A DNA stretch of 64,000 nt from a virus. This document shows, piece after piece, positions 1 to 64,000 of the stretch. Below the pieces are notes generated by a model. The model was not told the DNA's origin and did no database searches. It saw only the letters and a list, made by a program, of their open reading frames with translations. The stretch lies in IMG/VR virus record IMGVR_UViG_3300034031_000020, positions 15,452-79,451 of that record; one strand, 5' to 3'. A program made the position numbers and the translations under genes. Positions within the stretch are counted from its first letter, which is position 1, and every line of letters begins with the position of its first letter.

Positions 1-135
1 ACCCCGCTGTGCTACCTGATGGAGCACTACCACCTGGCGCACGACGAAGCCGACACGGAGCACACCGTCGTCCTGTGGCGCAACATCGTCGAGGGCAAGG
101 TCCCGTTCACCCGCCGGGCGGGGGGCCTGTCGTGA
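1..135 (+). CDS. 3' end of a hypothetical protein (truncated by window start)
   Basis: Frame 1 is open from base 1 to TGA 133-135, overlapping (GTGA) the next start. Confidence 0.6.
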   Translation, partial: TPLCYLMEHYHLAHDEADTEHTVVLWRNIVEGKVPFTRRAGGLS

Positions 136-782
136 ACGCGGTCATCGGCGGGGACCTGTCCCTGAAGCGGACCGGGATCTGCCTGCCGAACGGGCAGACG
201 TTCCACATCGCGACCGGTGAAAAGGTGCGCGGCGACTACCGCCTCCACGACCTGGGGCGGGCGTGGCGGCACTACCTGCGCGCGAACCCCTGCGACCTGG
301 CCGTCCTCGAACACCCCGTCCGGTTCCAGTCGGCCGACGCCGCGATCGCCGTCGGCATGGCCCACGGGGTGTGCCGGGAGATCCTCGCCGAACTGCGGAT
401 CCCCGTCGCCCTGATCAACCCCAGCACCCTGAAGATGTTCGCCTGCGGGAAGGGGAGCGCAGACAAAGCCGAGATGATCGCCGCCGCGAACCGGCACCGG
501 GAGGCCCGGCGGGCGTGGCCCGGCGCGCCGGAGATCCGGCCGATCGTCGACGACAACGAGGCTGACGCGTGGTGGTTGCGGGCCATGGGCCTGTGGCACC
601 TCGGGGAACGCGTCGTGAACGAGTCCGCTGACTCGTTCCTGCACGCCGACACGGTCCGGGAGAAGGCGTGCCACGGGCCGTGGAAGGTCGAGGGGAAGTC
701 GGGCGCGAAGTGGCCCGAGGTCGGAGCGCGGACCGCCGCTCGCGCTACCACCCGACCTCGGGCCACTCGCGGCCGACTGTAG
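132..782 (+). CDS. ruvC: RuvC-like Holliday junction resolvase
   Basis: Motifs IGGDLSLKRTG, AVLEHP, PSTLKMFACGKGSADKAEM and DNEADA match RuvC-family catalytic motifs; GTG start at 132 is coupled to the upstream stop. Confidence 0.85.
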   Translation: MNAVIGGDLSLKRTGICLPNGQTFHIATGEKVRGDYRLHDLGRAWRHYLRANPCDLAVLEHPVRFQSADAAIAVGMAHGVCREILAELRIPVALINPSTLKMFACGKGSADKAEMIAAANRHREARRAWPGAPEIRPIVDDNEADAWWLRAMGLWHLGERVVNESADSFLHADTVREKACHGPWKVEGKSGAKWPEVGARTAARATTRPRATRGRL

Positions 783-851
783 CCGTCGGCCTGACGCTCT
801 CACCGCCCGCACACCTGACCAGAGACGCACTATCGAGAGAGACGATCGCAG

Positions 852-1349
852 ATGAGCATACTCACCCCCGGGCAGGATCTCAGATATCAGGCGCAACGCC
901 GGGCGTACGCCCTGGGCGGACCGGTCCAGGTACGGGACTGGGAACTCCCGGCGGGCGACGGTGCGTGGACCCTCCTGGCCCGGTGCGGGCAGCAGCAGCC
1001 GGGCGCCCCTGACCCGGACATGTTCTTCCCACTGAAGAGTGACAGCGCCGAGACGTACCAGGCGCAGGCGTACTGCGCGCAGTGCCCCGTCCGGGACCTG
1101 TGCGACCAGGCGGCCACCAAGAACCGGTGGGTCGGCGTGTGGGGCGGCATCCTGCGCGACGACCGGGGCAACCCGGTGCCGCTGTGCAAGGAACCCGGGT
1201 GCCTGCGGTACCGGGCCGTCGGCGCCGCCCGGTGCGGACCGTGCGGCACCCGGTTCGGCCGCCCCCGCGCATCCCGGGCGGCATCACAGACCCCGGCGAC
1301 CGAACTGGTCGCCGAGACCACCGAACGAGAGGTGGTGATGGTCGCGTGA
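852..1349 (+). CDS. whiB: WhiB-family Fe-S transcription regulator with extra C-terminal Cys cluster
   Basis: C...DPDMFFP...AYCAQCPVRDLC...GVWGG WhiB signature. Confidence 0.9.
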   Translation: MSILTPGQDLRYQAQRRAYALGGPVQVRDWELPAGDGAWTLLARCGQQQPGAPDPDMFFPLKSDSAETYQAQAYCAQCPVRDLCDQAATKNRWVGVWGGILRDDRGNPVPLCKEPGCLRYRAVGAARCGPCGTRFGRPRASRAASQTPATELVAETTEREVVMVA

Positions 1350-1582
1350 GCATCCTCCGCTGTCACTGGTGCGGCAACGAAGCACAGCACCGGGTCAAGG
1401 CCCGGGGCGGCGACGGCGGACGTATGGAGATCGTGTACTGCGACCCGGAGGCGCCCTGTTGGGACAAGACGTTCAAGGTCGCGAAGAACCATCCGTATCA
1501 GGACTGGACACCGATCGAGCAGGCCAAACGGGGCCACCCCGACCTGTTCGATCTCTTACCCGATGAGGGGAAAACCGCATGA
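1346..1582 (+). CDS. Small Cys-rich hypothetical protein
   Basis: GTGA/ATGA overlaps on both sides; CHWC and CxxxxxC motifs. Confidence 0.65.
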   Translation: MSILRCHWCGNEAQHRVKARGGDGGRMEIVYCDPEAPCWDKTFKVAKNHPYQDWTPIEQAKRGHPDLFDLLPDEGKTA

Positions 1583-2364
1583 GTGGTGGATCGAAATTCA
1601 GCTCCGAAGTCCCGAAGGGCGACGCGTGGGGCGTGGAGAACGCCGTCGCTGAGGCCGCCGCCGAGTTCGAGGCGACCGGCCACAGCCCGATGATCCCGTG
1701 CATCGCGGTGATCGGAATCAAAGAGGTTCAGCTCCGGTCCGGCGACGACGGCCCCACCCGGGTCGCGGTCGTGAACATCCGCCGGATCGAGGCACTCACC
1801 ACCGACAGCGCCATCCGGACCGGGCAGAAGCTCGTCATGAAGGCGATGGAGAACCGGCGCGGCCCCGACACCATGCTCCCGTTCGACGAAGCCGAAATGA
1901 TCACGCAGGCATTCGGCGGGGTCGACGTCGCGACCCTCGAACGAGAGGAGCAAGACGCCCGGGAACTGGCCGAGGACAAGGCGATGGACGACCCGCAACG
2001 TCTACGGCGACACCTCGTCGCCGTCCACAACCACACTGCCGACGAGATCGAAGGCATGGAGTGGGCCGACGTCCGGACCCTGCACGACTCCGACCACGAA
2101 CGCGACCCCGCCGACGGCCTCGTCCCCCACGACAAGGACTGGTGGGAGTGGCGACGGGCCTCGCTCGAAGCGGCCGAAGCGGACGCGGACGCCGAGAACA
2201 CTGCCGACCCTGACGACGGACCCGCCACGGAGATAGAGGACGGCGAGGACGAGGAGGAGGACGACCTGCCGACGCACATGGTCGACAACCTGCCCGACGA
2301 CGACGCTCCCGCAGTGCCGGGAGTCGAGTTCAGCGGCGACGACAAGAACAGCACGGAGGACTAA
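1579..2364 (+). CDS. Hypothetical protein with acidic C-terminus
   Basis: 261-aa ORF with strong GC3 bias, coupled start, Asp/Glu-rich tail. Confidence 0.75.
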   Translation: MSGGSKFSSEVPKGDAWGVENAVAEAAAEFEATGHSPMIPCIAVIGIKEVQLRSGDDGPTRVAVVNIRRIEALTTDSAIRTGQKLVMKAMENRRGPDTMLPFDEAEMITQAFGGVDVATLEREEQDARELAEDKAMDDPQRLRRHLVAVHNHTADEIEGMEWADVRTLHDSDHERDPADGLVPHDKDWWEWRRASLEAAEADADAENTADPDDGPATEIEDGEDEEEDDLPTHMVDNLPDDDAPAVPGVEFSGDDKNSTED

Positions 2365-2685
2365 ATGCGCTGGGCGGAACTGGTTGCGGACTGCCGCGAC
2401 AAGGGTCTGACCCCCCCGACGTACCGGCAGATGGACGGCTGGTCGACGAAGGGTCTGATCAAGTTCGAGAACCGACTGGGACACCCCGGGGGCCAGTTCC
2501 GCTGGTGGCCGCCGGAGGAGATCGGCGTCGCTGTGGCCGTGGCGCGGCTCGTCCGCGTCGGCCTGGACGTCGACCTCGCGTTCCAGGTCGCCAGGACGAA
2601 GCCGGACAAGTTCGGGTGTCGGCGCCTCATCCTGGACGGAGGCTCGCGCCCGCGAATCGCGGTCGAGATCGACGGCTTCCAGTGA
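2365..2685 (+). CDS. MerR-like helix-turn-helix DNA-binding protein
   Basis: TYRQMDGWSTKGLI...GGQFRWW..EEI...VARLVRVGL resembles the MerR-type winged HTH. Confidence 0.65.
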   Translation: MRWAELVADCRDKGLTPPTYRQMDGWSTKGLIKFENRLGHPGGQFRWWPPEEIGVAVAVARLVRVGLDVDLAFQVARTKPDKFGCRRLILDGGSRPRIAVEIDGFQ

Positions 2686-3131
2686 CCGCCGAGCAACTGC
2701 TGTTGCCGCTGCCGGGCCCACTCATGGGCCCGGCAGCGGCGCCGCCTAAGCCGGACGAGTCCCCGGACCGGCGGCGCACCCGGCGGCAGCGCGAAGCGGT
2801 CACGAACGGGGTCCACCCCCTCACCGTGTCCCTGTCCGGACCGCTCGGCCTGCACCGTCAGGCCGCCGAGCAGGGACGCACGTGCGGGAACTGCCGATTC
2901 CGGGACCTGATCCAGGGCCCCAGTGCCAGCGCCCACCCGAAGTGCCTCGTCGAGCGGGGGCCGCACAGCCGGACCACCGCCTACGACTGCCCGTACCCCC
3001 GGGTCTCGTTCGGCTCGGGCACGGACGTGCGGAAGTGGTGGCCCGCCTGCCCTGATCACGAGTGGGGAGACAACGGACTCAGCCCGGACGCCGCCCGGTC
3101 CGGGCCTGCCGACGTCAACGCAGACGAATAG
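2682..3131 (+). CDS. Cys-rich hypothetical phage protein
   Basis: GTGA overlap; CGNC...C...WWPAC motifs. Confidence 0.65.
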   Translation: MTAEQLLLPLPGPLMGPAAAPPKPDESPDRRRTRRQREAVTNGVHPLTVSLSGPLGLHRQAAEQGRTCGNCRFRDLIQGPSASAHPKCLVERGPHSRTTAYDCPYPRVSFGSGTDVRKWWPACPDHEWGDNGLSPDAARSGPADVNADE

Positions 3132-3141
3132 AGATCACACC

Positions 3142-4542
3142 ATGACCAGAGACGCTGACGTCCTGTCCGTACCCGACGACCCATGGGAGGGGATGCTCGA
3201 CGAGAACGGCGACGTCGTTGAGCCGCCGGACGATGACGCGACCTCGGTCACCCGCGCCGAACGGGCGTCCGCCGACCCGGACGACTTCTGGCAGGCCCGG
3301 CCGATCCTGAAGCACATCCACGCCTTCGCCCGCAGCCAGCGGGTAGGCCCGTGGGCGGTCCTCGGGACGGCGCTGGCCCGGGTCATCGCGCAGACGCCCC
3401 CGGAGATCCAGCTCCCCCCCACCATCGGCTCGTACGCGAGCCTGAACCTGTTCGTCGGCCTGGTCGGGGAGTCCGGCGACGGTAAGGACGCCGCGCAGGA
3501 AGTCGCCGCCGATGCGCTCTACATCGAGAACCCCACGTTCCGGGTCGCCCCCCTCGGTTCCGGTGAGGGGCTCGCGCACATGTTCATGCGGCCCGGCAAG
3601 GCCACGAAGGACGACCCGTACCCGGAGGCCGAGCAGTACAACCGGTCCAGCCTCGTCACCATCGGGGAGATCGACTCGTTGGCCGCCCTCGTCCAGCGAC
3701 AGTCGTCCACCGTGACGACGCAGCTCCGTCAGGCGGCCATGGGGCAGCAGCTCGGGTTCTTCTACGCCGACGCGGCGAAACGGATGATGGTCCCGCCGCA
3801 CTCCTACCGGCTGTGTCTCGTCGCGGGCATCCAGCCGGAGCGGTCCGGCATCCTGTTGAACGACGAGGCCGGTGGGACCCCGCAGCGGTTCATCTGGCTG
3901 CCGACCGGCGACCCCGGCGCGCAGCGCAGCGTCCCCCCGGCGCCGACCCCCATGATCTGGCAGCCGCCGGACTGGATGTATGCCGAGCGGGCGCACTCCA
4001 ACGGGCAGATGAGACGACTCGTCACCCTCCCGGAGATCGTCCGGGACATGATCATTGACGCGCGGGTGAGCAGGCTCCAGGGGACCGGCGAGAAGCTCAA
4101 CTCCCACGCGTTGCTGACCCGGGCGAAGGTCGCCGCCGCGTTCATGATCCTGGACGGCCGGTACCGGCCGGAGGAAACCGACTGGGACCTGTCCGGCACC
4201 GTCATGACGGTCTCCGACACGCAGCGGGCCCGCTGCCAGCGCGCACTCCAAACCGAGGCGAAGAAGGCCAACCTCGGCAAGGCCCTGGCCGACGCGGACC
4301 GGACCCTCGTCGTGGAGGAGCACATCGACCGGGTAAAGGTCACGAAGTGTTCCGAATCGGTCAAGCGCATCTTAAGGATCAACGGCGCAGTGACCAGTGG
4401 GGTGCTCCGCCAGAAACTCCACGTCAGTAACCGAGAGTATATGGACGCGGCGGTTGACGTTCTCCACCTGGCGGGGGAGATTCAGGTCGAGGAGACTGAG
4501 TACCGGGGGCAGAAGGGGAAGCGGATATGGCTCCCCGAGTAA
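3142..4542 (+). CDS. DUF3987/YfjI-like P-loop replication helicase
   Basis: Walker A LVGESGDGKD plus GSGEGL, GEID, GIQP and GTPQRF motifs; followed by an AT-rich inverted-repeat region. Confidence 0.75.
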   Translation: MTRDADVLSVPDDPWEGMLDENGDVVEPPDDDATSVTRAERASADPDDFWQARPILKHIHAFARSQRVGPWAVLGTALARVIAQTPPEIQLPPTIGSYASLNLFVGLVGESGDGKDAAQEVAADALYIENPTFRVAPLGSGEGLAHMFMRPGKATKDDPYPEAEQYNRSSLVTIGEIDSLAALVQRQSSTVTTQLRQAAMGQQLGFFYADAAKRMMVPPHSYRLCLVAGIQPERSGILLNDEAGGTPQRFIWLPTGDPGAQRSVPPAPTPMIWQPPDWMYAERAHSNGQMRRLVTLPEIVRDMIIDARVSRLQGTGEKLNSHALLTRAKVAAAFMILDGRYRPEETDWDLSGTVMTVSDTQRARCQRALQTEAKKANLGKALADADRTLVVEEHIDRVKVTKCSESVKRILRINGAVTSGVLRQKLHVSNREYMDAAVDVLHLAGEIQVEETEYRGQKGKRIWLPE

Positions 4543-4558
4543 CGCGAGTCAGTTTCGC

Positions 4559-4725
4559 TTTAAGGGGTGTAGGGGTGTACCAGGTACACCCCTTGGCTAC
4601 AAATAAGCCTGAATCGACGATCATCGAAAAAGGCTCTGACCTGCATATATATAAAAAAATGGTCTGATATATAGAGAGGGTTTGCGGCCAAGGGGTGTAC
4701 CAGGTACACCCCTACACCCCTTAAA
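4559..4725. repeat. 39-bp inverted repeats flanking an AT-rich core (candidate replication origin)
   Basis: 4559-4597 and 4687-4725 are reverse complements with one mismatch; each contains the palindrome GGGGTGTACC-A-GGTACACCCC; the spacer contains ATATATATAAAAAAAT. Confidence 0.85.
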
Positions 4726-4762
4726 TCAAGATCACGGCACGTCGAGCGAAGGAGCCATCCAG

Positions 4763-5431
4763 GTGAGCGAGCGACCCGACAGCGACCACAGCGACAACGT
4801 CCCGGACGTGACCACCTCAGCCGGGGAAGACATCACCGAGAACACACAGCGAGTGACAGACGGCCGTCCGGCGGTTCCTGTCGATGCGGTCGAAGGCCGG
4901 ACCCCGACGGGCGGCGAGGGCGGTTCGCGGCAGGGCCTGGGTACGGGTCGGGTGTCGGTGGTCCACGTGGACGCGGCCTCCGGTGCCTCGCTCCCCCCGT
5001 TCGACGTCTCGGCGGCGGTCGCGGCGTGCGTCGCGGCGACCGGGGCACCGGTGGCGCTCACGCCCCCGCAGTGCTGCCCGGTGTTCCCGGACGGCGCGCA
5101 TCGGTGCGGCCTGCCCGCGACGCACCTCGCTGGCACCTCTGAGAGCGCCGTGGAGGGCCGTTCGGCGGCGGACCACGTCTGTGGGTGCGGCTTCGTGTGG
5201 TGTTCGACCTCGGGCGGCGTGAGCGGGCTGTGCGCGGACATGGAGCAGTCGTCCCGGTCGGGCGCTGAGCGGGTCGTGAGCCGGATCGTGGAGCGGCTGA
5301 CGAAGGTGGGGTACGACCTGACCGACAAGGAGTGGCGGGTCGCGGCGGGTGCGGGCGGCGGCGGCCGTTCGGGGTTCTCCCCGGTGGAGGTGGTCCGGCA
5401 GGTGGCGCGCCGGGAGGGCGCCGATCTGTGA
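4763..5431 (+). CDS. Hypothetical protein (Cys/His cluster)
   Basis: GTG at 4763 after AAGGAG RBS; CC..H.C..H..H.C.C cluster. Confidence 0.6.
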   Translation: MSERPDSDHSDNVPDVTTSAGEDITENTQRVTDGRPAVPVDAVEGRTPTGGEGGSRQGLGTGRVSVVHVDAASGASLPPFDVSAAVAACVAATGAPVALTPPQCCPVFPDGAHRCGLPATHLAGTSESAVEGRSAADHVCGCGFVWCSTSGGVSGLCADMEQSSRSGAERVVSRIVERLTKVGYDLTDKEWRVAAGAGGGGRSGFSPVEVVRQVARREGADL

Positions 5432-5479
5432 GACCCTTCTGGGCGGTATGAACTGCCTGCCGACTTGGAGGACCTGAGG

Positions 5480-6187
5480 ATGATCACCAACACGGACGCC
5501 CCCGTGCACGGCCACACGGCCGACAGCACGGGGGCGCGCACCGACGAGGCCCCGACGGATGTCCTCGACGACCGCGCGGATTGTGAGCACTGCCGAGGGA
5601 CGGGGAAAGCGTTGCGGACGTCGGACTGGCTGGCGGCGTCGTTGACGCTGTTCCCGACGGAGTCCCCGGAGAAAATGGACTCGATCATCGCGGAGTTCTA
5701 CCGGCGGCTCGTGGCCGCCGACGAGGGCAAGGACCTGGGCGACCGGGTCGCCCCGCTGTTCCCGGCGGACCTGACGACGGGTCCGGCGTTGAACTCGAAA
5801 GGCAACCGGCAGCGGGACATGCTGCTGCACGCGATCGTGAGCTTGGTCGAGAACTTCGACCCGGATCATCTGAACTCGGCGAACATGCGCCAGTTGGTGG
5901 AGATCCTCCGGAAGGAGGGCCGTAACCACGCCGCATTCGAGCGCCCGGACGGCACGGTGCGTGGGGTGACGCGGGCGGAGTACGAGGAAGTCGGCGCCGT
6001 CCTGATGACGATGCTGCGGGAAGTGTTCGCCGACCTGTGGCTACCCCAGTTCGACGCGGGGTGGGTCGAGGCGTACGAGTTCGCGATGATCGAGATGCTG
6101 CACGCGCAGCAGCACTATCGGATGCCGGACGGCCGCCGACCGCAGTTCGGGCGCCGGGTCCGGGCCTCCGTGGGGGGTGCCGAGTGA
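5480..6187 (+). CDS. Single-domain globin (flavohemoglobin-type globin fold) with N-terminal CxxCxGxG motif
   Basis: EFYRRL (B10 Tyr), PLFP (CD1 Phe), NRQRDML (E7 Gln), GRNH (F8 His), GVTRAEYEEVG, GWVEAY; GGAGG RBS before ATG 5480. Confidence 0.8.
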   Translation: MITNTDAPVHGHTADSTGARTDEAPTDVLDDRADCEHCRGTGKALRTSDWLAASLTLFPTESPEKMDSIIAEFYRRLVAADEGKDLGDRVAPLFPADLTTGPALNSKGNRQRDMLLHAIVSLVENFDPDHLNSANMRQLVEILRKEGRNHAAFERPDGTVRGVTRAEYEEVGAVLMTMLREVFADLWLPQFDAGWVEAYEFAMIEMLHAQQHYRMPDGRRPQFGRRVRASVGGAE

Positions 6188-6426
6188 TCACCGGTCAGAA
6201 AGTGGTCACGCCGGGGGCTTTGGCCGCCGCGTTCACGGAGTGGGACCGCCGGTACCGGGAGGACCCGGAGGGTTTCGACCGGGAGTACCAGGCGACCTCG
6301 TCGGCGACGGAGTACGGGGCCCGCGCGGCGGAGTACCTGTTGAAGGTCCTCCGCAGCCAGGGCGGGGTCGCGACCCTGTCCGAGGGTGCGATCGTCCGTG
6401 ACCCGGTCGTCGAGGGTGACGCGTGA
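6184..6426 (+). CDS. Hypothetical protein
   Basis: GTGA-coupled ORF containing AAFTEWDRRYREDP. Confidence 0.65.
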   Translation: MITGQKVVTPGALAAAFTEWDRRYREDPEGFDREYQATSSATEYGARAAEYLLKVLRSQGGVATLSEGAIVRDPVVEGDA

Positions 6427-6668
6427 CGCGCCGGTCCGGCCCCGGGGTCCGGGCGAAGCGGCAACAGGCCCGCGACGCGCGGCGCCGGGCGGCGAAACCG
6501 TTGACAGTGGCCGCGATCGCGCGGTCGGTGGCCACGAACTCGTTGTCCGGGGCCGTCCTCGGCGGCCAGCCGCGTACGGCCCGGGTCCCGGCGTACCGGG
6601 CTGACCCGGCGGTCCAGCGCCCGAACCTGATTCAGCAGTGGATGAGGGCGAGGGGCCGGACGCGGTGA
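6423..6668 (+). CDS. Basic hypothetical protein
   Basis: GTGA-coupled Arg-rich ORF. Confidence 0.55.
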   Translation: MTRRSGPGVRAKRQQARDARRRAAKPLTVAAIARSVATNSLSGAVLGGQPRTARVPAYRADPAVQRPNLIQQWMRARGRTR

Positions 6669-6742
6669 GGTGGGTCGAGTGGTTGCATCAGCACGACTGG
6701 GAGTTCTTCCTGTGGTGCTGGCTGATGGTGATGATCTTCTGA
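6665..6742 (+). CDS. 25-aa Trp-rich hydrophobic peptide
   Basis: MRWVEWLHQHDWEFFLWCWLMVMIF; start overlaps upstream stop (GTGA); below the ORF-track cutoff. Confidence 0.45.
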   Translation: MRWVEWLHQHDWEFFLWCWLMVMIF

Positions 6743-6758
6743 TGGGGTGGGTTCACGC

Positions 6759-7055
6759 ATGTTGATGACACCTGCCCCGCCGAGGGGCACCGATGAGGCC
6801 ATCACGATCATCCGGGACGAGGACGGGCGCCTGCACCTGGAGGGCGACGCCGAGCCGCCCGCGTACACGGCGTTCTCGGCGGAGTTGCTGGCGATGCTGC
6901 GCCGCAGCGGCTCGCTGTGGGCGTCGCTGGACGGCGACACGGTCGTGATGCGGTTGACGGGCCTGACCCTGCGGTACCAGCTCACCGGGGAGGTCGACCT
7001 GGGTGACGCCCACGTCGGCCAGCGGGTCACTGAGGACGGGGAGCCGTGGCCATGA
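6759..7055 (+). CDS. Hypothetical protein
   Basis: ORF in operon, stop overlaps next ATG. Confidence 0.6.
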   Translation: MLMTPAPPRGTDEAITIIRDEDGRLHLEGDAEPPAYTAFSAELLAMLRRSGSLWASLDGDTVVMRLTGLTLRYQLTGEVDLGDAHVGQRVTEDGEPWP

Positions 7056-7591
7056 GGATGCGGCTGGCGACGTCCCGGTTCGACGACGAAACGCGTGTCC
7101 TCGTGGAGGCTCTCGACGCTGAGCACTGGAAGACGCTGCGCGACATCACGTACGGCCCGTACACGGTCCCGGCGGGGTTCCGCACGGACTTCGCTTCGGT
7201 CCCCCGCGTCGCCGTGTGGTTGATCCCCCGGTTCGGCCGGTTCACCCTCGCCGCGATCCTGCACGACTATCTGTTGACCTTGGTTCGGGCGGGTTCGCTG
7301 GCTTCGGTGGAGGCGGACCGGGTGTTCCGGGAGGCCCTGGCCGGGTTGGATACCCCACCGGTCCGGCAGTGGTTGATGTGGACGGGTGTCCGGTGGGGCG
7401 CGGCGGCGAGCCCGTACCGGCGGGCCGGTTGGTGGCGGACCGCGCCGCAGGTCCTGGGGATGACGGTGGCCGTGTTGTCGACGGTGGTCATCCCGGTCGC
7501 CGTGGTCGCGGTCGCGCTCGGGCTGGCGGTCTATTCGCTGTTCGAGGCCGCAGCGACCGGCGGGCGCCGCCGGGGCAACCTGACCACGTAG
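7052..7591 (+). CDS. DUF1353-family protein with C-terminal membrane helix
   Basis: VPAGFRTDFASVPR...AAILHDYL...ADRVFREAL signature. Confidence 0.85.
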   Translation: MRMRLATSRFDDETRVLVEALDAEHWKTLRDITYGPYTVPAGFRTDFASVPRVAVWLIPRFGRFTLAAILHDYLLTLVRAGSLASVEADRVFREALAGLDTPPVRQWLMWTGVRWGAAASPYRRAGWWRTAPQVLGMTVAVLSTVVIPVAVVAVALGLAVYSLFEAAATGGRRRGNLTT

Positions 7592-7598
7592 GGTGCGA

Positions 7599-7787
7599 TA
7601 GGATTACCCCTGATCGAAACTAGCGGTCCTGCTGCTCGATCAGCTTCGCGATAGCGCCGGTCACCCAGTGGGTGACCGGCGTTTCGTGTCTACACGGCAC
7701 GTGGGCCCTTGCCACCTGGCCGCCCGTGCCGTGTGATCGACGCACAGGGCGGCCAGGTTCGGTCCCCCGCGACGAAAGGACCCCGAC
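7599..7787 (+). promoter_or_regulatory. -10 element and structured 5' leader of the 7788 gene
   Basis: TAGGAT at 7599-7604; hairpins 7610-7643, 7655-7681, 7692-7734, alternative 7715-7757, and an RBS-masking stem 7761-7782. Confidence 0.5.
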
Positions 7788-8153
7788 ATGGCCGTGATCA
7801 CCCCCACCGGACACAGCCCGCTCTCCGCGCAGTGGGGCCAGCCCACCGCCGGGCAGGTCGTCACCCCCGCCACCCCGAACATCGGCGGGGACACGGTCCC
7901 GCTTCAGGGCACGTACGTGCTGCTGCGATTCCAGACGACCGGTACCGCCACGGTGATCACCCTGGACTCCGTCGAGTTGTCGAACTTCGGGACCGACGTC
8001 AACGTCACGATCACGATGACGGCGACGCAGATCCAGAACGTGGCGATCAAGACCGACAGCCGGTTCAAGCAGACGACGGGGAACGTCGGGAATCTGAACC
8101 TGTCGTACACCTCGGTCACGGGTTTGACCCTGGAAGCGTCGTACGTGGCGTAA
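7788..8153 (+). CDS. Probable virion structural protein (Thr/Val-rich, beta-rich)
   Basis: AAAGGA RBS, composition typical of virion proteins, followed by a terminator hairpin. Confidence 0.6.
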   Translation: MAVITPTGHSPLSAQWGQPTAGQVVTPATPNIGGDTVPLQGTYVLLRFQTTGTATVITLDSVELSNFGTDVNVTITMTATQIQNVAIKTDSRFKQTTGNVGNLNLSYTSVTGLTLEASYVA

Positions 8154-8173
8154 TCTGGACTCCGACCCCCCTA

Positions 8174-8207
8174 CGAAGACCCGCCACCCCCCGTTGGCGG
8201 GTCTTCG
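8174..8207 (+). terminator. Intrinsic terminator-like hairpin
   Basis: CGAAGACCCGCCA / TGGCGGGTCTTCG 13-bp stem. Confidence 0.6.
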
Positions 8208-8538
8208 GCCGTCTGAGAGCGTTTCTAAGCCAAGATCCTCCCGACGGTGCCCAAGTCCCCGGCCGAGCCCTGTTCGGCACTGAGGCGCCCGGCGGGCCCG
8301 GTCGCCGGGCCGTTTCCTTGCCGACCGACTGATCCCCGGCGCATGATGTCCGCATGGCGGTCGGGCGGCGTGACAACGGGGACACCCCGGACGACTCCGC
8401 CGCCCGCTTAGCCAGCCAGGAGGACCACCGCTGGCTGACCGACACCGAGGACGAGCCGGAACCGCGCCGCCCCGCGCTGAAAGTCGGCAGAGTCCGGCTC
8501 CGGAAGGTGCGGGCGGTCCGGGGCGCCACCCGCCGCCG

Positions 8539-8853
8539 GTGACCCTGGTTCACCAGGGCCCACCGTGCGACGATCACCCCGTGAAGTCATGGGACTGCCG
8601 TCCCGGCCGGGGAACCCCCGTCGACCGGGACAAGCTACTCACCCTCGGGTACCTGGCGCGTGGCCGGACCCGGTCGAACGTGACGGAAGGCCGGGCCCAC
8701 CCCGACACCGGGCGCCCGTTCAAGACGGTCGAGACCGAGGCCGGTTCGGTGACCGAGCACGCGACGCCCGACGACCGCGTTGACGCGGTCGCGAAGGTCG
8801 ACACGGTGAAGGCCGTAGCCGACCCCGCCTCAGGAAAGGTCGAGAACCGATGA
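8539..8853 (+). CDS. Hypothetical protein
   Basis: Coupled ORF in operon. Confidence 0.55.
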   Translation: MTLVHQGPPCDDHPVKSWDCRPGRGTPVDRDKLLTLGYLARGRTRSNVTEGRAHPDTGRPFKTVETEAGSVTEHATPDDRVDAVAKVDTVKAVADPASGKVENR

Positions 8854-9233
8854 CGCCGACGAAACCGAAGACCTACGGCGACGCGGTCGCCAAGGCCCGG
8901 GACATGGTGGCCGCCGCCCGTGTCGCCGACCCGGGCGAGCATTTCCCCTACCACAGGGGTGCCGTCGAGGCGCTGCTGGACGCGAACGAGCCAATGCCCG
9001 TCGACGACGCCGGTGACGACGACCGGACCGTGCACGACTACACCTCGCAGGCCATCGTCGAGGCGTCGGAGCGGACCGTCGACGCGCAGGAGGCGTACCT
9101 GACCGACGCGACCGAGACCAACCGGACCGCGTACTACGACGCACAGGACGCGCTCGTCGCGGCCCGCCGCGAGCACCGTGCGCACCGGACCGGTACCTAC
9201 GTGGGTGCCCGCGCCCGCAGGGCGGGGGAGTAG
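8850..9233 (+). CDS. Hypothetical protein
   Basis: ATGA-coupled ORF, helical composition. Confidence 0.65.
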   Translation: MTPTKPKTYGDAVAKARDMVAAARVADPGEHFPYHRGAVEALLDANEPMPVDDAGDDDRTVHDYTSQAIVEASERTVDAQEAYLTDATETNRTAYYDAQDALVAARREHRAHRTGTYVGARARRAGE

Positions 9234-9235
9234 CC

Positions 9236-9712
9236 ATGGCGATCACCGCGAGCGGCCTGTACGTCCAGAACATGATCGACGAGTTGGACGTCACGAACCT
9301 CGGGTTCGACTGGACGCTGACGACGCACCGCCTGTCGTTGATCTCGAACGTCGCAACCCCGAACTTCGACACCGACACCGTCTGGAGCGCCACGAACGAG
9401 GTCAGCGGGACCGGTTGGGCGGCGGGCGGGGTGCTGCTGTCCGCCGCCGCCGCCGGGGGCACGTCCACGGTCCCCACCCTGACGGTCAGCCCGGCCGGGA
9501 CGATGATGTACGACATGAACGACGTCGCCGTGTCCGGCACGACGGTGACCAGCGCCAGGGCGGTCCGGCTGTACGCCGACGCGTTGACCACGCCGACGGC
9601 GGACGCCCTGATCGTCCTCATCAACTTCGGCGCGGACTTCAGCACGAACAACGGCACCTTCGGGATCCAGTTCCCCGGCACCGGTGTGATCGCCCTGGAC
9701 CTGACGCCGTGA
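9236..9712 (+). CDS. Probable minor virion/tail-associated protein
   Basis: MAITASGLY...NEVSGTGW.AGG...FGADFS..NGTF.IQ pattern typical of actinophage minor structural proteins; GGGGAG RBS. Confidence 0.65.
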   Translation: MAITASGLYVQNMIDELDVTNLGFDWTLTTHRLSLISNVATPNFDTDTVWSATNEVSGTGWAAGGVLLSAAAAGGTSTVPTLTVSPAGTMMYDMNDVAVSGTTVTSARAVRLYADALTTPTADALIVLINFGADFSTNNGTFGIQFPGTGVIALDLTP

Positions 9713-9737
9713 CCTCGCCGAACGCGAGGGGGTAGCG

Positions 9738-10130
9738 GTGGGTACCGACAGTTCCGTAGCGATCACCGCAGGATCAGGGACCTCGATCGACACGTTCGCG
9801 AAAACCGACGGTCAGCACCAGCAGATCGTCCGGCTCGCGCAGGGCGACACGGTCACCACGAACGCGTGGGCCGCGAGTACGACCGCCGCGACGAGCGTGG
9901 TCGCCGCCGACATCAACCGGCTGATGGTCTTGATCCTGAACAACTCGACCGGCCGGGTGTATCTGCGGTTCGACGCGACCGCGCCGACCACCGCCACGAA
10001 CGGTCACCACCTGTGGTTGGACCCCGGCGACATGTACGAGTGCCCCGTGGAACTGGCGACGCTGGCGGTGTCGATGCTCGCGGCCACCGTCAGCGGGCAC
10101 GTCGTCTCGACACTCGTCACGGAGGCGTGA
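9738..10130 (+). CDS. Probable minor virion protein
   Basis: ORF in operon, Thr/Ala-rich beta-type composition. Confidence 0.6.
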   Translation: MGTDSSVAITAGSGTSIDTFAKTDGQHQQIVRLAQGDTVTTNAWAASTTAATSVVAADINRLMVLILNNSTGRVYLRFDATAPTTATNGHHLWLDPGDMYECPVELATLAVSMLAATVSGHVVSTLVTEA

Positions 10131-11891
10131 ATGCCCGTCACCCGGCTCCAGTCCTCGCAGAAACCCGACTTCTGGTGGGCGTTCGGCCACTCCTGGCTGG
10201 AGAACCAGCTCGGTAGCCGCAACCAGACGGGCCGCCCCGACGGGATGTTCCGCGCGGCGAACGACATCGAGTTCAACAACTGGCGCAACTTCGCCGTCAC
10301 CGGCTCCCGGATCATTCAGCAGGGCGTCGCGCAGGGCGGGTACTCCCGGCTGTTCCAGTCCGTCCCGAAGGTCTCCTTCGGTGCGCCGTACGTCTCCCAG
10401 GACGGCGGCCTGATCCTCTGCTGGGGGATCAACGACATGGGCAAGTCGGGTCCGGGTGTGACGTACATGAACGCGTTCATCGACGCCCTACGGTCGTGCG
10501 TGGTGCGGTGGCGGGCCGGTTCGTTGCGGGAGAACACCGATGCCTCGATCGCGTGGGGCGCCGGGTTCGGCCTGTCGTCCGGCAGCGACGAGTGGACCTC
10601 CGGCAGCTCGTACCGGACGGCGACCACGACGACGAGCGCCACCTTTACGATCACGATCCCCGCCGACTACACCGGGACCCCTATCTCGATCGTCTACAAC
10701 GGCATCGTCAACGGGGGCACGGTCACGTACTCGGGGACGGCGGGCGTGACGGGAACGTTCTCCACGTCGGCGATCATCCCGGCGGGTGAGGTGTCGCACT
10801 GCCCCCGCACCCACCGGATCAAAACGTTGACGGCGGCGAACGCCGGTCAGACGATCATCGGAACCGTCACGCAGATGGACGCGTCCGGCTCCGTCGACTT
10901 CGACTGCTACATCATCGAGGCGGAGAACTCACCACCGGTCATCCTCTGCGACATCGCCCGTTTCAACACCCTGGGGTACAGCGGGTTCCCGCAGCTCTCC
11001 GGGAACACCGTCGCGGTGAACGACGCGTCCGTCCAGACGTGGAACACGGCGATCTACAACCTCGCGGCCGAGTTCGACCCCATGGTCCAGGTCGCCTACT
11101 TCGACGCGGCGATCAACAAGGACGCGTCGAAGCTGTGGTCCGTGGACGGGGTGCACCCGAACGAGAAAGGCTCGGCGGTGCTCGCCGATGCCCTGTTGGA
11201 CGCGCAGCGCCGGTTCCGCCCGTCGGCGACGACGGTCACGTCCCCGCCGACGGGAATCACCGCGTCCATCAACCCGCCGTCACCCCGGGAGGGCGCCCTC
11301 GTCCGGCACCACGTCACCGGCCTGAACCGCTGGTACACGGCGGAGTTCTTCGGCGGGTACGGCACGGCGTACACGCCGGTGGCGGGGGACATGTGGGCGA
11401 TCCCCGTACAGGTCACCGTCTCCAACGCCCGGGTGAGCATGTTCGGCGTCGATCAGGTGGCCGCCGGGACCGCGACCGGCACGATCCGTTGGGGCCTGTA
11501 CGACGACCCCGGCGGCACCGGGTACCCGTTCTCGTTGATGCATGAACTGACGGCGTCGTCGGGTGCGTTCACGCTGACGCTGGCCACGGGCATCAAAACC
11601 AGTCCCGCGCCGACCGCGTCGGGGAGCATCGACAAGCCTCTCGATCCGGGGCTGTTCTGGCTGTGCCTGAAAATCATCACCGCCGGTACGGGGATCACCC
11701 TGCGGACCCTGCTCGGCCCGAACCTGATCGTCTCCCCCGTCAACCACTCCACCGGCGCCGCGCTCTCGGCGACCACGTACGGCATGGGGTACAAGCTGAC
11801 CGGGCAGGGAACCACTGTCCTCCCGGGCCGGTACCCGACCACGGCGACGCAGTCCGATGCGTGCCCGATGGTCTCGTTCCGGCTGACGTAG
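10131..11891 (+). CDS. SGNH/GDSL hydrolase-domain protein, probably virion-associated
   Basis: FGHSW (block I), NFAVTGS (II), GIND (III), DGVHPN (V); beta-rich inserted and C-terminal domains. Confidence 0.8.
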   Translation: MPVTRLQSSQKPDFWWAFGHSWLENQLGSRNQTGRPDGMFRAANDIEFNNWRNFAVTGSRIIQQGVAQGGYSRLFQSVPKVSFGAPYVSQDGGLILCWGINDMGKSGPGVTYMNAFIDALRSCVVRWRAGSLRENTDASIAWGAGFGLSSGSDEWTSGSSYRTATTTTSATFTITIPADYTGTPISIVYNGIVNGGTVTYSGTAGVTGTFSTSAIIPAGEVSHCPRTHRIKTLTAANAGQTIIGTVTQMDASGSVDFDCYIIEAENSPPVILCDIARFNTLGYSGFPQLSGNTVAVNDASVQTWNTAIYNLAAEFDPMVQVAYFDAAINKDASKLWSVDGVHPNEKGSAVLADALLDAQRRFRPSATTVTSPPTGITASINPPSPREGALVRHHVTGLNRWYTAEFFGGYGTAYTPVAGDMWAIPVQVTVSNARVSMFGVDQVAAGTATGTIRWGLYDDPGGTGYPFSLMHELTASSGAFTLTLATGIKTSPAPTASGSIDKPLDPGLFWLCLKIITAGTGITLRTLLGPNLIVSPVNHSTGAALSATTYGMGYKLTGQGTTVLPGRYPTTATQSDACPMVSFRLT

Positions 11892-11901
11892 GGGGAACCC
11901 G

Positions 11902-13593
11902 GTGACGCTCCTGTTGGTGCTGCCCGGCGGCGCCACCTCCACCCCCGCCACGGCCACCCCCGCCACCATCGCCCGGACCGTGGCCGTGGCGGGGGCGCCC
12001 GCGACCGGCTCGACGGCGGCCCCGGTGACCATCGCGCGCACCGTCGCCGTCGCCGGTACCGCAGCGACCTCGTCGGCGGCCACGGCCACCCCCGCCACCA
12101 TCCCCGCGACGACGACCGTCGCCGGGTCCGCGTCCACCTCGGCGGCGGCCACCGCCAACCCGCCCACCGTGGCGGGCACGACGACCGTCGCGGGCGAGCC
12201 GGGCGCCGGTTCCACCGCGTCACCGGCCACCGTCACGCGAACCGTCGTGATCGCGGGCACGGCGATGGCGGGCGCCACCGCGACCCCGACGACGGTCGCT
12301 CGGACGGTGGCCGTCGCGGGGGTGGCCACAGCGGGATCCACACCGGCCCCGGCCACGATCACCTCGACGGGAGCCGTCGCCGGGGCAGCGCAGGGCGGGG
12401 TCACCGCTGTACCCGCGACCGTCACCGCCGTCACCGCCGTGGCCGGTACCGCCGCCACCGCGACGGGCTCGTCCGCGACCCCGCCCACCGTCACCGGGTC
12501 GGCGGCGGTGAGCGGCGCGCCCGCGACCGGCGCCACACCCGCTCCCGCGACGACGATCACCAACGCGGCCGTGGCCGGTGCCGCCACAGCGGGCACCGCA
12601 CCCACACCCGCGACCGTCGCCCGCGCCGCCGTGCTCGCGGGCGCGGCGTCCGCGAGCCGGACCGCCACCCCGGCCACGGTCCCGGGCGTCACCGCCGTCA
12701 CCGCCACGGCCACGCTGCCCGCCGTCGCCACCCCGGCCACGGTCGCGCGGGCCGTGGTCGTGGCCGGTGACGCGTCGACGGGCCTCGCGCCGCTCCCACC
12801 GACGATCGCGCCCCCGGTCGTCGCGGTGGCCGGGCAGCCCGCCGTGGGTCACACGGCAACCCCCGTGACCGTCGCCCCGCCAGCGACCGCCGTCGCTGGT
12901 ACCGCCGTCGCCGCGTCGGGTTCCACGGCCACCCCGGCGACGGTCAGTCCCGCGACCACGGCGGTCGCGGGATCCCCCGCCGCCGGTTCCGCTCCAGCTC
13001 CCGCGACGACCGCCCCGCCCAAGGTGACCGTCGCGGGTGTCGTCGCACTGTCGCGGACCGCCACCCCCGCCACGGTCGCGCGGACCGTGGCCATCGCGGG
13101 TGTCGCGGGCGCTTCACGGACGGCCACCCCCGCCACGGTCGCGGGTTCCGTCACGGTGGGCGGCATCCAGGCGGCGGGAGTGGCCCCCGCCCCCGTCACC
13201 GTCGTCGGCGCGGTGCTCATGGCGGGTGTCGTCCAGGTCGGGTCGACGGTCACGGCGACCACCGTCACGGCCGTCGCCGTGATCACCGGGCCGACGGTCA
13301 CCAGCCCGACGACGGTGGTCGTTGCGACGCTGCACGGCGCGGCCGTCACGGCGGGTTCGGCGTCCGCGAGCCGTAGCGCCACGGTTCCCGTGCTGACCGT
13401 GGCGGGGTTCGCGTGGGTGTCGGCGACCGTGTTCAGCGACGTGATCCCCCACGTGGATGTGGAGTCCGCGACCCGGTTCGTCGCGGCACTGGACGGCGTG
13501 GCCCGCATGACGTCCACCCCCGGCTCGTCGACCAGGTTGACCGCGTCGACGGAGAACGTAGGGTCGGCGACCGTCACGGGGGTCGTCGGGTGA
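11902..13593 (+). CDS. Ala/Thr/Val/Pro/Gly repeat protein (fibre- or whisker-like)
   Basis: About 20 degenerate ~25-aa repeats of the type ATPATVARTVAVAG. Confidence 0.7.
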   Translation: MTLLLVLPGGATSTPATATPATIARTVAVAGAPATGSTAAPVTIARTVAVAGTAATSSAATATPATIPATTTVAGSASTSAAATANPPTVAGTTTVAGEPGAGSTASPATVTRTVVIAGTAMAGATATPTTVARTVAVAGVATAGSTPAPATITSTGAVAGAAQGGVTAVPATVTAVTAVAGTAATATGSSATPPTVTGSAAVSGAPATGATPAPATTITNAAVAGAATAGTAPTPATVARAAVLAGAASASRTATPATVPGVTAVTATATLPAVATPATVARAVVVAGDASTGLAPLPPTIAPPVVAVAGQPAVGHTATPVTVAPPATAVAGTAVAASGSTATPATVSPATTAVAGSPAAGSAPAPATTAPPKVTVAGVVALSRTATPATVARTVAIAGVAGASRTATPATVAGSVTVGGIQAAGVAPAPVTVVGAVLMAGVVQVGSTVTATTVTAVAVITGPTVTSPTTVVVATLHGAAVTAGSASASRSATVPVLTVAGFAWVSATVFSDVIPHVDVESATRFVAALDGVARMTSTPGSSTRLTASTENVGSATVTGVVG

Positions 13594-13925
13594 GCCGCTC
13601 CGGCCGGTCGGGGACCGGGAACTCGGCGTACCGCACGAACCGCGCGCAGTTGCTCGCGCAGACGGACCGATGCGCGCTGTGCGGGCACGGCGGCGCGAAG
13701 ACGGCCGACCACAAGGTGCCTCACGCGTTGTGGCCGCGCGACGCCCGGGGCGCGCTGCACCCTGGCTTCGATGACCTGGCGAACCTGCAACCGGCGCACG
13801 GCAGCATGGGCGGCCGTCAGCCGCACAACCCGTGCCTGGTGTGCGGGGAGATGTGCAACCAGAAGCGGGGGGCCCGGGTCCGGCACCGGCCACAGACCCG
13901 GGACTGGTTCCCGAACCGCACCTGA
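13590..13925 (+). CDS. HNH endonuclease (packaging-associated type)
   Basis: CALCG...TADHKVP...NLQPAH...CN.KRG motif; GTGA coupling. Confidence 0.85.
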   Translation: MSRSGRSGTGNSAYRTNRAQLLAQTDRCALCGHGGAKTADHKVPHALWPRDARGALHPGFDDLANLQPAHGSMGGRQPHNPCLVCGEMCNQKRGARVRHRPQTRDWFPNRT

Positions 13926-13987
13926 CCAGCGGTTACGCAGGCGGGGTTCCACTTTTGCCACCGACAATGAGGCGTTATCGGACACGA

Positions 13988-14030
13988 TCACGTCCGGGGG
14001 GTTGCACAATCACGTCCCGGGGGTTAGGCT
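13988..14030 (+). promoter_or_regulatory. SigA-like promoter with tandem operator (site A)
   Basis: TTGCAC 14002-14007, 17 bp, TAGGCT 14025-14030; TCACGTCC(C)GGGGG(G)TT twice, 22 bp apart. Confidence 0.75.
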
Positions 14031-14074
14031 TTGGGTATAAGGCACGACGACAACTCCAAAGAGTGGAACCCAAG

Positions 14075-14350
14075 ATGATCGACATCGTTGAGACCGTCCT
14101 GATCAACAACGACCAGACTGTCAAGACTCCCGCCGGTGAGTTCGCGGTCAGTCAGCGAAACGAGGGGTTCGCCGTCAACGACGGGACGTGGAACGTCACG
14201 CAGCTCCCGGAGCTGTACTGGTCCGGGGCTGGCGTTCTCCGCCAGCGTCGTTCGGAGCGATTCCTCGGAGCCTTCGCCGACACGGCCGCCGCCGCCGCCG
14301 CGATTGAGTCCGCCGACCTGATGCCCCTCACGGATCGGATGGTTCGCTGA
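14075..14350 (+). CDS. Hypothetical protein (own promoter and terminator)
   Basis: ATG 14075 downstream of promoter A; hairpin 14357-14386 follows. Confidence 0.65.
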   Translation: MIDIVETVLINNDQTVKTPAGEFAVSQRNEGFAVNDGTWNVTQLPELYWSGAGVLRQRRSERFLGAFADTAAAAAAIESADLMPLTDRMVR

Positions 14351-14356
14351 CAGACC

Positions 14357-14386
14357 CTCGACCCCCGGCCGACACCGGGGGTCGAG
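14357..14386 (+). terminator. Terminator-like hairpin
   Basis: CTCGACCCCCGG / CCGGGGGTCGAG. Confidence 0.65.
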
Positions 14387-14406
14387 TCATGTCCCGAGAG
14401 AAAGAA

Positions 14407-14449
14407 TCACATCCGGGACGTTGACCCCTCACTCATGGGTCGTTATGCT
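14407..14449 (+). promoter_or_regulatory. SigA-like promoter with tandem operator (site B)
   Basis: TTGACC 14421-14426, 17 bp, TATGCT 14444-14449; TCAC..GGG.CGTT twice. Confidence 0.7.
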
Positions 14450-14479
14450 CCCGGCGTAACCACAACTGCCGGAGGCTCC

Positions 14480-14878
14480 ATGACCGCCACGACCCCCGCC
14501 GCCGCTCGCCACCGCACCGCGACCCGGGCACCCGCCGTGACCCGCCGACCCGCCGCCCCACCGCTGACCACCTTCGCCACCGTGCCCGGCGGTACCAGGG
14601 CCCGCCGCCGGGGTAAGCCTGGACATGTGCTCATCACCCGCGACGACCGATCCCCGGGGGAGCGGTACCACGTCGTCCGCAACGGTGACGGCGTCGTCGG
14701 CGCCATCGAGGAAGACGGCGGGAGCTGGATCCTCGACGTCGGGACCTTCCGGGGCTGGTCGTACCTGTGGACGAGCCACGGCCCGTTCCGGCTCCACCCG
14801 GACGCGTGCGTCCACACCGAATGGCTACGATCGAAGGACGAAGCGATGGCCCGCGCGGCGAAGTGGTTCTGTTCCTGA
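14480..14878 (+). CDS. Hypothetical protein (own promoter and terminator)
   Basis: GGAGG RBS, ATG 14480. Confidence 0.7.
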   Translation: MTATTPAAARHRTATRAPAVTRRPAAPPLTTFATVPGGTRARRRGKPGHVLITRDDRSPGERYHVVRNGDGVVGAIEEDGGSWILDVGTFRGWSYLWTSHGPFRLHPDACVHTEWLRSKDEAMARAAKWFCS

Positions 14879-14886
14879 GTCACCCA

Positions 14887-14925
14887 GGCGAAGACCCCCA
14901 CCTGAACAGGTCGGGGGTCTTCGCC
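14887..14925 (+). terminator. Terminator-like hairpin
   Basis: GGCGAAGACCCCC / GGGGGTCTTCGCC. Confidence 0.65.
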
Positions 14926-15149
14926 GTCCAGGCGGAGCCGTATCAGGGGAAACACCGGGGGCGGGTCACTCCGGGCCTGAGAGGACCCCGGGCGACCCGC
15001 CCCACCGGCGGACCGGACCGGGTGAAACAGCCCCTGCGGGAGGTGGGGCCCGCGCGAGCCGACCACGTCCCGGGGCGCATCCTCCGCCGTCCGATCTGTG
15101 CTTGACCATACCCGCCGACCTGCCATGATCGGAGGAACAGGGAGGGGAG

Positions 15150-17045
15150 GTGACGGGGGTGACCCTCAACCTCGTCGACGTGTCCCGCTATCAGGTCGAA
15201 GTCGACAACCCGCTCGACCTGGTCAAGGCGAAGACCGCCGGGTACCAGATCATCAACGTGGCGCTGACCGGCGGCAAGGGCTACGTCTCCGGTGCGTGGG
15301 CCCGGACCTACCTGGAGCAGGCCGCGACCCTCGGGTACGGCCGCATGGTCTACCACTGGCTCGACGGGCGCAGCACCGGCGCCGCGCAGGCCGCCGCGCA
15401 GATCAAACGGATGAAGGACCTCTTCGGGTCCGCGCTGACCGGGTTCGCGCATCAGGTCGACGTCGAGGAGACCGGCAAGGACGGGATCCCGCCGCCGACA
15501 TGGGCGCACGTCCGCGAGTACGTCGACGCCGTCCAGCAAGCCCTCGGCCGACACATGGTCATCTACTCCGGGGACTGGTGGTGGAAACCGAAGGCGTGGC
15601 CCGGGGCTACGGTGACCCCGTACCTGATGGCGCAACCCAACACGGGGAAGCTGACGGCGTACCCCGGCGACACGGCCGCACAGTGGACCGCCGGGTACGG
15701 GGGGTGGGACACCCTGGCCATCATGCAGTGGGGTGTCCACGCACTACCCGGCACCGTCGGCTGTTCCCTCGCCGCGCTCCGTGACCACGGGGTGTGGGCG
15801 GACCTGACTGGAGGCGATGCACTGATGCCGCAAGCTGACCCCGGCAACGCACAGCCGGACGCGTGGATAGGACCTGCCGCGCCCTCGGCGCTGGTCGCCG
15901 AGCTCGCCGACGTGGGCCGCGACCTGATGCGCCAGGCCGCCGAAGCCGACGAACCCCGGCACCTCGACGACGCAGGGGACCTGGCCCGGTGGGCGGCCAC
16001 CATCGGTGGCGACGTCGAGCGTGACCCGCTCCGGCTCGACCTGATGCCGATGGGCGCCGGTGAGGTGTGCTCCTCCACGATCGTCGCGGAGATGGACGAC
16101 TGGATCGCCGCCGGGGGGACGAACCTCGGCTGCGTCGGCGACAAGGACCACGGCACCGGGTTCCACCGAGGCGCGAACTACATCCCCGCCACCGACTACA
16201 GCAGACGGCGGGACCCGAACGGCGCCGACGGCCCGTTCATCAACTGGAACGCGTCCTGCGCGGGAGACTTCCGCCACGGCGGGAAAGCCGCCCTGCGGGA
16301 AGCGGGCCGCAAGCTGCTCGCCGTGCTCATGGCCGGTGGCTACCCGATGATCTGTGAGTTCATCGGCCAGCCGTGGCCCGACCGACCCGTCATGTACTGG
16401 GCCAGGTGGGAGGGTGTCAGCAATCTCCGGGAGTACACCGGCTCCGGTCACGACGTCTGGTACCACATCTCGTGGTACCGGTCCCGCTCCGATCAACGCC
16501 CGTACATGTGGAGGAACAGCATGGCACTCGAAGCCACCGACAAGACCTGGCTCACCTCGGCCGCGTTCACCAACGCCGTCGCGGCGGCCACCGTTGAGGC
16601 GCTGCTCACCCGGAAGATCGACCCGACGAACGACCTCAACCCGAACCGGACCTTCCACACGTTCATCCTGGACGTTCAGAACATGCGCGACGCGTGGCGC
16701 CACGCCCTCACCGACCCGAAGGTGAAGGGGCGCCCGCTGCCCGGCTCCGGCTTCGACAAGCTCATGAAGTCGGCGGACACCCTCGCCGCCGGGCTCGCCG
16801 CCCTGCGCACCGAGAACAGCGCGGCGGAAGCGGCCACGGCCGCGTTGGTGCGGGAACTGATCCAGCTCGTCCAGGCCGGAGGCGGTGACGTCGACTCGGC
16901 GGCGATCCTCAGCAAGCTTGACACCGTCCAGGCCGAGGTCCGCGCCGCCGCCACCGAGGCCGGTGACCGGGCCCGGGAGGATGTCCTCGACGCGCTGCGG
17001 AGGGGGGCCGAGGCCGAGGCCGCCGCACTTCGCAGCACGGAGTGA
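15150..17045 (+). CDS. Modular endolysin: GH25 muramidase + Zn-peptidase-like domain + helical C-terminus
   Basis: DVSRYQ, YHW, DVE, IYSG and MQW GH25 motifs; second domain GCVGD..H..GFH...DYS...A..GD...H.WYHISW; start may be 15159. Confidence 0.8.
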   Translation: MTGVTLNLVDVSRYQVEVDNPLDLVKAKTAGYQIINVALTGGKGYVSGAWARTYLEQAATLGYGRMVYHWLDGRSTGAAQAAAQIKRMKDLFGSALTGFAHQVDVEETGKDGIPPPTWAHVREYVDAVQQALGRHMVIYSGDWWWKPKAWPGATVTPYLMAQPNTGKLTAYPGDTAAQWTAGYGGWDTLAIMQWGVHALPGTVGCSLAALRDHGVWADLTGGDALMPQADPGNAQPDAWIGPAAPSALVAELADVGRDLMRQAAEADEPRHLDDAGDLARWAATIGGDVERDPLRLDLMPMGAGEVCSSTIVAEMDDWIAAGGTNLGCVGDKDHGTGFHRGANYIPATDYSRRRDPNGADGPFINWNASCAGDFRHGGKAALREAGRKLLAVLMAGGYPMICEFIGQPWPDRPVMYWARWEGVSNLREYTGSGHDVWYHISWYRSRSDQRPYMWRNSMALEATDKTWLTSAAFTNAVAAATVEALLTRKIDPTNDLNPNRTFHTFILDVQNMRDAWRHALTDPKVKGRPLPGSGFDKLMKSADTLAAGLAALRTENSAAEAATAALVRELIQLVQAGGGDVDSAAILSKLDTVQAEVRAAATEAGDRAREDVLDALRRGAEAEAAALRSTE

Positions 17046-18118
17046 CCGACCTGTCGTACGGCTTCGCGGCGCAGGTCTACGTCCTGGCGAACCTGGCCAT
17101 CGCACTGGGGTACCTGTGCGTCCCCTGGCTCGTCCTGCCGTATATCCACCTGCGGCGCCGGACGATAGCCGCCGGGGCCCTGTTCTTCCTCGGGTGCACC
17201 GGGTCGCACATCGACATGGTTTACGACGTCCTTGTTGGTCACGACCAACACCCACCCGTGGGGTGGGTGGCCGTGTGGTGGCATGCCCTTCAGGCCGTCG
17301 GGACGTGGGCGTTCATCATGCTGTTCCGGGGCGAGTTGAACACGGCGGACAGGGTCCTCGACGAGATCCGGGCGAAGACCCCGAAGGTGGAGCAGGACAT
17401 AGCCGCCCTGCCGCCCGGAGACGTCCGGGACGAACTGGTCGAGACCCTCGCCGCGCTGCGGGTCACTCACCATCCCGTCGAGCCCCCGGCGGTCGAGGTG
17501 CCCGACCCGGCGCTCCAGAAGCTCCCCGGGAAGGGCGAATGGGTCAAGGCCGCCCCCGGTGTGTTCATGATCTGCGGAACCCTCGTCGTGATCGCGATCC
17601 TCGGCGTCTACGCGACCCTCGTCGTGACCGGCTCGCCGACCGATGCGTTCTTCCGCCTGATCAACCTGTTCCTCAACGCGCTGGGCACGCTGGTGACGAT
17701 GGCGACCCTGTCCGTCGGCCTTGTGCACGCCCGGCGGACCCTGGAGAACCGGCGGATCGCGCTCAAAGGACAGGAGGAGGCTCACCGGGCGGCTGACGCC
17801 GCCGAGGCCGCCGCGAGGGGCGTCAACGGGGAGCTTACCGCCCGGATCGTCAAGGCCGCCGCCGCTGCGGCGAAGGACGCGGCGGCGCAACTCCAGCGCG
17901 AACGCGACCAGGCAGCCACCGCCCTGCAACGGTCCAGGGACGAGTCCGCCGCCGCCGTCACCGCAGCGACGAAACTCCAGACGGAACGGGAGGTCGGTGT
18001 CCGCAAGGACTACGAGAAGGATCGGCGCGTGTACGAGACCGACCGGCAGGGCTACGAAGCGGACCGGCAGACCTACGAGCAGCGGAGACAACCCGGCGAG
18101 GACGACACCGGGGGGTGA
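17042..18118 (+). CDS. Multi-pass membrane protein in holin position: ETR1-like N-terminal TM domain + holin-like TM pair + coiled coil
   Basis: GTGA overlap with the endolysin stop; about 5 hydrophobic segments; NLAIALGYLCVP and FFLGCTGSH motifs; NGELTARI motif. Confidence 0.7.
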   Translation: MTDLSYGFAAQVYVLANLAIALGYLCVPWLVLPYIHLRRRTIAAGALFFLGCTGSHIDMVYDVLVGHDQHPPVGWVAVWWHALQAVGTWAFIMLFRGELNTADRVLDEIRAKTPKVEQDIAALPPGDVRDELVETLAALRVTHHPVEPPAVEVPDPALQKLPGKGEWVKAAPGVFMICGTLVVIAILGVYATLVVTGSPTDAFFRLINLFLNALGTLVTMATLSVGLVHARRTLENRRIALKGQEEAHRAADAAEAAARGVNGELTARIVKAAAAAAKDAAAQLQRERDQAATALQRSRDESAAAVTAATKLQTEREVGVRKDYEKDRRVYETDRQGYEADRQTYEQRRQPGEDDTGG

Positions 18119-18250
18119 ACGCGACGGAGGGCGGAGACCTCACCCAGACGACGCGCTGCCGACGCCGCGTCCGGGGGTCTTCCGCCCTCCGCCATGTTTC
18201 CCCGGGTGTCGTAACCGGGGAGCCCTACGAACGGAGATCGTAGCGCATCG

Positions 18251-18664
18251 TCACCCGAAGCCGAGCCACCGCGTCACCGTCGGCAGGATCCACGACGCCA
18301 ACAGGTAGACCATGGTGACGCAGACCAGGACGTCCCGCCCGATGCCCCACCGCAGGGACCGGCGGCGCAGCTCGTCCATCCCGTCCGACTCCACGTACAC
18401 CCGGGGCACGATCAGGTCCTGGTATCGCGGCTCACCCGCCCGTTCCACCGTGATCCGCCGCGTGGTCTCCCCCACCGGCTTGGCCGGGGCCTCGTTCAGC
18501 GGGACCCGCATCGTCGGGTCCGTCGGATAGTCCGTCGAGGCCGGGTACTCCGGCGGGTCGCCGACGGCGCGGTACCCGGGCGCGTAGCTGGGGCCACCCG
18601 GAGATTCGTTCCGTCGGTGCCGACTGCTGCGACCGCTTCCGCGAGGTGGCGTCTCGAACGTCAT
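18251..18664 (-). CDS. Hypothetical protein with C-terminal membrane helix
   Basis: Likely start MTFETPP at 18664; hydrophobic C-terminus; convergent on hairpin 18125-18191. Confidence 0.55.
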   Translation of the reverse strand: MTFETPPRGSGRSSRHRRNESPGGPSYAPGYRAVGDPPEYPASTDYPTDPTMRVPLNEAPAKPVGETTRRITVERAGEPRYQDLIVPRVYVESDGMDELRRRSLRWGIGRDVLVCVTMVYLLASWILPTVTRWLGFG

Positions 18665-18725
18665 GATCGCAGCGTACGGCGGTCGCTCGCTCGCGCCGAT
18701 CGGCCGAGTTGCTACGATGCGGCGT

Positions 18726-18870
18726 GGCTCGGATGCCCGGAGTGGCCTATCGGGTGACCGGCGGCGGCGGCGTACGAGACGGTAGCTGCGACCGCAGGGA
18801 AGACGGCTGGAGGCTGGAGTGTCTGCCCACCTCACTGGCCCACCGGGGGTTCGAATCCCCCTCTGAGCCA
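18726..18870 (+). ncRNA. tRNA-like RNA with expanded (~90 nt) anticodon/variable region
   Basis: Acceptor GGCTCGGA/TCTGAGCC, D-arm CCCG-GAGTGGCCTAT-CGGG, T-arm GGGGG-TTCGAAT-CCCCC; extended -10 TGcTACGAT at 18710-18718. Confidence 0.65.
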
Positions 18871-18873
18871 CCC

Positions 18874-19395
18874 TCACACCCCGTGACCTGGGAAGACTCT
18901 CCCGAACATCACTCCCCGTGAGATATCACAACGGGTGACGGTAAGGGCAAACGATGATCCAACTGGGGTCACGCAGGGTGAAGTCCGGTCCAGAGCGTGA
19001 CGACTCAGACGGATTGCCGGGTGTCAAGGGGCTGAGCGCAGTAATTCTGAGTGACGGGGAGTGAACCGCAACGCTCTGACCAGGGAAAACGTGGCCTCCC
19101 CGCATTTTATGCAGTCACCCGGAGTGAAAATTACGGAGAGAGAGAATATCGCGCGGCGCGGCGCGCCGCGACCTCTAGATCCACTAAAAAATTGGCCCCC
19201 CACAGGGCTCTGACCAGGCATTACTACACTGAGTTACGATTACTCTGCGTGAGACATAGAGGGATGTAACTCTGGGGGCGTTACGCTCACACACGGTATT
19301 TCCTGGTCATGCATGGTAACGCATAGGGATGCATGGGGGATGCGGGGTGGATGGGGAGGGTCGCCTCTACCCATCACACCATCACGCAACGTGGA
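18874..19395. other. Non-coding lower-GC region with TNAC-N5-GTNA repeats; candidate genome-end/cos region
   Basis: No credible ORF; seven TNAC-N5-GTNA boxes; GAGAGAGAGAA and AAAAAATTGGCCCCCC tracts; CTCTGACCAGG twice. Confidence 0.5.
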
Positions 19396-20994
19396 TCAGT
19401 CGACCAACACCGTAGCTCGCTCGCTGCCCTGAGCGGCAGGGTTCACCTGTGCGCGCAAGACCCGATACGACAGCTCATGTGATGAGTAGATCTCCCTGTC
19501 AAGGATGAACCTGTGTGAATCGCATAGGCCCATGTGCAGGGGCTCCCCATCATGTGGTGCCCACACGTACTCCCCCCACACCATGGCCGCACCCAGCAGT
19601 ACCCACCACTGGGCCCTACCCTCACACCCTGGGTACGCACACCCCCACGGGGTGCACTCCTGGGAGAGCCTGTCGTACAGGTCCGCCCACGCGTGCTCCA
19701 GTAGCCGCCCCCCGTCACGCCCCCCACTCACCTCCTCCTCCATGAGCTGGACCCCCTGGAACCATCCCCCTCCCCGTGGGTGCACGAGGGCGAGCGCGTA
19801 TCCGGGGGGCTGGACAAGGCCCCCGCCGGAGGCCCTCACCATGGGCACCACGGGCGGGCCAGGGTAGGGCAGCCAGCACGACGCACAACACAGCTTCGTC
19901 ATGCGTACGGCCTCGAACTGCACGAACCCCGGCAGACGGGGCGACGGGACGGGGAACATCGCCGTCACGGGGACGGCGGTCGCGGTCACCCCGCAACGGG
20001 GGCAGACCCGGGCGTGCCGGAGCCGGGCGACGTCGCCCTGCGTGAACTGCTCCCACTGCGCGGGGGTGGACCCGGTCGGGATCGCGAGCCGGTACCCCTG
20101 CCGTTCCAGGGTCTGGACCGCGCGTACCGGCCACTCCTGCGGCGTCTCCGCCGGGGGCTGCGCGGTGGACAGGGCGGGCCACTCCGGGTGGCACGCGCGG
20201 CCGAGCCGGAAACCCTGGCGGTGGGCGCGCTGCGGGGTGCTCTGCGTGATGACGATGCCGGGCGGCGGGTCGACCTCCACGATCGAGTACGTAGGTTCCC
20301 GGCGGGCGTAGGCCAGCGCGAGTCCGGCGGCGTCGAGCGCGTAGTCGAAGCCTGGCGGCAGGTCGGGTCCAGGGTAGATCCGCAGCGACTGGGACTCGGA
20401 AAGCGGCGGAGGTCGGAGGGGTTCGACCGCGTTCGGGTTGAGGACGAAGCGGTCGAGGGCGGCCTCGTACCGGCGCGCCAGTTCGCGGAACATCATCCCG
20501 ATCTCGTCGCTCGCCGGGTCGGCTGTTCCGCCGCTCCGCCCGGTCGGTTGCACCTCAAGCCGCAGCGGTGCGACCTCCGTCCGGTCCGGCTCCGGGATGG
20601 CGTCAAGCTCGGCCTGTGTGACCTCGATCGGCCGGTCACTGGGGCGGATGATGTTGTCACCGAGCCAGGACGGCGGAGGCTGTGTCCGGTCGGGTTCGAG
20701 CCCCCCGTACTCGTTGCGGTCCAGGGGGACGCCGCCGGACTGATAGTCGGCGACGACGCTCTGCCTCCACCGGTTGTCGCAACCCTCACCGCAGAACGTG
20801 TCGGCAGGCGACAGCCGGTCGGGGATCGGCTGGCCGCACCATACGCACAGATGTTCGCCGAGGCGCCGGTCAATCTCCGATTGTGGAAGCTCCCTCCCGG
20901 AAGCGGTTGTCCAGTCCCGGTCCAGTAGCCATGTCTGACGGGCCGTCGTGCGACGGGGCAGGCCCCCGTCGCGGAGCTGGTCGTCTGTGGTCAT
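19396..20994 (-). CDS. Large hypothetical protein with several CxxC motifs
   Basis: 532-aa ORF with CVWC..FCGEGC, CPRC, CASC. Confidence 0.7.
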   Translation of the reverse strand: MTTDDQLRDGGLPRRTTARQTWLLDRDWTTASGRELPQSEIDRRLGEHLCVWCGQPIPDRLSPADTFCGEGCDNRWRQSVVADYQSGGVPLDRNEYGGLEPDRTQPPPSWLGDNIIRPSDRPIEVTQAELDAIPEPDRTEVAPLRLEVQPTGRSGGTADPASDEIGMMFRELARRYEAALDRFVLNPNAVEPLRPPPLSESQSLRIYPGPDLPPGFDYALDAAGLALAYARREPTYSIVEVDPPPGIVITQSTPQRAHRQGFRLGRACHPEWPALSTAQPPAETPQEWPVRAVQTLERQGYRLAIPTGSTPAQWEQFTQGDVARLRHARVCPRCGVTATAVPVTAMFPVPSPRLPGFVQFEAVRMTKLCCASCWLPYPGPPVVPMVRASGGGLVQPPGYALALVHPRGGGWFQGVQLMEEEVSGGRDGGRLLEHAWADLYDRLSQECTPWGCAYPGCEGRAQWWVLLGAAMVWGEYVWAPHDGEPLHMGLCDSHRFILDREIYSSHELSYRVLRAQVNPAAQGSERATVLVD

Positions 20995-21090
20995 CGTGGG
21001 GTCCTCTGGTCGCGGCGGCAGTGATCGAAGTGTATAGATCGGCGGCCACGGCCCTGAGGTCGTGGCCGCCGGGTGCTGCGGGTGCTGTGG

Positions 21091-21456
21091 TCAGGCCGTG
21101 CTGTAGGGGTGGCGCCGACGCTGGCGGGGCGTCTCGACCCGGTTGATGGCGTGCTGGCGGATCTTCGCGGCGTCGTCGGGCGCCGGTTGGGCGTGGGTGT
21201 GGGTCACGTGGTGGTCGGACAGTTTTACGAGCGGTAGCCGGTTGAGGTACGGGGCCAGCCAGGCGCGCTTCCCGCCCTTGCGGGCGTCGAGGACGTCACC
21301 GCCGTGACGCAGGCACAGCACCATTTTCTGACCGGGCTGGTACTCGCGCCCGGCGAACTCCCCGCCGAGGGCGTACAGCACGACCCGGCCGGGTTCGGTG
21401 CACCGGTGTTTGAGGGTGACGACGCAGGGTGTGACGTCGTCGGAGGGGATGACCAT
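21091..21456 (-). CDS. Hypothetical protein
   Basis: Part of a coupled leftward gene string. Confidence 0.55.
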   Translation of the reverse strand: MVIPSDDVTPCVVTLKHRCTEPGRVVLYALGGEFAGREYQPGQKMVLCLRHGGDVLDARKGGKRAWLAPYLNRLPLVKLSDHHVTHTHAQPAPDDAAKIRQHAINRVETPRQRRRHPYSTA

Positions 21457-21657
21457 CAGTGGTCCTTCCGGGGGTCGACCGTGACGGACTGCCCGTCGTA
21501 GGTCATGTGGATCGGGGTGTGTGACCGGAACGCGTCGGCGACCTCGGAGGTGAGCTCACCGACGAACTCGCCGGTCGACGAGTCGAAGACGTAGATCTTC
21601 GACGTCCGGTTAGCGACCTCGATGGGTTCCGTGTAGCGGGTGAGGGTGTGCGCGGCG

Positions 21658-22179
21658 TCAGGCACTGGGACCGCCTCCGACTCGCCCTGCGTAGTCGATG
21701 TGCGGCTGACCGGCGACGCACATCGCGCCGCAGTACGTGCAGTGGTATTGGCCGAGCGGCGCGCCGACGAGCTGTTGCGGGTCCCACGGCCACGGGCACC
21801 GTTCGCCCTCCTCGTTGAGGGGGGCGATAATGTCGGTCCGGTCGGCCAGGTTGAGACCAACCGCGCTGGACGGCCGGATGTCCTGCCAGTGGCTCCGGTC
21901 GGTGTTGGCCCATCTCCAGAGGGAGGTCCGGACGCGCTCGCCGGGGGCCTCCATGATGATGGTGGGGTCGGTGTTGGTCCTGAACGGTGCGTCCTGGCCG
22001 TACAGGTTCACGGAGTAGGTCTCGGTGGGGGTCAGGCGGTCGAGGACCTGCCGGACCGCGTATCGGATCAGGTCGCGGTCGCCTTCGAGCCGGGCGTAGA
22101 CCACGTCTCGGACACCGGCGGCCCGGTCCTCGTCGTTGCGGATGTGGCGCTCGACGATGACGAGGAAGAACGTCTTCAT
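21658..22179 (-). CDS. Hypothetical protein with C-terminal Zn-finger-like motif
   Basis: Start MKTFFLV after GGGAAAGG; CPW...HCTYC...H. Confidence 0.65.
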   Translation of the reverse strand: MKTFFLVIVERHIRNDEDRAAGVRDVVYARLEGDRDLIRYAVRQVLDRLTPTETYSVNLYGQDAPFRTNTDPTIIMEAPGERVRTSLWRWANTDRSHWQDIRPSSAVGLNLADRTDIIAPLNEEGERCPWPWDPQQLVGAPLGQYHCTYCGAMCVAGQPHIDYAGRVGGGPSA

Positions 22180-22181
22180 GG

Positions 22182-22469
22182 TCAGCCTTTCCCGGGGGTA
22201 CACAGGGATGGGAGGACGATCTGGATCTCGTCGAGCCCGCGCTGGATCAGGTCGACGGGCTGACCGAGCAGGGTTTGCGTGCTCGGGTGCCCCCCGAATC
22301 CGCCCCCCTCGTGCCAGTCGCCCGCGAAGTCGGGGGACCGCTTGATCCGCTCCCACAGGCGGGTGGGGATGCGCCACCGGCTACGGTGCCGGTGCTGTGT
22401 CGCGATGGTGGACAGGTCGTCGAACAGGTGTCGTCGGCAGGGGGTCCAGGTGGTGTCGTCGGCAGTCAT
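22182..22469 (-). CDS. Hypothetical protein
   Basis: Start MTADDTTW after GGGAAAAGGA. Confidence 0.55.
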   Translation of the reverse strand: MTADDTTWTPCRRHLFDDLSTIATQHRHRSRWRIPTRLWERIKRSPDFAGDWHEGGGFGGHPSTQTLLGQPVDLIQRGLDEIQIVLPSLCTPGKG

Positions 22470-22483
22470 GGTCCTTTTCCCGG

Positions 22484-22891
22484 TCATATCTGGCCCTGGC
22501 CGGACTCCGGCAGGGTCGAACGGCGGCGGCCCCGGGCTTTGTTGAAGTCCTCGGCGCACACCCTGTGACATGGCACTCCTTTCGGTGACAGCATCATGGC
22601 GGGTTTCGTGCACATCACGCACGGTTGCGGTTTCCACGCCCTGGCCTGGCTCCACCCGTCGTCCTGGGTGAGGATGAACTCGTAGTCCACCCCCACCGGG
22701 TCCGGCGCGGTCAGCCCGTGGGCGTCGGGGTCCGGCGGCGGCGGTGGGTCGCTGAGCCTCCAGTACGTGAGGCTGTTCGGGCAGAGTTGGCAGGACGGCA
22801 GGTTCCCGGCGCCCTCGCATACCCGCTGGTCGTAGGCGACGACCGCCCCGCCGAACCCTCGGCTCGGTTCCATGTGGCACCGGGCGCTCAT
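22484..22891 (-). CDS. Cys-rich hypothetical protein
   Basis: Coupled ORF with CQLC and CVMC..CH..C. Confidence 0.55.
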   Translation of the reverse strand: MSARCHMEPSRGFGGAVVAYDQRVCEGAGNLPSCQLCPNSLTYWRLSDPPPPPDPDAHGLTAPDPVGVDYEFILTQDDGWSQARAWKPQPCVMCTKPAMMLSPKGVPCHRVCAEDFNKARGRRRSTLPESGQGQI

Positions 22892-23139
22892 GACCACGCC
22901 GGAGGACTGTGGCGCCAGGTGTTCGGCGGGTCGGCGGCGTCGGGCCGTAGCCAGGCCGCGACGCCCGCCGGGTCGGTGACTCCCTGCGTGGCGTAGATGT
23001 CGTTCGCGTGCGGCCAGCACACGGCGAAGGTGTCGCCGGGACTCCAGTCCTGTCCGGCGAGTCGGCCCGTCTCTGCGGCGGTGAACACAGCCTCTCCGGC
23101 CCGCTCGCATCCGGGGGCGATGCATCCGGTGGTTGTCAT
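22888..23139 (-). CDS. Hypothetical protein
   Basis: ATGA coupling, GGGAGG RBS. Confidence 0.55.
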   Translation of the reverse strand: MTTTGCIAPGCERAGEAVFTAAETGRLAGQDWSPGDTFAVCWPHANDIYATQGVTDPAGVAAWLRPDAADPPNTWRHSPPAWS

Positions 23140-23364
23140 GCCCTCCCGCGCTTCCTGTGCTCGATGTTCTGGTGGGCGTCGCGGGCCTCGGGGGTCGGGG
23201 CCCACCACAGGCACTCCGGGCATTGCAGGTCGACGGCGGTCGCCGGTGATGACGCCCGCAGGGTTTTCCCCCACTGCCAAGGCCATTGGTTCGTGGCGAG
23301 CAGCGCGGACACCCCGGCGAGGATGATGACGCCCGCGACGAGTCCCAGGATCGTGGACACCCAG

Positions 23365-23655
23365 TCAGCCGCGCTCACGGCGGGCCTCCCGCTGCCGGGC
23401 GGCGAGCTCTTCCGCGTCAAGCTCAGCCATGTACGCGTCCCGGTCGAACGGCCCGCACTCGACGGGTTCGATGGTGACGCAGCGGCGCAGGACCGGGTCG
23501 TGCAGGTACGGGACGAGTTCCTCGGCGGCGGCGTACAGGGCACCGGCGTGGGTCCAGAACCGGCGCGGGGAGATGTAGGGGCCCTCGGAGGTGCCGTCGG
23601 GCAGGGTGAAGGTGAAGGCGGTCCCCCACCGGCGGCGCGGCCAACGGATCCTCAT
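23365..23655 (-). CDS. Hypothetical protein
   Basis: MRIRWPRRRW start after GAGGAGAGG. Confidence 0.55.
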   Translation of the reverse strand: MRIRWPRRRWGTAFTFTLPDGTSEGPYISPRRFWTHAGALYAAAEELVPYLHDPVLRRCVTIEPVECGPFDRDAYMAELDAEELAARQREARRERG

Positions 23656-23909
23656 GGCCTCTCCTCGTATCCGGCGGGGAACGGCGGGATCGGACTGTCC
23701 GTGACGACGACCCCGGTGGGGTGGGCGCGCAGGGCGGGCGGGATGTCCTCGCTGGCCCCGACCTCCGGCCACCCCGAGATGTCGATCCCCGACGGGTCCG
23801 GGTGATCGTCGGCGGGCGGGCGCGGTGCGCAGAAGTAGGCCCACGACCCGTCGGCGAGCTGCGACCACCACTCGTCGAGGGCCGGACGGTCGTTGTCCGG
23901 CCGAGTCAC
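23652..23909 (-). CDS. Hypothetical protein
   Basis: GTGA/ATGA coupling. Confidence 0.5.
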   Translation of the reverse strand: MTRPDNDRPALDEWWSQLADGSWAYFCAPRPPADDHPDPSGIDISGWPEVGASEDIPPALRAHPTGVVVTDSPIPPFPAGYEERP

Positions 23910-24175
23910 CGAGCACCCCCCAGGGGTGCCGAGGTGAGGGCGACGGGGGTTTCGGCCGGGCGCCGGGCGACGGAGGTCCCCCGGTGCTGGCAGGGGCACC
24001 GGTCGCCGCACTCGGCGTGGAGCTTGACGACGGCGGCGGCGACGGCGAGTGCGAACACCCCCTCCTCACCGTCGAGCCCCTCACGGCCATACCAGGGGTC
24101 GTCGTAGTCGCGGGTGAACAGGTCGGTCGCCGCTACCGTGAGATCGGCGGCGGTCTTACAGTTCAGGCACAGCAT
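23906..24175 (-). CDS. Hypothetical protein
   Basis: AAGGA RBS; CLNC...H.EC..C.CQH. Confidence 0.6.
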   Translation of the reverse strand: MLCLNCKTAADLTVAATDLFTRDYDDPWYGREGLDGEEGVFALAVAAAVVKLHAECGDRCPCQHRGTSVARRPAETPVALTSAPLGGAR

Positions 24176-24240
24176 GGCGTGTCCTTGGCGTGTCGGCAGG
24201 GATGGTGCTTACCACCAGAGTATGACGGGAGCTGGGTTTT

Positions 24241-25140
24241 GTGGAGAGGGTAATCGTCAGGGAACATTTACCGTCGCATCCTCGTCTAGGTCGGAACGTG
24301 AACCACGACTCGGCGAGCCGTACCTACAGAGTGGCCCCCCTGCGGTCCCTCGCCGACCTCGGTCCCGTCCGGCACGCCGCGCAGATCCCCGTCCTCGATC
24401 AGGGCGCCCTCGGGTCGTGCACGGGGAACAGTGGCGTCGCGGCCATCTACCGGGCCCCGTTCGTCGCCGGTGTCGTGAAGCCGTGGAGCTACCCGGCCAC
24501 CCAGGACGGCGCGGTGAGCCTCTACAGCGACGCGACCGCGCTGGACCCGTTCCAGGGCACCTACCCGCCTGACGACACCGGCTCCGACGGCCTGTCCATC
24601 GCCAAGGCGCTCAAGGCGAAAGGGATCATCTCCGGCTACCTGTGGGCGTTCAGCATCGAGGAAGCGCTGGGTCAGCTCATGAAGACGCCCCTGATCACGG
24701 GGGTGCCCTGGTACCACAGCATGTTCGAGACCACCTCGCAGGGCCGCGCCGGACATGTCCGCATCGACAAGGCGTCAGGGATGGCCGGTGGTCATGAGAT
24801 CTGCGTCGACGAACTGATCCCGGTGGGTGCCGACTTCATGCAGTGGTACGTGGGTGGCCCGAACTCGTGGGGGACGTCATGGGGTGACGGTGGCCGCTGG
24901 TACTGGACGGTCGCGGAGTGGAAGTGGTTGCTCGACCAGCGCGGTGACGTGACCGCGTTCGTCGCGAAGACGCAACCCACCCCCGACCCGACCCCGGCGC
25001 CTGACGGTGACGCCGTCACGGTGGCGGGTGACAAGCTGTGGGCGGCCACGCGGGTGTGGGCGGGCGCCCCGCACACCGGGTCGAACGCGAAGGCGGCCAC
25101 CTCGGTTCGCCGGTGGGCCCGGGAGACGGGTCGCGCGTGA
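24241..25140 (+). CDS. Papain-like (C1) cysteine peptidase
   Basis: LDQGALGSCTG (oxyanion Gln, catalytic Cys), GGHEI (His), NSWGTSWGDGG (Asn). Confidence 0.85.
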   Translation: MERVIVREHLPSHPRLGRNVNHDSASRTYRVAPLRSLADLGPVRHAAQIPVLDQGALGSCTGNSGVAAIYRAPFVAGVVKPWSYPATQDGAVSLYSDATALDPFQGTYPPDDTGSDGLSIAKALKAKGIISGYLWAFSIEEALGQLMKTPLITGVPWYHSMFETTSQGRAGHVRIDKASGMAGGHEICVDELIPVGADFMQWYVGGPNSWGTSWGDGGRWYWTVAEWKWLLDQRGDVTAFVAKTQPTPDPTPAPDGDAVTVAGDKLWAATRVWAGAPHTGSNAKAATSVRRWARETGRA

Positions 25141-25610
25141 ACGTCGTCGTGCCGGGTCCGGCGGCGGTGCGGGTGACGCCGTGGCGCGGATACCGGGCGT
25201 ACCTGTCCAGGCCGCACGACGGTGACTCGTTCTGGGTCGTGTACGACGCCGGGTGTGATGTGCGGGTCGAGCCGGAGCTTCGGCTGGCTGACGTCAGCGC
25301 GCCGGAGCTGCTCATCCGGATCCCCCGGGGCGCGCAGCCCGGCGCGGTGGAGGCGACGAGCTTCGTCAACGACTGGATGACGGTCGCGGCGTCGGCGGCA
25401 GGTGGGCGCCGGTGGCCGCTGTGGATCGAGACGGCGATGACGTCGACGCTGGAACCGAACGAGCGGTGGACGTTCCGCCGGGTCGTCGCGAAGGTGTGGC
25501 GGGTCGTGGACTGCCCGTCGTGGGGCCTGCCCCCGGCGGACACGTTGTCACTGAACGCGGCCGTCCAGACGTACCTCTCCGGTCACCCCGAATGGCCACC
25601 GGGCCAGTGA
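25137..25610 (+). CDS. Thermonuclease (SNase)-like protein
   Basis: HDGDSF...D.G...LRLADVSAPEL motifs. Confidence 0.65.
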   Translation: MNVVVPGPAAVRVTPWRGYRAYLSRPHDGDSFWVVYDAGCDVRVEPELRLADVSAPELLIRIPRGAQPGAVEATSFVNDWMTVAASAAGGRRWPLWIETAMTSTLEPNERWTFRRVVAKVWRVVDCPSWGLPPADTLSLNAAVQTYLSGHPEWPPGQ

Positions 25611-25712
25611 TCTACTTACCGGGTGAGCTGACCGAGGTCCTGTTCACGGTTGCGCTGGTGTCTGCCAGCGCGGCCGTGCCCGCGCTGGTCGACTGGATCT
25701 GGGGAGGCGACC

Positions 25713-26093
25713 ATGACGGCTGAACCGCGCGAGCCCGGCGAGGTGGAGAAGGCCGTGGAGACCGACCTGGCCGGGATCGACCGGCTCGGTACCGGCAAGG
25801 TCTTCCTCGCGGCGAGCGCGAGGAAGTTGGCCAGGGCGATCGACGCCCGGGGTGACGACGAGGCGCCGTCGGCGCTGGCGAAGGCGGTCGACTCCCTATT
25901 CAAGGTCATGGCGGCCCTGATGGCGAAGGATGGGACAGGCCATGACGACCTCAAACAGCTCCAAGGGCTCTTCGGCAGTCCTGACGCAGGAAGCTCTTCG
26001 GTGTCCCCCGCGCTTCGGTACCCGCCGGAGCCTGGACCGGCCAACGGTCGGACCCGCAATCGCCAAGGTCGCAAGGGCGCTCGACCCGAGTAA
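25713..26093 (+). CDS. terS: Terminase small subunit (probable)
   Basis: GEVEKAVETDL...LARAID pattern; immediately precedes and overlaps terL; GGAGG RBS. Confidence 0.65.
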   Translation: MTAEPREPGEVEKAVETDLAGIDRLGTGKVFLAASARKLARAIDARGDDEAPSALAKAVDSLFKVMAALMAKDGTGHDDLKQLQGLFGSPDAGSSSVSPALRYPPEPGPANGRTRNRQGRKGARPE

Positions 26094-27591
26094 GGAATCC
26101 CTACCCCACCAGCGGTACATGTACGACGTGATCGGCGAACTGGACCCGGAGACCGGGCTGTTCGCGTACGACGACGTCACCCTAGTCGGGCCCCGGCAGG
26201 TCACCGGGAAGACCGAGTTCCTGTTGCCCCTGATGGCGTGGAGGTGCACCGGCCTCGGACATGAGGTCGTCGAGTTCGCGCGGCGGGAGTTCGGCATCGA
26301 CGTCCCCGAGCCGGGACCACAGAAAGTCATGTACACGGCGCAGCGGGCGGAGGACGCCCGGCAGAAGTGGCGGGACGTCCACGTCGAGCGGATCAAAGAG
26401 TCCCCGATGCGGGCGCTGTGGTCGAAGCCGCCCCGGCTCCGGCTCGCCGCTGAGGCCATGTTCTGGCGCAACGGGTCCGTGTGGGTGCCGGGTTCGACGA
26501 CGGGGAAGTCCGCCGGTACCGGTGACCAGCTCGACCTCGGCGTCATCGATGAGATGTGGGCGCAGACGGACGGCGGGACGGAGATCGGGATGCGCCCGAC
26601 GATGCTGACCCGGCCGTGGCGGCAGTTGGTCCGGGCCAGCATGGTCCCGGGCCTGTCGCGGGTGGCGCCGGAGAAGTGGGCGTACATGCGGCAGAAGATG
26701 TCCGCCGGGCGCGCGAAGGTCGAAGCGGACCTGCGGCACGGTTCGGCGTACTTCGAGTGGTCGGCGCCGCCGGACGCGGCGCCGTCGGACCCGGACACGT
26801 GGTGGAACTGTATGCCCGCCCTGGGGTACACGGTGCCGTTGAAGAACGTCCAGTCGGACTTCGACGACCTCGACCTGATCGACTTCTGCGCGGAGTATCT
26901 GGGCTGGCCACCGACCGGCGCGCTACCCATGTGGAGCGTCATCTCGGAGCAGACGTGGGCGGACCTGTGGCACCCGGGCCGGTATCAGGAACCCATCGCG
27001 ATCGGGGTCGACTCGAACCCGGAACTGACCGTTGCGTCGCTGGGGATGGCCGCGCAGTGCACCGACGGCGGGGACATCCACCTGGAGCTAATTGATCGCA
27101 GGGCTGGCGTCAACTGGCTCGTAGAGGCGATCCTGTCCATATGCAGGTCACAACCCGTGTGCGCGGTCGGCATCGACCGCAACGGTCCGTTAGCGGGCAT
27201 TGTGCGACCGTTGCAGCGTGCGGCGGAGGAGCAGCGGCTGGACATCACCATCGCCGGGAACCACGAACAGGGCCTGAACTCGGCCGAGGTCGCGGCGGCG
27301 TGCGCGCAGCTCTACAACGAGACAGGGGAGCACGATGACGATGATCCCGAGGCCGAGGCGGCGACCCTTCGCCGTGTGCGTCACATCGGCCAGGAGGAGC
27401 TCACAGCGGCCGTCGGCGGCGCGGTCCGGCACTACCAGGGGGACCGGTGGCGGTGGCACCGGGCGGGGTCCGCTATCGACGTCTCCCCTCTGTACTCGGT
27501 CACTCTGGCGCGAGCTGCGGGTGAGGCTGAGGAGTGGATGGGCGGCGCCTATGACATCACTACCTCCCTCGGTGGGGCTGTTCGCCAGTGA
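25930..27591 (+). CDS. terL: Terminase large subunit
   Basis: PHQ, GPRQVTGKT (Walker A), GVIDE (Walker B), IGVD and IDVSPL nuclease motifs; start may be 25942. Confidence 0.9.
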   Translation: MGQAMTTSNSSKGSSAVLTQEALRCPPRFGTRRSLDRPTVGPAIAKVARALDPSKESLPHQRYMYDVIGELDPETGLFAYDDVTLVGPRQVTGKTEFLLPLMAWRCTGLGHEVVEFARREFGIDVPEPGPQKVMYTAQRAEDARQKWRDVHVERIKESPMRALWSKPPRLRLAAEAMFWRNGSVWVPGSTTGKSAGTGDQLDLGVIDEMWAQTDGGTEIGMRPTMLTRPWRQLVRASMVPGLSRVAPEKWAYMRQKMSAGRAKVEADLRHGSAYFEWSAPPDAAPSDPDTWWNCMPALGYTVPLKNVQSDFDDLDLIDFCAEYLGWPPTGALPMWSVISEQTWADLWHPGRYQEPIAIGVDSNPELTVASLGMAAQCTDGGDIHLELIDRRAGVNWLVEAILSICRSQPVCAVGIDRNGPLAGIVRPLQRAAEEQRLDITIAGNHEQGLNSAEVAAACAQLYNETGEHDDDDPEAEAATLRRVRHIGQEELTAAVGGAVRHYQGDRWRWHRAGSAIDVSPLYSVTLARAAGEAEEWMGGAYDITTSLGGAVRQ

Positions 27592-27675
27592 CGCGGCCCG
27601 GGTCCGGGTCGGATATGGCCTCGCCCCGATCTATCTCCCCCCGCCGCCGGTGTCGATCCTCTCCATGTTGACGAC

Positions 27676-28020
27676 ATGACGTCACCGACGGTCGGCCGTA
27701 TCCCCGCCGAGATGACGCCCGCTACCGAGCTGGTCGAGGTCGAACCCGCCGAGACGGTGAAAGAGCACGTGTCGACGCTGCTCTCCAACGTCGCGATCCT
27801 GGCGATGGTCGTCGGCCTGACCTGGGGCCTGTGGTCGCACCTCGGCCCGTGGGCGCTGTGCGCCGGGGGTTTCGCGCTGGCCGTCCTGGTGAGCGTCACC
27901 GACTTCGCCCGTCGGCCCCAGCTACTCCCCGAGGCCGAGCCCGCCCCACCGCCGAAGGGCCCTCCGGGGCCGACGTCGGCGGGCAACCTCCACACGAAGG
28001 GACCGGGTGCTGAGTCATGA
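27676..28020 (+). CDS. Small membrane protein preceding portal
   Basis: Two hydrophobic helices; ATGA coupling to the portal. Confidence 0.7.
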   Translation: MTSPTVGRIPAEMTPATELVEVEPAETVKEHVSTLLSNVAILAMVVGLTWGLWSHLGPWALCAGGFALAVLVSVTDFARRPQLLPEAEPAPPPKGPPGPTSAGNLHTKGPGAES

Positions 28021-29387
28021 GCCAGTGGTCGAGGGCGTACACCCGCCCCCGCGCGACGCGGGCGTTCACCGGCATCTCCGGGGCCTCCGAGACCCTGGCC
28101 GGAGTCACCATCCCCGGCCGTGGGGGCGCGGGACGGCACGGGACAGTCCAGGTGACCGAGTCGAAAGCCATGACCCACTCGGCGTACTGGGCGTGTCTGC
28201 GCCTGCGGGCGGACCTGTTGTCGACGTTCCCCGCCGACGTGTACCGCGACTTCGAGGGCATCGCCATCGAGATGCCGAAACCGCCCGTCATGGTCGACCC
28301 GGGTGGGGTGGAGTGGGACTTCGTCGACTGGATGTGGGCCAGCCAGCGGGACCTCGACTCCACCGGCAACGCGATCGGGATCATCCGGGAACGCAACGCG
28401 ATCTCCACCCGCTACTACCCCGACGGCCTCCCCTCGATGATCGAACTGGCGGACACCCGGGGCTGCTCCATCGTGGTGCACAAGGGGAAGAAGCAATACC
28501 GCATCGACGGGAAGTTCTACAACCCGAACGAGGTCTACCACGAACGGCAGTACCGGATGTCGGGCTCCCCGGTGGGCCTGTCCCCGCTCATCATGGCGGC
28601 GGCGTCCGTCGGCGAGTACCTGTCCCTCCAGCAGTACGGCTTGGACTGGTTCCAGGGCGGCGGCATCCCGAAGGCGTGGATGCAGAACACCCGCAAGTCG
28701 CTCCAGGATGAGGAGCGGACGGCGGCGAAACAGTGGTATCAGGACACCGTCGGTAACGGCGACCTGATGGTCACGGGCCGTGACTGGGAATACAACATGA
28801 TCCAGGCGGAGACGGCGGGCATGGAGTGGCTGGAGGGCCGCCGGTACGGCATCGCCGAGGTGTGCCGGTTCCTGTCGACGCCGCCGGAGATGGTCCACGG
28901 CGCGGTGTCAGGCCAGTCGGTGACGTACGCGAACGTCACCCAGGCGAACCTCCAGTTCCTGATCATGCACCTTGCCCCGGCTGTGATCCGGCGGGAGAAG
29001 AACCTGTCGAAGTTCCTCCCGATGCCGCGTTACGTGAAGTTCAACACCGACGCGCTGTTGCGCATGGACCCGAAGACCCGCCAGGACGTCCTCCGCTCAC
29101 GGTTGGAGACGTGGCAGGTCACGAACGCTGAGGCGCGCAAGCTCGACAACTTCGAACCCCTCAGCGCTGCCGACAAGGCCGAGATGGTGGAGATCTACGG
29201 TGCGCCGCAGATCGGTAAGGGCCCGAAGCCCGAACCGGCTCCAGCTCCCGGCCAAAGCTCGCCCGGACAGGGCGACGAGACGAACACACCGGCGATCCCC
29301 GCCGAGGCGACGTGGTCGCCGGAGCTACGGGAGATCTCCGAGTTCGCTCACCGCGTCGAGAAGATGGCGGAGCTGACGGCGGCATGA
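28017..29387 (+). CDS. Portal protein (HK97 family)
   Basis: AYWACLRLRAD, GNA, GLSP, YANV, TNAEAR..DN..P motifs. Confidence 0.92.
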   Translation: MSQWSRAYTRPRATRAFTGISGASETLAGVTIPGRGGAGRHGTVQVTESKAMTHSAYWACLRLRADLLSTFPADVYRDFEGIAIEMPKPPVMVDPGGVEWDFVDWMWASQRDLDSTGNAIGIIRERNAISTRYYPDGLPSMIELADTRGCSIVVHKGKKQYRIDGKFYNPNEVYHERQYRMSGSPVGLSPLIMAAASVGEYLSLQQYGLDWFQGGGIPKAWMQNTRKSLQDEERTAAKQWYQDTVGNGDLMVTGRDWEYNMIQAETAGMEWLEGRRYGIAEVCRFLSTPPEMVHGAVSGQSVTYANVTQANLQFLIMHLAPAVIRREKNLSKFLPMPRYVKFNTDALLRMDPKTRQDVLRSRLETWQVTNAEARKLDNFEPLSAADKAEMVEIYGAPQIGKGPKPEPAPAPGQSSPGQGDETNTPAIPAEATWSPELREISEFAHRVEKMAELTAA

Positions 29388-29400
29388 GAGAGGCGAAGGC

Positions 29401-31227
29401 ATGGCGGATTCACTTCACCGGCGTCGGCTGGCGGATCTAGTCGATTCGACGGCGAACCGGGTCATCGAGCAGGCGGTTACGGACGACGTCCCGATCACGG
29501 AGCTGCGCGCGATGCGGCTGCGCTGGTACGAGATGCGCGCGGCCACCCCGGACCGGGTGCCGGGCGGCGGCACGGCGGCGAACGTCTACATCTACGACAA
29601 GATCGGCGGGAGTCTCGGGGTGAACGCGAAGACGTTCGCCGCCGACCTCGCGGACCTCGACGTCGACACGATCCACCTGCGGATCAACTCGCCGGGCGGG
29701 TCGGTGTTCGACGCGCTCGCCATCATGAACACGCTGCGGCAGCACCCGTCACGGGTCGTCGCGCACATCGACGGGATCGCGGCGAGCGCGGCCTCCGTGG
29801 TGATGCTGGGTGCGGACGAGATCGTCGTGGAGCCCGGCGGCGAGGTGATGACACACAACGCGTCGACGACCGCCGACGGCCAGCCGACGATGCTGCGCCA
29901 GGTCGCGACGTGGCTGGAGCGGCAGTCCGACAACATCGCCGACCTGTACGCGCAGCGGTCCGGGGCGACCCGGGAGCAGTGGCAGCAGCTCATGGACGAG
30001 GAGACCTGGTTTTACGGCGACGAGGCCGTTCAGATCGGCCTCGCGGACCGGGCGGAGACCCTGCGCGGCCCGGCGCCGGTCCCGGACGCTGACATGGCGG
30101 AGCGGATGCGCAAACGACACAGCCTCCAGGCGTTCCGCTACCAGGGCCGTGCGGCGCAACCGACCACCCCGGTCCTTCCCGAACCGATGATCAGGAAGGC
30201 GGCACCTGTGACGACGACCAGGACCGCTCGGGGTGGGGTGCCGTCCGAGGTCCGTGACGCGGCGCAGCTCCGCCGCCGCGCGTTCGACCGGCGGATGATG
30301 ACCCGTTCGGCTCCCGCCGGGATCACCGTGCAGTCCCGCCGGTCCCCGGCCGGTGGGGACATCGTCCACGACATGGTCGAGCTGCGCGGCAGGCAGATGC
30401 ACCGGACGAAGGGGTACTTCACGGTCTACAACCGTGGCTATGAGATGTGGGACGCGTTCGGCCCGTATCAGGAGGCCGTCGTGGACGGCTCCGGCACGGA
30501 GACGATCGGCCAGGGCCCGGACTGTATCTTCCTGGTGAATCACACCGGCTTGGCGCTGGCCCGGACCGGCGGCACGTGGAATCAGCACCGGGGGACCCTG
30601 GAGTTGTCGGAGGACACGAACGGCGGTCACCACGTCGGCTACCTCAACCCGGCGAACTCGTACGTCCAGGACCTGGTCCCGCTCATGGACGACGGTGTGA
30701 TCACGGAGATGTCTTACGCCTTCATGATCACGGACGGTTGGTGGAACGACGACTTCACCCGCTTCGAGATCCGCCGCTACGACATGGAGCGCGGTGACGT
30801 GTCCGCCGTCAACTACGGGGCCAACCCGTACACGGACATCTCCGCCCGCGCCGCTGAGGTCCTCGACGAGTTGGAGAGCCTGCCGCCGGGCGCGATCCGG
30901 GAGGCCCACCTCCGGCTCGGCCGCCGGATCGAGTCGTACGAGCAGCTCCTCCGGGACGTCGACCCGGGTCGCGCGGCGCGCATCGCGGACGTCGCCCTGG
31001 AGTCCCGCGCCGTCGGCGGGGAGTCCACCGACGACGAGATCTCAGCGGCGGAGAAGTGGGTCGCGGAGGCCCTCGGCCGGGGCGGAGCGGGCCCCGGCGT
31101 CGGGTCCGGTACTCCTGACCTGCCGCAAGACGCAACCAAGGTCATTGACAACACGGCCCCTGAAGGGCCTACCGTGGCATCGTACGAGGCACTAGCGGCG
31201 TCGATCGGGATCAAGCTCCCTCAGTAA
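29401..31227 (+). CDS. Fused ClpP-type (S14) + HK97-type (S78) prohead protease
   Basis: INSPGGSVFDA, DGIAASAAS, MTHNAS, ETWF; then FLVNH..LART, MSYAF, DVSAVNYGANP. Confidence 0.88.
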   Translation: MADSLHRRRLADLVDSTANRVIEQAVTDDVPITELRAMRLRWYEMRAATPDRVPGGGTAANVYIYDKIGGSLGVNAKTFAADLADLDVDTIHLRINSPGGSVFDALAIMNTLRQHPSRVVAHIDGIAASAASVVMLGADEIVVEPGGEVMTHNASTTADGQPTMLRQVATWLERQSDNIADLYAQRSGATREQWQQLMDEETWFYGDEAVQIGLADRAETLRGPAPVPDADMAERMRKRHSLQAFRYQGRAAQPTTPVLPEPMIRKAAPVTTTRTARGGVPSEVRDAAQLRRRAFDRRMMTRSAPAGITVQSRRSPAGGDIVHDMVELRGRQMHRTKGYFTVYNRGYEMWDAFGPYQEAVVDGSGTETIGQGPDCIFLVNHTGLALARTGGTWNQHRGTLELSEDTNGGHHVGYLNPANSYVQDLVPLMDDGVITEMSYAFMITDGWWNDDFTRFEIRRYDMERGDVSAVNYGANPYTDISARAAEVLDELESLPPGAIREAHLRLGRRIESYEQLLRDVDPGRAARIADVALESRAVGGESTDDEISAAEKWVAEALGRGGAGPGVGSGTPDLPQDATKVIDNTAPEGPTVASYEALAASIGIKLPQ

Positions 31228-31389
31228 GCGGGATCCCACCCGGCGTCGCCAGCACCCGGCCAGCCCCTCCATAGCTGCCGGACGCCGAGACGCACCCACC
31301 CGTACCTGAGCACCAACGGGCACCGTGCGCGGCCGTCCATACCGGCAGCGGACCCGATCAGGTCACCATTCCTGACTCGGAGATCAATC

Positions 31390-32844
31390 ATGGGCCAAAG
31401 CCTGGAAAGTCTGGTCACCTCGATCGAGGTGGAACTGGAGAACGCCAACCGGCGCAAAGAGCGCGCAGCGCAGCGGGTCGTCGAGATCCTGTCGTCGGCC
31501 CGCCGTGAGGGCAACGCCACCCTCTCCCCTGCGGAGCAGGAGGAGATCAACCGCGAGTTCCAGAACCGTCAGGTCGCTGAGAGCGACATCGACGGGATCA
31601 AGGTCAAGCTGGAGTCCGCGAAGCGGATCCAGACCCTCGAACTTCAGAACGACGTCGGTCTCAGGGAACGCACTCCCGTCGACGCGAGCACCAGCGGCGG
31701 GGATGTCGCCCGCACCCAGTACGGGGCCCGCGCGTACGACGAGGTCGCCCGCATCGGGCAGGAGAAGCGGACCTACAGCCCCGACAACTGCCGCAAGGGC
31801 ACCGAGTTCCTCGCCGACGTCATCGCGTCGTACGCCCACAACGAGGAGGCGTCGTTCCGGCTCCGGGCGCACATGCGTGAGGAGCGCGTCGAGCGCGGCG
31901 CGTACCTGGAGAAGCGGGCCAACGTCGGCACGTCGAACTTCGCGGGCCTCGTCGTCCCGCAGTACCTGACGGACCTGTACGCCCCGGCGGTCGCGGCCCT
32001 GCGGCCGTTCGCGGACATCTGCAACCAGCACGACCTCCCCGAGAACGGGATGACCGTCAACATCTCCCGCATCACGACCACCACGGCGGCGGGGATCCAG
32101 ACGGAAGGCAACGCGGCACCCACGGCGGACATCGACGACACCCTCCTGTCGGAGAATGTCCAGACCGCCGCCGGGTACGCCGACCTGACCCGCCAGGCCA
32201 TCGAGCGTGGGTCCGGTGTCGAGGAAGTCACCATGGACGACCTGATGCGCCGGTTCGCGACGTCGCTGGACGGGACGCTGCTCACCCAGGCGACGACGGG
32301 CCTCACGAACGTGTCGGCGGCGACCACGTTCGACGACACGACACCGACGGTGCCGGAGCTGTGGCCCAAGTTCCTCGGCGCCATGGCGAACGCTGAAGGC
32401 GCCCTGTTGGGTATGGCGTTCCCCGACTACATCATCATGCACTCCCGGCGCTGGTACTGGCTTCAGAGCTACCTCGGCTCGCAGTACCCGTTCATCGGCC
32501 AGCCCGGCATCCCCCCGACTCAGGGCGGTGTCGCCAACGGCAACGGCTACAACCAGGGCGTACGCGGCACCCTCCCGAACGGGATGCGGGTCATCGTCGA
32601 CAACAACATCGCGACGAACGGCGGCGTCGGCACCAACCAGGACGAGATTTACGTGGTCGCGTCGTCGGAGTGTCACCTGTGGGAGGACCCGAACGCCCCG
32701 GTCTTCATCCGCGCGGAGCAGCCCCTGGCGCACCAGCTCGCGGTCCGGCTCGTCATGTACGGGTACTTCGCGTACAGCTTCCGCCGGTACACGAACGCGC
32801 AGCAGAAGATCGCCGGTACCGGCCTCGTCAGTCCGTCGTTCTGA
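31390..32844 (+). CDS. Major capsid protein (HK97 fold, N-terminal coiled-coil delta domain)
   Basis: Position, size, coiled-coil N-terminus, GLVVPQYL motif. Confidence 0.9.
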   Translation: MGQSLESLVTSIEVELENANRRKERAAQRVVEILSSARREGNATLSPAEQEEINREFQNRQVAESDIDGIKVKLESAKRIQTLELQNDVGLRERTPVDASTSGGDVARTQYGARAYDEVARIGQEKRTYSPDNCRKGTEFLADVIASYAHNEEASFRLRAHMREERVERGAYLEKRANVGTSNFAGLVVPQYLTDLYAPAVAALRPFADICNQHDLPENGMTVNISRITTTTAAGIQTEGNAAPTADIDDTLLSENVQTAAGYADLTRQAIERGSGVEEVTMDDLMRRFATSLDGTLLTQATTGLTNVSAATTFDDTTPTVPELWPKFLGAMANAEGALLGMAFPDYIIMHSRRWYWLQSYLGSQYPFIGQPGIPPTQGGVANGNGYNQGVRGTLPNGMRVIVDNNIATNGGVGTNQDEIYVVASSECHLWEDPNAPVFIRAEQPLAHQLAVRLVMYGYFAYSFRRYTNAQQKIAGTGLVSPSF

Positions 32845-32856
32845 TAGGCGGCTGAC

Positions 32857-33240
32857 ATGGCGAAGCTCCAGGCCATCGGCGCGGGTGGGATGCCGGACTC
32901 CGTCCTGCTCTCCACCGCGCAGACGGGCAACGGCAACTCGACGGACACGCTGGATCGCCTCGGTGGCCTGGAGGCGTGCCTACTGGAGATCACCACGACG
33001 GTCGGGGCGACCCCGACGGTGACGGTCGACGTTCAAGGCACAGCGGACGACGTCGGCTGGTGGAACGTCCCCTACGCGGACATAGCCACACCCAGTACGT
33101 GGGCGGTCGCGGCGCTCGTCATCACCACGGCGGGGACGCGGCGGCTCATCCTGCCCGCGAACATCCCGTGGCGGGGTCTGCGGCTCGTCTACTCGGCGAA
33201 CACGAACGTCACGACCACGGCGAAGGTGACTGTCTTCTGA
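32857..33240 (+). CDS. Probable capsid-associated/decoration protein
   Basis: Small beta-rich ORF directly after the capsid gene. Confidence 0.55.
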   Translation: MAKLQAIGAGGMPDSVLLSTAQTGNGNSTDTLDRLGGLEACLLEITTTVGATPTVTVDVQGTADDVGWWNVPYADIATPSTWAVAALVITTAGTRRLILPANIPWRGLRLVYSANTNVTTTAKVTVF

Positions 33241-33782
33241 TGCGACTGATCCGATCGTTTCCGGACCCGACCCCTGAGGGGCGGAACTACATCGTCGACG
33301 ACGCCGAGCGGGTGCTGAACACCGGCTACTCGTATAGGGGTCTCGTCGCGGTGGGCGACGATCTGATCCACCTGGACTGGGACATGGCGGTCAGCCGGGA
33401 GGACCTGGAGCGGTTCGCGACCCGGGCCCGGCAGGCGCCGGACCGTGTGCTCGTCGGTCCGCAGCGCGTCGACGTCGGTGACGGCCGTCGGCACCTGCGG
33501 GAGCCGGTGTGGAACATGCGCCGTTACGTGGGCCCTGCGATGGAGCACGTCCCGACGGGCGCACCGACCTGTGACCTGTACGGGTTCGGGATGGTGTACC
33601 TGCCGGGGAAGCTGCTGCGCGCGTTCGAGGACCGGTGGCGGGCCGAACTGGACGATGGGTCGGTGCGCTTCGACGACACCGGGTTCGCGGGGTGGACCAC
33701 GAAGGAGCAGGGGCCCGCCGAGATCGACTGGTCGGTCCGGCCGGTCCACCTTCACTACGCGATCTCGGAGGTGATCCGGTGA
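33240..33782 (+). CDS. Minimal GT-A-fold glycosyltransferase-like protein
   Basis: LIHLDWD (DxD), GFGMVYL, DDTGF and VHLH motifs. Confidence 0.65.
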   Translation: MRLIRSFPDPTPEGRNYIVDDAERVLNTGYSYRGLVAVGDDLIHLDWDMAVSREDLERFATRARQAPDRVLVGPQRVDVGDGRRHLREPVWNMRRYVGPAMEHVPTGAPTCDLYGFGMVYLPGKLLRAFEDRWRAELDDGSVRFDDTGFAGWTTKEQGPAEIDWSVRPVHLHYAISEVIR

Positions 33783-34369
33783 AGCTCTACACCGTCGAGG
33801 AGCAGCTCCGGGCGGACATGTGGAACGTCGCCTACACGGCCCACCACGACTACCGGGCGTGGCAGAACGTCGCCGAACTGGCCGAGGTCCTGTACCGGGT
33901 CGCGCACGAAGACGTCCGCGTCGTCGTGGAGATCGGGTCGGCGTGGGGCGGCACCCTCTACGCGTGGAGTCAGCTCCCCACGGAGCCGTTGGTGTTCGGC
34001 GTGACAATGGATCACTTCGGGTTGCCGGAGTACGACCACGGCGCGGTGGTCCTGGAGGGCGACAGTCACGACCGGATCACGTTGCAGCGGCTGAAGGACC
34101 AGCTCGGCGGCAGGCCCGTGGATGTGCTGTTCATCGACGGGGACCACACCTACGACGGGGCCCGGCAGGACTGGTTGATGTATGCCCCCCTCGTCCGGGA
34201 CGGCGGCCTCGTGCTGCTCCACGACATCGTGTGTGCGGGCGAGCCGGATGTGGCCCGGGTGTGGGCTGAGATCCGCGCGGGTGGCCCGGAATGGACCGAC
34301 GAGGTCATAGCGAAGGCCGGGAAACCGCTCGGCTTCGGGATCGTGCGAATGGCAGGAGTGAAGCAATGA
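33779..34369 (+). CDS. Class I SAM-dependent methyltransferase (Methyltransf_24-like)
   Basis: VVEIGSAWGG, GDS, DVLFIDGDHTY, GGLVLLHD. Confidence 0.9.
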   Translation: MKLYTVEEQLRADMWNVAYTAHHDYRAWQNVAELAEVLYRVAHEDVRVVVEIGSAWGGTLYAWSQLPTEPLVFGVTMDHFGLPEYDHGAVVLEGDSHDRITLQRLKDQLGGRPVDVLFIDGDHTYDGARQDWLMYAPLVRDGGLVLLHDIVCAGEPDVARVWAEIRAGGPEWTDEVIAKAGKPLGFGIVRMAGVKQ

Positions 34370-35040
34370 CGCAGGACGCCGCCGACAAGGCGCATGAGGA
34401 CAAGGTCGAAGCGACCGCCGACGGGGAGCGCCTCGTCGCGCACAGCACCTTCACCGAGGGGGACCGGGAGCTGCGGACCCTGATGGACGAGGCCGAAGCG
34501 GAGCGGGTCGCCGGGTACCAGGAGGCCGGGTATGTGGGTTCGCCACTGTCCGGTGACTATCACGCCGCCCGCCGGGCGGCGAAGCAGGGCGGCGCGATCG
34601 TCGCGGGGGTCGGCGGCGGCACCGTCGATGACCCGTCAGCGGCCGTCGTCGACCAGATCAGGGAGGCCATGGTGCAGGAGAACCAGGCGGCGGGCGCGGC
34701 CCGTCGGGCGGCGGGCCAGCGGCGCGGTAGCGGCCCGCAGAGCCGCCGGAGCCGGGCCGACGTCGTCCAGGAGGGCGCCTCGTCCACCGGGCAGACCGGT
34801 GGTCTACGGCCGGGCGCAGCCGAGGGTGTCGGCAAGTCCGCGAGCTCGACGGGCACCGACACCACCGACCGGGGTATGGACGCGTCCGTCGGGTCGGCCC
34901 CGGCGAACCCGGACCCGGGTACGAAGAACACCCCGCAGGACCGGCCGGACAGCCAGGCCGCCAGCACCGGCGGGAACGTCACCGGCGGCAAGGGCGGCAG
35001 CGCGAAGCCCCCGACGAAGACCGGGACGAAGGCGAACTGA
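34366..35040 (+). CDS. Hypothetical low-complexity protein in head module
   Basis: GGAG RBS, ATGA coupling. Confidence 0.65.
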   Translation: MTQDAADKAHEDKVEATADGERLVAHSTFTEGDRELRTLMDEAEAERVAGYQEAGYVGSPLSGDYHAARRAAKQGGAIVAGVGGGTVDDPSAAVVDQIREAMVQENQAAGAARRAAGQRRGSGPQSRRSRADVVQEGASSTGQTGGLRPGAAEGVGKSASSTGTDTTDRGMDASVGSAPANPDPGTKNTPQDRPDSQAASTGGNVTGGKGGSAKPPTKTGTKAN

Positions 35041-35043
35041 CCC

Positions 35044-35898
35044 ATGCTGTTCCGGGTGCTGCGCACAGCGAAGGCGACCCTCACGCGGACGCTCTACCTC
35101 GACGAGGTAGCGACCGACGCGACGGGGGCCGTCGGCGTGGCCGTGGCGAAGCCGGACGGCACCGTCGTGCAGACGGCCAGCATCCCGGCGCCGGACGCCG
35201 ACCACGGGTACACGTTCACGTGGCAGGGGTCCGACGACCTCGCGGAACTGGATCTGGCGTGGAGCGCCACGGTCGGGGGCGACGCGATCGTCCTCGACCG
35301 TGACGTCATTCAGGTCGTCGGGGGTTTCTATTTCGGCCTGTCGGAGGCCCGGGGGATCGACCCGAAGTTCAAGGACACCGCCCGCTTCACCACGCAGGAC
35401 CTGGTGGACCGCCGCATTGAGGTCGAAGACGAGTTCGAGGCGATCTGTGAGCAGGCTTTCGTCCCCCGGTACTGCCGGGAGGTCCTGTCCGGGACCGGCA
35501 CGAACGTCATCAAACTGAGGTGGCCGCGCCTGCGCCGGGTCCTGTCGGTGACCGTCGCCGGGGTCGGCTACGCACCGGCGACGGTGGCCGGGTTCGGCCC
35601 GGACATGCTGGGGCTGCTGCGCCATGACGGGATCTGGCCGCGCGGTGTCGGCAACGTCGTCGTGGAGTACGAGCACGGCATGGACCGCCCACCGACGGAC
35701 ATCGCCCGGGTGTCGAAGCTGAGGATGAAGTCGATGCTGCTGACGTCCCAGTCACCGCTCCCGGACCGGGCGGAGCGGATCGCGACGACGGAGATGGGTC
35801 TCGTGACCCTGGCCGTCGCGACCGCGCGGACCACCGGCATCCCCGAGGTGGACGCCGCCCTGGACCGGCACCCGTCGCCGCGCCCCGGGTTCGGGTGA
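35044..35898 (+). CDS. Head-to-tail adaptor/connector
   Basis: Position; NVVVEYEHG..P and TGIPEVDAAL.R motifs. Confidence 0.75.
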   Translation: MLFRVLRTAKATLTRTLYLDEVATDATGAVGVAVAKPDGTVVQTASIPAPDADHGYTFTWQGSDDLAELDLAWSATVGGDAIVLDRDVIQVVGGFYFGLSEARGIDPKFKDTARFTTQDLVDRRIEVEDEFEAICEQAFVPRYCREVLSGTGTNVIKLRWPRLRRVLSVTVAGVGYAPATVAGFGPDMLGLLRHDGIWPRGVGNVVVEYEHGMDRPPTDIARVSKLRMKSMLLTSQSPLPDRAERIATTEMGLVTLAVATARTTGIPEVDAALDRHPSPRPGFG

Positions 35899-35902
35899 TC
35901 AC

Positions 35903-36412
35903 ATGACGATCATCATGGCGTGGCCCCTGAAGCGGTCGGCGATCGCCCGGATCAAGTCCATCGCCGCCGGTACGCAGTCCCCGCCGATGGGGGCCGAGCT
36001 GCTGGTGTCGACGCCGGACCGGCCGATCCAGGTGGAGCATTACCTCCCCGCCGAACCGGACCCGATCTGTGTGTTCGGCACCCCGTTGTCGTTCTCCCGC
36101 CGGGAGATCACCGGGGAGTCCGGGCGTGGGGCGTGGTCGAACATCGTGTCGACGGGGCAGATCGAGACGATCCCGTTCGAGATCCGGGTCCGGGTGTACG
36201 AACCCGGTGAGGACGTCGAAGTGGTGGACCGGACCCTCGGCGACACCCTGTCCGCCGTCGCGACGGCGATCCTCGCGACACCGCTGTTCGAGCAGGGCCG
36301 GATCTACCTGTCGGGCGGCAGGCAGGACCCAACCGCGCTGGCCCCGTCGCCGGAGCCGTCGGTGACGGCGAATGCGGTCCTCATCTTCACGGCTGAGGTG
36401 ATCACGTTCTGA
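35903..36412 (+). CDS. Head-tail/tail terminator-region protein
   Basis: Synteny. Confidence 0.6.
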   Translation: MTIIMAWPLKRSAIARIKSIAAGTQSPPMGAELLVSTPDRPIQVEHYLPAEPDPICVFGTPLSFSRREITGESGRGAWSNIVSTGQIETIPFEIRVRVYEPGEDVEVVDRTLGDTLSAVATAILATPLFEQGRIYLSGGRQDPTALAPSPEPSVTANAVLIFTAEVITF

Positions 36413-36711
36413 TGGCCACCAGAGTCGACGTCGACGTCACCGTCTTCGAGGGGTCGATCCGGGAGATAGCCCGGGGCCCCGAACTGCACAGCTACCTGCG
36501 ACGCGCCGTCGACGAGGTGGCGGAGGGGATGCGTTCCGGCGCCCCCGTCCGGTCCGGCGCGGGCAGGGCATCGATCCGGGGTCAGGTCCACATGGGCCCG
36601 GACGGCTGGTACGGCACGGCGAGTTGGGACACCCGGCACTACTACATGGGCATTCTCAACAGCCGTCGCCAGTTCGCGGAGCCCGCAATCATGCGGGTCC
36701 GTTACGTCTGA
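36412..36711 (+). CDS. HK97 gp10-like tail completion protein
   Basis: APVRSG..RASI motif. Confidence 0.7.
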   Translation: MATRVDVDVTVFEGSIREIARGPELHSYLRRAVDEVAEGMRSGAPVRSGAGRASIRGQVHMGPDGWYGTASWDTRHYYMGILNSRRQFAEPAIMRVRYV

Positions 36712-36727
36712 GAAGGAGGGATCGACG

Positions 36728-37384
36728 GTGGCACTGAGCGACGCCGATCGAGAACTGATGGAGCTTCAGCGCTCCCTGAGTGCCAGCGGCGCGGGCCCGG
36801 CCGGTCTCCCGAGCGGGGCGGCGGTCGCGGCGGACCCGTCCGTGATCCGAACCTGGGAGCTGCGGCAGGCCGCGCAGCGCGAGGCGTACGGCCAGTACGT
36901 GGCCGACGGGGACATCTACATCGGGAACGCGCACACGTTCTCCAGCGGGCAACAGGTGCCATTGGAGCATGTGATCCGGTTCCAGCTCGTCGAGCGGGAA
37001 CAGGTCAACCGGGTCGCTACCCCCGACATGGCGCGCCTCGGGAAGGTCTTCGAGGACGACGAGTCGTTCCTGGCGGCGAACCCGCACCTGAGCGGCCGTC
37101 GGCGGCTCGCCTCGGCGGGGGAGTTGCACCCGTCAGCCCTGGACCCCCGGGGCGGGGCGGCGGCGATCGACGACGCCCGTAAGCGCGGCGAGGCCGGGGA
37201 CGAGACCCGGCCCGGTGACGGCAGCGACGAACGGCAGCGCGCCGTCGACATGCAGGCCGAGAAGATCGGCGACGTCGACGTGTCCAACCGGGACGCCGAC
37301 GACGACAAGACGAGCGGTGGTAAGGCATCCACCGCGAAGAGCTCCACCAAGGGCAGCCGGACCTCCGGCACGAAGGAGGACTGA
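36728..37384 (+). CDS. Hypothetical protein
   Basis: AAGGAGG RBS; ORF in the structural operon. Confidence 0.65.
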   Translation: MALSDADRELMELQRSLSASGAGPAGLPSGAAVAADPSVIRTWELRQAAQREAYGQYVADGDIYIGNAHTFSSGQQVPLEHVIRFQLVEREQVNRVATPDMARLGKVFEDDESFLAANPHLSGRRRLASAGELHPSALDPRGGAAAIDDARKRGEAGDETRPGDGSDERQRAVDMQAEKIGDVDVSNRDADDDKTSGGKASTAKSSTKGSRTSGTKED

Positions 37385-37387
37385 CCG

Positions 37388-37978
37388 GTGCCTACCGTCG
37401 CAACCCCGTATCTGATGCTCGACCCCGGGTTCATGTGGCACGCCCCCGCGAACACGTTGTTCCCCGTGGGCGGCGGCACGGCCGCTGGTTCCATGTTCAC
37501 CGACGCGCCGTCGGTGACGTGGTACGAGATCGGCGCGACCGAGGCCGGGCACACGTTCTCGTACAGCCAGTCGATCGAGGCCATCAACGTGGCCGAGTTC
37601 GCGGACCCGGTGAAGTGGCGCACCACGGCCCGGCAGGGGTCCATGTCGTTCAACCTGGCCGACTACACCCTGAAGAACCTTCAGCGGGCCCTGAACGGTG
37701 GCTCGTTGACCGCAGTGTCCGGCACGGGCGCGACCCTGATCAGTAAGTGGGTGCCCCCGGTCGTCGGTTCGGAGACCCGGGCCGCGCTGCTGTGGCAGTC
37801 CCTCGACGGGACGATGCGGATCTTCATGTACCAGACGGTCCAGGTCAACGAGATGGAATCGGCGTTCAAGAAAGCCCCCGACTACGCCGTCATCCCCTGT
37901 GACTTCCGCTTCGAGATCGACGCGTCGGGCAACATCTTCGAGGTCTTCGCCGCCGGTCCGACCCGGCTCGGTAGCTGA
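37388..37978 (+). CDS. Major tail (tube) protein
   Basis: W.EIGATE.G.TF.Y pattern; precedes chaperone and tape measure genes. Confidence 0.8.
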   Translation: MPTVATPYLMLDPGFMWHAPANTLFPVGGGTAAGSMFTDAPSVTWYEIGATEAGHTFSYSQSIEAINVAEFADPVKWRTTARQGSMSFNLADYTLKNLQRALNGGSLTAVSGTGATLISKWVPPVVGSETRAALLWQSLDGTMRIFMYQTVQVNEMESAFKKAPDYAVIPCDFRFEIDASGNIFEVFAAGPTRLGS

Positions 37979-38000
37979 CCCACCTCCGGAAGGGGCACAC

Positions 38001-38690
38001 GTGAGCAGGAAACGCAGGAACGGCGGTGGCGGTGGCGGCCGTCCCGCCGCCCACCTCGGCGACACCAGCAGCGTCAACGGTCGGGGCGGCCCGGACCTCC
38101 GGATCGTCCGGGGCGGCGAGAACATCACCATCGGGGAGATCGGCGGGGAGAGTCACGGGAAGGTCACGGCGACGTTCGGGTTCTTCGGCCGGACGCTGCG
38201 GGTCAACCCCGACCTCACTGAACTGGAGGTCATCGACCTGTTGGAGGAAGCCGACAACGTCAAGATGACGGACATCCGGTCCATGACGATGACGAAGAAA
38301 TACGCGCGGGCGCATGTCCACCCGGACGACTTCGACGAGTTCTGGCGGCTCATCAAAGCCAACAACCAGGGGACCGCCGACATCATGGTGACGTGCTGGA
38401 AGATCCTCGACGGGATCACCGCAAACCCTACTGGCGGGCCGTCCGACTCCTCGGGTGGGCAGCCCGCAACCAGTCCGTCCTCGCCGCCCGCCTCATCGAC
38501 TCCGGCCGGACCCCCGTCCGACCGGCGGGCAGCGTTCCTCCAACACATCGAACGGATCCAGAACCGGACCGACGAGGACGGCAACCCGCTGCCGGTCAAC
38601 GCGGCGATAGCGGCACAGCTCGCCGTGGCGGCGAAGGCGCAGGGGATCGACCTCGACGCCGGACGTCCGTTGGAGCCCGCTACGGCCTGA
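38001..38690 (+). CDS. Tail assembly chaperone (gpG-like)
   Basis: Between major tail and tape measure; contains slippery A AAC CCT. Confidence 0.75.
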   Translation: MSRKRRNGGGGGGRPAAHLGDTSSVNGRGGPDLRIVRGGENITIGEIGGESHGKVTATFGFFGRTLRVNPDLTELEVIDLLEEADNVKMTDIRSMTMTKKYARAHVHPDDFDEFWRLIKANNQGTADIMVTCWKILDGITANPTGGPSDSSGGQPATSPSSPPASSTPAGPPSDRRAAFLQHIERIQNRTDEDGNPLPVNAAIAAQLAVAAKAQGIDLDAGRPLEPATA

Positions 38691-38917
38691 CCCTCGCCGA
38701 GGTGTGTGACCTGTCGTACGCCATCCAGCGGGAAGAGATCGTGGCGCGGGCCTTGGCGGAGATGCAACTGGCGCCGCACGTGGAGGACTCGACGAAGATC
38801 GCGCCACCACACGTGGCGGTCGACGAGTTCGACCAGTGGCTGAACGACCCTCCACCGGAGGTGAACAGATCCGGGGACCCGGGCCTGGAGGAACTGATCG
38901 CGGGAGGGAGGCGGTAG
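38420..38917 (+). CDS. Tail assembly chaperone -1 frameshift extension (gpT-like)
   Basis: -1 frame open from KPYWRAVRLLGW to the stop at 38917; no obvious RBS. Confidence 0.7.
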   Translation, partial: RKPYWRAVRLLGWAARNQSVLAARLIDSGRTPVRPAGSVPPTHRTDPEPDRRGRQPAAGQRGDSGTARRGGEGAGDRPRRRTSVGARYGLTLAEVCDLSYAIQREEIVARALAEMQLAPHVEDSTKIAPPHVAVDEFDQWLNDPPPEVNRSGDPGLEELIAGGRR

Positions 38918-38920
38918 AGG

Positions 38921-41900
38921 GTGGCCGTTCAGACCGTCGCTGAGGCCGCCCTCATCGTCCGCCCCGACTTCTCTGGGACGTCCGCCGGTGTCCGGGCCGG
39001 TGCCCGCAAGGCCGGGGAGCAGGCCGGGGACGAGACCGGGCGGGGGTTCTCGTCCCGGCTCCAAGTCGCGATGGACAAGGCCGGGCGCGGCGGGGCGACC
39101 GCGTTCGCGAAGGGCTTCGACGGCGGCGGCGGGACCTTCGCCCGGGTTGTCGCGACGATGGCCGCGAAGATGACCCTTGCGGGTGCCGCCGTCGCGACGG
39201 TCACCCCTGGGATCGTCCAGCTCACCGCCGCGCTCATCCCGGCGGCGGGTGCCGCCGTGGCCCTCCCGGCGGCCCTGATCGGGATCCAGGCGGCGGCGGC
39301 GGTCGTGAAGGTCGCCACCGCCGGTGTCGGCGACGCGATCACGAAGGACTTCACCGGTACCGCGAAGCAGGCCAAAAAGGCGATGGATGCGCTGCCGCCG
39401 TCTGCGCAGCGTTTCGCCCGGTCCATCATCGCGTTGAAACCCCGGATCGCTGAGCTGCGGGCGTCGGTGGCTCAACGGTTCTTCGCCCCGCTCCAGGACG
39501 AGATCCGTCCCCTCGCCGAACGGTACTTCCCGATGCTTCGCCGGGAGATGGCGAACACGGCAGGCCCGCTCGGTGGGCTCGGCGAGCAGGTCGCGCAAAC
39601 CGCCCGCAAATCCGTCGTCTTCAACGCGGTCCGGGACGTCTTCAGGAACACCCGGCTCGCGGCGGTCGAGCTGCGCGGCGGGATCGACCCACTCGTGGTC
39701 GGGTTCTCGAACCTGATCCGGGCGACGGTGCCGGAGCTGCCGAAGATGGCGTCCGGGTTCACCGGCGTCGCGACGTCCGTCGGGAAGTGGCTGACGCAGG
39801 CGTCGAAGTCCGGCCAGATCATGCAGATCTACCGCAACGCCATCGACACGATCAAAGAGCTGGGCGCCATCTTCGGTGACCTCGGCGCGATCGTCGGCGT
39901 CGTCTACACCCAGTCGAACATCAGCGGCGGCAACCTGTTGCGGACCATCAAGGGTCTGACGGCGGAGGCCCGCGAGTTCGTCACCTCAGCCAGCGGGGTC
40001 AAGACCTTGCAGTCCGGGTTCGGTGTCCTCGCCAGCATGGGTGAGGGGCTACGGACCGGCCTCGGTGGGGCGCTCGTCGCGATCGGTGAGTCCATCCGCA
40101 TCGCGGCGCCGCTGCTGTCGCAACTCGCCGTCATCGCGGGCCGCCTCGTCGCCGCGCTCGCGCCGCTGCTGCCCGCGATGACGATGCTCGCGGTCCAGGT
40201 CCTGACGGCGTTGCTGCCGTCTATCATTTCCCTGACGGGGTGGCTGGAACGCAACCAGGACACCGTCCGGTCGCTCGCCCCGTACGTCCTCGGCGCGGTC
40301 GTCGCGTTCCAGGCGTACCGCCTCGCCGTGATCGTCGCGTCCGTCGCCACCCGGACGTGGGCCATCGCGATGGGGGTCGCGAAAGTCGCGCAGGCCGGTT
40401 GGACGGCCGTCGTGTGGCTGGCCACCCTGCCGGTGAAGGCGCACACGGCGGCGATGCTGCTGTCCCGTTCCACGATCGGTACCTGGATCGGCGTGAAAGC
40501 GATCGAGGCCGGTGCGTGGGCGCGCAGCACGGCGGCGGCGGTCGCCGCTCGCGTCGCGACCCTCGGATCCACGGCGGCGACCCTGGGCCACCGCGCCGCG
40601 ACCCTGGCGTCAACGGCCGTCACGAAGGCGTCAGCGGCGGCCACGGCGACGTGGGCAGCAGTGACGGCCGGTGCCACGGCGGTGATGAAGGGCGTCCGGA
40701 TCGCGGTCCTCGCCGTGAACGCGGCCATGCGCGCGAACCCCATCGGCGTCGTCATCACGATCATCATGCTGTTGGTCGGCGTCCTCGTCATCCTGTACCA
40801 GCGCAACCAGACGGTACGGCGGGTCGTCGACGCCGCGTGGAAGGGCATCAAGACAGCAATCTCCGCCGTCGGCTCGTGGTTCCAGAACACCCTTTGGCCG
40901 CTGTTCCGCAAGTATCTCGACTTCCTGATGACGCACTTCCGGCTGTTCCTGCGGATCGCGCAGTCCGTGTGGACGACCGCCCGATCGGTCATCAGTGGTC
41001 AGGTCGCCCTCGTCATCAAGGTGTTCCAGGGCCTGCGGAACTTCGTCACGAAGACCCTCCCGGACGGCTTCAAGTCGGGTGTGTCAGCGATCCAGCGGTA
41101 CTGGAAAGGCGTCCAGGAGGCCGCCCGCGTTCCGGTGGCCTTCGTCGTCAACCGGGTCGTCAACCCGTTCATCACCGGATTTAACAAGATCTCCAGCGTG
41201 TTCGGTGTGAAGGCCGTCCCCACGGTCGGCGGGTTCGCCGAGGGCGGCCAGATCCCAGGGCCCCCGTCGTCGAAGGACAACCGGGTCGCGTGGCTGAAAG
41301 ACGCCGCCGGGCGCGCCGTGTCGAGTATCAGCGTCGCGACGGGTGAGTTCATCGTCAACGCCCGCGACACCGCGAAGGCGCTCCCCCTGCTCCGCTGGAT
41401 CAACGACGGGATGAAGGGCGGACCGGCGGCGATCACCCGGCGTCTCGGCCGTCGGCCGGTGGACCGGGCGGGGGACGGCTCCGAGGGCTACGCGTTCGCG
41501 AAGGGTGGCCTCGTCGGGTTCCTGTCCGACGTGTGGGGCGCCATCAGTGACCCGGCGAAACTCATCAAGGCACCCGTCGAGGCGATGATCCGGCAGATCC
41601 CCGGCGGTGGACTCGTCCGTGACGTGCTCGTCGGCATGGGCCACAAACTCATCAGTGGCCTTACCGGGTTCCTGTCCGGCGGCGGCGGGTTCGGCGGCGG
41701 GACCGCGACCGGCAACGTCGGTAAGGCGCAGTCGTTCGTCCGCGCGCAGGCCGGGAAGCCGTACGGGTGGGCGAACGCGGGCCCCGGGTCGTACGACTGC
41801 TCCGGCATCGTGTCGGCGGCGTACAACGTCATGAAGGGCAAGAACCCGTACTCGCACACGTTCTCCACGGGTAGCCTCCCCGGGCCGTGGTTCGCGCAGG

Positions 41901-42379
41901 GCCGCCGGGTGGGTCCCCTCGTCGCCGGGTGGGCGCACCCCGGGCAGCGCGGCGCGTCCGCGAACGTCGGCCACATGGCAGGTTCCATCGGCGGGATGCC
42001 GTTCTCCAGCACCGGTTCCCGAGGTGTCCGGGTGGGCCCGGCGGCCGACAAGGTGACCGACTTCGCGTACATCGGCGCGGCCCGCGCGGCTGGTGGCCTC
42101 GTCGAACTCCAGAAGATCGCGAAGGTCGCGCAGGCCGACTTCGGCAACGTCACCCTCGCCCCCGGGCAGAACCTGATCTATAACGGCCTCGGCCGCCCCG
42201 AGCCGCTGGTCACCCCGAAGCCCCCCACCGGTGGGCCCGGCGGCGGCGCGCGGATGCACCCCGACGACATAGCGGCACTGGCCGACGCGATCGGCGGGGT
42301 CCTCGGCCGCGCGCTGCTCGGCACCGTCCCCGCGACCCGGGCGGCGGCGCGGCAGGCAGGGCGGAGGCCCGGACGATGA
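38921..42379 (+). CDS. Tape measure protein with C-terminal NlpC/P60-like peptidoglycan hydrolase
   Basis: 1152 aa, Ala-rich helical, ANPIG repeat region, GKPYGW...YDCSG...GHM. Confidence 0.92.
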   Translation: MAVQTVAEAALIVRPDFSGTSAGVRAGARKAGEQAGDETGRGFSSRLQVAMDKAGRGGATAFAKGFDGGGGTFARVVATMAAKMTLAGAAVATVTPGIVQLTAALIPAAGAAVALPAALIGIQAAAAVVKVATAGVGDAITKDFTGTAKQAKKAMDALPPSAQRFARSIIALKPRIAELRASVAQRFFAPLQDEIRPLAERYFPMLRREMANTAGPLGGLGEQVAQTARKSVVFNAVRDVFRNTRLAAVELRGGIDPLVVGFSNLIRATVPELPKMASGFTGVATSVGKWLTQASKSGQIMQIYRNAIDTIKELGAIFGDLGAIVGVVYTQSNISGGNLLRTIKGLTAEAREFVTSASGVKTLQSGFGVLASMGEGLRTGLGGALVAIGESIRIAAPLLSQLAVIAGRLVAALAPLLPAMTMLAVQVLTALLPSIISLTGWLERNQDTVRSLAPYVLGAVVAFQAYRLAVIVASVATRTWAIAMGVAKVAQAGWTAVVWLATLPVKAHTAAMLLSRSTIGTWIGVKAIEAGAWARSTAAAVAARVATLGSTAATLGHRAATLASTAVTKASAAATATWAAVTAGATAVMKGVRIAVLAVNAAMRANPIGVVITIIMLLVGVLVILYQRNQTVRRVVDAAWKGIKTAISAVGSWFQNTLWPLFRKYLDFLMTHFRLFLRIAQSVWTTARSVISGQVALVIKVFQGLRNFVTKTLPDGFKSGVSAIQRYWKGVQEAARVPVAFVVNRVVNPFITGFNKISSVFGVKAVPTVGGFAEGGQIPGPPSSKDNRVAWLKDAAGRAVSSISVATGEFIVNARDTAKALPLLRWINDGMKGGPAAITRRLGRRPVDRAGDGSEGYAFAKGGLVGFLSDVWGAISDPAKLIKAPVEAMIRQIPGGGLVRDVLVGMGHKLISGLTGFLSGGGGFGGGTATGNVGKAQSFVRAQAGKPYGWANAGPGSYDCSGIVSAAYNVMKGKNPYSHTFSTGSLPGPWFAQGRRVGPLVAGWAHPGQRGASANVGHMAGSIGGMPFSSTGSRGVRVGPAADKVTDFAYIGAARAAGGLVELQKIAKVAQADFGNVTLAPGQNLIYNGLGRPEPLVTPKPPTGGPGGGARMHPDDIAALADAIGGVLGRALLGTVPATRAAARQAGRRPGR

Positions 42380-42419
42380 TGATTCGTCAGCCGAGTAGGG
42401 TCCTCGTCATGATCCGGAG

Positions 42420-42818
42420 GTGGTCCACATCCAGCTCCAATTGACCAAACTCTGGCTCACGAACGTCGTGACCACGGAGATGCTTGGCGCGCAGTCGTCG
42501 CCGGACCGGCCGCAGGACTACGCGGTGAAAGGTGAGATCCGCACCTACGCCGGTGGGCGGCAACGAGCCGTCGGCAGCCTCGGCGCGTCCGGGCAGTGGA
42601 AGTTCCAGCTCATGGAACTCACCGCCACCCAGGTCGAAACCCTGAAAACGTGGATGGAAGCCGGGGTCACCGTCCTCGCCCGCGACCACCGGGGCCAATC
42701 CATGTACGGCACGTTCTTCGGCGTCACCGTCGGCGAGAACATGGCGCAGCTCTGGCAGAACGCCACCTACACGGCGGAGATCACCCTCCAGGCCGTGGAC
42801 GTCGTCGAGGGGGTCTGA
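42420..42818 (+). CDS. Minor tail protein
   Basis: Directly after the tape measure gene. Confidence 0.7.
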   Translation: MVHIQLQLTKLWLTNVVTTEMLGAQSSPDRPQDYAVKGEIRTYAGGRQRAVGSLGASGQWKFQLMELTATQVETLKTWMEAGVTVLARDHRGQSMYGTFFGVTVGENMAQLWQNATYTAEITLQAVDVVEGV

Positions 42819-43973
42819 GTGCAGCCACCCACCGACGGCCCCCGCGCCGGGTACTCGGAGGCCGAAGTCGCGTACCTGATCGAGAACTCGTCCAGCTTCG
42901 ACACCGACATGGGCCTCGAACTGCTCGGCGGCCTCGACACCATGACCGTCGAAGATGACCTGTCCCAGTGGATGTCCGCCGCGACCGTGACCCGCTCCAA
43001 CTACGCGAACCTCCACGCGTCCGCGAGCCTGACCCTGTCGTCGCCGCTGTCCTGGGGCAACAGCATCGTCCGGCCGTACATGACGATGACCGGCCCGACG
43101 AGCCCCACATCCGGACTGACGACGATGCGGTTCTACCAGGGCGCCTACTTCGTCGACTCCCCCGAGGAAGACCTGTCGGAGATCCCACCGCAGTACGACG
43201 TCACCGGGTACGACGTACTGTCCATCCTCGACGACGCGATCGGCGACGACTACTCCATCGCGAAGGGGACGCTGTACCTGGACCGGGTGGAGCAGATCCT
43301 CCAGGAGCGGGGCATCGCCCGGTACCACATCGACCCGGACCGGTTGTCGTCGACGGTCGCGTCGACGAAGGTCTACAACCTGGACGAGAACCCGACCTGG
43401 CTCCAGGTCGTGAACGACTGTCTCGCCGCCGTCGGGTACCAGGGGATCTGGACGGACTGGAACGGGACGTTTCAGTGCCGCTCGTACGACACCCCCGGCG
43501 ACCGCTCCCCCGAATGGTTCCTGTCCGCCGAGGTCGCCAACACCTTGCTGACGCAGCGGCGCAAACGGTCCCGCGACTTCTACGACGCCCCCAACCGGTG
43601 GGTGTTCTACCAGTCGAACGTGACGGAGACGCAACCCGTCGACGGGAACGGCCGGTACGAGTACACCAACGAGTCGAAGGGGGACACCTCCGTCGAGGCC
43701 CGGGGCGGGCGGGTCATCACGAAACCGCCGGAGGGTGTCGACGTCGCCGACCATGCCGCCCTGATCGCGTACGCGAAACGGGTCATCGACGGCGACATGT
43801 CGATCCCGACGACCATCTCGATCGAGACCGCACCGCTGCCGCTCATCTGGCACATGGACCGGTACTCGGTGTCGGACCCCATCCTCGGGACGTCCCTGGA
43901 GGTCATGGGGACGTCGTGGACGATGAACCTCGACGGGTCCGACGTGCAACACGAATGGACGGTCGTCGAGTAA
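42819..43973 (+). CDS. Minor tail/baseplate hub protein
   Basis: Synteny; 384 aa with PNRW motif. Confidence 0.75.
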   Translation: MQPPTDGPRAGYSEAEVAYLIENSSSFDTDMGLELLGGLDTMTVEDDLSQWMSAATVTRSNYANLHASASLTLSSPLSWGNSIVRPYMTMTGPTSPTSGLTTMRFYQGAYFVDSPEEDLSEIPPQYDVTGYDVLSILDDAIGDDYSIAKGTLYLDRVEQILQERGIARYHIDPDRLSSTVASTKVYNLDENPTWLQVVNDCLAAVGYQGIWTDWNGTFQCRSYDTPGDRSPEWFLSAEVANTLLTQRRKRSRDFYDAPNRWVFYQSNVTETQPVDGNGRYEYTNESKGDTSVEARGGRVITKPPEGVDVADHAALIAYAKRVIDGDMSIPTTISIETAPLPLIWHMDRYSVSDPILGTSLEVMGTSWTMNLDGSDVQHEWTVVE

Positions 43974-44659
43974 TGGCCGGGTACTCGGAGGGTCTGCTGG
44001 GCCTCATCGACTCCCGGACCGCCCGGGACGCGCCCGCGAAGATGGGGACCGTGCAATGGCGGTCCACGGGGGCGCTGGCCGGTGACCCCGGCATGTACGC
44101 GGTGACCGTCATCTTCGACGGCAGCGGCGGTACCGCGCAGGAGGTCAAATGCTTCGAGTCCGTCATCGTCGACGAGGGCGACCGGGTCGGGGTGATCCGG
44201 TACGAGGGTGAATGGATCGTCACCGGCAACTACCGGCTCCGGACCCTGGCGGACGCGTCGCTGCGACTCCAGTACGGCACGTCCTCGGGGACCACCTCGG
44301 CGACGTTCGTCGACATGCCCTCATCACCGACGGCGTCACCGATCAAGGTCCGGGATTACACCCTGTTCCGGATCTCCATCGACCTGTCCCTCACATCCAC
44401 GGTCACGGGCACGGTCGTGGAGCTGGGGGCGTACGTCGCGAGCGTCGACGGGACCGTGGCGTACGACGAGGTGATCTGCAAACGGGCCATCAACGCGGCG
44501 GGCGACCACCGGGAAATCGGTGGCTGGACGACCACGGCCGCGCTCGTCGGCGGCGGGTACGCGGTCACCGGCCGGTGGCGCCGGGTGTCGGGGACGGGCA
44601 CGCTCAACATGGACGCCAACGACGGGGTTCACCTGCGGGTCCAGGAAGTGGTGACGTAA
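43973..44659 (+). CDS. Minor tail protein
   Basis: TAATG coupling; GDRV..W.V.G spike-like OB motif. Confidence 0.7.
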   Translation: MAGYSEGLLGLIDSRTARDAPAKMGTVQWRSTGALAGDPGMYAVTVIFDGSGGTAQEVKCFESVIVDEGDRVGVIRYEGEWIVTGNYRLRTLADASLRLQYGTSSGTTSATFVDMPSSPTASPIKVRDYTLFRISIDLSLTSTVTGTVVELGAYVASVDGTVAYDEVICKRAINAAGDHREIGGWTTTAALVGGGYAVTGRWRRVSGTGTLNMDANDGVHLRVQEVVT

Positions 44660-47600
44660 TGCCAACGGTGACGACGTCGACGAGTGCTGGCGCGTTCGGG
44701 TTCCCACCCATGTCGTTCCTGGAGCGGGCCCCCGACACCGGGCACCTGTGGGTCCTGTTCCGTAGCACCGACACCCAGGTTTCCGTGTACCGGTCGACGG
44801 ACAACGGCGCGACGTGGGGTTCACAGGGGTCGTTCACCCGGACCGGGTTGTATGACGTGGGTGAGGCCCGCATCGACCAGGCCGGTGACCACATCCACCT
44901 GACGTACCTGACGAACGAGTCCAGCCAGGACCGGATCTACTACAAGCGGATCGACATCCGGTCCGGCAGCGCCTCGCTCGCGACCGGTGAGGTCCAGGTC
45001 GCGGCGACGGCGAACGGTGGCGTCGCCCGGGGCTACTGGCACTCGTGTTCGATCTACCCGTACAAGAACCCGGACGGGTCGTTCGCGGTGGTGATCCCGT
45101 CGGCGTTCCGGTCGTCGGGCGGGTCCGGGGTCTACGTGCACGGCCTGTCGATCAGGAACGACGCGGTCCTCACGACCCGCAAGAACGACGGCCTGATCCG
45201 GTCGACCCGCTCGTACCGGGTCAGCGGCGACGACACAGGCGGCCTGACGGTGTGCTGCGACGTGGAGCACAACGGCGACGGGTACACCACGAAGACCCCG
45301 AACGTATGGATCGCGTACCAGGTCCACGGGGTGGCGTACGCCCTGAAGCTGACGTGGCAGGGGTACAAGACGGGGTGGGCGTCGCCGACGACCGCGCCGA
45401 CCGTCGCCGTGTCACGGACCAGTTCCCGGGACCTCCCCGCCCGGTGGGACGGGAAACGGTTCGTCATCATGTCGACGAACCCCACCGACACCACGAAGAT
45501 GGACGTCTTCGAGCGGGACGCGGGGAACACGAAGAACGTCGCGAAGCGCACCAGCCCCACCCACCCGAACCTCACCACCACGATCAACGCGAACATGATG
45601 TCGTACAACCACGTCACCCAGGACCTGCGGATCTTCGGGGTGGGTGTCGGCGGCGGGACCGTCTACTACGTCGACTTCATCCGGGCCACCGCGACGTGGG
45701 GGACGTGGACGCAGGCGAACGCGGTCGCGCCGGTCACCTCCGAGTGGGGGATCCGTCGGTCCACGCACGGTACCAACCAGTACGACGTGTACCAGCAGTC
45801 CGGCGCCAGCAGCCCCTACACGATCTCCACGTACGCGCTGGCCGTGAACTACGCGCCGTCGGCGCCGACGTGGGTGACGGGGAAGGCGGGCACCCCCGAC
45901 ACGAACGGGGCCGCGTTCGACGTCGCGTCGACGTTGCTGCTGGACTGGAACTTCATCGACGCGAACAAGGCCGACACGCAGCAGACGTACGCCCTGCAAC
46001 GGCAGATCGGGGTCGCGGCCGTCCAGTGGTGGCGGACGTCGGACTCGACGTGGCAACTCGCCGAGACGTTCAACACGTCCAGCACGTCCGCGCTGACGTT
46101 GACCGCCGCGCAGTGGGTCGGCGGCGGCGGCGCGGCGGACGTCGCGCACGTCTACAAAGTCAAGGTCACCGACTCGGGGGGTCTGGTGTCCGCGTACTCC
46201 GCCGGGCTGGCCGTGGTCCCGTCCACCCGCGTCGACCCGACGCTCACCGCGCCGGTCGCCGACGCGATCCTCGCGTCGGGGGTCGTCGCCGCGACGTGGA
46301 CGGTGTCGGAGCAGTCCGCGTACCGGGTGCGGGTCATGCCGTCCGTGGCGAACGATGCGTTCAGCCGGACCACCTCCAACGGGTGGGGGTCAGCGGACTA
46401 CGGCGGCCCGTGGACGGTCGTGTCCGGTGGGGTCCTGTCCGACTACGCAGTCTCCGGTGGCCTCGCCCGGCAGACCCACACCGTCCGCAACACGCAGCAC
46501 GAGATCCGGCTCATGGACGTCATCGCGGCCGACGTCAACGTCCTCATCAACTCGATCACCGTCCCCGGGGTGTCGACGGGCAACGCGAACGAGGTCAACG
46601 TCCGCGCCCGGTGGGTGGACACGGTCACGTACGTCGACGTGAGGGTGTTCTTCCGCCTCGCGGGGGAGATCTCCATCGTCGTCCGGTCCCTGATCGGTGG
46701 GGTGGAGTCGTTCTCCCCGTTCGTGGTCCGCACCGACCTGCCCGGGGCGGGCCCGGTGTCGGTCCGGTTCGTCGCCGAAGGCGAGACCCTGAAAGCGCGG
46801 GTGTGGTCGTCGGTGTCGAACGAACCGAACCGGTGGGACGTCGAATGCCCGGCGGGGCACGTCGCCGCCGGGGCCCTCACCGTCGGGACTGTCGTGACGA
46901 GCACTAACACGAACGCGCTGCCCTACACGTTCACGATCGACGGCATCGTGGTGTCAGACGCGTCGCTGGCGTACCACGACAGTGGGTGGGTCACCGAGTC
47001 CACCCCCGGTACCCCGCAAGTCCTCAGCTACGACGTACCCACCCTGCTCCCCGACGGGTACGCCGGGCTGCTGACCTTCCAGACCCGCAACATGGAAGGG
47101 CTGGCGTCGGTGCTGCGGACGGTGCCGTTCACCGTCGACTTCGTCGAACCCGCCGCCCCCGTCGTCACCGCGCTGACCGCGACACCCGCGACCGGCGGTA
47201 TCACGCTGACGCTGACGCAGGTCGCACCCGTCGCCGGGCAGCCCGGCACGACCCGGATGGAGCTGTACCGGCGGAAGGTCGTCTACAGCTCACCCGCGAA
47301 CAGCAACCCGTACTTCGAGGTCGACGCCGCCGACTGGGGGAACGTGTCGTACACGTCGGCGGCCCGGTCCACGACCGTCGCACACCAGGGCGTCGCCAGC
47401 CTGTTCCTGACGCCGTCGGGGGCGGCGGCCAGCCCGTACGTCCAGACGGTCACGATCACGCCCATGGGGGCCGTTCAGCGGTGGGAGGCGCGTGCCTGGT
47501 TCCGGTCCACGACCGCGCTCCGACCGGTCCGGCTCAAGCTCCAGTGGTACAACGTCTCCAACGTCCTGATCTCCGAGTCGGTGCGGGACTTCACCGTCGT

Positions 47601-47889
47601 CGCCGGGGTATGGGTGTGGGCCCGGCACGTCGCCACCGCCCCGCCCACCGCCGTGGGGGTGCGGTGGGCCATCGGGCAGATCAACACACCGGCGGCGACG
47701 GACACCCTATACGTCGACGAGGCGGTCCTCATCCAGGCGAACGACGACCGGGGGATCCGGCTCGACGCGGGCGTAGAGTCCGGGGAAACGGTCCTCGACT
47801 GGCGGGCCGTCACCGGCGTCGACTACGAGTACGCCGGATACGCCGTCGGCGACAACGGGACCGACGTCCTCGGCCCCTGGCAGATGTGA
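44659..47889 (+). CDS. Large tail/receptor-binding protein (BNR-like, Ig/FN3-like and CBM-like segments)
   Basis: RSTDNGATW Asp-box, DAFSRT.SNGWG, NPYFE....W and carbohydrate-binding-like C-terminus. Confidence 0.75.
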   Translation: MPTVTTSTSAGAFGFPPMSFLERAPDTGHLWVLFRSTDTQVSVYRSTDNGATWGSQGSFTRTGLYDVGEARIDQAGDHIHLTYLTNESSQDRIYYKRIDIRSGSASLATGEVQVAATANGGVARGYWHSCSIYPYKNPDGSFAVVIPSAFRSSGGSGVYVHGLSIRNDAVLTTRKNDGLIRSTRSYRVSGDDTGGLTVCCDVEHNGDGYTTKTPNVWIAYQVHGVAYALKLTWQGYKTGWASPTTAPTVAVSRTSSRDLPARWDGKRFVIMSTNPTDTTKMDVFERDAGNTKNVAKRTSPTHPNLTTTINANMMSYNHVTQDLRIFGVGVGGGTVYYVDFIRATATWGTWTQANAVAPVTSEWGIRRSTHGTNQYDVYQQSGASSPYTISTYALAVNYAPSAPTWVTGKAGTPDTNGAAFDVASTLLLDWNFIDANKADTQQTYALQRQIGVAAVQWWRTSDSTWQLAETFNTSSTSALTLTAAQWVGGGGAADVAHVYKVKVTDSGGLVSAYSAGLAVVPSTRVDPTLTAPVADAILASGVVAATWTVSEQSAYRVRVMPSVANDAFSRTTSNGWGSADYGGPWTVVSGGVLSDYAVSGGLARQTHTVRNTQHEIRLMDVIAADVNVLINSITVPGVSTGNANEVNVRARWVDTVTYVDVRVFFRLAGEISIVVRSLIGGVESFSPFVVRTDLPGAGPVSVRFVAEGETLKARVWSSVSNEPNRWDVECPAGHVAAGALTVGTVVTSTNTNALPYTFTIDGIVVSDASLAYHDSGWVTESTPGTPQVLSYDVPTLLPDGYAGLLTFQTRNMEGLASVLRTVPFTVDFVEPAAPVVTALTATPATGGITLTLTQVAPVAGQPGTTRMELYRRKVVYSSPANSNPYFEVDAADWGNVSYTSAARSTTVAHQGVASLFLTPSGAAASPYVQTVTITPMGAVQRWEARAWFRSTTALRPVRLKLQWYNVSNVLISESVRDFTVVAGVWVWARHVATAPPTAVGVRWAIGQINTPAATDTLYVDEAVLIQANDDRGIRLDAGVESGETVLDWRAVTGVDYEYAGYAVGDNGTDVLGPWQM

Positions 47890-47899
47890 GGGGGCACCG

Positions 47900-48412
47900 G
47901 TGGCGAAGCCCGGCGACAGCACCGAAGCCGACCTGAACACGAACTCGGCCACCACGGAGGACACCGTCGCGGACCTGGTGTCGGTGACGTTCATCTACGA
48001 TCCGGCCCTCGGCTCCCCGGTGGAGACGCAACCCCTCGGTGGTCGGACGGTCGCGGTCCCGAAGTCGGCGATCCCCCTCCCGAAGCGGGGGAGTCTGCTG
48101 GGTCAGCAAGGGTTCGGGCGGCAAGCCGTCGTCGCGGACCCGACGTCACCGGAGACTCCCCCGGCGACGATGATCCGGTGGGAGTGGGTCCTCCAGGGCG
48201 GAACGGACCCGGTGGACCTGTTCGTCGACAACCTGACCGGCCGTCCCGGGTGGCTCATTCCGGCATCGCGGGCGACGATCAAAACCCTTGTTCAGCGGTT
48301 ATTCTCAGCGGGTATCCCCCGGTCGACGATCGTCAATCAGGTGCCGCTCATGTATCAGGCGGTAGCTGCGGAGGTGAGGGCCGAAGACTCGGCCTCGCCT
48401 AAGGCTCCATAG
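47900..48412 (+). CDS. Hypothetical protein
   Basis: GAGGGGG RBS, ORF in operon. Confidence 0.6.
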   Translation: MAKPGDSTEADLNTNSATTEDTVADLVSVTFIYDPALGSPVETQPLGGRTVAVPKSAIPLPKRGSLLGQQGFGRQAVVADPTSPETPPATMIRWEWVLQGGTDPVDLFVDNLTGRPGWLIPASRATIKTLVQRLFSAGIPRSTIVNQVPLMYQAVAAEVRAEDSASPKAP

Positions 48413-48421
48413 GAGGAAATC

Positions 48422-48694
48422 ATGGGACGGTTCCCGGTAGGGCGAGACATCGCGGAACGGGTGCTGGCAACGTTCGTCATGACCGTTCTGGGCTTGGCCA
48501 CGGCCGACGGTATCAACTGGACCGACTGGGGCAGCCTCGACAACTGGCAGACCTGGGGTGTCGGTGGCCTGACCGCAGGGTTCAGCCTGTTGAAGGGGTT
48601 GATCGCGTCGAGGATCAGTAAGCGTCAGGGCCGGTCGGCGAGCCTGGACCCGGGCGTGAAGCTCCAGCCCGTATCGGAGCACGCGTCGGCCTGA
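48422..48694 (+). CDS. Holin (r1t-like)
   Basis: DIAERVLATF...SLLKGLIA...ASL with two TM helices; AGGAGG RBS. Confidence 0.8.
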   Translation: MGRFPVGRDIAERVLATFVMTVLGLATADGINWTDWGSLDNWQTWGVGGLTAGFSLLKGLIASRISKRQGRSASLDPGVKLQPVSEHASA

Positions 48695-48707
48695 CCCCGA
48701 ACACAGT

Positions 48708-48748
48708 CCGGCCCCCGACGCAGCTCGCGTCGGGGGCCGGTTTCTGTT
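48708..48748 (+). terminator. Terminator of the structural operon
   Basis: 14-bp GC stem followed by TTTCTGTT. Confidence 0.75.
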
Positions 48749-48754
48749 GGTGGA

Positions 48755-48952
48755 TCAGGCGGGGACGGACTCTTCTGCACTCTGGTAGGTATGGTCCCAG
48801 TTACCGGCCTTGACCTGGCCGAGGAACGCGTCCCACTCGGAGTGCGTGAACGTCACAGCCCCGTCATTCCCGGGGATGGTGGAGGTGACGAGGACTCCCC
48901 CGTTAACCTTTTCGGCATTGACGCACGTCGTTGATCCGCAGGGTGTCGGCAT
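48755..48952 (-). CDS. DUF397-family protein
   Basis: CV...V.V.S......V.FT..EW.AF...VKAG. Confidence 0.75.
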   Translation of the reverse strand: MPTPCGSTTCVNAEKVNGGVLVTSTIPGNDGAVTFTHSEWDAFLGQVKAGNWDHTYQSAEESVPA

Positions 48953-49083
48953 TGATGTTGGCCTCTCTGTTCGTCGGCAATACGGGAGACATTACCTGAT
49001 CCAATTGACGGCGCCGAATATCGGTGCACCTGCCTCGGGGGTGGTCCGCCGGGAGTGTCGGACCCTGTATGTACGCTCCACGG

Positions 49084-49467
49084 ATGATGACCTTCCGACG
49101 AACCGTCACCACTGCCGCCGCTGTCGTCCTCGTCACGGGCGCCGCCCTGGCCCCGTCCACTGCCGCGCAAGCCGCCCCGCCGTCCAGTTGCACCAACTCG
49201 TCCGTGTGCGGGTACGTGAACTCCGGGTACCGCACCGACCAGGGGTACGAACTGATCCCCGTCCAGCCCGCCGGGACGTGCGAGGGTATGTCCTTCCCGA
49301 ACGCGTGGTCGGGGCTGTTCAACAACTCCGGCCGGAGCATCCGGCTTTACAAGAACAGCGGCTGCTCCGGCGAATACATCACGTTCGCCAACGGCGACGG
49401 GCACGCGCAGTTCTCCGTCGCGCACCCCACCTACGAGAACAACTCAGAGTCGTTCAAGTTCATGTAA
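49084..49467 (+). CDS. Secreted peptidase inhibitor I36 / beta-gamma-crystallin-like protein
   Basis: Signal peptide ending AQAA; C....VC.Y...Y and N..S...NN......LY motifs; -10 TACGCT 49072-49077 suggests a leaderless mRNA. Confidence 0.7.
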   Translation: MMTFRRTVTTAAAVVLVTGAALAPSTAAQAAPPSSCTNSSVCGYVNSGYRTDQGYELIPVQPAGTCEGMSFPNAWSGLFNNSGRSIRLYKNSGCSGEYITFANGDGHAQFSVAHPTYENNSESFKFM

Positions 49468-49479
49468 CCCCCACGCACG

Positions 49480-49513
49480 GAACCGCCCGCACCTCGACAG
49501 GTGCGGGCGGTTC
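49480..49513. terminator. Bidirectional terminator-like hairpin
   Basis: GAACCGCCCGCACCT / AGGTGCGGGCGGTTC between convergent genes. Confidence 0.7.
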
Positions 49514-49760
49514 TGCGTTCCGGGCCTACCGGAGGCGGGTTATCGAGACGTCGGGGATCAGGGGCGGAGGGTGCTTTGCCGGGGCCCCGACGGGTTCCTC
49601 CGTGGCGATCGTGAACTCGACCAGGCGACCGACGGGGACGTACCGGACCGTGTTCGGCTCGGCGTGCGCGGCGTAGACGAGGCACCCGTCACGGACGTGC
49701 GCGTAATCGCACGCCACGACCTCGGTCCCCGACTTGCGGACGATGCGGACGGTCACCATC

Positions 49761-50189
49761 TCAGGCCACCTCCCGTGGACTCGAACTGGTAGTCGTTCCG
49801 CGCCGCATACGGCTGGCTGGCACACCGGCCACGCAGTTGCAGACGCCACCGCGATTGATCTTGCAAACGTCCACGTGCTCGGCCCGCCGAGCCGCGAGCA
49901 TCGTGCTGGCGCAACGGTTGGCAGCGGCCCGCGTACGGTGCCGATGCTCGCACCGCTTCGCCTCGCCGCGTGTCTCGTTAAGCCGCCGCTCCACCACCCC
50001 TCGGTAATCGGAGCTTGTCATCCTGTGGGTAGTTGCCGCCCATTCCGTCGGATACTCGCGGGAGGCTTCATTGACCCGACCACAGCACTCGCAGCACTCA
50101 CCCTCCACGTCGGTGGTGTGCGTGCACCGGTCCGGATCCGGGCAGATCGACGTATCGAATCGCGGGCGGTGGTCCCGTCGCCGACTCAC
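49761..50189 (-). CDS. Cys/His-rich hypothetical protein
   Basis: Coupled ORF in the leftward operon. Confidence 0.5.
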   Translation of the reverse strand: MSRRRDHRPRFDTSICPDPDRCTHTTDVEGECCECCGRVNEASREYPTEWAATTHRMTSSDYRGVVERRLNETRGEAKRCEHRHRTRAAANRCASTMLAARRAEHVDVCKINRGGVCNCVAGVPASRMRRGTTTSSSPREVA

Positions 50190-50770
50190 GACCCGTCCTC
50201 CGATGAGCTCGGCGCGGTGACAGGTGTCCCGTAGTACCGGACCGCTATGCCCTGCCGCAGGGCGTACGCGATCAGGTCACGGGTGTCGGTGTCGAGCCGC
50301 CCGCCCGGGTTGACGACGAACACCGTGCCCGCAAGGTCAATCTTCCGCCGCTGCAACTCGGCGAGGGACTCCTCCACGGCCTGGCGTTGCACCTCGTTCG
50401 GGTACCGGGCCTCCAGGTCGTACACCCCCACCGGCAGGACCACGAACCCGGACAGGGTGAGCTGGGCGGCCACGTCGTCGTGCTCCGCCTTGCGGAACTC
50501 GGCCGGGCCGATCAGGGCCACGACCGGCGGCCGACCGGAGGCGGCGAACTCCGGGGCGACCACAGCCCAGTCGGGGAGCTGCCGGTACCTCTCGCCGGTG
50601 GCCAGGTCCACGGCCTCCACCGTGTTGCAGCCGTCGGCGGTCGAGTCGCGGGCGAGGCGACGGGCCTCGGCCTCCGTGTACCGTCCCGCTTCCTCGATGA
50701 ACGAGGTGTACCCGCGCTGCCCGGGGCGCCACCACCGGCGATACACGTTGCTCCAGATCAGGAACTTCAC
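50186..50770 (-). CDS. Two-domain protein with nucleoside 2-deoxyribosyltransferase-like C-terminus
   Basis: LT..G.VVL...KIDLA..VFVVNPGG...IAYA...G..VRY pattern; N-terminal WSN...WW...GYT...AGRY domain. Confidence 0.6.
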   Translation of the reverse strand: MKFLIWSNVYRRWWRPGQRGYTSFIEEAGRYTEAEARRLARDSTADGCNTVEAVDLATGERYRQLPDWAVVAPEFAASGRPPVVALIGPAEFRKAEHDDVAAQLTLSGFVVLPVGVYDLEARYPNEVQRQAVEESLAELQRRKIDLAGTVFVVNPGGRLDTDTRDLIAYALRQGIAVRYYGTPVTAPSSSEDGS

Positions 50771-50981
50771 GGGGATCAGCCCTCCCTGATGCGGGATAGG
50801 TGCTTCGACACGTCCTCGGGGAACTCGTCGGCGAGGGTTACGACGATCGTCGCGAACCGGGTCACCTTCCCCGCAGCGCGGGTGTCGTCGACGGACACCC
50901 GCACCCGGTCGGCGGGGAACTCGTGCGTCACCCCGCCGAGCGTCACCGTGACGCTGTCACCGTTGTTCAGGTCGCGTCGCA

Positions 50982-51608
50982 TCAGGCGTCCGCCACCGTG
51001 CGGCCACCGTGCTGGTACGGCCGGGTCCGGTTGTAGGCGATCTTCCGCGTGTACTCGGCGTCGAGGTCGATCCGCCACCGCTCCGCGAACGTCACCAGCG
51101 ACCGCAGCATCACCGGCTCACTGTTCCACGCGCTGAGTGACATGTACGCCACACCGTCGTGGAGCCAGTTCACCCAGTCGCCGAAGGTCACCAGGCCTCT
51201 GACACGGTCACCCTCCAATGAGGCGACGTCACCCAGCTCCATGTCCATGTCGAACACGGTCAGGCCGTGGACGTCGCACATGTCGAGCAACCGGATCAGG
51301 ACGTCGGCCGCTTCCGACCCGACACCTTCGGGCTTGCCGGGCATGGTCCGGTGCGCAGCGCGGTCCAGGGACCCGACCTGCGCACAGGTCAGCGCGGTGA
51401 CCATCTTGCCGAATCGGGGGCACGTCTCGTCGGCGCAGAGCGGGATGGTCGCGTCGGCGTGCCGGTGGTCGCGGAACGCCTCCAACATCTCGGACAGCTC
51501 GGAGTGCAGCAGCGCGAGGAAGTCGCCGCGTGTCTTCGGCTCGTCCCGCCAGCCTTTCGCGATGTTGACCTCGCGGACTTCGTCGGTCATTTCCTGGATC
51601 GTTTTCAC
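50982..51608 (-). CDS. MazG-like NTP pyrophosphohydrolase
   Basis: ALLHSELSEMLEA...EAADVLIRLLD...KIAYNRTR.Y.HG. Confidence 0.8.
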   Translation of the reverse strand: MKTIQEMTDEVREVNIAKGWRDEPKTRGDFLALLHSELSEMLEAFRDHRHADATIPLCADETCPRFGKMVTALTCAQVGSLDRAAHRTMPGKPEGVGSEAADVLIRLLDMCDVHGLTVFDMDMELGDVASLEGDRVRGLVTFGDWVNWLHDGVAYMSLSAWNSEPVMLRSLVTFAERWRIDLDAEYTRKIAYNRTRPYQHGGRTVADA

Positions 51609-51643
51609 TGGTCGGCAGCCTTTCGTTTGGTGTTGTGAGTGAG

Positions 51644-52021
51644 TCATGACGGCACCACCACGAGGCGGTTACCGACGGCGGCGACCCGGGCGGCGGCGCG
51701 GCGCAGCAGCCGCTTCCACGGGTTGTCGTCGTCGGGCCAGTTCCGGTCCTTCCACCACCTCCACAGCCCGAGCAGAGCGGCGGCGAAGACCAGGCCCCGG
51801 AAGGCGTCACCGTCGAGGAGCGCGCCCCACGAGTGGACGGCCACGACGACGAGACCCGGACCGGCGAGCAGCCAGAGGATCTGGACGACGCGGACCAGGC
51901 GACGGGTTGCCGCCGCGTCCGGCCAGAAGCGGAGGGCGAGGTCCGCGAACATGTGGAGGTAGATGTAGAGGATCATGTCGGCTACGGCGACGCCGGTCGC
52001 GACTAGCAGGAGGTCGCTCAT
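51644..52021 (-). CDS. Membrane protein
   Basis: Three hydrophobic segments. Confidence 0.6.
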   Translation of the reverse strand: MSDLLLVATGVAVADMILYIYLHMFADLALRFWPDAAATRRLVRVVQILWLLAGPGLVVVAVHSWGALLDGDAFRGLVFAAALLGLWRWWKDRNWPDDDNPWKRLLRRAAARVAAVGNRLVVVPS

Positions 52022-52701
52022 TTGGGGCCCCCTGAGTCACGGGCGGCCTGCTCGTACAGGGCGAACGCCTCGTCGTACTTCGCGGCGTCTCCGCCCTTCG
52101 GGGCGGTGTCACGGACGACGGTCCACCGGAACCCGAACAGGTCCTGTCCCTTGTCGTAGTCGCGGGGGTCCACCGGTACCAGCTCCAGGGAGTCCGGCAG
52201 GATCTCCCACCCGGACCCGAATAGCAGACCCTGTGCGCTTTCGAGGGCGCGTTGCGCGGTGTCGGGGCCCTCGTCGGTCATGCGGGCCTCGAACGTGTCG
52301 TACTCCAGGACGGGCAGGTCGACGGTGATCCGCTTCCCGCCGATGGAGATGGAGCCGTCGGCCTCGGCGAACCACAACCCCGCGCGCGCGGCGGTAGCGC
52401 GGCCGATCAGGATCTCGGCCTGGATGCGCTTACGCCGGGCGGCGTGCCGGGCGTTGACGGTCCGGTGGATCCAGCGTCGCAGCTTGGCGAACCCGGCGGC
52501 GGCATACAGGGCGACGACCGTCCAGCCGGTGAGCGGGGCGAGGCCGGTCCAGATCAGGGCGACCGCCACGCCGAACAGCGCCAGGAGGATCCGGGTCCAG
52601 TGCGGGACGAACGGCACGGAGGCGAAGTCGCGTTTCCACGAGTCGTCGAGGACCTCCCGCAGGCCGAGTGCGTTGCGGGAGGTCCGGCGGCGGGCGGTCA
52701 T
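52018..52701 (-). CDS. Membrane-anchored hypothetical protein
   Basis: Start MTARRRT; two TM helices. Confidence 0.6.
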   Translation of the reverse strand: MTARRRTSRNALGLREVLDDSWKRDFASVPFVPHWTRILLALFGVAVALIWTGLAPLTGWTVVALYAAAGFAKLRRWIHRTVNARHAARRKRIQAEILIGRATAARAGLWFAEADGSISIGGKRITVDLPVLEYDTFEARMTDEGPDTAQRALESAQGLLFGSGWEILPDSLELVPVDPRDYDKGQDLFGFRWTVVRDTAPKGGDAAKYDEAFALYEQAARDSGGPK

Positions 52702-53060
52702 CGGATCGTCTCCAGCCAGCGCACCGCGTCGGCCGGGGTCATGGTGTCGCGCCCGCACGTCACGCGGGTCACGGTGGCCGGGTCGTCCTCGTCGACGGTG
52801 ACGACGGCGAGGATGGGGCGGGGCTGGACGTTGAGGGTGAGGTAAGCCCGGCCATCGTGGCACCCGTTCTGCTCGAAGCCGAGCCGGGCGAGGTGCGCGA
52901 GGATGGTACGGGTGGCAGCGTCGTCGGTGAGGTCACCCCACGTCGGGTTTCGCGGGCGGGGCACGACCCGGATGACGCGCTCGTCGGTGGGCCGTAGTCG
53001 CCGGATGTCGGACTCCTGGGTGAGGACCCGCATGTCGTTCCACCATTCTTGGGAAGTCAT
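52698..53060 (-). CDS. Hypothetical protein
   Basis: AGGAG RBS; downstream of promoter C. Confidence 0.65.
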   Translation of the reverse strand: MTSQEWWNDMRVLTQESDIRRLRPTDERVIRVVPRPRNPTWGDLTDDAATRTILAHLARLGFEQNGCHDGRAYLTLNVQPRPILAVVTVDEDDPATVTRVTCGRDTMTPADAVRWLETIR

Positions 53061-53095
53061 GTTCGTCTCCTGTCGGCAGGGGTGCTAATACCTAG

Positions 53096-53125
53096 AGGAT
53101 AACACCCCGGACGTGATCCATGGAA
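53096..53125 (-). promoter_or_regulatory. Promoter with operator (site C)
   Basis: Minus strand TTCCAT-18bp-TATCCT with TCACGTCCGGGGTGTTA in the spacer. Confidence 0.6.
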
Positions 53126-53473
53126 GTGGTTGCCCGCTCCCACTCGCGGCGGAGGCGCTGAACCTTCCGGCGGCCACTCGCGCGGTCGATGTCGAAGTAC
53201 ATGCACTGGGGTCGGTGCCCCTTCGAGCGGGCCGTACGGCGGCGACACCCGCAGTTCAGTCGAGACGACGCCATCACTCCGCCCCCCACAATGAGCCATC
53301 GTGGCACCACGCGGACAGGGGCTGGCCGCAGACACGACCCTCGATGGCCGGGTCGTAGTCCCGGTCCGGCTCGTACTCGTGGTTCCCGGCGACGTTCGAG
53401 CGACACGGTCGCGCACCCGGCACGGCGGTGGGGGGCAGGGCGGTAGAGGGCGGGGCAGGGCGGTCGTCGGCAG

Positions 53474-54544
53474 TCACGGTGTGCCTTTCCGTTGCACTCG
53501 GTGGACGGTCGGCCGGTCGGCCGGGCCGTTGAGGTTGACGTTGATCGGGCCGAGCCACTTCACCCGGGCCTCAGCCCGGCCGGGACCCACCCGGTAGGTG
53601 TGGAAGTGTGACCGGCGGACGTGCGGGGCGACCTTCCGGCCCGTGCCCGCCGAGCCCTCCCCGGATGCCTGGCTCCGGTACTCGCGCAGGGCAGCGCCGA
53701 GCCGGTACCCGACCTCGACGACCCGGGTCGCGTTGGTGTCCTTGACCCTTCGGCCGGACTTCGTCTTGCGGGGCGGCACGGGGACGGGTCGGAGGTCCGC
53801 GTTCGTGGCGCACAGGTAGACGAGGGTGGACATCACCGCTCGCAGCATCGCCGGGAGGTGCGCCTGCCAGTCGGTGAAGTCGTCGGCGAGGGACAGGAAC
53901 CTGGCGGACGACTCCTCGACCATCTCACCGATGGTCATCCCGTCCTGAATGGTGAGCCTCGTCAGGGCGATGTCCTGAACCCCGTCGGTCAGGATCAGGG
54001 GGCTGCCGTCGGGGTTGTGGACGAGGCCGCAGACGAGCAGGCCGTACGCGTTCGTCCCGGGGCCGTGGGTGGATTGCTGGGTCGCGCCGAGCCCACCCAC
54101 CACGCGGCGGCCGGTGAGGAAGAATCCGGAGACCCTCTGAACGAGCCCGTTGTCCAGCGGGATGTCCAGGGGCTCGGGGAATGCCACGAACGGGTCGGGG
54201 TGCGGCAGGTGGGTGAGGAGTCCGGCGGGGATGGTGACGGAGTCGTCGGTCTCGCCGAGCTCGGCCCACAGGTCCGCGTCGATCGAGTAGATGGTTTTGT
54301 TCTGCTCCCACAGCGTCAGCGCGGCGTGGTCCTGGCCGGTGAACATCACGTTCGCGGCCAGGTCCGGCGCGAACGTGTTGATCTCGAATATCTCCGGCGG
54401 TGGCTGCTGCTGGCGGTTGCCGAGAGCTGAGGTCGCGTGCCAGTCGAAGAACGGGACGATGACGCGGGGGTTGTAGCGGGCGAACCCGACGACGTTCGCG
54501 ACGATCGTCGTGTGGCAGCGGTTGAACACCTCGGTCGCTTTCAT
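53474..54544 (-). CDS. AcrVA2/FinQ-family protein
   Basis: W...K.IY.ID..L..EL, LP, LVYLC, VG..LG..L and C-terminal PHVRRSHFHTYRVG....KWL.PI.V motifs. Confidence 0.7.
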   Translation of the reverse strand: MKATEVFNRCHTTIVANVVGFARYNPRVIVPFFDWHATSALGNRQQQPPPEIFEINTFAPDLAANVMFTGQDHAALTLWEQNKTIYSIDADLWAELGETDDSVTIPAGLLTHLPHPDPFVAFPEPLDIPLDNGLVQRVSGFFLTGRRVVGGLGATQQSTHGPGTNAYGLLVCGLVHNPDGSPLILTDGVQDIALTRLTIQDGMTIGEMVEESSARFLSLADDFTDWQAHLPAMLRAVMSTLVYLCATNADLRPVPVPPRKTKSGRRVKDTNATRVVEVGYRLGAALREYRSQASGEGSAGTGRKVAPHVRRSHFHTYRVGPGRAEARVKWLGPINVNLNGPADRPTVHRVQRKGTP

Positions 54545-54876
54545 CGCGGGCCCCGGGCGGGACCGCACTGCGGGGAGGTGCCGGTCCGGCAGATCCGCTC
54601 GGTGAGCTGGAGCTGCTCGGCGCCCTTGCGGAGCCAGTCGGCCCGGCGCTCGGCGTGGGAGGTGCGGGCGTCGGCGATCGGGCCGAGGTTGCCGAAGTCC
54701 TTCGGCTTGCGCGGGTCGTACGACTTGGAGTACGTCCACCAGGCGACCCACTGCCGGGCGTGCTCACCGCAGAGGTCGTCCGGGGGTTTGCGGGTGGACG
54801 GGAACTCGGGGACCGCCAGGAGTCCGGCGGAGCGGAGCAGGTCCTCGGTGTTCGGGCTGCCATCACGGCCGAGCAT
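54541..54876 (-). CDS. Hypothetical protein
   Basis: GGAGG RBS; first gene after promoter D. Confidence 0.65.
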   Translation of the reverse strand: MLGRDGSPNTEDLLRSAGLLAVPEFPSTRKPPDDLCGEHARQWVAWWTYSKSYDPRKPKDFGNLGPIADARTSHAERRADWLRKGAEQLQLTERICRTGTSPQCGPARGPR

Positions 54877-54916
54877 CAGGGTTACCTCCAGGATCGGCAG
54901 GGGTGGTTACGCACTC

Positions 54917-54945
54917 AGCATAACACCCCGGCAGTGATCCGGCTA
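54917..54945 (-). promoter_or_regulatory. Promoter with operator (site D)
   Basis: Minus strand TAGCCG-17bp-TATGCT with TCACTGCCGGGGTGTTA. Confidence 0.6.
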
Positions 54946-55999
54946 GAGGTACCTCGGGTCCGGCCACCACGTCTCCGCCCACTCGTGATCGCCGTACTGC
55001 CCGAACGCCCGGATCGCGTCACGACCACCGGACCGGACGCGGCGGGCGTGCCAGTCCGGGACCTGGGTGTGCCACACCACGACCCCCGAACCGGCGACGC
55101 GGTACACGACGAGCCGCAAATCCAGCTCGGCCAGGTCGTACGGGTCGTCCGGGTCCTCATGATCCCAGCGCGGCATGACGGTTCCCCTCGTCGGCAGTAG
55201 GGTGCGGACGTGAGCATAAACCCTGATGAGTGGGCGTCCCGACGGTCGGCGCCGTTCGACCTCACAGACGACTACCGGGGTCGACGTCGTGCCGACGAGG
55301 CACCACGTCACCGGGCGCCGTTCGAGGTCCCCCGGATCCAGGCGCCCCGGGCCGCAGCCGTTGGGACCGCCGCGATCGCGCTCACCGTCGCGACCTTCGC
55401 TCCCGGCGCGCTCGTCCGCGACGGTGGCGAAGACGCCCCGCCCGCGTACGGGGCGTGGCCCGCCGCTGAAGCGCCCGTCGTGTTGACCGACCTACCGCCG
55501 GGTGGGACCGTCCAGGTATCCCCCGGCGGTGGAGCCGCACTACTCCCGGACGGGGGCGGGTCGGCCCCGTCCGTCGGGGACGGTGTGCCCCCGGAAACGA
55601 CGCCGGGGCCGACCCCCCGCAGGGAGACGACCCCGAACCGCGCGATGACCGGACCTACGACCCCCCCGACCGTTCCGGGTCGTCCGGCAGCGGCGCCGAC
55701 GGCCGCAACGTACGACTCAGCTCCGCCAGCAACCACAGCGTCCCAGGGGCCCGCCCGACCTGGACAGGGCCCTCGCACTCACCGGGCCCCTGGACCGCGT
55801 CATCGGGCCGCTTCGCCGCCAGCCGCATCACCCGCGCCGCTGACATCAGCTCAGCCCACCGGAGAGGGATCTGAGGCAGAACCGCACCGAGGGCGGCGGC
55901 CAGCGCTGCGGCGGTGGTGGACCGGCGAACCACGACCGTCGTCGACGGACCGAAGCCAGGCAGAGCCCCTTCCTGAATCACGATCTTCACGGTGGTCAT

Positions 56000-56458
56000 C
56001 TAGCGATCATCCCTCTCAGCGTCGAAGTAGGAACCCGCCGGGTTCGGCACCCGAGGCCCGGCCACAACCGGATCGGGGCGGGTCGCGGGCCACACCGGCA
56101 CCGGGCCGCCACGGTGGTCGTCACGCCGCCGGGCACGGGCGTCACGGTCGGCCTGACGCCGGGCCTCGACCTGATCGGTCCACCGGCTGACGGCCTGCGC
56201 GTCGTAGATCGGGGGCGGCGGCCAGTCGGCGTTCTCCTGCGCCACCCGGGCCCGGTACCCGGCGTCGTACCCGGCGGCGTACGTCAGCGGTGACGGTTCG
56301 CCCTCCACGACTTCGCGCGCCCACCGGGCTGCGGTCGCCATGAGGTACGCGACCTGTTCGCGGGTGAACAGGTGGCCGGGGTCGGCCAGCGCGGTGACCA
56401 TCCGTTCGATCGCGGACGGTTCACCGGTGGTCGCGGGGGTGTCGGCAGTGGTGGTCAT
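56000..56458 (-). CDS. Hypothetical protein
   Basis: TGATG coupling to the upstream gene; GYDAGY motif. Confidence 0.6.
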   Translation of the reverse strand: MTTTADTPATTGEPSAIERMVTALADPGHLFTREQVAYLMATAARWAREVVEGEPSPLTYAAGYDAGYRARVAQENADWPPPPIYDAQAVSRWTDQVEARRQADRDARARRRDDHRGGPVPVWPATRPDPVVAGPRVPNPAGSYFDAERDDR

Positions 56459-56817
56459 CAGAACCGGCCGAGGCCGAACGCGAACGAGAACAGCACAGCG
56501 AACACGGTCATGAGCCGCACCATGAACGGTGAGCCCGTCAGCCACCACGCCAGGCCGGTCCCGAGCGCGGTCCCGATGGTCACCCCCGTCGACTCGTCGG
56601 TCTCCCGGGCGATCTCGGCGACCTCGGCGCGGCCCCGGGCCCACTCCCGGGCGATCATGCGGATGTCGTCCGCGTCCCACCACCACAGCCGGGTTTCGAG
56701 ATCCAGAGCCTCCCCGACCCGGCGGCGGGCCTCCGGCAGTGGCACCGGCGCCGTCGGGTCGACGGGCGGCGGGGTGGCCGCCCATGCGTGCTCGGCGTAG
56801 ACGTCAGTCCTCGACAT
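56458..56817 (-). CDS. Small membrane protein (transfer/spread region)
   Basis: Two C-terminal TM helices. Confidence 0.6.
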   Translation of the reverse strand: MSRTDVYAEHAWAATPPPVDPTAPVPLPEARRRVGEALDLETRLWWWDADDIRMIAREWARGRAEVAEIARETDESTGVTIGTALGTGLAWWLTGSPFMVRLMTVFAVLFSFAFGLGRF

Positions 56818-57247
56818 TGGCTCCCACTCCCTTGTACTTGATCCCGTTCGCGAGAACGACGGACCCTGAAGCCTCAGCCTCGCGGATCGCGTTGCGTTCC
56901 ATCTGCTCGGCGACTTCCTTCGAGCGGTACCACGTCACCCACTCGTCCGGCATGACCATGGTCGCCTGAACCCTGGCCGGTACCGTCTCCCACCACTTGC
57001 GCCGGTGCCCGTCGGGGAGCCCGCGCTGGTACGCCCGGTGGCGCCTCAACCGGACGTGCGGGTCCCGGGCGTACCCGATGTAGACCCGGCCGTCCGTGAG
57101 CGGGATCCGGTACACGCAGTGCGGCTCGTAGTCGACGAGGGCCAACACCAGCCACCGCACCATGAAGACGAGACCGAGGACCACCACGGCGAAGATCAGG
57201 CCGCCGAACAGGTCGCCCCACGGGATGTCCCACCCGCGCTCCCTCAT
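56804..57247 (-). CDS. Membrane-anchored GIY-YIG nuclease
   Basis: N-terminal TM helix, then CVYRI...VYIGYARDP..RL..H...E..AI..E...N. Confidence 0.75.
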   Translation of the reverse strand: MRERGWDIPWGDLFGGLIFAVVVLGLVFMVRWLVLALVDYEPHCVYRIPLTDGRVYIGYARDPHVRLRRHRAYQRGLPDGHRRKWWETVPARVQATMVMPDEWVTWYRSKEVAEQMERNAIREAEASGSVVLANGIKYKGVGANVED

Positions 57248-57441
57248 TCGAGGCCCCCGAAGCCGTCGATGAAGTTGTACGCCCCGTACATGACGAGGAG
57301 CACGCCCCCGGCAGTCGCGACCCCGGCGGCGCGGCGGAGGTCGGGGTTCCACTCGGCGACCGCCTCGGCGGCGTGGGCGCTACCCACCCACACCCCGAGG
57401 AGCAGCAGCACCAACCCGAAGATCACGCGTAGCCCGTTCAT
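57244..57441 (-). CDS. Small membrane protein
   Basis: Two TM helices, ATGA coupling. Confidence 0.6.
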   Translation of the reverse strand: MNGLRVIFGLVLLLLGVWVGSAHAAEAVAEWNPDLRRAAGVATAGGVLLVMYGAYNFIDGFGGLE

Positions 57442-57833
57442 GCCCACGGGCTCCACAGCGAGACCCAACCGGTCGTGCCGAGCAGGGCGACCACGGCCCC
57501 GACCGCCCACCCCAGGCCCACACCCCGGGGCCCGCCCGCCGTGCCCGCGCGGGCGGACATCCGCCGCGACAGAGCGGCCTGGCTGTTGCTGTACGCCAGC
57601 CAGCCGACCGCCAGGGCCGTGGCCAGGGCGAAGGCCGTCACCCCCAGATAGAAGTGCGGCACGGACACCCACATCCACATGAGCGCGCCGACGGCGGCCA
57701 CAAGCACGGCGATCCGCCAGAAGTACGGCCCGAAGGCGATCATGTAGGCGTGCTCGTGTCCGATCCGGCGCCATGCCGCGTTCTCCATGACTCGCTGCCG
57801 GTGCTCCCGGTTCATCCGTCGACGCTGACCCAT
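57438..57833 (-). CDS. Membrane protein (Spd-like position)
   Basis: Three TM helices; GGAGAGAGGG RBS. Confidence 0.65.
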   Translation of the reverse strand: MGQRRRMNREHRQRVMENAAWRRIGHEHAYMIAFGPYFWRIAVLVAAVGALMWMWVSVPHFYLGVTAFALATALAVGWLAYSNSQAALSRRMSARAGTAGGPRGVGLGWAVGAVVALLGTTGWVSLWSPWA

Positions 57834-57849
57834 GTCCCTCTCTCCGTCC

Positions 57850-58239
57850 TTACTTGACGACTACGGTGTCCGACGCGGCGCCCTGCGGCTGGCGGGCCGC
57901 GCGGATCGCGTCGACGTATCCGGTTTGAAGCCGTCGCTTGAAGATCGTGAAGTTGACGGCAGCGTTGTACAGGTCCCCGGCGGCGGCGTGCAGCGGCTCG
58001 ACGACCCAGCTCGCCGTACGCTTCGCGTCCCCGCCGCGCAGGTGGCGGGAGAGGAAACCGCCGCCGTCGAGGCCCTCGGCCCGGAGGCCCTTCGTCAGCC
58101 GGACCGTGAGGGAGATCGCCATGTTCGCGACGAAGTCCGAGCCCTGGATGGACGCGTGCCGCAAACTCTCAGCGATCTTGTCGAGGTTCTCGGCGTCTCG
58201 GAGGTCCTGGTTCTTCGGAGGCATCTCCGGCATGGTCAC
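57850..58239 (-). CDS. TraA-like helical transfer-associated protein
   Basis: Coupled to the traB stop; AKR.A..V...L..AA......A..F pattern recalls actinomycete plasmid TraA. Confidence 0.5.
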   Translation of the reverse strand: MTMPEMPPKNQDLRDAENLDKIAESLRHASIQGSDFVANMAISLTVRLTKGLRAEGLDGGGFLSRHLRGGDAKRTASWVVEPLHAAAGDLYNAAVNFTIFKRRLQTGYVDAIRAARQPQGAASDTVVVK

Positions 58240-60476
58240 TCACCTTCCTGGGAGGGCTTCGGCCGACGGGGCAGCGGCCCCGTACGGATCAACAGGTACC
58301 GGCCCGCGCCGAGGCGTTCGAGCTGGAGACCGGGCGGGGTGAGCCGGGCCCCCTCCGCCAGCGCGGCGAGTCGGCGGCTGACCGTGTACGGCTGCATGGC
58401 GTACCTCATCCGCTTCTGCAAGTCGGAGTTCGAGAATTCCATCTGACCGTCGTCGGCGAGCCTCGTCAGGGCGGAGTCCAGGTCGGCCTCCGCCTGCTCC
58501 TCGTTCGGCGGTTCCGGCTTGTCGTCCGGCAGGCTCATCCGCTCGCCGGGGTTCAGCTTCAGCGGCCTGCCCGGGTCGCGCGGGTCGACCTTCGCGGCGT
58601 CCTCCGCCAGGCCCGGGTGCAGCAGCGTCGCGACGACACCCTCCCCGCCCTGCTCGTCGGGGTCCGAGCCTTCCATCGTCCTGTCCACAGAGACACCTTC
58701 CTCGTCGTCGTCATCATCGTCGTATTCGCCGGACCCGGCGGCGGGTGCCAGCGGGTTCCGTTGTGTGGCCTGGCCGTCCGGTGCGGGCTCGGCCGGGTCG
58801 CCCTCCTTCTCATCCTCGGACCGGGGACCCCGCAACGCCAGGACGGCGGCGGGGGTACAAGCCTGGTAGTCCTCACCCATCCACCGGATCGCCTCATCCG
58901 TGAACGTCATCGGGGTGAACGTCGCGCGGGCCTCCTTCACCATCCGGCGCAGGTCCCGGGTGTCGGAGAAGAACGACCGGCACAGCACCGGCCACAGTCG
59001 CTCGGGGACGCCGGGGACGAGGTCGAAGTAGTGGGCGCCCCGGATCCGCAGGGACTCCGGGTCGGCGCCGCCGTCGCGGGCGATCTGCGACAGGGTGAAC
59101 TCGCCGGAGTACTTGTCGCCGATCGCGAACGTCTTCCACGCGGCGATCGAGCCCCGGAACGCGGCCGGGACTTCCTGGGTGGATGCCCGGGGAACGGAGC
59201 AGACGAGGAAGATCCCGAGGGAGCGTCCCCGCTTGCCGAGCCAGTCCCACTGACCCTTCGAGAGGAACGTGTCGGCCTCGTCCATGATGACGAGCACGGC
59301 CGCCTCCCCGGTCTCCTGGGCGAGCTGGGGGGTCCATTCCCGCCCGGCGACGATCCCCGCGTTGCCCGGGTCGAGAGCCGCGTCGAGCGACGCCTGACCG
59401 AACAGCTCCACCCGGTACTCGGCGAGCTTGCGCAACGCAACGCTCAACCGCTTCGCCTGGTTGCGGTCCTTCGCCGCCATGCCGAGCATGTCGAGCGCCC
59501 ATCCCGCGTTCTGGTACAGCTTCTCCGCGTCGACCCAGCACACGATTGCGTCGCACCGGGACAGCCCCTCGGCGGCGACGTTGTTCTCTTCGCCGGACTT
59601 CCCTACGCCGGTCGTGCCGACGAGTCCGAGGAACGTAGCTTGCGGCGCAACGAAGTCGGTGACGGGCGACGCAAGTTGCGTCGCGACGAAACCGAACCAT
59701 TGGTCTTCGCCGGTGGCGTAATACGAGGTGCGGAACGGGAACGCAAACGAACCGCCGGGGTGCGACAGTCCGGGGAACTTGCGCCACTCGTCGAACGGGT
59801 CCGCCATCGTCAACGCAACCTGCGAACCGCCGCCGCGTTCGTTCGGCGTAACGGTGGTGCGTCCGACGATTGCGCCGGTCTTGTCCTCCAGTTCGCCAGC
59901 GGCCGTCCTTACGTTCTTGATGGTTTCGCCGGGGCCGTGCTCGACGTCAATGATCACCTGTGAGGGCGTGGTCGTGATCTTCTTCGGCCGGGACTTCGCG
60001 AGGCCGATGACCTTGCCCCATCCGTCGTCGCCGCTCTCGCCCTTCGCGGCGGCCCGGAACGCGTCGATCCGGTAGAGCATCCACGACGAGTACAGAATCC
60101 CGGTCATGAAGACCGCGACGACGTTCATGAACCGGTGCCGGAACCCGGCCAGGGTGTAGAGGTCCCCGCCGACGCCGATGAGGATCACGGTCACCGCGAC
60201 GTGCTTGATCAGGAAGTTGGTCCGCTTCGCGTGGAACAGCCCGATCCCGATCGCGATCAGGGCCACGGTCAGCCCGGACACGAACCAGGCGTGGGCGACC
60301 ATGAGCCCGGTGGCCTGGTCCCACAGCATGACCAGCCGGGAGACCAGGAACAGCACCGGGAGCAGGCCGAAGGCCACCAGCGCGGACGCCAGGAACGGGA
60401 CGGGTCGCTTCCCGGTCGGCCGGGTGTGGCTGGCGGACTGACCCTTGCTCGCCTCGGTGTCGGTCTTCGTGCTCAT
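58236..60476 (-). CDS. traB: TraB-type (FtsK/SpoIIIE family) conjugative DNA translocase
   Basis: Four N-terminal TM helices, Walker A GTTGVGKS, Walker B VLVIMDEA, GRSLGI arginine-finger motif, acidic linker, C-terminal wHTH-like TVSRRLAAL. Confidence 0.8.
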   Translation of the reverse strand: MSTKTDTEASKGQSASHTRPTGKRPVPFLASALVAFGLLPVLFLVSRLVMLWDQATGLMVAHAWFVSGLTVALIAIGIGLFHAKRTNFLIKHVAVTVILIGVGGDLYTLAGFRHRFMNVVAVFMTGILYSSWMLYRIDAFRAAAKGESGDDGWGKVIGLAKSRPKKITTTPSQVIIDVEHGPGETIKNVRTAAGELEDKTGAIVGRTTVTPNERGGGSQVALTMADPFDEWRKFPGLSHPGGSFAFPFRTSYYATGEDQWFGFVATQLASPVTDFVAPQATFLGLVGTTGVGKSGEENNVAAEGLSRCDAIVCWVDAEKLYQNAGWALDMLGMAAKDRNQAKRLSVALRKLAEYRVELFGQASLDAALDPGNAGIVAGREWTPQLAQETGEAAVLVIMDEADTFLSKGQWDWLGKRGRSLGIFLVCSVPRASTQEVPAAFRGSIAAWKTFAIGDKYSGEFTLSQIARDGGADPESLRIRGAHYFDLVPGVPERLWPVLCRSFFSDTRDLRRMVKEARATFTPMTFTDEAIRWMGEDYQACTPAAVLALRGPRSEDEKEGDPAEPAPDGQATQRNPLAPAAGSGEYDDDDDDEEGVSVDRTMEGSDPDEQGGEGVVATLLHPGLAEDAAKVDPRDPGRPLKLNPGERMSLPDDKPEPPNEEQAEADLDSALTRLADDGQMEFSNSDLQKRMRYAMQPYTVSRRLAALAEGARLTPPGLQLERLGAGRYLLIRTGPLPRRPKPSQEGE

Positions 60477-60490
60477 GGTCGCCTCCCCTC

Positions 60491-60677
60491 TTGCAGTAGA
60501 TCCACATCTACGGACGGTGACTTGCAGGTGATCATTTGGTCTCTTGCATTGTGGACGAATCGGACTGCGGGTCCTCTTGCATCCGGGGCAAACCGGGCGG
60601 CTTGCAAGATCAGTTGCACCGGATCCCCTTAGGGAACGGGGGCGTCTGAAGCGGCGCGTTGCAGGGTTGCAGTTGCA
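60491..60677. repeat. TTGCA pentamer cluster upstream of traB
   Basis: Nine TTGCA copies at 60491, 60522, 60544, 60577, 60602, 60614, 60659, 60667, 60673. Confidence 0.7.
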
Positions 60678-61657
60678 CCGCCGTTTTCGTCACTCACGGT
60701 GCGCGACGGATCGGCCGGAACGGGCGCCGGGAAGTCGCGCGCCCGCCGCTCCCGCTCGGCCTTCACCCATAGCTGCGCGGTCCGCACGTTGACCCCGAGG
60801 TCCGTCGCCGCCGTCTTGGCGTCCTCGGTCCCGTCCACGCAGCGCTTGATCACGTCGGCGCGGCGGGGGTCGCCGGTCGGCCGGTCCTGGCCAGCAGCCT
60901 CTCGCGGGGCGCGAGGTCGGCGCGGCCCCGGCTTCGAGGCCGGACGCGGGAGCGGCGGCGGGACCGGGGCCTCCAGCTCGACGGGCGGCTCCGGGGCGGC
61001 GGGCAGCGCGGGGGGCGTTTGTGCAGGTAGAGGGGCCGGGGTCGCGTCCGGGACCGTGGCCTGGATGGCGGTCCGGCGCTGCCGGGTGTACTCGGCGGCT
61101 GCCAGGCGGGCCGTGACCACAGCGGCGGGCAGGCTGGACGTCGCAGGGGCGTCGTCGAGGGCCTGGCCGATGGCCCGGTCCCGGCGGCGACGGGCCCACC
61201 AGCCGAGGCCGGGGGTCTCCTCCGACACGGCGTCGGAGTCCCAGTGCCGGGCGACGATGATCAGGGCGTGGAGGCTGGCCGCGAGGAACAGGGCGGGGAA
61301 CAGGCTGGCGGCTCGGCCCCAGTTGTTCCACTGCTCATGGTCGGCGTAGCCCTCGCTCGCCCCGACCTGCGCGCCGATGACGACCGCGAGCCAGAACCAG
61401 GCGTAGATCCGCTGGCGCAACGGCGCGTTGCGCAGCATGTACGTCAGCGCCATCAGATTGATGGCGAAGATGTCCAGCGCAACCGGCGCGAACCAGGGGA
61501 GCGGCTGATGCAACTCCCACACCTCGGCGGCGAAGCCGTACGCGAGCCACGCCTGGATGGCGAACTGCGTCGCTGCGTTTGCGGCGAAGAGCAGCGCAAT
61601 CGGGACGGGGATTCGTCGGGCGCGCGGCGGCGAAGTGTTGCGTTTGTCGGCAGACAT
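60629..61657 (-). CDS. DUF2637 / SpdB2-like membrane protein with Pro-rich linker and C-terminal HTH
   Basis: Four TM helices (WFAPVALD motif), Pro-rich linker, AATDLGVNVRTAQLW HTH; -10 TACTCT 7 nt upstream (leaderless). Confidence 0.75.
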   Translation of the reverse strand: MSADKRNTSPPRARRIPVPIALLFAANAATQFAIQAWLAYGFAAEVWELHQPLPWFAPVALDIFAINLMALTYMLRNAPLRQRIYAWFWLAVVIGAQVGASEGYADHEQWNNWGRAASLFPALFLAASLHALIIVARHWDSDAVSEETPGLGWWARRRRDRAIGQALDDAPATSSLPAAVVTARLAAAEYTRQRRTAIQATVPDATPAPLPAQTPPALPAAPEPPVELEAPVPPPLPRPASKPGPRRPRAPREAAGQDRPTGDPRRADVIKRCVDGTEDAKTAATDLGVNVRTAQLWVKAERERRARDFPAPVPADPSRTVSDENGGATATLQRAASDAPVP

Positions 61658-61678
61658 ACGGCGAAGAGTAGCACCCTC

Positions 61679-61897
61679 CGACGCAACCGGCGCAACCACT
61701 TCGTCGGCGCAACGTTGCGTCGATTCGTTGCGTTGCGGCGCATTGCGTCGGTGCCGACGTAACGTTGCGCCGTCCGGGTTCGTTGCGTCGGCCGCGACGT
61801 TGCGTCGGCGGCCGGGCTTCGTTGCGGCGAAGCTTCGCCGGTTCGGCGCAGTTGCGTCGGCCGAACGTTGCGTCGGGCCCGACGCAACGTTGCGTCG
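61679..61897. repeat. Array of 8-bp TTGCGTCG repeats (candidate clt locus)
   Basis: Seven exact direct copies (61715, 61743, 61783, 61800, 61852, 61868, 61890), two inverted (61679, 61880) and several 1-mismatch variants. Confidence 0.8.
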
Positions 61898-61909
61898 GGC
61901 CCGGCTGCG

Positions 61910-62221
61910 TCACTTCGTTTCGCCGGAGCCGTTGCACCGGAAGCAGTACTTGATGCCGTCGCGGGTGTAGCCGCTGGCGCCGCCGTACTCGCCAGTACCG
62001 AGGCAGTACCAGCACGCCCGGTCGCGCAGGGCCTCGTACGCGGCCCGAAGGTCGGGGATGGTCGCCTCGATCTCGGCGATCTTCGCCTCGGCCTCCACCA
62101 TCCGCTCGGGGAACCGGCGGCGCATCTCCTCGATCAGGTCTGCGGGGAGCGGGGCAACCTGGCCCTCGGCCGTCTCCAGTGCCTGGCGGGCCTTCGCGAG
62201 TTGCGCGGGGAAGGTGGTCAT
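61910..62221 (-). CDS. Coiled-coil protein with CxxCxGxG zinc finger
   Basis: CWYCLGTG...CFRCNGSG; GGAGG RBS. Confidence 0.7.
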   Translation of the reverse strand: MTTFPAQLAKARQALETAEGQVAPLPADLIEEMRRRFPERMVEAEAKIAEIEATIPDLRAAYEALRDRACWYCLGTGEYGGASGYTRDGIKYCFRCNGSGETK

Positions 62222-62253
62222 CGGGGCCTCCGTAGCTCGTTGCCTGTACCACG

Positions 62254-62296
62254 AGCGTAACCCCCGGGGCGTTAGGATGCAACCCCCGGGGCGTGA
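62254..62296 (-). promoter_or_regulatory. Promoter with tandem operator (site E)
   Basis: Minus strand TTGCAT-17bp-TACGCT; operator twice. Confidence 0.75.
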
Positions 62297-62343
62297 AAAT
62301 CTTGAGAAGCCGGGGTCGCCCCGTGCGGGACGGCCCGTCCCGC

Positions 62344-62670
62344 TCAGAGCTTCGCGACGGTGTGGCCCTCGCCGAGGTGCTCGGCGGCGGCGAGGGCCGC
62401 CTTCCGGGTCGGCCGGTCGCACTGGAGGGCGCCGCCCGGGGAGAAGATCCCCCACGTAACCGGGCCGCTGCTCTCCTTCGCCACCCGGGCGGGGGCGGTC
62501 TTCGTGGGCTTCGGGGCGCCCATCCGCTGACACCGCTTGCACGTCACGGCCTCGGTCGTTTCGGTCAGGTAGAGGGTCTGGTTCGCCTGGATGCCGCAGA
62601 TCTGGACAAGGCCGGTGCCGTCGGTCTTCGCCTCGTGGACGGTTCCGGTGATGTCGTTGAACGCTCGCAT
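62344..62670 (-). CDS. Small Zn-binding hypothetical protein
   Basis: H...CG...VTCKRC; GAGGGAG RBS. Confidence 0.7.
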   Translation of the reverse strand: MRAFNDITGTVHEAKTDGTGLVQICGIQANQTLYLTETTEAVTCKRCQRMGAPKPTKTAPARVAKESSGPVTWGIFSPGGALQCDRPTRKAALAAAEHLGEGHTVAKL

Positions 62671-62714
62671 CGGGGGCTCCCTCGGTAGTTCCTGCCTGCC
62701 TTGCTGATACTCAT

Positions 62715-62758
62715 AGCCTAACGCCCGGGGGGGTGAGAGTGCAACCCCCCGGGCGTGA
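62715..62758 (-). promoter_or_regulatory. Promoter with tandem operator (site F)
   Basis: Minus strand TTGCAC-18bp-TAGGCT; operator twice. Confidence 0.75.
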
Positions 62759-62809
62759 AAATCTTGCGAGCACGACTCCGCCGCAGGCCACGCCCCGAAT
62801 GTGCCGCAG

Positions 62810-62853
62810 TAACGCCCTGGGAGTTGACAGCCTAACGGCCGGGGCGTTACGTT
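62810..62853 (+). promoter_or_regulatory. Promoter with tandem operator (site G), leaderless
   Basis: TTGACA 62824-62829, 18 bp, TACGTT 62848-62853, ATG at 62860. Confidence 0.75.
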
Positions 62854-62859
62854 GGTGGC

Positions 62860-63459
62860 ATGAAGCGACTTGCTGACGTGCTGTGCCGAGCACACCGGGC
62901 GATGATCCTGGGGGCGGGCATGTGGCCGTCCGGCTGGAACCCGGAGGAGTGCCAAGAGTGCGACGGAGTCGCCGGGTTCACCGCGCTGCCGGACGTCGAC
63001 GAGCGGCAGGAGATCGCGGTCCACGAGGCCGGGCACGCCTTCGTGTACCAGTGGCTCGGGATCGAAGTCGGCGAGGTCGCCATCGGCGGGAGTGCTGACT
63101 TCGCCGCGTACACGATGGTCCGACCCCACGATCAGGGGAGTCTCCCCGGCCTCGCCGGTCTGTGGGCGGGGAGCGTGGCCACCAGGGAGTGGCTGGCCCG
63201 GGGCGGACGCCTGGACGAGGCTGCCGAGGTCGACGTGGCGCAGGCCGCTCGGACCGACGCCCGGATCATCTGCCGGTCGACTTCCGACCTGGCCCTGATC
63301 CAGGAGGCGCGGGAGTTGGCCGAGCGACTGATCGTCCGGCACTGGTCCACGGTCGAGGGTCTGGCCGCCGCGCTGGCTGACGGCGGATCTCTGTCAGGTC
63401 CCCGGGTCGGCCGGGTCGTGGCGCAGGCGCGCAGGTCAGGGATAGTTTGTGCCACCTAA
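62860..63459 (+). CDS. HEXXH zinc metallopeptidase (M41/FtsH-protease-domain-like)
   Basis: IAVHEAGHA...AG..A...D......W..V..LA.AL. Confidence 0.75.
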   Translation: MKRLADVLCRAHRAMILGAGMWPSGWNPEECQECDGVAGFTALPDVDERQEIAVHEAGHAFVYQWLGIEVGEVAIGGSADFAAYTMVRPHDQGSLPGLAGLWAGSVATREWLARGGRLDEAAEVDVAQAARTDARIICRSTSDLALIQEARELAERLIVRHWSTVEGLAAALADGGSLSGPRVGRVVAQARRSGIVCAT

Positions 63460-63499
63460 CGCCCGGGGGGTTGCATTCTAACGCCCGGGGCGTTAGGCT
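63457..63499 (+). promoter_or_regulatory. Promoter with tandem operator (site H)
   Basis: TTGCAT 63471-63476, 17 bp, TAGGCT 63494-63499; TAACGCCCGGGG twice, 22 bp apart. Confidence 0.78.
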
Positions 63500-63592
63500 A
63501 TGGGTACAACACCACACAGGGAGCCGGAGCAGACGCCGGAGCGCAGGCACCGCCCGCCCGCGTCGCCCCTCCCCCGAGCATCGGAGCCGACC

Positions 63593-64000
63593 ATGAACAA
63601 GTTCCAGACCGCCAAGACCCTCACCGCCCTCTACCTGATCACCGCGCTCGTCCTGTCCTTCACCCACATCGCCGCCCTGTTCGCCCTGATGGGCGCCGGG
63701 TGGGAAGCCTGGATCGCCCCCGTGATGATCGACGCGGTCGCCATCATCGGCAAGATCTCCATGGGCGTCGAGTTCACCGGCAAGACCCGCCGCGCCGGGA
63801 AGCAGGCCCTCCTGATCGCCGGGTCGGTGTCCTTCGTCGCGAACGTCACCGTCGGGTACATCCACCAGCAGTACGGCTCGGCGCTCCTCGGCGCGATCGT
63901 GGTCGCCGGTGCCCTGTGGGCCGAGAACCACCTCCACAACCTCCGCCCGGTCACCCCGCGCGGCCCCCCCCCCCCCCCCCCCCCCGCCCCCCCCCCCAAA
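63593..64000 (+). CDS. Second DUF2637-like membrane protein (truncated)
   Basis: MNKFQTAK...LSFTHI...AWIAPVMID...SFVANV; GGAG RBS; runs into the poly-C end. Confidence 0.65.
   Translation, partial: MNKFQTAKTLTALYLITALVLSFTHIAALFALMGAGWEAWIAPVMIDAVAIIGKISMGVEFTGKTRRAGKQALLIAGSVSFVANVTVGYIHQQYGSALLGAIVVAGALWAENHLHNLRPVTPRGPPPPPPPAPPPK

Follow-up and report, generated by a model that had tools for sequence, protein, structure and literature searches.

A stand-alone globin with a conserved cysteine knuckle is encoded by an uncultivated soil phage

Globins are among the best-studied proteins, and several described groups bear on the phage protein analysed here. Flavohaemoglobins (Hmp/FHP; 1cqx, 1gvh, 4g1v) carry a FAD/NAD(P)H reductase domain beside a 3-on-3 globin; Tyr-G5 is their proximal hydrogen-bond partner, and the third member of their proximal triad is Glu-H23, which we take to be the residue at H23 of 1cqx. 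Single-domain bacterial haemoglobins (Hell's Gate globin I, 3s1i; VHb, 1vhb/3tm9; Cgb, 2wy4) are chromosomal cell genes for stand-alone classical globins of ~130-146 aa with no extension; they must borrow a reductase, and VHb is a dimer. The Tyr-B10/Gln-E7/Leu-E11 pocket serves Hmp, VHb and Campylobacter Cgb in O2 stabilisation and NO dioxygenation. HGbRL (3wfw) is fused to Roadblock/LC7. Neuroglobin and cytoglobin are hexacoordinate with a distal His-E7 and have their cysteines in the CD-D region, and non-haem globins lose His-F8, Phe-CD1 and Tyr-B10. DnaJ-type zinc fingers and Anti-TRAP contain the eight-residue CxxCxGxG motif and use two such motifs (four cysteines) per zinc.

The window, a stretch of 64,000 nucleotides, was taken from virus record IMGVR_UViG_3300034031_000020 (positions 15,452 to 79,451), which is 79,451 bp long and 100% complete by CheckV. 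The record carries genes for terminase, portal, protease, major head protein and tape measure, together with primase/polymerase genes and a WhiB gene (PF02467, E 2.1e-12) located 4 kb upstream of the globin gene; these structural genes, replication genes and WhiB bear out the phage setting proposed by the first-pass annotation. The source is a soil phage that has not been cultivated and whose hosts are high-GC bacteria, with its habitat taken solely from the labels of the sequencing runs (soil, biocrust); RNA data were found in none of the 6 sequencing runs listed as matching, and the one run that contains the phage in full may be the source sample. The globin gene adjoins replication genes and stands among regulatory and replication genes. 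When 10 loci were compared, the globin gene was the only one common to all, WhiB not being constant either; the neighbouring genes showed no Pfam family in any case, and none was common to all loci. The gene is spread over two or more distinct lineages of phages.

The gene encodes a protein of 235 aa (P0001) on the plus strand, as do all features below, at 5480..6187, from ATG 5480 to TGA 6185-6187, stop included. Its GC3 is 0.92, in a phage genome of ~69% GC, and a Shine-Dalgarno-like GGAGGA (5467..5472), recognised by consensus match only, lies 7 nt before the ATG. Since the alternative TTG start at 5465 falls within this GGAGGA site, ATG 5480 is the likelier start. The open reading frame is a genuine gene.

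The protein is a stand-alone globin of the flavohaemoglobin/single-domain lineage, and fold, pocket and family profile agreed on this assignment, which the first-pass annotation had put forward as a flavohemoglobin-type globin. The AlphaFold model (pLDDT 80.5) has a globin fold, and its best structural match was Hell's Gate globin I (3s1i_A; Z 15.1, rmsd 2.0 Å, 130 of 131 residues, 24% identity by VIA-align), with the flavohaemoglobins 4g1v and 1gvh (Z 13.9, rmsd 2.6-2.8 Å, 140-144 residues) and Campylobacter Cgb 2wy4 (Z 13.7) close by. Neuroglobin and cytoglobin likewise ranked near the top in structure (Z 14.4-15.0, ~20% identity), but the cysteines of P0001 lie ahead of helix A, unlike theirs. 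For the relative P0006, an exhaustive structure search gave globins for 50 of the 50 matches listed, with Z 12-15 for classical 3-on-3 globins, 10-12 for sensor globins and ~8 for truncated globins among these matches; the top Foldseek matches listed were likewise all globins.

Sequence searches against the PDB gave the same answer with increasing strength. The single P0001 sequence returned 10 matches, all globins (best E 0.011), a 14-sequence profile reached E 6.5e-5, and with the 126-sequence family profile all 36 matches at E <= 1e-3 were globins, VHb among them. The best of these was HGbRL 3wfw (E 3.7e-12), which aligned in the B helix and in the G-H helices; 1cqx was matched across the whole globin domain (E 9.9e-8). 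Together with the structural alignment, these profiles place the 3-on-3 globin domain at residues 44-215 (5609..6124), and the globin signal is well above chance. The Pfam Globin model (PF00042) divided the family: P0001 alone gave no match even at E <= 1, so that a direct Pfam identification did not hold for the protein itself, whereas 56 of the 126 family members matched at E <= 1e-3 (best 8.2e-9) and matched no other Pfam family. The sole NCBIfam match of P0001 was the NO-inducible flavohaemoprotein, at a weak E 0.0068; with this Hmp equivalog (NF009805), whose cut-off is 432 bits, P0001 reached 15.4 bits.

Helix positions were assigned from the family-profile alignment to the R. eutropha flavohaemoprotein 1cqx. 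On the distal side, B10 is Tyr74 (5699..5701; 125 of 125 aligned members, opposite FY of 1cqx) and CD1 is Phe94 (5759..5761; again 125 of 125, opposite the Phe of VF). They are followed by the block Gln111 (E7), Arg112, Asp113, Met114 and Leu115 (E11) at 5810..5824, in which Gln is kept in 125, Arg in 126 and Leu in 124 of the 126 members, Leu115 aligning with the E11 Leu of 1cqx. On the proximal side, the predicted haem iron ligand F8 is His150 (5927..5929; 126 of 126, opposite the His of KHAS), G5 is Tyr168 (5981..5983; 121 of 125, opposite the Tyr of EQY), and A198-Y199 forms the H-helix motif. Tyr-B10, Phe-CD1, Gln-E7, Leu-E11, His-F8 and Tyr-G5, all shared with flavohaemoglobins, are each conserved in at least 121 of the 126 relatives, and the haem pocket is under strong selection across the family. 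The B10, CD1, E7, F8 and G/H-helix residues named in the first-pass annotation were thus all found.

The proximal triad of flavohaemoglobins is only partly kept, as His-F8 and Tyr-G5 are present and Glu-H23 is replaced. Gln210, 11 residues after Tyr199, aligns at H23, and in the HMM register 72 members have Gln there and 42 have Ala, so that the proximal-side electronics are unlike those of Hmp. This substitution of Glu-H23 is a point beyond the earlier annotation.

Compared with flavohaemoglobins, P0001 also lacks the reductase domain and adds CD-E, EF and FG insertions, an N-terminal cysteine knuckle and a basic tail. FAD_binding_6 or NAD_binding_1 was found in none of the 126 members by Pfam, P0001 ends 20 residues past helix H, and no reductase domain was detected elsewhere in the phage (Pfam on 48 ORFs; PHROGs), in line with the reductase-free globin described at first. 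The loop insertions described with it were also seen: relative to 1cqx, the family-profile alignment showed ~8 residues in CD-E, 5 in EF and 8 in FG. The FG insertion (F153-V160; 5936..5959) is family-specific, faces an 8-residue gap in the alignments with 1cqx, 3s1i and 3zhw, and is modelled as a small beta hairpin, with DSSP strand marks in both P0001 and P0006; F153 is conserved in 119, R155 in 109, D157 in 101 and G158 in 119 members. Relative to the single-domain haemoglobins, which are stand-alone like P0001, the phage protein has 43 extra N-terminal and ~20 extra C-terminal residues besides the FG hairpin. The C-terminal residues form a low-confidence tail (pLDDT 47-55) with a basic RxxR (Arg225, Arg228; 6152..6163); R225 and R228 each occur in 121 members, and RxxR lies within the last 15 aa in 110 of 126. 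Knuckle, FG hairpin and tail make P0001 atypical among VHb/Cgb-type single-domain globins. In HGbRL, the Roadblock/LC7 fusion is at the opposite end from the P0001 extension, and 3wfw is without the cysteine knuckle.

Homologues of P0001 comprised 13 sequences at 40-62% identity and, at E <= 1e-30, a knuckle-globin family of 121 clusters, with members in 9 further viral contigs and in metagenome contigs. All members seen so far sit on phage contigs or on metagenome contigs of phage size. Three queries turned up no member among 50,697 deposited phage records, and two pattern scans of the genomes of 185,579 species recovered none, although divergent members could escape these scans since they rest on three short peptide patterns. 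A degenerate DNA pattern recovered only one contig that was already known, and a distant CxxCG subgroup matched no viral contig. No convincing globin was present in the BFVD viral structure library, where the sole row at probability 1.00, a Yasminevirus protein, was not counted as a globin (TM 0.33/0.23, rmsd 20 Å), and PHROGs has no family for P0001. The earlier statement that globins are rare in phages therefore agrees with the phage records, BFVD and PHROGs. Full-text literature searches found no description of a phage haemoglobin, the nearest item being 'hmp' among soil viral auxiliary genes in PMC12304974.

A homodimer was predicted for P0001 with an input of one Zn and two haems. The ipSAE was 0.54 (0.55, 0.54 and 0.54 in the individual runs) against 0.00 for the best control. 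In calibration, 20 of 30 solved homo-pairs passed the mark, as did 1 of 23 single chains; the score may owe something to dimeric globins already known to the predictor. The runs agreed in 100% of contacts, with partner pLDDT >= 85, and the interface comprised residues 131-132, 165 and 200-218, the last being a face of helix H (6077..6133). In this model P0001 probably forms a homodimer via its H helices.

On this basis, our preferred but tentative reading, to which we give somewhat less than an even chance, is that P0001, probably a dimer, is a single-domain haemoglobin of the flavohaemoglobin/VHb type, borne by a phage, that binds haem and performs NO/O2 chemistry via putative host reductases. 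From the conserved Tyr-B10 and Gln-E7 of the pocket we infer haem binding and possible NO dioxygenase activity, and equally the oxygen sensing or the link to WhiB or replication that the first-pass annotation suggested. Haem b would be bound via His150, probably in a homodimer joined by the H helices; during infection the Tyr-B10/Gln-E7 pocket would hold O2 and, as an NO dioxygenase does, convert NO to nitrate; the globin would be re-reduced by host reductases, possibly docking on the FG hairpin; and those steps in the multiplication of phages in soil Actinomycetota that are sensitive to NO and O2 would be shielded. The gene is no stray, since its family comprises over 100 sequence clusters, carries a new conserved two-cysteine module and extends across two or more phage lineages. 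This points to certain phages carrying their own O2- or NO-handling haem protein into the host. If the proposal is true, haem-based O2/NO chemistry becomes one more function that phages bring into their hosts, NO or oxygen stress genuinely limits how phages replicate in soil Actinomycetota, and the family provides a small globin scaffold that has no reductase and includes an unexplored cysteine-based control element. Against this reading stand the Pfam Globin miss, the distance between 15.4 and 432 bits for Hmp, the Gln at H23, a predicted dimer in which the two knuckles do not meet and the lack of a constant linked gene. The invariant Arg112, the FG hairpin, the cysteine knuckle and the RxxR tail are also without counterpart in known NO dioxygenases and may indicate a different function.

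The same fold and pocket occur in VHb-type globins (3tm9 and 1vhb were among the matches), and an O2 buffer or carrier like Vitreoscilla haemoglobin, feeding host terminal oxidases or O2-dependent enzymes, is a possible but rather unlikely role. As such, P0001 would uphold energy and nucleotide supply in oxygen-poor wetted soil during phage replication. The stand-alone form without a reductase and the predicted homodimer, VHb being dimeric, are consistent with this role, although the sequence does not tell NO dioxygenation apart from delivery of O2, Pfam found neither an oxidase nor an O2-dependent enzyme in the phage, and the cysteine knuckle and basic tail are left unexplained.

The globin domain is preceded by an acidic low-confidence leader (residues 1-34; 5480..5581; pLDDT 40-51 across residues 1-30) and by the CEHCRGTG extension noted at first, which was located at residues 35-42 (5582..5605). 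In relatives the leader spans 14-267 aa, is rich in Pro/Ala/Asp/Arg/Thr/Glu and has no Pfam family in any of the 126 members. CEHCRGTG makes up one CxxCxGxG cysteine knuckle, which the model folds into a beta hairpin (pLDDT 73-87; 86 in P0006) packed beside helix A. A CxxC lies 32-42 residues ahead of Tyr-B10 in 115 of 126 members, C35 and C38 are each kept in 118 of 121 aligned members and G42 in 119, and, as judged from these alignments, CEHCRGTG is a conserved hallmark of a large family and not a one-off extension. The knuckle hairpin of P0001 and P0006 has the same eight-residue motif as DnaJ-type zinc fingers and Anti-TRAP, whereas P0001 has one motif and two cysteines in place of two motifs and four cysteines per zinc. 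The DnaJ zinc-finger Pfam gave no match for P0001 at E <= 1 and none among the 126 members, and an Anti-TRAP match was obtained in only 1 of 14 members (E 0.044).

Most likely, the two cysteines form a module that responds to metal or redox state and serves to tune or anchor the globin. A further reading, which we regard as doubtful yet worth stating, is that knuckle-globins are a phage-invented haemoglobin class in which the cysteine pair acts as an integral redox or metal centre, feeding electrons to the haem or reporting NO or oxidants. The pair would then either hold Fe or Zn, with the remaining ligands supplied by a second chain or by a host protein, or switch to and from a disulfide; the electron feed would replace the missing reductase domain, and soil actinophages would neutralise or read NO during infection. 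If true, no functional haemoglobin of a virus would precede it, and NO would seem to matter in the conflict between phage and host. Three candidate sites were considered. A Zn(Cys)4 bridge between two knuckles is unsupported by the predicted dimer, in which the knuckles do not meet, its interface being on the H helices and residues 35-42 lying outside the confident contacts. A Cys2-His site via an upstream D-S-G-x-H was rejected as a general ligand set because its His is missing in P0001 and in 3 of the 13 closest relatives; the region has a pLDDT of only 64-68 in the P0006 model. Attachment of c-type haem (CxxCH) was rejected too, a His after the second Cys being present in just 11 members.

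The conserved non-globin parts resemble interaction modules, and a haem-based gas/redox sensor or regulator, whose ligand or redox state alters target binding and times infection, has a modest chance of being correct. The knuckle, the upstream D-S-G-x-H or the basic tail would bind a host or phage target, for example a transcription factor or nucleic acid. The frequencies of CxxC and RxxR given above, an upstream [DE][STAQ]GxH motif in 49 of 115 members, the variable and apparently disordered leader, the likeness of the knuckle to the DnaJ/anti-TRAP protein-binding motif, with its one Anti-TRAP match, and the position of the gene amid regulatory and replication genes are all consistent with a sensor. 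However, the fold is nearer to classical than to sensor globins by the Z scores above, no Protoglobin (PF11563) or output domain was found by Pfam in any of the 126 members, P0001 is without the His of the upstream motif, and no partner gene is conserved.

Haem capture or other haem chemistry (sequestration of host haem, peroxidase or nitrite reductase activity) is improbable: the pocket appears from its residues to be built to hold haem, and the altered H23 sets it apart from Hmp, but strict Tyr-B10/Gln-E7/Leu-E11 conservation is unneeded for mere haem storage and Pfam and PHROGs showed no haem uptake or degradation gene in the phage. A globin fold past haem binding and reused as a scaffold, as in RsbR-type non-haem globins, is very improbable, since the Pfam Globin miss of P0001 and the presence of RsbR-type domains far down the structural lists are set against haem globins as the best structural matches and against His-F8, Phe-CD1 and Tyr-B10 kept throughout the aligned family.

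Most members, like P0001, have exactly one CxxCxGxG and two cysteines in total, and extra motifs were observed in 5 of 157 proteins examined, with two or three in P0003, P0072, P0084 and P0113 and an extra CxxC only in P0008.

The knuckle-globin gene lies at 5480-6187 on the + strand of the window and encodes P0001 (235 codons, then TGA). Translation placed CEHCRGTG at residues 35-42, and Tyr74, Phe94, Gln111, His150 and Tyr168 where the first-pass annotation, which had proposed a stand-alone phage globin, had located them. Third-position GC of the ORF is 0.92 in a genome of ~69% GC, and a GGAGGA site read from the sequence lies 7 nt upstream of the ATG on the + strand; an alternative longer start, TTG at 5465, overlaps this site.

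By sequence searches, P0001 alone is a borderline globin. No Pfam match was observed at E ≤ 1 apart from a chance CDC14, the best PHROGs value was 0.08, and the sole NCBIfam match was NO-inducible flavohaemoprotein (E 0.0068, 15.4 bits vs a cut-off of 432), while the 10 sequences reached by phmmer in the PDB at E ≤ 10 were all globins (best 0.011). On sequence grounds, the question is settled by the relatives. A word-indexed search gave 13 homologues with 40-62% identity, and a precomputed Globin domain was on record for two of them; an exhaustive HMM search from their alignment reached 550 proteins at E ≤ 1e-3, 172 at ≤ 1e-10 and 121 at ≤ 1e-30. A family profile was built from 126 members, each under 500 aa; all 36 PDB sequences that it matched at E ≤ 1e-3 were globins, the best being 3wfw (3.7e-12), 3s1i (5.2e-9) and the R. 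eutropha flavohaemoprotein 1cqx (9.9e-8), of which residues 5-136, the entire globin domain, were covered. The Pfam Globin model, suggested earlier as a check, misses P0001 itself and matches 56 of the 126 members at E ≤ 1e-3; no other Pfam family was found in any of them.

The modelled structure agrees with the sequence on globin identity, and the fold expected by the first-pass annotation was predicted. The AlphaFold2 model of P0001 (mean pLDDT 80.5, pTM 0.73) contains helices at 47-55, 63-81, 107-125, 134-149, 165-182 and 189-211. Every match listed by Foldseek was a globin, with a best E of 1.2e-3, slightly over the tool's 1e-3 line, and VIA-align gave Z 15.1 (rmsd 2.0 Å, 130/131 residues) against Hell's Gate globin I, 14.4-15.0 against neuroglobins and 13.9 against the flavohaemoglobins 4g1v and 1gvh. 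The model of a relative, P0006 (100 sequences; pLDDT 89.8, pTM 0.81), was compared without Foldseek with 48,161 PDB representatives, and the best 50 matches listed were globins in all 50 cases, with Z 12-15 for classical 3-on-3 globins, 10-12 for globin-coupled sensors and ~8 for truncated globins. Structural neighbours listed in the ESM Atlas include single-domain globins and actinobacterial flavohaemoglobins.

Residue equivalences were taken from the alignment of the family profile to 1cqx, in which Phe73-Tyr74 fall on the helix B FY, Phe94 on the Phe at CD1, His150 on the proximal His, Tyr168 on the Tyr at G5 and Leu115 on the Leu at E11; since Leu115 is E11, Gln111 is E7. In the 126-sequence alignment, the pocket residues are nearly invariant: Y74 and F94 are each kept in 125/125, Q111 in 125/126, R112 and H150 in 126/126, L115 in 124/126 and Y168 in 121/125. 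This distal set is the one known from Hmp, VHb and Cgb. In contrast to flavohaemoglobins, the position matching Glu H23 of their proximal triad, the H23 residue in 1cqx, is held by Gln or Ala (Gln210 in P0001; across the family, Gln 72 and Ala 42). Extra residues relative to 1cqx are also found in the CD-E and EF regions of the family and, as a conserved stretch of eight (F153-V160), in FG, where the models show a small hairpin.

Judged from the alignment, the Cys motif is the hallmark of the family. Of 121 aligned sequences, 118 have C35, 118 have C38 and 119 have G42, the CxxC lies 32-42 residues ahead of Tyr-B10 in 115/126 members, and most members have exactly two cysteines; among the 83 called phage ORFs, CxxCxGxG occurs in the globin only. 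In the models the knuckle is a hairpin (pLDDT 73-87 in P0001, 86 in P0006), and because of these values its packing against the globin domain is predicted. N-terminal to it is a Pro/Ala/Asp/Arg-rich leader of 14-267 aa (median 108), without a Pfam family in the 126 members, in which a D-S-G-x-H motif occurs in 49 of 115; P0001 has Arg at the His place. At the C-terminus, RxxR is conserved in 110/126. As the first reading had stated, no reductase domain is fused, in this case in any of the 126 members by Pfam, and no reductase domain was found among 48 other phage ORFs by Pfam, nor by PHROGs.

A distant subgroup (P0129-P0157) has CxxCG instead of CxxCxGxG, a GRRRR C-terminus and identical pocket residues, and D-S-G-V-H is frequent upstream. 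All 10 of its clusters looked up were metagenome-only, on contigs up to 85 kb, and none was found in the viral contigs searched. The exhaustive HMM search also returned giant proteins of 1029-2461 aa with 7-14 tandem globin domains (P0076, P0127, P0131, P0141).

Two copies of residues 26-235 were co-folded with one Zn and two haems. The dimer reached ipSAE 0.54 (runs 0.55, 0.54, 0.54) vs 0.00 for the best control, with 100% agreement of contacts and partner pLDDT of at least 85; when the tool was calibrated, the mark was reached by 20/30 solved homo-pairs and 1/23 single chains. The predicted interface is symmetric, comprising the H helices (200-218) and residues 131-132 and 165, and the knuckles are absent from its confident part. 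The model favours a homodimer, short of demonstrating one, and the pass may mirror likeness to solved globins because dimeric globins have solved structures.

The fold, pocket, lack of a reductase, conserved knuckle and phage context form the established part of the account. As to function, the likeliest working proposal, put at slightly under an even chance, is a single-domain globin with O2/NO chemistry, re-reduction by the host and tuning or anchoring by the Cys pair. Haem b would be held by His150, and bound O2 would be stabilised by the Tyr-B10/Gln-E7/Leu-E11 pocket before reacting with NO to nitrate; the ferric haem would then be re-reduced by a host flavin or ferredoxin reductase. In flavohaemoglobins the FG region is where the globin contacts the reductase module, and the FG hairpin, being placed there, is a candidate site for reductase docking. 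Via a metal or disulfide, the Cys pair may tune or anchor the protein. VHb-like O2 buffering is considerably less likely, and a haem-based sensor or regulator working through the knuckle, motif and tail is given the same low weight. Other haem chemistry, or haem capture, seems improbable, and a globin scaffold without haem more improbable still. The idea of the first-pass annotation that the Fe-S cluster of the phage WhiB may be protected fits the window and contig L001 and does not extend to the family as a whole, since WhiB does not always accompany the globin.

A further 9 IMG/VR contigs (8-76 kb) carry family members, answering the earlier call for viral homologues, as do 6 metagenome contigs. 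L001 shares synteny with the window (WhiB, primase/polymerase, globin, DUF1353). Five contigs of a second lineage (L006-L010) have the globin flanked by an HNH endonuclease on one side and, on the other, by a large terminase of another kind (phrog_38, not phrog_9) plus portal, an arrangement also seen in four metagenome contigs; only the globin is common to all 10 loci compared. In this second lineage a conserved gene without a Pfam match lies directly upstream (L006:2257-2703, overlapping the globin start; L007:4362-4979; L009:2558-3247; L014:2313-2924; L016:2430-3278). All 20 clusters looked up were from metagenome sources (longest contigs up to 97 kb); those that bear a name are called 'hemoglobin-like flavoprotein' or 'hypothetical protein'. 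Three queries found no member among 50,697 deposited phage records, and the BFVD viral structure set gave none. Two pattern scans covering 185,579 species, one genome each, were likewise negative, although patterns this short do not prove absence. Just one viral structure reached Foldseek probability 1.00 against the model, BFVD A0A5K0UC55 of Yasminevirus (TM 0.33/0.23, rmsd 20 Å), a 357-aa giant-virus protein that could hold a globin-like domain.

No paper describing a globin of phages or viruses, or one that bears this motif, was found in full-text literature available without subscription. In the part of PMC12304974 covered, 'hmp' is listed among soil viral auxiliary genes and the knuckle-globin family is not described, and in that of PMC11480375 globins appear only as bilin-binding possible partners of phage bilin enzymes. 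Knuckle-globins are true globins that form a distinct clade, apparently confined to phages and marked by a new conserved Cys module.

The virus record (79,451 bp; window, bases 15452-79451) was rated complete by CheckV, and the phage setting noted at first reading holds: it encodes large terminase, portal, head protease, major head protein and tape measure, together with GH25 lysin, WhiB, primase/polymerase, Erf, exonuclease and a RuvC-like resolvase, and no integrase was seen among the annotated genes. The nearest deposited phages, distant at 24-27% (terminase) and 35-41% (primase/polymerase) identity, infect Gordonia, Mycobacterium, Rhodococcus, Arthrobacter and Microbacterium; the host is therefore probably a high-GC actinomycetote (Actinomycetota).

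GC rises up to 0.768 at 12001-14000 vs ~0.69 elsewhere, and GC3-based calling gave no ORF within 11891-13413. At 7046-7591, a DUF1353 gene (PF07087, E 5e-25), labelled 'tail assembly chaperone' by PHROGs, lies among early/replication genes remote from the tail genes and is common to L001 and L002. Directly upstream of the globin, the Cys/His-rich ORF 4682-5431 (likely start GTG 4763), without a Pfam or PHROG family, has a short Cys/His motif block in common with the ORF upstream of the L001 globin (BLASTP E 2e-7, 70 aa) and may be a metal-binding neighbour limited to this lineage. The stretch separating the primase/polymerase gene from the two-gene unit that the globin closes holds a 45-nt inverted repeat (arms 4559-4603 and 4681-4725, 93% complementary) around a 77-nt spacer, AT-rich in this 69% GC phage. 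The same 23-nt palindromic element occurs in both arms (4571-4593 and 4691-4713), and the observed match count was reached by 0/100 shuffles; the repeat could be an operator pair flanking a promoter, or an origin.

Follow-up and report, generated by a model that had tools for sequence, protein, structure and literature searches.

Studies of the ethylene-binding domain have treated it as the input module of receptor kinases; they concern plants, cyanobacteria and a small number of other bacteria. In ETR1 the Cys-x3-His motif of helix 2 (Cys65 and His69) binds Cu(I), Asp25 of helix 1 positions His69 and is required for high-affinity ethylene binding, and the Lys91 region of helix 3 couples the domain to its output. 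Tyr32, Ile35 and Pro36 in helix 1 and Ile62 in helix 2 were reportedly placed among the residues for binding by Wang et al. in 2006. Seven residues are required for ethylene binding, and ethylene is also bound by bacterial ETR1_N proteins (PMC11819568). The D25N substitution lowers the ethylene affinity of ETR1 about 100-fold (PMC11971883).

F1-cluster mycobacteriophages encode a holin-like pair, LysF1a (2 TM, N-in/C-in) and LysF1b (PMC13056207), and Gordonia phages carry multi-TMD lysis cassettes (PMC9671378). In these actinobacteriophage systems two different membrane proteins are encoded right after the lysin gene or genes and are jointly needed for timely lysis. The timing of the T4 holin T is modulated by the antiholin RI, an environment-responsive partner (PMC11413866).

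Here we describe a phage ORF in which an ETR1_N-like domain is fused to a holin-like protein directly after an endolysin gene. The ORF is probably the membrane component, holin or holin regulator, of a two-gene lysis cassette, and a natural fusion of genes that lie side by side in sister phages.

Results

The ORF and the endolysin gene

The window, that is, the whole stretch of 64,000 nucleotides analysed, belongs to a high-GC phage. The cassette contains the following features.

15102..15129, plus strand: promoter-like site, TTGACC, 16 nt, TG-CATGAT, 20 nt 5' of the endolysin start
15150-17045, plus strand: endolysin, 631 aa, with a GH25 muramidase domain at the N-terminus and further domains after it
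17042..17045, plus strand: GTGA overlap, the GTG start of the membrane-protein gene lying on the TGA stop of the endolysin, as read from the sequence
17042-18118, plus strand: membrane-protein gene, 358 aa, five predicted membrane helices

The endolysin was assigned by a match to Pfam Glyco_hydro_25 (E 1e-11) and by PHROG endolysin families. Its N-terminal part is 55% identical to the endolysin of the related contig L002, and its central part is 54% identical to that of L012. The N-terminus of the endolysin has neither a membrane segment nor a signal segment, and a holin-type export step is therefore needed. The membrane-protein gene had been said to overlap the endolysin stop, and the GTGA junction is seen there; it is a predicted translational coupling of the endolysin to the membrane-protein gene. 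The promoter-like site may drive the two-gene lysis operon. The consensus scan that found it gave 2 sites against 0.3 expected, which is a pattern match only.

With a GC3 of 0.89 and a GC2 of 0.46 the membrane-protein gene is composed like its neighbours, indicating a real ORF. Between the endolysin and the convergent downstream gene there are only this ORF and overlapping high-GC shadow ORFs, and no other membrane-protein gene neighbours the endolysin. Other small ORFs with 2-3 TM occur elsewhere in the phage, and the true holin could be among them. An internal start for a separate C-terminal product was sought as well. The candidate, a GTG at Val116 (17387), was rejected, having no convincing Shine-Dalgarno sequence upstream.

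Relationship of the N-terminal domain to ETR1_N

The first part of the protein forms one domain.

17042..17377, plus strand: ETR1_N-like three-helix membrane domain, residues 1-112, from Pfam, hhalign, reciprocal search and AF2

PF25487 (ETR1_N) was the sole Pfam match of the window protein. It spans profile positions 3-84 of 97 at 13.8-14 bits (E 0.06-0.07), below the Pfam gathering cut-off of 27 bits for this family. A single-sequence score of 14 bits against 27 is what a chance likeness of hydrophobic helices might give, and the fold searches of solved structures, which returned generic helical bundles only, could be read in the same way. The model of the N-domain (pLDDT 93) had no match in the PDB at E 1e-3 or better, the VIA wide fold search gave generic helical bundles at Z 8.1 or lower, and no ETR1 membrane-domain structure was among the matches of either search. 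A BFVD search of the same model also gave none at E 1e-3 or better; among its weaker rows, which were not counted, are actinophage entries named 'holin' and 'membrane protein' at 9-16% identity.

The profile comparisons make such a chance likeness highly improbable. When the phage-family profile was aligned with that of 16 genuine bacterial ETR1_N sequences, hhalign gave a probability of 95.5%, E 1.6e-8 and a score of 47.9. Reversed profiles scored 12 and 20 column shuffles scored 15 or less, so that P 1.6e-8 stands against P 0.05 or worse for the controls. The alignment covers helices 1-2 only. In the reciprocal genome-wide search the top matches of the phage-family profile were genuine ETR1_N proteins (E 5e-7 to 8e-6), which were recovered in 3 of 5 genomes and in G001. 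ETR1_N was also the only Pfam family to recur among the relatives: 47 of 78 matched it, all under the cut-off and with a best E of 5.3e-5, and the next family was matched by 3. The nearest ESM Atlas clusters are proteins of 107-138 aa, mostly from Uroviricota, and some are labelled ETR1_N. A few distant relatives carry the N-domain in front of PAS-HisKA_3-HATPase or GGDEF outputs. According to these comparisons, residues 1-112 are a true but distant and diverged member of the ETR1_N superfamily.

The original prediction, which had claimed a relationship to the ETR1 domain, is borne out by this profile match. The two motifs that it named were found as described, NLAIALGYLCVP at residues 17-28 and ALFFLGCTGSH at residues 46-56, and hhalign returned the same residue pairing, with Asn17, Tyr24, Pro28, Cys52 and His56 opposite Asp25, Tyr32, Pro36, Cys65 and His69. 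The coincidence of the functional Cys, His, Tyr and Pro positions again speaks against chance. The protein had further been said to lack a kinase or GAF output. Pfam found none, and no Pfam or NCBIfam domain, kinase and GAF included, was detected after residue 112.

Membrane helices and conserved residues

Three N-terminal TM helices were predicted by AF2 together with hydropathy and loop charges.

17063..17134, plus strand: TM helix 1, residues 8-31, with Asn17 (17090-17092), Tyr24 and Pro28, from AF2 and the hhalign pairing
17156..17233, plus strand: TM helix 2, residues 39-64, with Phe48, Phe49, Cys52 (TGC 17195-17197), Ser55 and His56 (CAC 17207-17209)
17264..17332, plus strand: TM helix 3, residues 75-97, with His81 (17282-17284), Gln84 (17291-17293), Trp89 and Phe91

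In the AF2 model of the domain (pLDDT 93) the helices run over residues 8-30, 39-64 and 75-112, and helix 3 extends into the cytoplasm to about residue 112-122 across the models. The predicted topology has the N-terminus outside and the C-terminus in the cytoplasm, and the RRR loop at residues 38-40 fits the positive-inside rule.

In an alignment of 104 sequences, N17, Y24, C52, H56, H81 and Q84 are each kept at 91-98%. The original prediction hinged on conservation of the Cys/His pair among homologues, and the copper-ligand positions are kept in 98 (Cys52) and 100 (His56) of the 104 relatives. The position of Ser55 is Thr or Ser in 100 of them, and the equivalent of Asp25, Asn17, is Asn in 95. 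The Tyr32 equivalent, Tyr24, is Tyr in 102/104; the column of Pro28, equivalent to Pro36, holds Pro in 35, Ala in 45 and Gly in 14. Val27 stands for Ile35, and Phe49 (Phe in 99/104) for Ile62. Helix 3 has a signature of its own, His81-x2-Gln84...Trp89-x-Phe91, which is family-specific (98, 97, 84 and 97 of 104, respectively). It was not aligned to ETR1_N by hhalign, and neither Lys91 nor the rest of helix 3 is kept. Asn17, Cys52, His56, His81 and Gln84 are predicted to sit about equally deep in the membrane, in its outer half. Most likely these polar residues make up a Cys/His or Cys/His/His site for a metal or cofactor.

Lysis could then be gated by a ligand: the domain would hold Cu(I) and bind ethylene or another small molecule, and the change would pass through helix 3 and the linker to the hairpin in the second half of the protein. 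The near-invariant Cu(I)-ligand Cys and His fit this, and so does helix 3, which runs on into the linker as a long cytoplasmic helix in the manner of a signalling helix. The fold can sense, since in relatives it forms the N-terminus of a histidine kinase and of a diguanylate cyclase, and the ethylene binding of bacterial ETR1_N proteins noted above points the same way. Against this, the residue at the Asp25 position is the Asn that weakens ethylene binding in ETR1, the Lys91 partner and the remainder of helix 3 are not conserved, and most relatives stand alone with no fused effector. We consider this gating unlikely. A classical ethylene sensor is disfavoured, with the Asn for Asp25, the separate helix 3 motif, the stand-alone relatives and the capsid-side loci described below all weighing against it.

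The C-terminal holin-like half

The remainder of the protein is a second module.

17414..18118, plus strand: holin-like half, residues about 125-358 and the stop codon, a separate gene in related contigs
17540..17725, plus strand: TM hairpin, with TM4 at residues 167-196, the short outside loop TGSPTD and TM5 at residues 201-228
17726..18115, plus strand: cytoplasmic tail, residues 229-358, with 25 basic and 24 acidic residues

The hairpin is supported by hydropathy peaks of 2.4 and 1.55 and by AF2 helices. Its predicted topology is N-in/C-in, and the topologies predicted for fused and split forms are consistent. Across 12 homologues P172, C178, T180, G197, P199, T200, D201, F204, R205, L206, N208, F210, N212 and G215 are invariant in the hairpin, as are Asn262, Gly263 and Arg268 in the Asn262-Gly263...Arg268 motif of the tail (17825-17845). 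AF2 predicts residues 201-348 as one long helix, so that the tail is continuous with TM5; this single helix is the region that had earlier been called a coiled coil.

The claim of a fusion to a holin-like protein with two TM segments holds, as the 2-TM half is present here and is a separate gene in sister contigs. The membrane pair had been drawn too far, however: NGELTARI, where it was said to end, is residues 262-269 and instead lies about 35 residues inside the cytoplasmic tail. Seven stand-alone homologues of this half (P0006-P0012) were found. It matched no Pfam or PHROG family, and an ESM Atlas search with it gave scores of 0.81 or lower, the structural neighbours being generic long helices.

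Fused and split forms and their neighbourhoods

The fused form occurs in five independent sequences, which excludes a sequencing frameshift as its source; a family-profile search for longer proteins added none. Of 99 related clusters, about 95 consist of stand-alone proteins with a length near 110 aa. In the sister contigs L002 and L012 the endolysin is followed by an N-domain gene and then by a gene for a 2-TM, long-helix protein that overlaps the N-domain stop, and the GTGA junction of the window recurs in both. The separate genes encode 114-122 aa (N-domain) and 195-227 aa (C-terminal half). The fusion here and the split forms there therefore make a Rosetta-stone link between the domain and a specific holin-like partner. 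The predicted complex of a stand-alone N-domain with the C-terminal half scored 0.01, which is evidence neither way, and 1 of 10 branches of the N-domain tree was supported.

Gene neighbourhoods cover 11 distinct viral or metagenome loci, a set to which P0002-P0012 and the roughly 95 stand-alone clusters do not belong. Scans for related loci gave one locus among genome contigs and one in metagenomes. When the ORF, the surrounding 15 kb and three family members were searched by tblastn or megablast against 50,697 cultured-phage records, no match was found.

As separate genes, both modules fit the operational description of a holin: they are small, have at least one TMD and a charged cytoplasmic C-terminus, and lie beside an endolysin. 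The window protein matches none of the described holin families in Pfam or PHROGs. Among the relatives, 1 of 78 weakly matched Phage_holin_2 (E 0.006).

More distant N-domain genes follow an Amidase_2 endolysin in L007 and a phrog_3084 endolysin in L034, where the membrane partner is a multi-TM protein of 173-181 aa. The N-domain is thus the sole element common to cassettes with three types of endolysin, and the membrane partner varies. This would suit a reading in which the ETR1_N-like module acts as a class I-like holin of its own (3 TM, N-out/C-in, a short charged C-tail) and the 2-TM half is an antiholin or timing factor, the conserved polar residues then serving helix packing or hole lining instead of a cofactor. 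Its stand-alone size, predicted topology and charged tail agree with such a role. Near-invariant intramembrane Cys, His, His, Gln and Asn are, however, rare in holins over such divergence, homology to a cofactor-binding sensor domain favours a binding site, and several of the cassettes have other candidate holins. On balance we regard this assignment as somewhat unlikely.

In four further loci (L035, L036, L037 and L010) the N-domain gene lies beside major capsid genes, directly after them in L036 and L037, and in L010 it is moron-like, on the strand opposite the structural genes. The family therefore also occurs outside lysis contexts. These loci, with the moron-like orientation in L010, would also agree with a membrane protein for superinfection exclusion, copper or redox handling or modulation of host physiology, whose place next to the endolysin is incidental. 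Such a protein would hardly be expected to keep its start-stop overlap with the endolysin in three contigs or to adjoin endolysins of three unrelated types repeatedly, and no other membrane-protein gene lies beside the endolysin here. Such a role outside lysis is improbable on this evidence.

Discussion

Three N-terminal membrane helices are common to the window protein and the ETR1_N receptors (Arabidopsis ETR1/ERS1, Synechocystis SynEtr1 and Azospirillum AzoEtr1). Helices 1-2 align with equivalents of Tyr32, Pro36, Cys65 and His69, and the Cys-x3-His is nearly invariant in the phage family. The window protein differs from these receptors in its sub-cut-off score, in the Asn for Asp25 and in a His-x2-Gln in place of the Lys91 region. 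Its gene, unlike those of the ethylene receptors, belongs to a phage lysis cassette, and the domain continues into a 2-TM holin-like half, with no GAF, kinase or receiver domain.

The predicted build of the C-terminal half, 2-TM and N-in/C-in with a charged tail, matches that of the actinobacteriophage holin-like proteins. Sequence similarity was not detected between the window protein and LysF1a, LysF1b or the proteins of the Gordonia cassettes. The two partners are fused here, in contrast to those systems, and one of them comes from a sensor-domain superfamily with a Cys/His pair. T4 T and RI offer a works-like analogy only, as the proteins are unrelated. RI senses superinfection by a periplasmic domain, whereas the putative sensor of the window protein would be an intramembrane domain with a predicted metal site.

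A counterpart in a cultured phage came from a tblastn search with genuine bacterial ETR1_N, three members of the window family having matched no cultured phage. Gp065 of Maribacter phage Molly_1 (YP_010357114.1) is ETR1_N-like and lies directly upstream of the annotated endolysin gp066. Like the window protein it is endolysin-adjacent, has no output, carries Asn at the Asp25 position and keeps an intact Cys-x3-His (ANIVIGVSY...FCGIGH). In contrast to the window protein, it is 289 aa long, has a different and apparently soluble C-terminal part and precedes the endolysin.

We return to the preferred reading, a fused holin or holin regulator in a two-gene lysis cassette. Module 1 (residues 1-112) is a diverged, output-less member of the ETR1_N superfamily, with the predicted fold of a three-helix bundle. 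Module 2 (residues about 125-358) would place a 2-TM hairpin in the membrane and extend a charged helix of about 120 residues into the cytoplasm, an architecture general among actinophage holin-like proteins. Acting together, the two modules would give the GH25 endolysin, which has no signal of its own, access to the wall. In the hole-forming assembly the ETR1_N-like module would be a subunit with a regulatory or structural task, and not a hormone receptor that signals through a kinase. The hairpin is the candidate for the hole-forming module in this scheme. A bolder form of the scheme is a cofactor-bearing, ligand-responsive holin, in which a Cu(I)-type Cys/His site directly gates the fused hairpin and a soil phage times lysis by copper or redox state or by a small gaseous or unsaturated molecule; to this we give little credence.

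The comparisons find a large, mostly phage-borne clade of output-less ETR1_N-like copies that keep the copper-ligand Cys and His, and in several unrelated cassettes such copies lie directly beside endolysins. Our literature search found no paper describing an ETR1_N-like domain in a phage lysis cassette or its fusion. The novelty here is the natural fusion of an ETR1_N-like domain with a holin-like partner, which suggests a possible role of a sensor-type module in the control of host lysis. For phage lysis, the protein is a candidate for a new class of holins or holin regulators that may carry a metal site. To ethylene-receptor biology the family offers a minimal, naturally isolated relative of the binding domain, about 110 aa long, whose expression and structure determination could prove easier. 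If the reading as a ligand-responsive holin were true, the protein would be the first lysis effector with a sensor domain built in, and the stand-alone phage ETR1_N-like clade would be an unrecognised class of lysis regulators.

The endolysin gene and the overlapping membrane-protein gene

The virus record, 79.4 kb in total, was rated complete by CheckV. Within the window, genes for terminase, portal, protease and capsid lie downstream and one for a polymerase/primase lies upstream. No cultured phage was similar to this virus by DNA or protein comparison. The G+C content of the window is about 70%, and ORF 17042-18118 (+) matches the adjacent genes in GC3 (0.89) and GC2 (0.46).

As first noted, this ORF overlaps the endolysin stop: its GTG start lies on the TGA stop of the preceding 631-aa gene (15150-17045) in a GTGA junction. 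The latter gene was identified as an endolysin by Pfam Glyco_hydro_25 (E 1e-11) and PHROG endolysin families, and a pattern match placed a promoter-like site 20 nt upstream of its start. The gene downstream of 18118 is convergent, so the lysis cassette is apparently a two-gene unit. Because the endolysin lacks both a signal and a membrane segment, its access to the wall must depend on a membrane protein; the sole membrane protein coupled to it is the product of ORF 17042-18118.

The endolysin is a mosaic: the GH25 N-terminal part (residues 6-227) matches the endolysin of the related IMG/VR contig L002 (6442-7104) at 55% identity, the central part (residues 222-482) matches that of metagenome contig L012 (3-734) at 54% identity, and the membrane genes 3′ of these endolysins are unchanged in the window, L002 and L012. 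Other ORFs near the cassette were as follows.

18251-18877 (-): 208-aa ORF, convergent, directly 3′ of the lysis gene, C-terminal hydrophobic anchor; L012 has a homologue, also convergent, at the corresponding place (2399-2770, -; 34% identity over 147 aa)
13413-13925 (+): HNH endonuclease ORF (phrog_338, E 2e-8), upstream of both the endolysin (∼1.2 kb) and the large terminase gene at 25930-27591 (∼12 kb)
11902-13593 (+): 563-aa ORF, consisting nearly throughout of repeats rich in Ala, Thr, Pro and Val (units ATPATV...VAG); it lies where the window reaches its highest GC over 2 kb (0.77)

The putative membrane-anchored 208-aa product may be part of the same module as the lysis gene. The 586-aa ORF preceding the repeat ORF had no PHROG match.

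Architecture of the protein

Five membrane helices in the 358-aa product were predicted from hydropathy and loop charges together with two AlphaFold models.

Residues 8-31, 39-64, 75-97: membrane helices 1-3 of the N-domain (hydropathy, loop charges, AlphaFold)
To residue ∼112-122: cytoplasmic extension of helix 3 (AlphaFold models)
Residues 127-143: linker, conserved amphipathic helix
Residues 167-196 and 201-228: membrane hairpin, short loop TGSPTD between
From TM5 to residue 348: charged tail, one predicted helix, 25 basic and 24 acidic residues

Positive charges at RRR 38-40 and ARRTLENRR 230-238 predict an outside N-terminus and a cytoplasmic linker and tail. A domain scan of the protein detected no kinase, GAF or any other domain, in agreement with the original observation.

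Relationship of the N-domain to ETR1_N

Five lines of evidence indicate that the N-domain is related to the ethylene-binding domain. ETR1_N (PF25487) was the sole Pfam match to residues 1-120, spanning profile positions 3-84 of 97, at a score of 14 bits (E 0.06-0.07), which is below the cut-off of 27. A HMMER search of 1.84 billion representatives, using a profile from four close homologues and a threshold of E 1e-3, returned 99 clusters at that level or better. ETR1_N was matched by 47 of the 78 clusters scanned individually (best E 5.3e-5), and any other family by at most three.

For reference, genuine ETR1_N domains (96-115 bits) were taken from 17 of 301 Bacteroidota genomes. Comparison of the phage-family alignment with this set by hhalign, the profile comparison called for at the outset, gave a probability of 95.5% (E 1.6e-8) over 54 columns, corresponding to helices 1 and 2. 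The score was 47.9 for the real pair, 12 (P 0.18) when either profile was reversed and never above 15 (P no better than 0.05) in twenty column shuffles. In reciprocal whole-genome searches with the phage-family profile, the genuine ETR1_N was the top match in 3/5 genomes (E 5e-7 to 8e-6; all three helices covered once) and ranked second in a Ferruginibacter MAG, G001. A chance resemblance to ETR1 was excluded. G001 holds both types.

L013 (G001:C64:2747-3004, -): stand-alone phage-type member, 146-aa open frame, 3.7-kb contig
L014/L029 (G001:C13:400438-400722, -): genuine ETR1_N domain opening a 936-aa open frame

The nearest ESM Atlas clusters of the N-domain (107-138 aa) have ETR1_N in 37-64% of members, with Uroviricota as the commonest taxon, and its structural neighbours include ETR1_N-HisKA-receiver proteins. 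Fold searches turned up no solved ethylene-binding-domain structure for comparison. Three rare, distant long relatives join the N-domain to PAS-HisKA_3-HATPase (P0067, 562 aa), GGDEF (P0098, 404 aa) or IMPDH (P0080, 506 aa), hence the fold can act as an input module; the last of these, with IMP dehydrogenase, is unusual and may be an artefact of gene calling.

Unlike ETR1_N, the window protein does not reach the Pfam cut-off and lacks Asp25, an ETR1-type helix 3 and an output domain. By sequence, the N-domain belongs inside the ETR1_N superfamily but outside the Pfam family as currently delimited.

Conserved residues and a putative metal site

The hhalign pairs (window:ETR1) Asn17:Asp25, Tyr24:Tyr32, Pro28:Pro36, Cys52:Cys65 and His56:His69 reproduce the pairing first proposed by eye, and Cys and His are both retained among homologues.

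Conservation of N-domain residues in 104 aligned relatives
Asn17: 95/104
Ile20: 94/104
Gly23: 89/104
Tyr24: 102/104
Phe48: 100/104
Phe49: 99/104
Cys52: 98/104
Thr/Ser55: 100/104
His56: 100/104
His81: 98/104
Gln84: 97/104
Trp89: 84/104
Phe91: 97/104

In ETR1 the copper cofactor has Cys65 as a ligand, and Asp25 sets the position of His69 and is bonded to Lys91 in helix 3 (PMC11819568); the D25N receptor is still functional, with ∼100-fold lower ethylene affinity (PMC11971883). Given these roles and the pairing, the metal-ligand positions are kept in the phage family. The Asp25/Lys91 pair is replaced by Asn17 and a new His81-x2-Gln84 motif, and helix 3 does not align to ETR1_N. Asn17, Cys52, His56, His81 and Gln84 share a similar depth when residues are counted from the helix ends on the outer side, suggesting a single putative Cys/His(/His) site at which the N-domain may bind metal.

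These near-invariant intramembrane residues, together with the ancestry, would favour the N-domain as a putative cofactor-binding regulator. Gating of lysis by copper or ethylene has a low probability, weakened by the replacement of Asp by Asn, a helix 3 of another kind and the fact that most relatives stand alone.

Fused and split forms

Twelve whole-protein homologues comprised five fused proteins (301-364 aa, 60-66% identical, from different sources) and seven stand-alone C-halves (197-227 aa). The closest N-domain relatives are three stand-alone N-domains of 113-120 aa. In L002 the endolysin gene is followed, through a GTGA overlap, by an N-domain gene (114 aa) and, through an ATGA overlap, by a C-half gene (211 aa); these three genes recur in L012, again overlapping at their junctions. 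To create the fusion, a shift of one base at the ATGA overlap would be sufficient. Sequencing error is ruled out, since the fused form is seen in five divergent sequences. A tree of the N-domains, with support for 1 of 10 branches, did not separate single from repeated fusion.

Gene contexts and probable role in lysis

Since the endolysin needs export, the ORF is coupled to it and the C-half shares its general build with actinophage holin-like proteins, the product of ORF 17042-18118 probably acts in the cassette as a holin or holin regulator made of two fused partners. Actinophage holin-like proteins are often paired, and LysF1a and LysF1b are both required for efficient lysis (PMC13056207). 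The window protein matched no described holin sequence family in Pfam or PHROGs. Against it as the holin stand other small ORFs in the genome with 2-3 strong hydrophobic segments, which are candidate alternative holins or other membrane proteins.

27676-28020 (+): small membrane ORF
51644-52021 (-): small membrane ORF
57438-57833 (-): small membrane ORF
Genome 1810-2037 (+): small membrane ORF

Eleven loci, a small and non-random sample, were surveyed for context. An endolysin gene precedes the N-domain gene in L002, L012, L007 and L034, but members close to a major capsid gene occur in L035 (∼4001-4285), L036 (3968-4273), L037 (2895-3236) and L010 (4914-5228). In L007 the N-domain lies between a 93-aa 1-TM protein, which follows an Amidase_2/PG_binding endolysin, and a 173-aa multi-TM protein, with a 133-aa TM-plus-helix protein last; in L034 a phrog_3084 endolysin precedes the N-domain and a 181-aa multi-TM protein. 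In L006, grouped with the lysis cassettes, a tail-fibre gene and a 3-TM protein precede the N-domain. In L036 and L037 the N-domain gene comes directly 3′ of the one for the major capsid protein, with a multi-TM protein next; in L010 it is moron-like, on the opposite strand. A second membrane protein often accompanies the family, whose members are frequently found in lysis cassettes, though not in every case. As the constant element across cassettes, the N-domain might itself form the lesion, i.e. be the holin. The capsid-adjacent relatives keep a non-lysis role for ORF 17042-18118 alive, at a rather low probability.

Our literature search found no paper linking an ETR1_N-type domain to phages or holins; automated cluster names already tag some phage proteins as ETR1_N-containing. 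We regard the protein as a known sensor fold placed in a new genomic context and a new architecture, its function undescribed. Using genuine Bacteroidota ETR1_N, tblastn detected the 289-aa hypothetical gp065 in 8/8 Maribacter phage Molly/Colly records. In Molly_1 (L038 2893-3762; NC_062751.1 36990-37859) gp065 is immediately upstream of the annotated endolysin gp066, and in its motif ANIVIGVSY...FCGIGH the Asp25 position is taken by Asn and Cys-x3-His is intact. Maribacter phage Molly is a cultured carrier of an ETR1_N-like protein and a possible experimental system.

Follow-up and report, generated by a model that had tools for sequence, protein, structure and literature searches.

Genome and Virion Genes

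The window, a 64,000-nucleotide stretch of an IMG/VR virus record (IMGVR_UViG_3300034031_000020, positions 15,452 to 79,451), is part of a 79,293-bp genome from a biocrust or soil metagenome, the ends of which join without host flanks. Near the right end of the window lies a copy of the contig's first 126 bases, and this overlap closes the circle (Table 1). The genome is that of a complete tailed phage. An earlier note made from the letters alone had placed terminase, portal, capsid, and tail genes on one contig, and all were found in a rightward virion module with the terminase, portal, protease, HK97-fold capsid, and tape measure of an HK97-type member of the Caudoviricetes. The phage also encodes a WhiB protein. 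Relatives of its capsid protein (48–60% identity) occur in genomes of Micromonospora, Amycolatopsis, Streptomyces, Frankia, and other mycelial genera, and on sequence grounds the host is probably a mycelial actinomycete. No cultured relative could be named, because a tblastn search of 50,697 phage records with the pump described below gave no match even at E ≤ 5, and a megablast search of phage records with 40–64 kb as query gave none. The best TerL match (33%), a 34-kb "plasmid" of Streptomyces sp. NBC_01335, was set aside as an excised phage without TraB.

The Leftward Operon

A non-structural operon with transfer-like genes, predicted in the earlier note, extends leftward from ~62.2 to 49.5 kb. 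It is headed by a phage-type promoter whose architecture is found nine more times in the genome, eight times facing right and once facing left. Twin promoter/operator sites lie at 13990/14012, 62259/62281, 62721/62743, 62812/62834, and 63458/63480, and no motif copies at ≤2 mismatches were found between 37155 and 62259. The repeated motif had been recognized correctly, but not its placement on both sides of the module, since the sites near the module are all upstream (to the right) of it.

Neither Pfam nor PADLOC returned a match for the zinc-finger protein encoded by the first gene of the operon. A cassette of three genes, encoding a protein with four transmembrane (TM) helices and a helix-turn-helix (HTH), a TraB-like pump, and a 129-aa protein, is treated below. 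The 129-aa protein is kept 3′ of traB in relatives; a predicted complex between it and the pump scored 0.00, which carries no weight either way. Several small membrane proteins had been noted, and four were seen by hydropathy between 56458 and 57833. They have no sequence link to Spd proteins, and the 131-aa protein can be called Spd-like by analogy only. The GIY-YIG domain was matched (PF01541, E 2e-5) on a longer ORF, 56804–57352. The proposed TraA-like gene was not borne out: no NCBIfam TraA model matched at E ≤ 0.1 among eight neighbors of the pump, and BLASTP of the 129-aa protein against the TraA of a Streptomyces canus plasmid showed no similarity (E 1.3). A GntR-type Kor regulator was likewise absent among the proteins searched.

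Table 1. Positions of the virion genes, operon genes, and sequence elements in the window.
Feature	Position	Strand	Remarks
Virion module	25930..47889	+	TerL, portal, prohead protease, major capsid protein, head-tail adaptor, tape measure, tail proteins
TerL	25930-27591	+	phrog_9, E 5e-33
Portal	28017-29387	+	PF04860, E 4e-38
Prohead protease	29401-31227	+	
Major capsid protein	31390-32844	+	
Tape measure	38921-42379	+	tail genes extend to 47889
119-aa protein	56458..56817	-	C-terminal TM helix (hydropathy)
147-aa protein	56804..57247	-	N-terminal TM helix and GIY-YIG-like domain
88-aa small membrane protein	57244..57510	-	hydropathy
131-aa small membrane protein	57438..57833	-	2-3 TM helices
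129-aa protein	57850..58239	-	no known family; start overlaps traB stop by 4 bp
746-aa TraB-family translocase	58236..60476	-	TM helices 26-145, FtsK-like motor ~282-545, wHTH 659-731
Second octamer cluster	59434..59863		inside traB; mixed frames, both strands
342-aa membrane/HTH protein	60629..61657	-	356 aa from GTG at 61699
Octamer array	61565..61897		GTTGCGTC/TTGCGTCG, both orientations; 17-20 copies at ≤1 mismatch
103-aa protein	61910..62221	-	first gene of operon; two CxxCxGxG (DnaJ-type) zinc-finger motifs
Phage-type promoter	62245..62294	-	twin quasi-palindromic sites; -35 TTGCAT, 17-nt spacer, -10 TACGCT; heads TraB-module operon
Assembly overlap	63843..63968		126 bases, followed by 32-nt poly-C junk tail

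A Distant TraB Relative

TraB is a one-protein DNA pump of Streptomyces plasmids that pushes double-stranded DNA between hyphae. The 746-aa protein had been described as combining TM helices, an FtsK-type ATPase, and a winged HTH (wHTH), and its motifs, AF2 model, fold, and TraB profile match all agree. It has a Walker A motif (GTTGVGKS), a Walker B motif (VLVIMDEAD), and an acidic disordered linker at residues 550–655. The AF2 model (pLDDT 80.7) comprises four TM helices, a P-loop motor, and the wHTH; the four N-terminal helices (pLDDT ~90) are also seen by hydropathy, and the wHTH is modeled as three helices and a beta hairpin with pLDDT above 90. Foldseek ranked the FtsK motor best (6T8B, 2IUT; E 1e-15, TM 0.63 by target), followed by TcpA and EssC/EccC, with HerA and SIR2-HerA further down.

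The plasmid_TraB profile NF041214 matched with E 5.4e-44, residues 59–714 aligning to positions 30–623 of 639; the 150.7 bits lie below the profile's equivalog cut-off of 800 bits. Pfam FtsK_SpoIIIE (PF01580) had no match in the pump even at E ≤ 1. Given this score and the missing Pfam match, the pump is by sequence a remote TraB relative rather than an equivalog, and its activity may differ. It is 25% identical to an annotated S. canus plasmid TraB over 474 residues (E 2e-20), with which it shares the Walker A and PG(L/P)SxPGGS motifs. In a motor-domain tree rooted on EccC, made with a quick search and with plasmid rows picked as tblastn matches, the phage family (SH-aLRT 100) and plasmid TraB formed one clade (support 98), and the FtsK clade stood apart (98). 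Profile and phylogeny, the comparison proposed earlier for separating TraB from chromosomal FtsK, thus support a TraB-type rather than an FtsK-type assignment. Roughly 40 pump homologues were found in metagenomes, the homologue clusters besides the window's own number ~45, and a scan of species genomes with a TraB-alignment pattern returned no relative.

The Membrane/HTH Protein and the Octamer Clusters

Directly upstream of traB, in six of six relatives, is a gene for a protein that begins with a multi-TM domain and ends, after a Pro-rich linker, in an HTH_23-type HTH. The recognition helix of this HTH reads RTAQLW in the window's phage. A DUF2637 label had been attached to this protein and is not supported: the 342/356-aa protein has no Pfam match (PF10935 included), PF10935 was found in 0 of 35 homologues, and hhalign against a plasmid DUF2637 protein gave a probability of 11%. 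The only PF10935 signal in the genome, weak and below the cut-off (E 0.0066), falls in another gene at 63638–63916.

Between the promoter and the membrane/HTH gene sits the 8-bp repeat array that had been claimed. As an array these repeats are significant: the window holds 13 exact copies of TTGCGTCG against 3.6 expected, nine of them in 61679–61897, and the array includes three to five 18-bp palindromes of the type CGACGCAACGTTGCGTCG. All six relatives have a repeat array upstream of the membrane/HTH gene, each built from a motif of its own. A second cluster, inside traB, has eight copies (≤1 mismatch) in 700 bp against 0.5 expected (P ~1e-7); locus L018 has an equivalent cluster in the same place with its own motif, CGTTCGCA (P ~9e-6). 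The two clusters, one intergenic and one within traB, flank the 5′ part of the cassette.

Six loci were compared for co-variation between array and recognition helix. The window's phage (G0) and L003 have the helix RTAQLW and the motif TTGCG(T/C)CG in common, while L002, L018, and L020 have in common the helix RAV(E/Q)xW and TTCGC-type motifs; the TraB wHTH helix, TxSRRL, is conserved across both groups. By these sequences, the array appears to follow its neighbor's HTH better than the TraB wHTH, although shared inheritance could mimic such co-variation because array and HTH gene adjoin. What is new here is the second cluster of the array motif inside traB, together with a motif that tracks the HTH of the membrane protein and not the wHTH of TraB. 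A role of the array as a TraB-read clt is doubtful on this comparison; it could simply be an operator, given its palindromes and its tracking of the neighboring HTH. A search of all three complete genomes for an over-represented octamer that could serve the TraB helix as a KOPS-like word gave nothing convincing.

Relationship of the Cassette to the Phage Genome

The cassette occurs together with a homologous terL in at least six viral genomes, the window's and five further ones. Each of the further genomes (G001–G005) has homologues of terL, capsid, and traB; G001, G003, and G005 have terminal repeats, and G002 is a circular permutation of the window's genome. The six share one gene order and come from different samples. 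Moreover, a separately assembled 43-kb Logan contig bridges 44001–62722, from the tail genes onward, with 0 differences and a flat depth of 17.4. The earlier view that the module is integrated in the phage is upheld by the 126-bp closure, the permuted genome, the co-occurrence, the bridging contig, and the phage promoter leading into the operon. We conclude that the module belongs to the phage genome and is not an adjacent AICE or a chimera, because the cassette co-occurs with terL and the promoter that heads the operon is one the phage uses repeatedly. A TraB-family match was absent in eight of ten genomes holding prophages with related capsids, and the cassette is therefore accessory.

Comparison With Known Systems

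TraB and virion genes on one element are already known from pZL12 and pCQ3. pZL12/phiZL12 (Zhong et al., 2010, J Bacteriol 192:3747), as it is described in PMC4487206 and PMC3583192, is a Streptomyces plasmid-phage with TraB, for the transfer of which the latter account reports a major tra gene and adjacent genes as necessary. Like this phage, pCQ3 (NC_013449.1), pZL12, and also pSLE1 have capsid/tail genes and a TraB-type gene on one replicon. In pCQ3, traA-traB at 19.7–22.4 kb are followed by capsid, HK97 gp10, tail, and lysin genes, and the plasmid additionally has ERF and WhiB. Its TraB gave the best E-value among the plasmid matches of the pump (2e-11, tblastn). However, the pCQ3 protein is a canonical, PGAP-named TraB, while that of the phage is ~25% identical and falls in a separate, phage-only clade; pCQ3 has ParA/ParB, a tyrosine integrase, and TraA, none of which was found in this phage (ParA by PF13614); the phage TerL has no match in pCQ3; and the partner encoded upstream of the phage TraB is a membrane HTH protein, which has a repeat array of its own.

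With the TraB-clt-Spd system of pSVH1, pSG5, and pIJ101 (PMC4447253), the phage has in common an FtsK-like pump that is anchored in the membrane and ends in a wHTH, 8-bp repeats on its own DNA, some of them inside traB, an operon with translational coupling that encodes small hydrophobic proteins, and, probably, a mycelial host. Actinophages had already been noted to carry Spd homologues (PMC4447253). In contrast to those plasmids, the replicon here is a virus, its small proteins lack a sequence link to Spd, a GntR-type Kor/TraR was not found, and its repeats occur in both orientations, form palindromes and two clusters, and track a neighboring HTH. DUF2637/SpdB2-type plasmid proteins (pFRL2, NBC_01725 plasmid) are likewise multi-TM and encoded beside traB, but downstream of it, whereas the phage membrane/HTH gene lies upstream. 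DUF2637+HTH_23 architectures exist (Atlas), and the L019 protein at the membrane/HTH position has a DUF2637 match (6e-9); the window's protein is linked to it by the HTH part only. Chromosomal FtsK/SpoIIIE, with their KOPS/SRS words, have the same motor fold (6T8B, 2IUT) and the same logic of a wHTH that reads 8-bp words. Unlike them, the pump has no Pfam FtsK_SpoIIIE match and sits in a separate clade, and the phage repeats are clustered where the chromosomal words are dispersed and polar.

Proposed Function and Alternatives

The identity, architecture, conservation, and genomic integration of the cassette's parts are documented above. We consider it an even call whether the leftward operon is a conserved DNA-transfer cassette that pumps double-stranded DNA and gives capsid-free spread within the mycelium. 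A membrane complex would bind phage DNA at the octamer clusters, with the upstream membrane protein's HTH as the most likely reader and the TraB wHTH as a possible second one; the ATPase, which has an FtsK-like motor of hexameric type, would then move phage DNA in double-stranded form through septal cross-walls or from one hypha to another that it touches, and the phage would spread within the mycelium without capsids. Because the genome carries a distant TraB relative, by analogy phage DNA may spread without virus particles, in a mode that resembles plasmid spreading by TraB and Spd more closely than classical donor-to-recipient conjugation. The suggestion of a "conjugative phage," with classical conjugation from a stable donor, is doubtful because integrase, ParA, and Kor were not found; with integrase, resolvase, and ParA missing, no means of donor persistence as prophage or plasmid was recognizable. 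By the plasmid analogy, spread across hyphal cross-walls appears the better guess. A more specific version, which we lean against rather than toward, is a clade of non-integrating actinophages in which a phage-specific TraB subfamily and a membrane-anchored HTH adaptor reading a lineage-specific, two-part octamer site pump replicating genomes through cross-walls.

An artefactual co-occurrence, whether through chimeric assembly of the metagenome or through an AICE or plasmid that entered a prophage or landed next to one, is extremely improbable. The window does come from a metagenome contig of IMG/VR class "linear," and the Logan assembly breaks at ~62.7 kb. However, the assembly breaks where a copy of the repeated promoter lies and a second contig carries on at similar depth, the contig ends overlap, and GC content is uniform at 0.69–0.71 over 48–64 kb. 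No PF00589 or PF00239 match (integrase/resolvase) was found in six frames, no ParA (PF13614) match in the genome, and no att-like boundary; the genome closes on itself without host DNA. An AICE insertion or assembly chimera is already contradicted by the closure, the gene order of the six genomes, and the lack of an integrase.

Other functions have to be weighed against transfer. The octamers may be operators or a centromere-like anchor for the membrane HTH protein, with a pump that maintains or segregates the phage DNA, delivering it for example to spores or hyphal compartments while the phage is in a carrier or plasmid-like state, and that has no part in transfer to new cells. The position of the array between promoter and membrane/HTH gene, its palindromes, and a motif that varies with the upstream recognition helix while the TraB helix stays constant all favor this explanation, as does the role of chromosomal FtsK/SpoIIIE proteins in segregation (PMC2440964). 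We nevertheless regard it as unlikely: the tree places the pump with transfer proteins and not with FtsK, plasmid-type replication-partition genes were not found in the PF13614 search, and the co-variation comes from six loci at which common descent could produce it. Less probable again is a module aimed at other DNA or at the host, excluding superinfecting phage or plasmid DNA or pumping or clearing host DNA. In its favor, ATPases of the FtsK/HerA type are known from defence systems, with HerA and SIR2-HerA low on the fold list, and the cassette is accessory in the wider capsid lineage and stands among non-structural genes behind an early-type promoter. Against this, HerA-type folds score far below FtsK and TcpA, PADLOC assigned no defence family to the pump and nine neighbors (the sole match, to a small neighbor, was borderline at E 0.0095), and the presence of self-specific repeat clusters in the phage's DNA speaks for the phage genome as the substrate.

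Implications for Phage Spread in Mycelial Hosts

Should the cassette carry phage DNA from one hyphal compartment or cell to the next, these phages would spread their DNA independently of virion production. Such a function would alter the view of phage spread and host range in mycelial, antibiotic-producing actinomycetes and would let genes move through soil by a further, capsid-independent route. Pumping through cross-walls, if it occurs, would be a bacterial counterpart of the cell-to-cell movement of plant viruses, and a whole mycelium could be taken by one infection without an extracellular step. Furthermore, the apparent split of tasks, in which a membrane HTH protein reads the repeats and TraB pumps, would be a variation on the "one protein is enough" model of Streptomyces conjugation.

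Genome Closure and Virion Genes

The record in IMG/VR is 79,451 bp long, and the window covers its bases 15452-79451. The contig's first 126 bases appear again near its end (79294-79419 of the record, window 63843-63968), ahead of a 32-nt poly-C junk tail, so the assembly forms a circle of 79,293 bp; the "linear" class of the record is an artifact of this tail. The closed genome contains no host DNA, and its GC content is approximately 70% over the whole window (0.69-0.71 within 48-64 kb). With genes called by third-position GC, a membrane-protein gene at 63500 crosses the circle junction into the contig's first gene and holds the sole DUF2637 signal of the genome, a weak one (E 0.0066). The virion gene set claimed in the earlier note was borne out, with the genes tabulated below. 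Among 50,697 phage records, no match to TerL exceeds 27% identity, and megablast against phage records gave no match; judged by its sequence, the phage is distant from cultured phages.

Virion genes of the phage (window coordinates)
Feature	Coordinates	Match
TerL	25930-27591	
Portal	28017-29387	PF04860, E 4e-38
Prohead protease, ClpP/S78-type	29401-31227	
Major capsid protein	31390-32844	
Head-tail adaptor	within virion gene set	
Tape measure	38921-42379	
Tail proteins	as far as 47889	

The lysis region (15150-18118) lies upstream of the terminase and far from the tail genes; a 631-aa protein there begins with a GH25 lysin domain, and the next gene (358 aa) starts with a 4-bp overlap of its stop. 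The stretch at 11900-13600 (77% GC) is packed with short GC-rich direct repeats (CGGCCACGGCCA and related) and mostly lacks gene calls under the GC3 filter. Short repeat arrays adjoin a primase/helicase-like gene (3142-4542) in 3/3 genomes, namely the window's genome (G0) and two related viral genomes, G001 and G002: GGGGTGTACC occurs four times in the window (4570-4703), AGGGGTGGA seven times in G001 (~60925), and GGGTGTAC six times in G002 (~61352). These are likely a replication origin with lineage-specific iterons, apart from the octamer array described below.

The Transfer Module Belongs to the Phage

The transfer module, a leftward operon, is part of the phage genome, as follows from the self-closing genome, the permutation of G002, the co-occurrence of terL and traB, contig continuity, and the phage's own promoter. 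G002 (76.4 kb) is syntenic with G0 in circularly permuted form: the break of its contig separates orthologues of genes that neighbor each other in G0, and the orthologue of the G0 contig's last gene precedes those of its first genes. Each of the five related genomes (G001-G005) encodes homologues of both terL and traB, with capsid homologues confirmed in G001 and G002, portal homologues in G003-G005, and terminal repeats in G001, G003, and G005 (61-64 kb). Pump homologues form 46 clusters including the window's own protein, several on 62-64 kb contigs. A separately assembled 43-kb contig from run X1 spans 44001-62722 with zero differences and a flat depth of 17.4, run X1 being the probable source sample and hence not independent evidence of continuity. 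In two other studies, tail region and module are each represented by short contigs that match perfectly, at comparably low depth. Searches for a tyrosine integrase, a serine recombinase, and ParA detected none in the genome.

The phage's repeated promoter has the form CACGCCCCGGGGGTTGCA-N-CACCCCCGGGGCGTTAGGCT, with eight copies rightward and two leftward. The leftward copy at 62290-62245 points into the operon, its -10 element ending ~30 nt before the first gene's start codon. At least 10 copies (window 13990-14040, 62245-62294, 62710-62850, and 63458-63510; contig 300-6520) each carry a pair of quasi-palindromic CCCCGGGG-type sites that lie at a distance of 22 bp and overlap the -35 and -10 elements, and the set looks like a repressor-controlled early regulon. 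Divergent copies lie in a putative switch region at 62.3-63.5 kb, where gene calls overlap suspiciously.

Capsid relatives with 48-60% identity were found on large contigs of chromosomal DNA (L025-L056) from many genera of mycelial actinomycetes, among them Micromonospora, Amycolatopsis, Streptomyces, Frankia, Kitasatospora, Nonomuraea, and Actinoplanes. Because of these relatives and a phage-encoded WhiB, the host is likely a mycelial actinomycete; the phage sequence itself was found in biocrust and soil metagenomes. The cassette is accessory, since 8/10 tested genomes holding prophages with related capsids had no match to the window's TraB family. Neither of the two matches, in Kitasatospora and Streptomyces SID13726, could be linked to the capsid locus; the one included in the tree falls with plasmid TraB.

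The Pump and Its Neighbors

The 746-aa product of 58236-60476 had no Pfam match, and none of the six reading frames of the genome matched FtsK_SpoIIIE even at E ≤ 1. It matched the plasmid TraB model of NCBIfam (NF041214, plasmid_TraB; E 5.4e-44, residues 59-714 aligned to positions 30-623 of the 639-position profile) at 150 bits, far under the equivalog cut-off of 800. Tblastn against plasmids returned 21 records, all actinomycete and several annotated traB (21-27% identity). Pairwise, the pump is 25% identical to a Streptomyces canus plasmid TraB over 474 residues (E 2e-20), with Walker A and PG(L/P)SxPGGS motifs in common. In an AlphaFold model based on 43 homologues (pLDDT 80.7), four TM helices (26-145) and a beta-rich linker precede the P-loop motor (~282-545); an acidic, disordered stretch (550-655) then leads to a wHTH of three helices and a hairpin (659-731). 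By Foldseek, the motor is nearest FtsK (6T8B, 2IUT, 2IUS; E ~1e-15), then TcpA, EssC/EccC, and HerA. In an EccC-rooted motor-domain tree, six chromosomal FtsK form one clade (SH-aLRT 98), while the phage family (support 100) and eight plasmid-type TraB form the other (support 98); the tree search was a quick one, with plasmid rows chosen for being tblastn hits. Profile, alignment, model, fold, and tree evidence therefore argue against an ATPase grouping outside TraB, the outcome that the earlier note had set against its own reading; the phage family joins plasmid TraB.

Three adjacent genes, encoding the membrane/HTH protein (342/356 aa), the pump, and a 129-aa protein, are the conserved core in G0, G001, and G002, and the small membrane proteins downstream are also common to G002. 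Hydropathy indicates TM segments in the 131-, 88-, 147-, and 119-aa products; the membrane-anchored 147-aa protein (56804-57247) has a GIY-YIG-like domain. A GIY-YIG nuclease gene likewise adjoins the GntR-traA-traB region of a S. canus plasmid (L017 2625-3023). Two gene labels lacked support. The supposed TraA-like gene found no counterpart, as eight pump neighbors matched neither TraA nor any other named NCBIfam model and the 129-aa protein has no similarity to a plasmid TraA. The DUF2637 label of the 342/356-aa protein is likewise unsupported: the protein has no Pfam match, PF10935 occurs in 0/35 homologues (HTH_23 in some), and profile comparison with a plasmid DUF2637 protein gave 11% probability. 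The protein in the equivalent position at the related locus L019 matches DUF2637 (6e-9), and only its HTH part aligns with the family of the 342/356-aa protein; language-model neighbors with a DUF2637+HTH_23 architecture are leads only.

Octamer Repeats and Their Predicted Reader

The octamer TTGCGTCG occurs 13 times in the window versus 3.6 expected, with nine copies within 61679-61897 and three inside traB. Allowing one mismatch, the array (61565-61897) holds 17-20 copies in both orientations, among them three to five 18-bp palindromes. An array lies directly upstream of the membrane/HTH gene in every relative compared, each with its own word: CGTTCGCA in L018 (15 copies, 8 exact), TGCGCCGG in L003 (11 copies), and weaker TTCGC-type repeats in L002, L019, and L020. 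The locus-specific word is clustered a second time within traB, 400-1100 nt from the start of the gene (G0, 8 vs. 0.5 expected, P ~1e-7; L018, 8 vs. 1.0, P ~9e-6); since the copies of this cluster occur on either strand and in differing frames, it is not a by-product of a peptide repeat. Separate five-copy arrays of CGGAAAG or TTGTCCA type lie immediately downstream of traB, the position of the classical clt on plasmids, in the more distant phage relatives L019 (12128-12301), L021 (2760-2929), and L023 (2713-2888); the window has none there.

G0 and L003 both have the recognition helix RTAQLW (67% identity in the HTH domain), and their array words are one base apart, while L002, L018, and L020 have an RAV(E/Q)xW helix and TTCGC-type words in common. 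Conversely, the TraB wHTH helix TxSRRL is conserved in G0, L002, L003, and L018 although the words differ, and TraB similarity is highest (68%) between G0 and L002, whose words are not the same. By this comparison, which covers six loci in which array and membrane/HTH gene are physically linked, the array word changes together with the recognition helix in the HTH of the upstream membrane protein. This favors the membrane HTH protein as predicted reader, because the words vary with its helix and not with the TraB wHTH.

Proposed Role

A TraB-family pump is very probably integral to this phage. The best-supported reading of the sequence is that the membrane pump would act on the phage's own double-stranded DNA, marked as its substrate by the two octamer clusters. 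We give about even chances to capsid-independent DNA movement. Alternatively, the array might be an operator or centromere and the pump might serve segregation, which we consider unlikely. An exclusion or host-directed role, for which PADLOC gave no support, is more doubtful still. Least credible by far is that the co-occurrence is an assembly or insertion artifact: neither the coverage break nor the AICE insertion that concerned the earlier note was seen in the flat-depth contig or the circular genome.

Related arrangements are known. In pCQ3 (85.5 kb, Streptomyces sp. W9), traA-traB adjoin capsid, tail, and lysin genes, and ParA/ParB, integrase, ERF, and WhiB are further carried. For pZL12, reported to be a plasmid-phage, transfer is said to depend on a major tra gene together with genes next to it (PMC3583192, PMC4487206), and Spd homologues are known on actinophages (PMC4447253). 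Unlike these plasmid precedents, the window's phage has a phage-only, deeply branching TraB subfamily, a membrane HTH protein as pump partner, and a repeat site in two parts, and no ParA, integrase, or TraA was found in it. No integrase, partition, or Kor functions could be recognized, and we therefore favor a model in which the phage DNA would pass through cross-walls or from one touching hypha to another, which would be closer to the spreading of plasmids by TraB and Spd (PMC4447253) than to classical conjugation from a stable donor.
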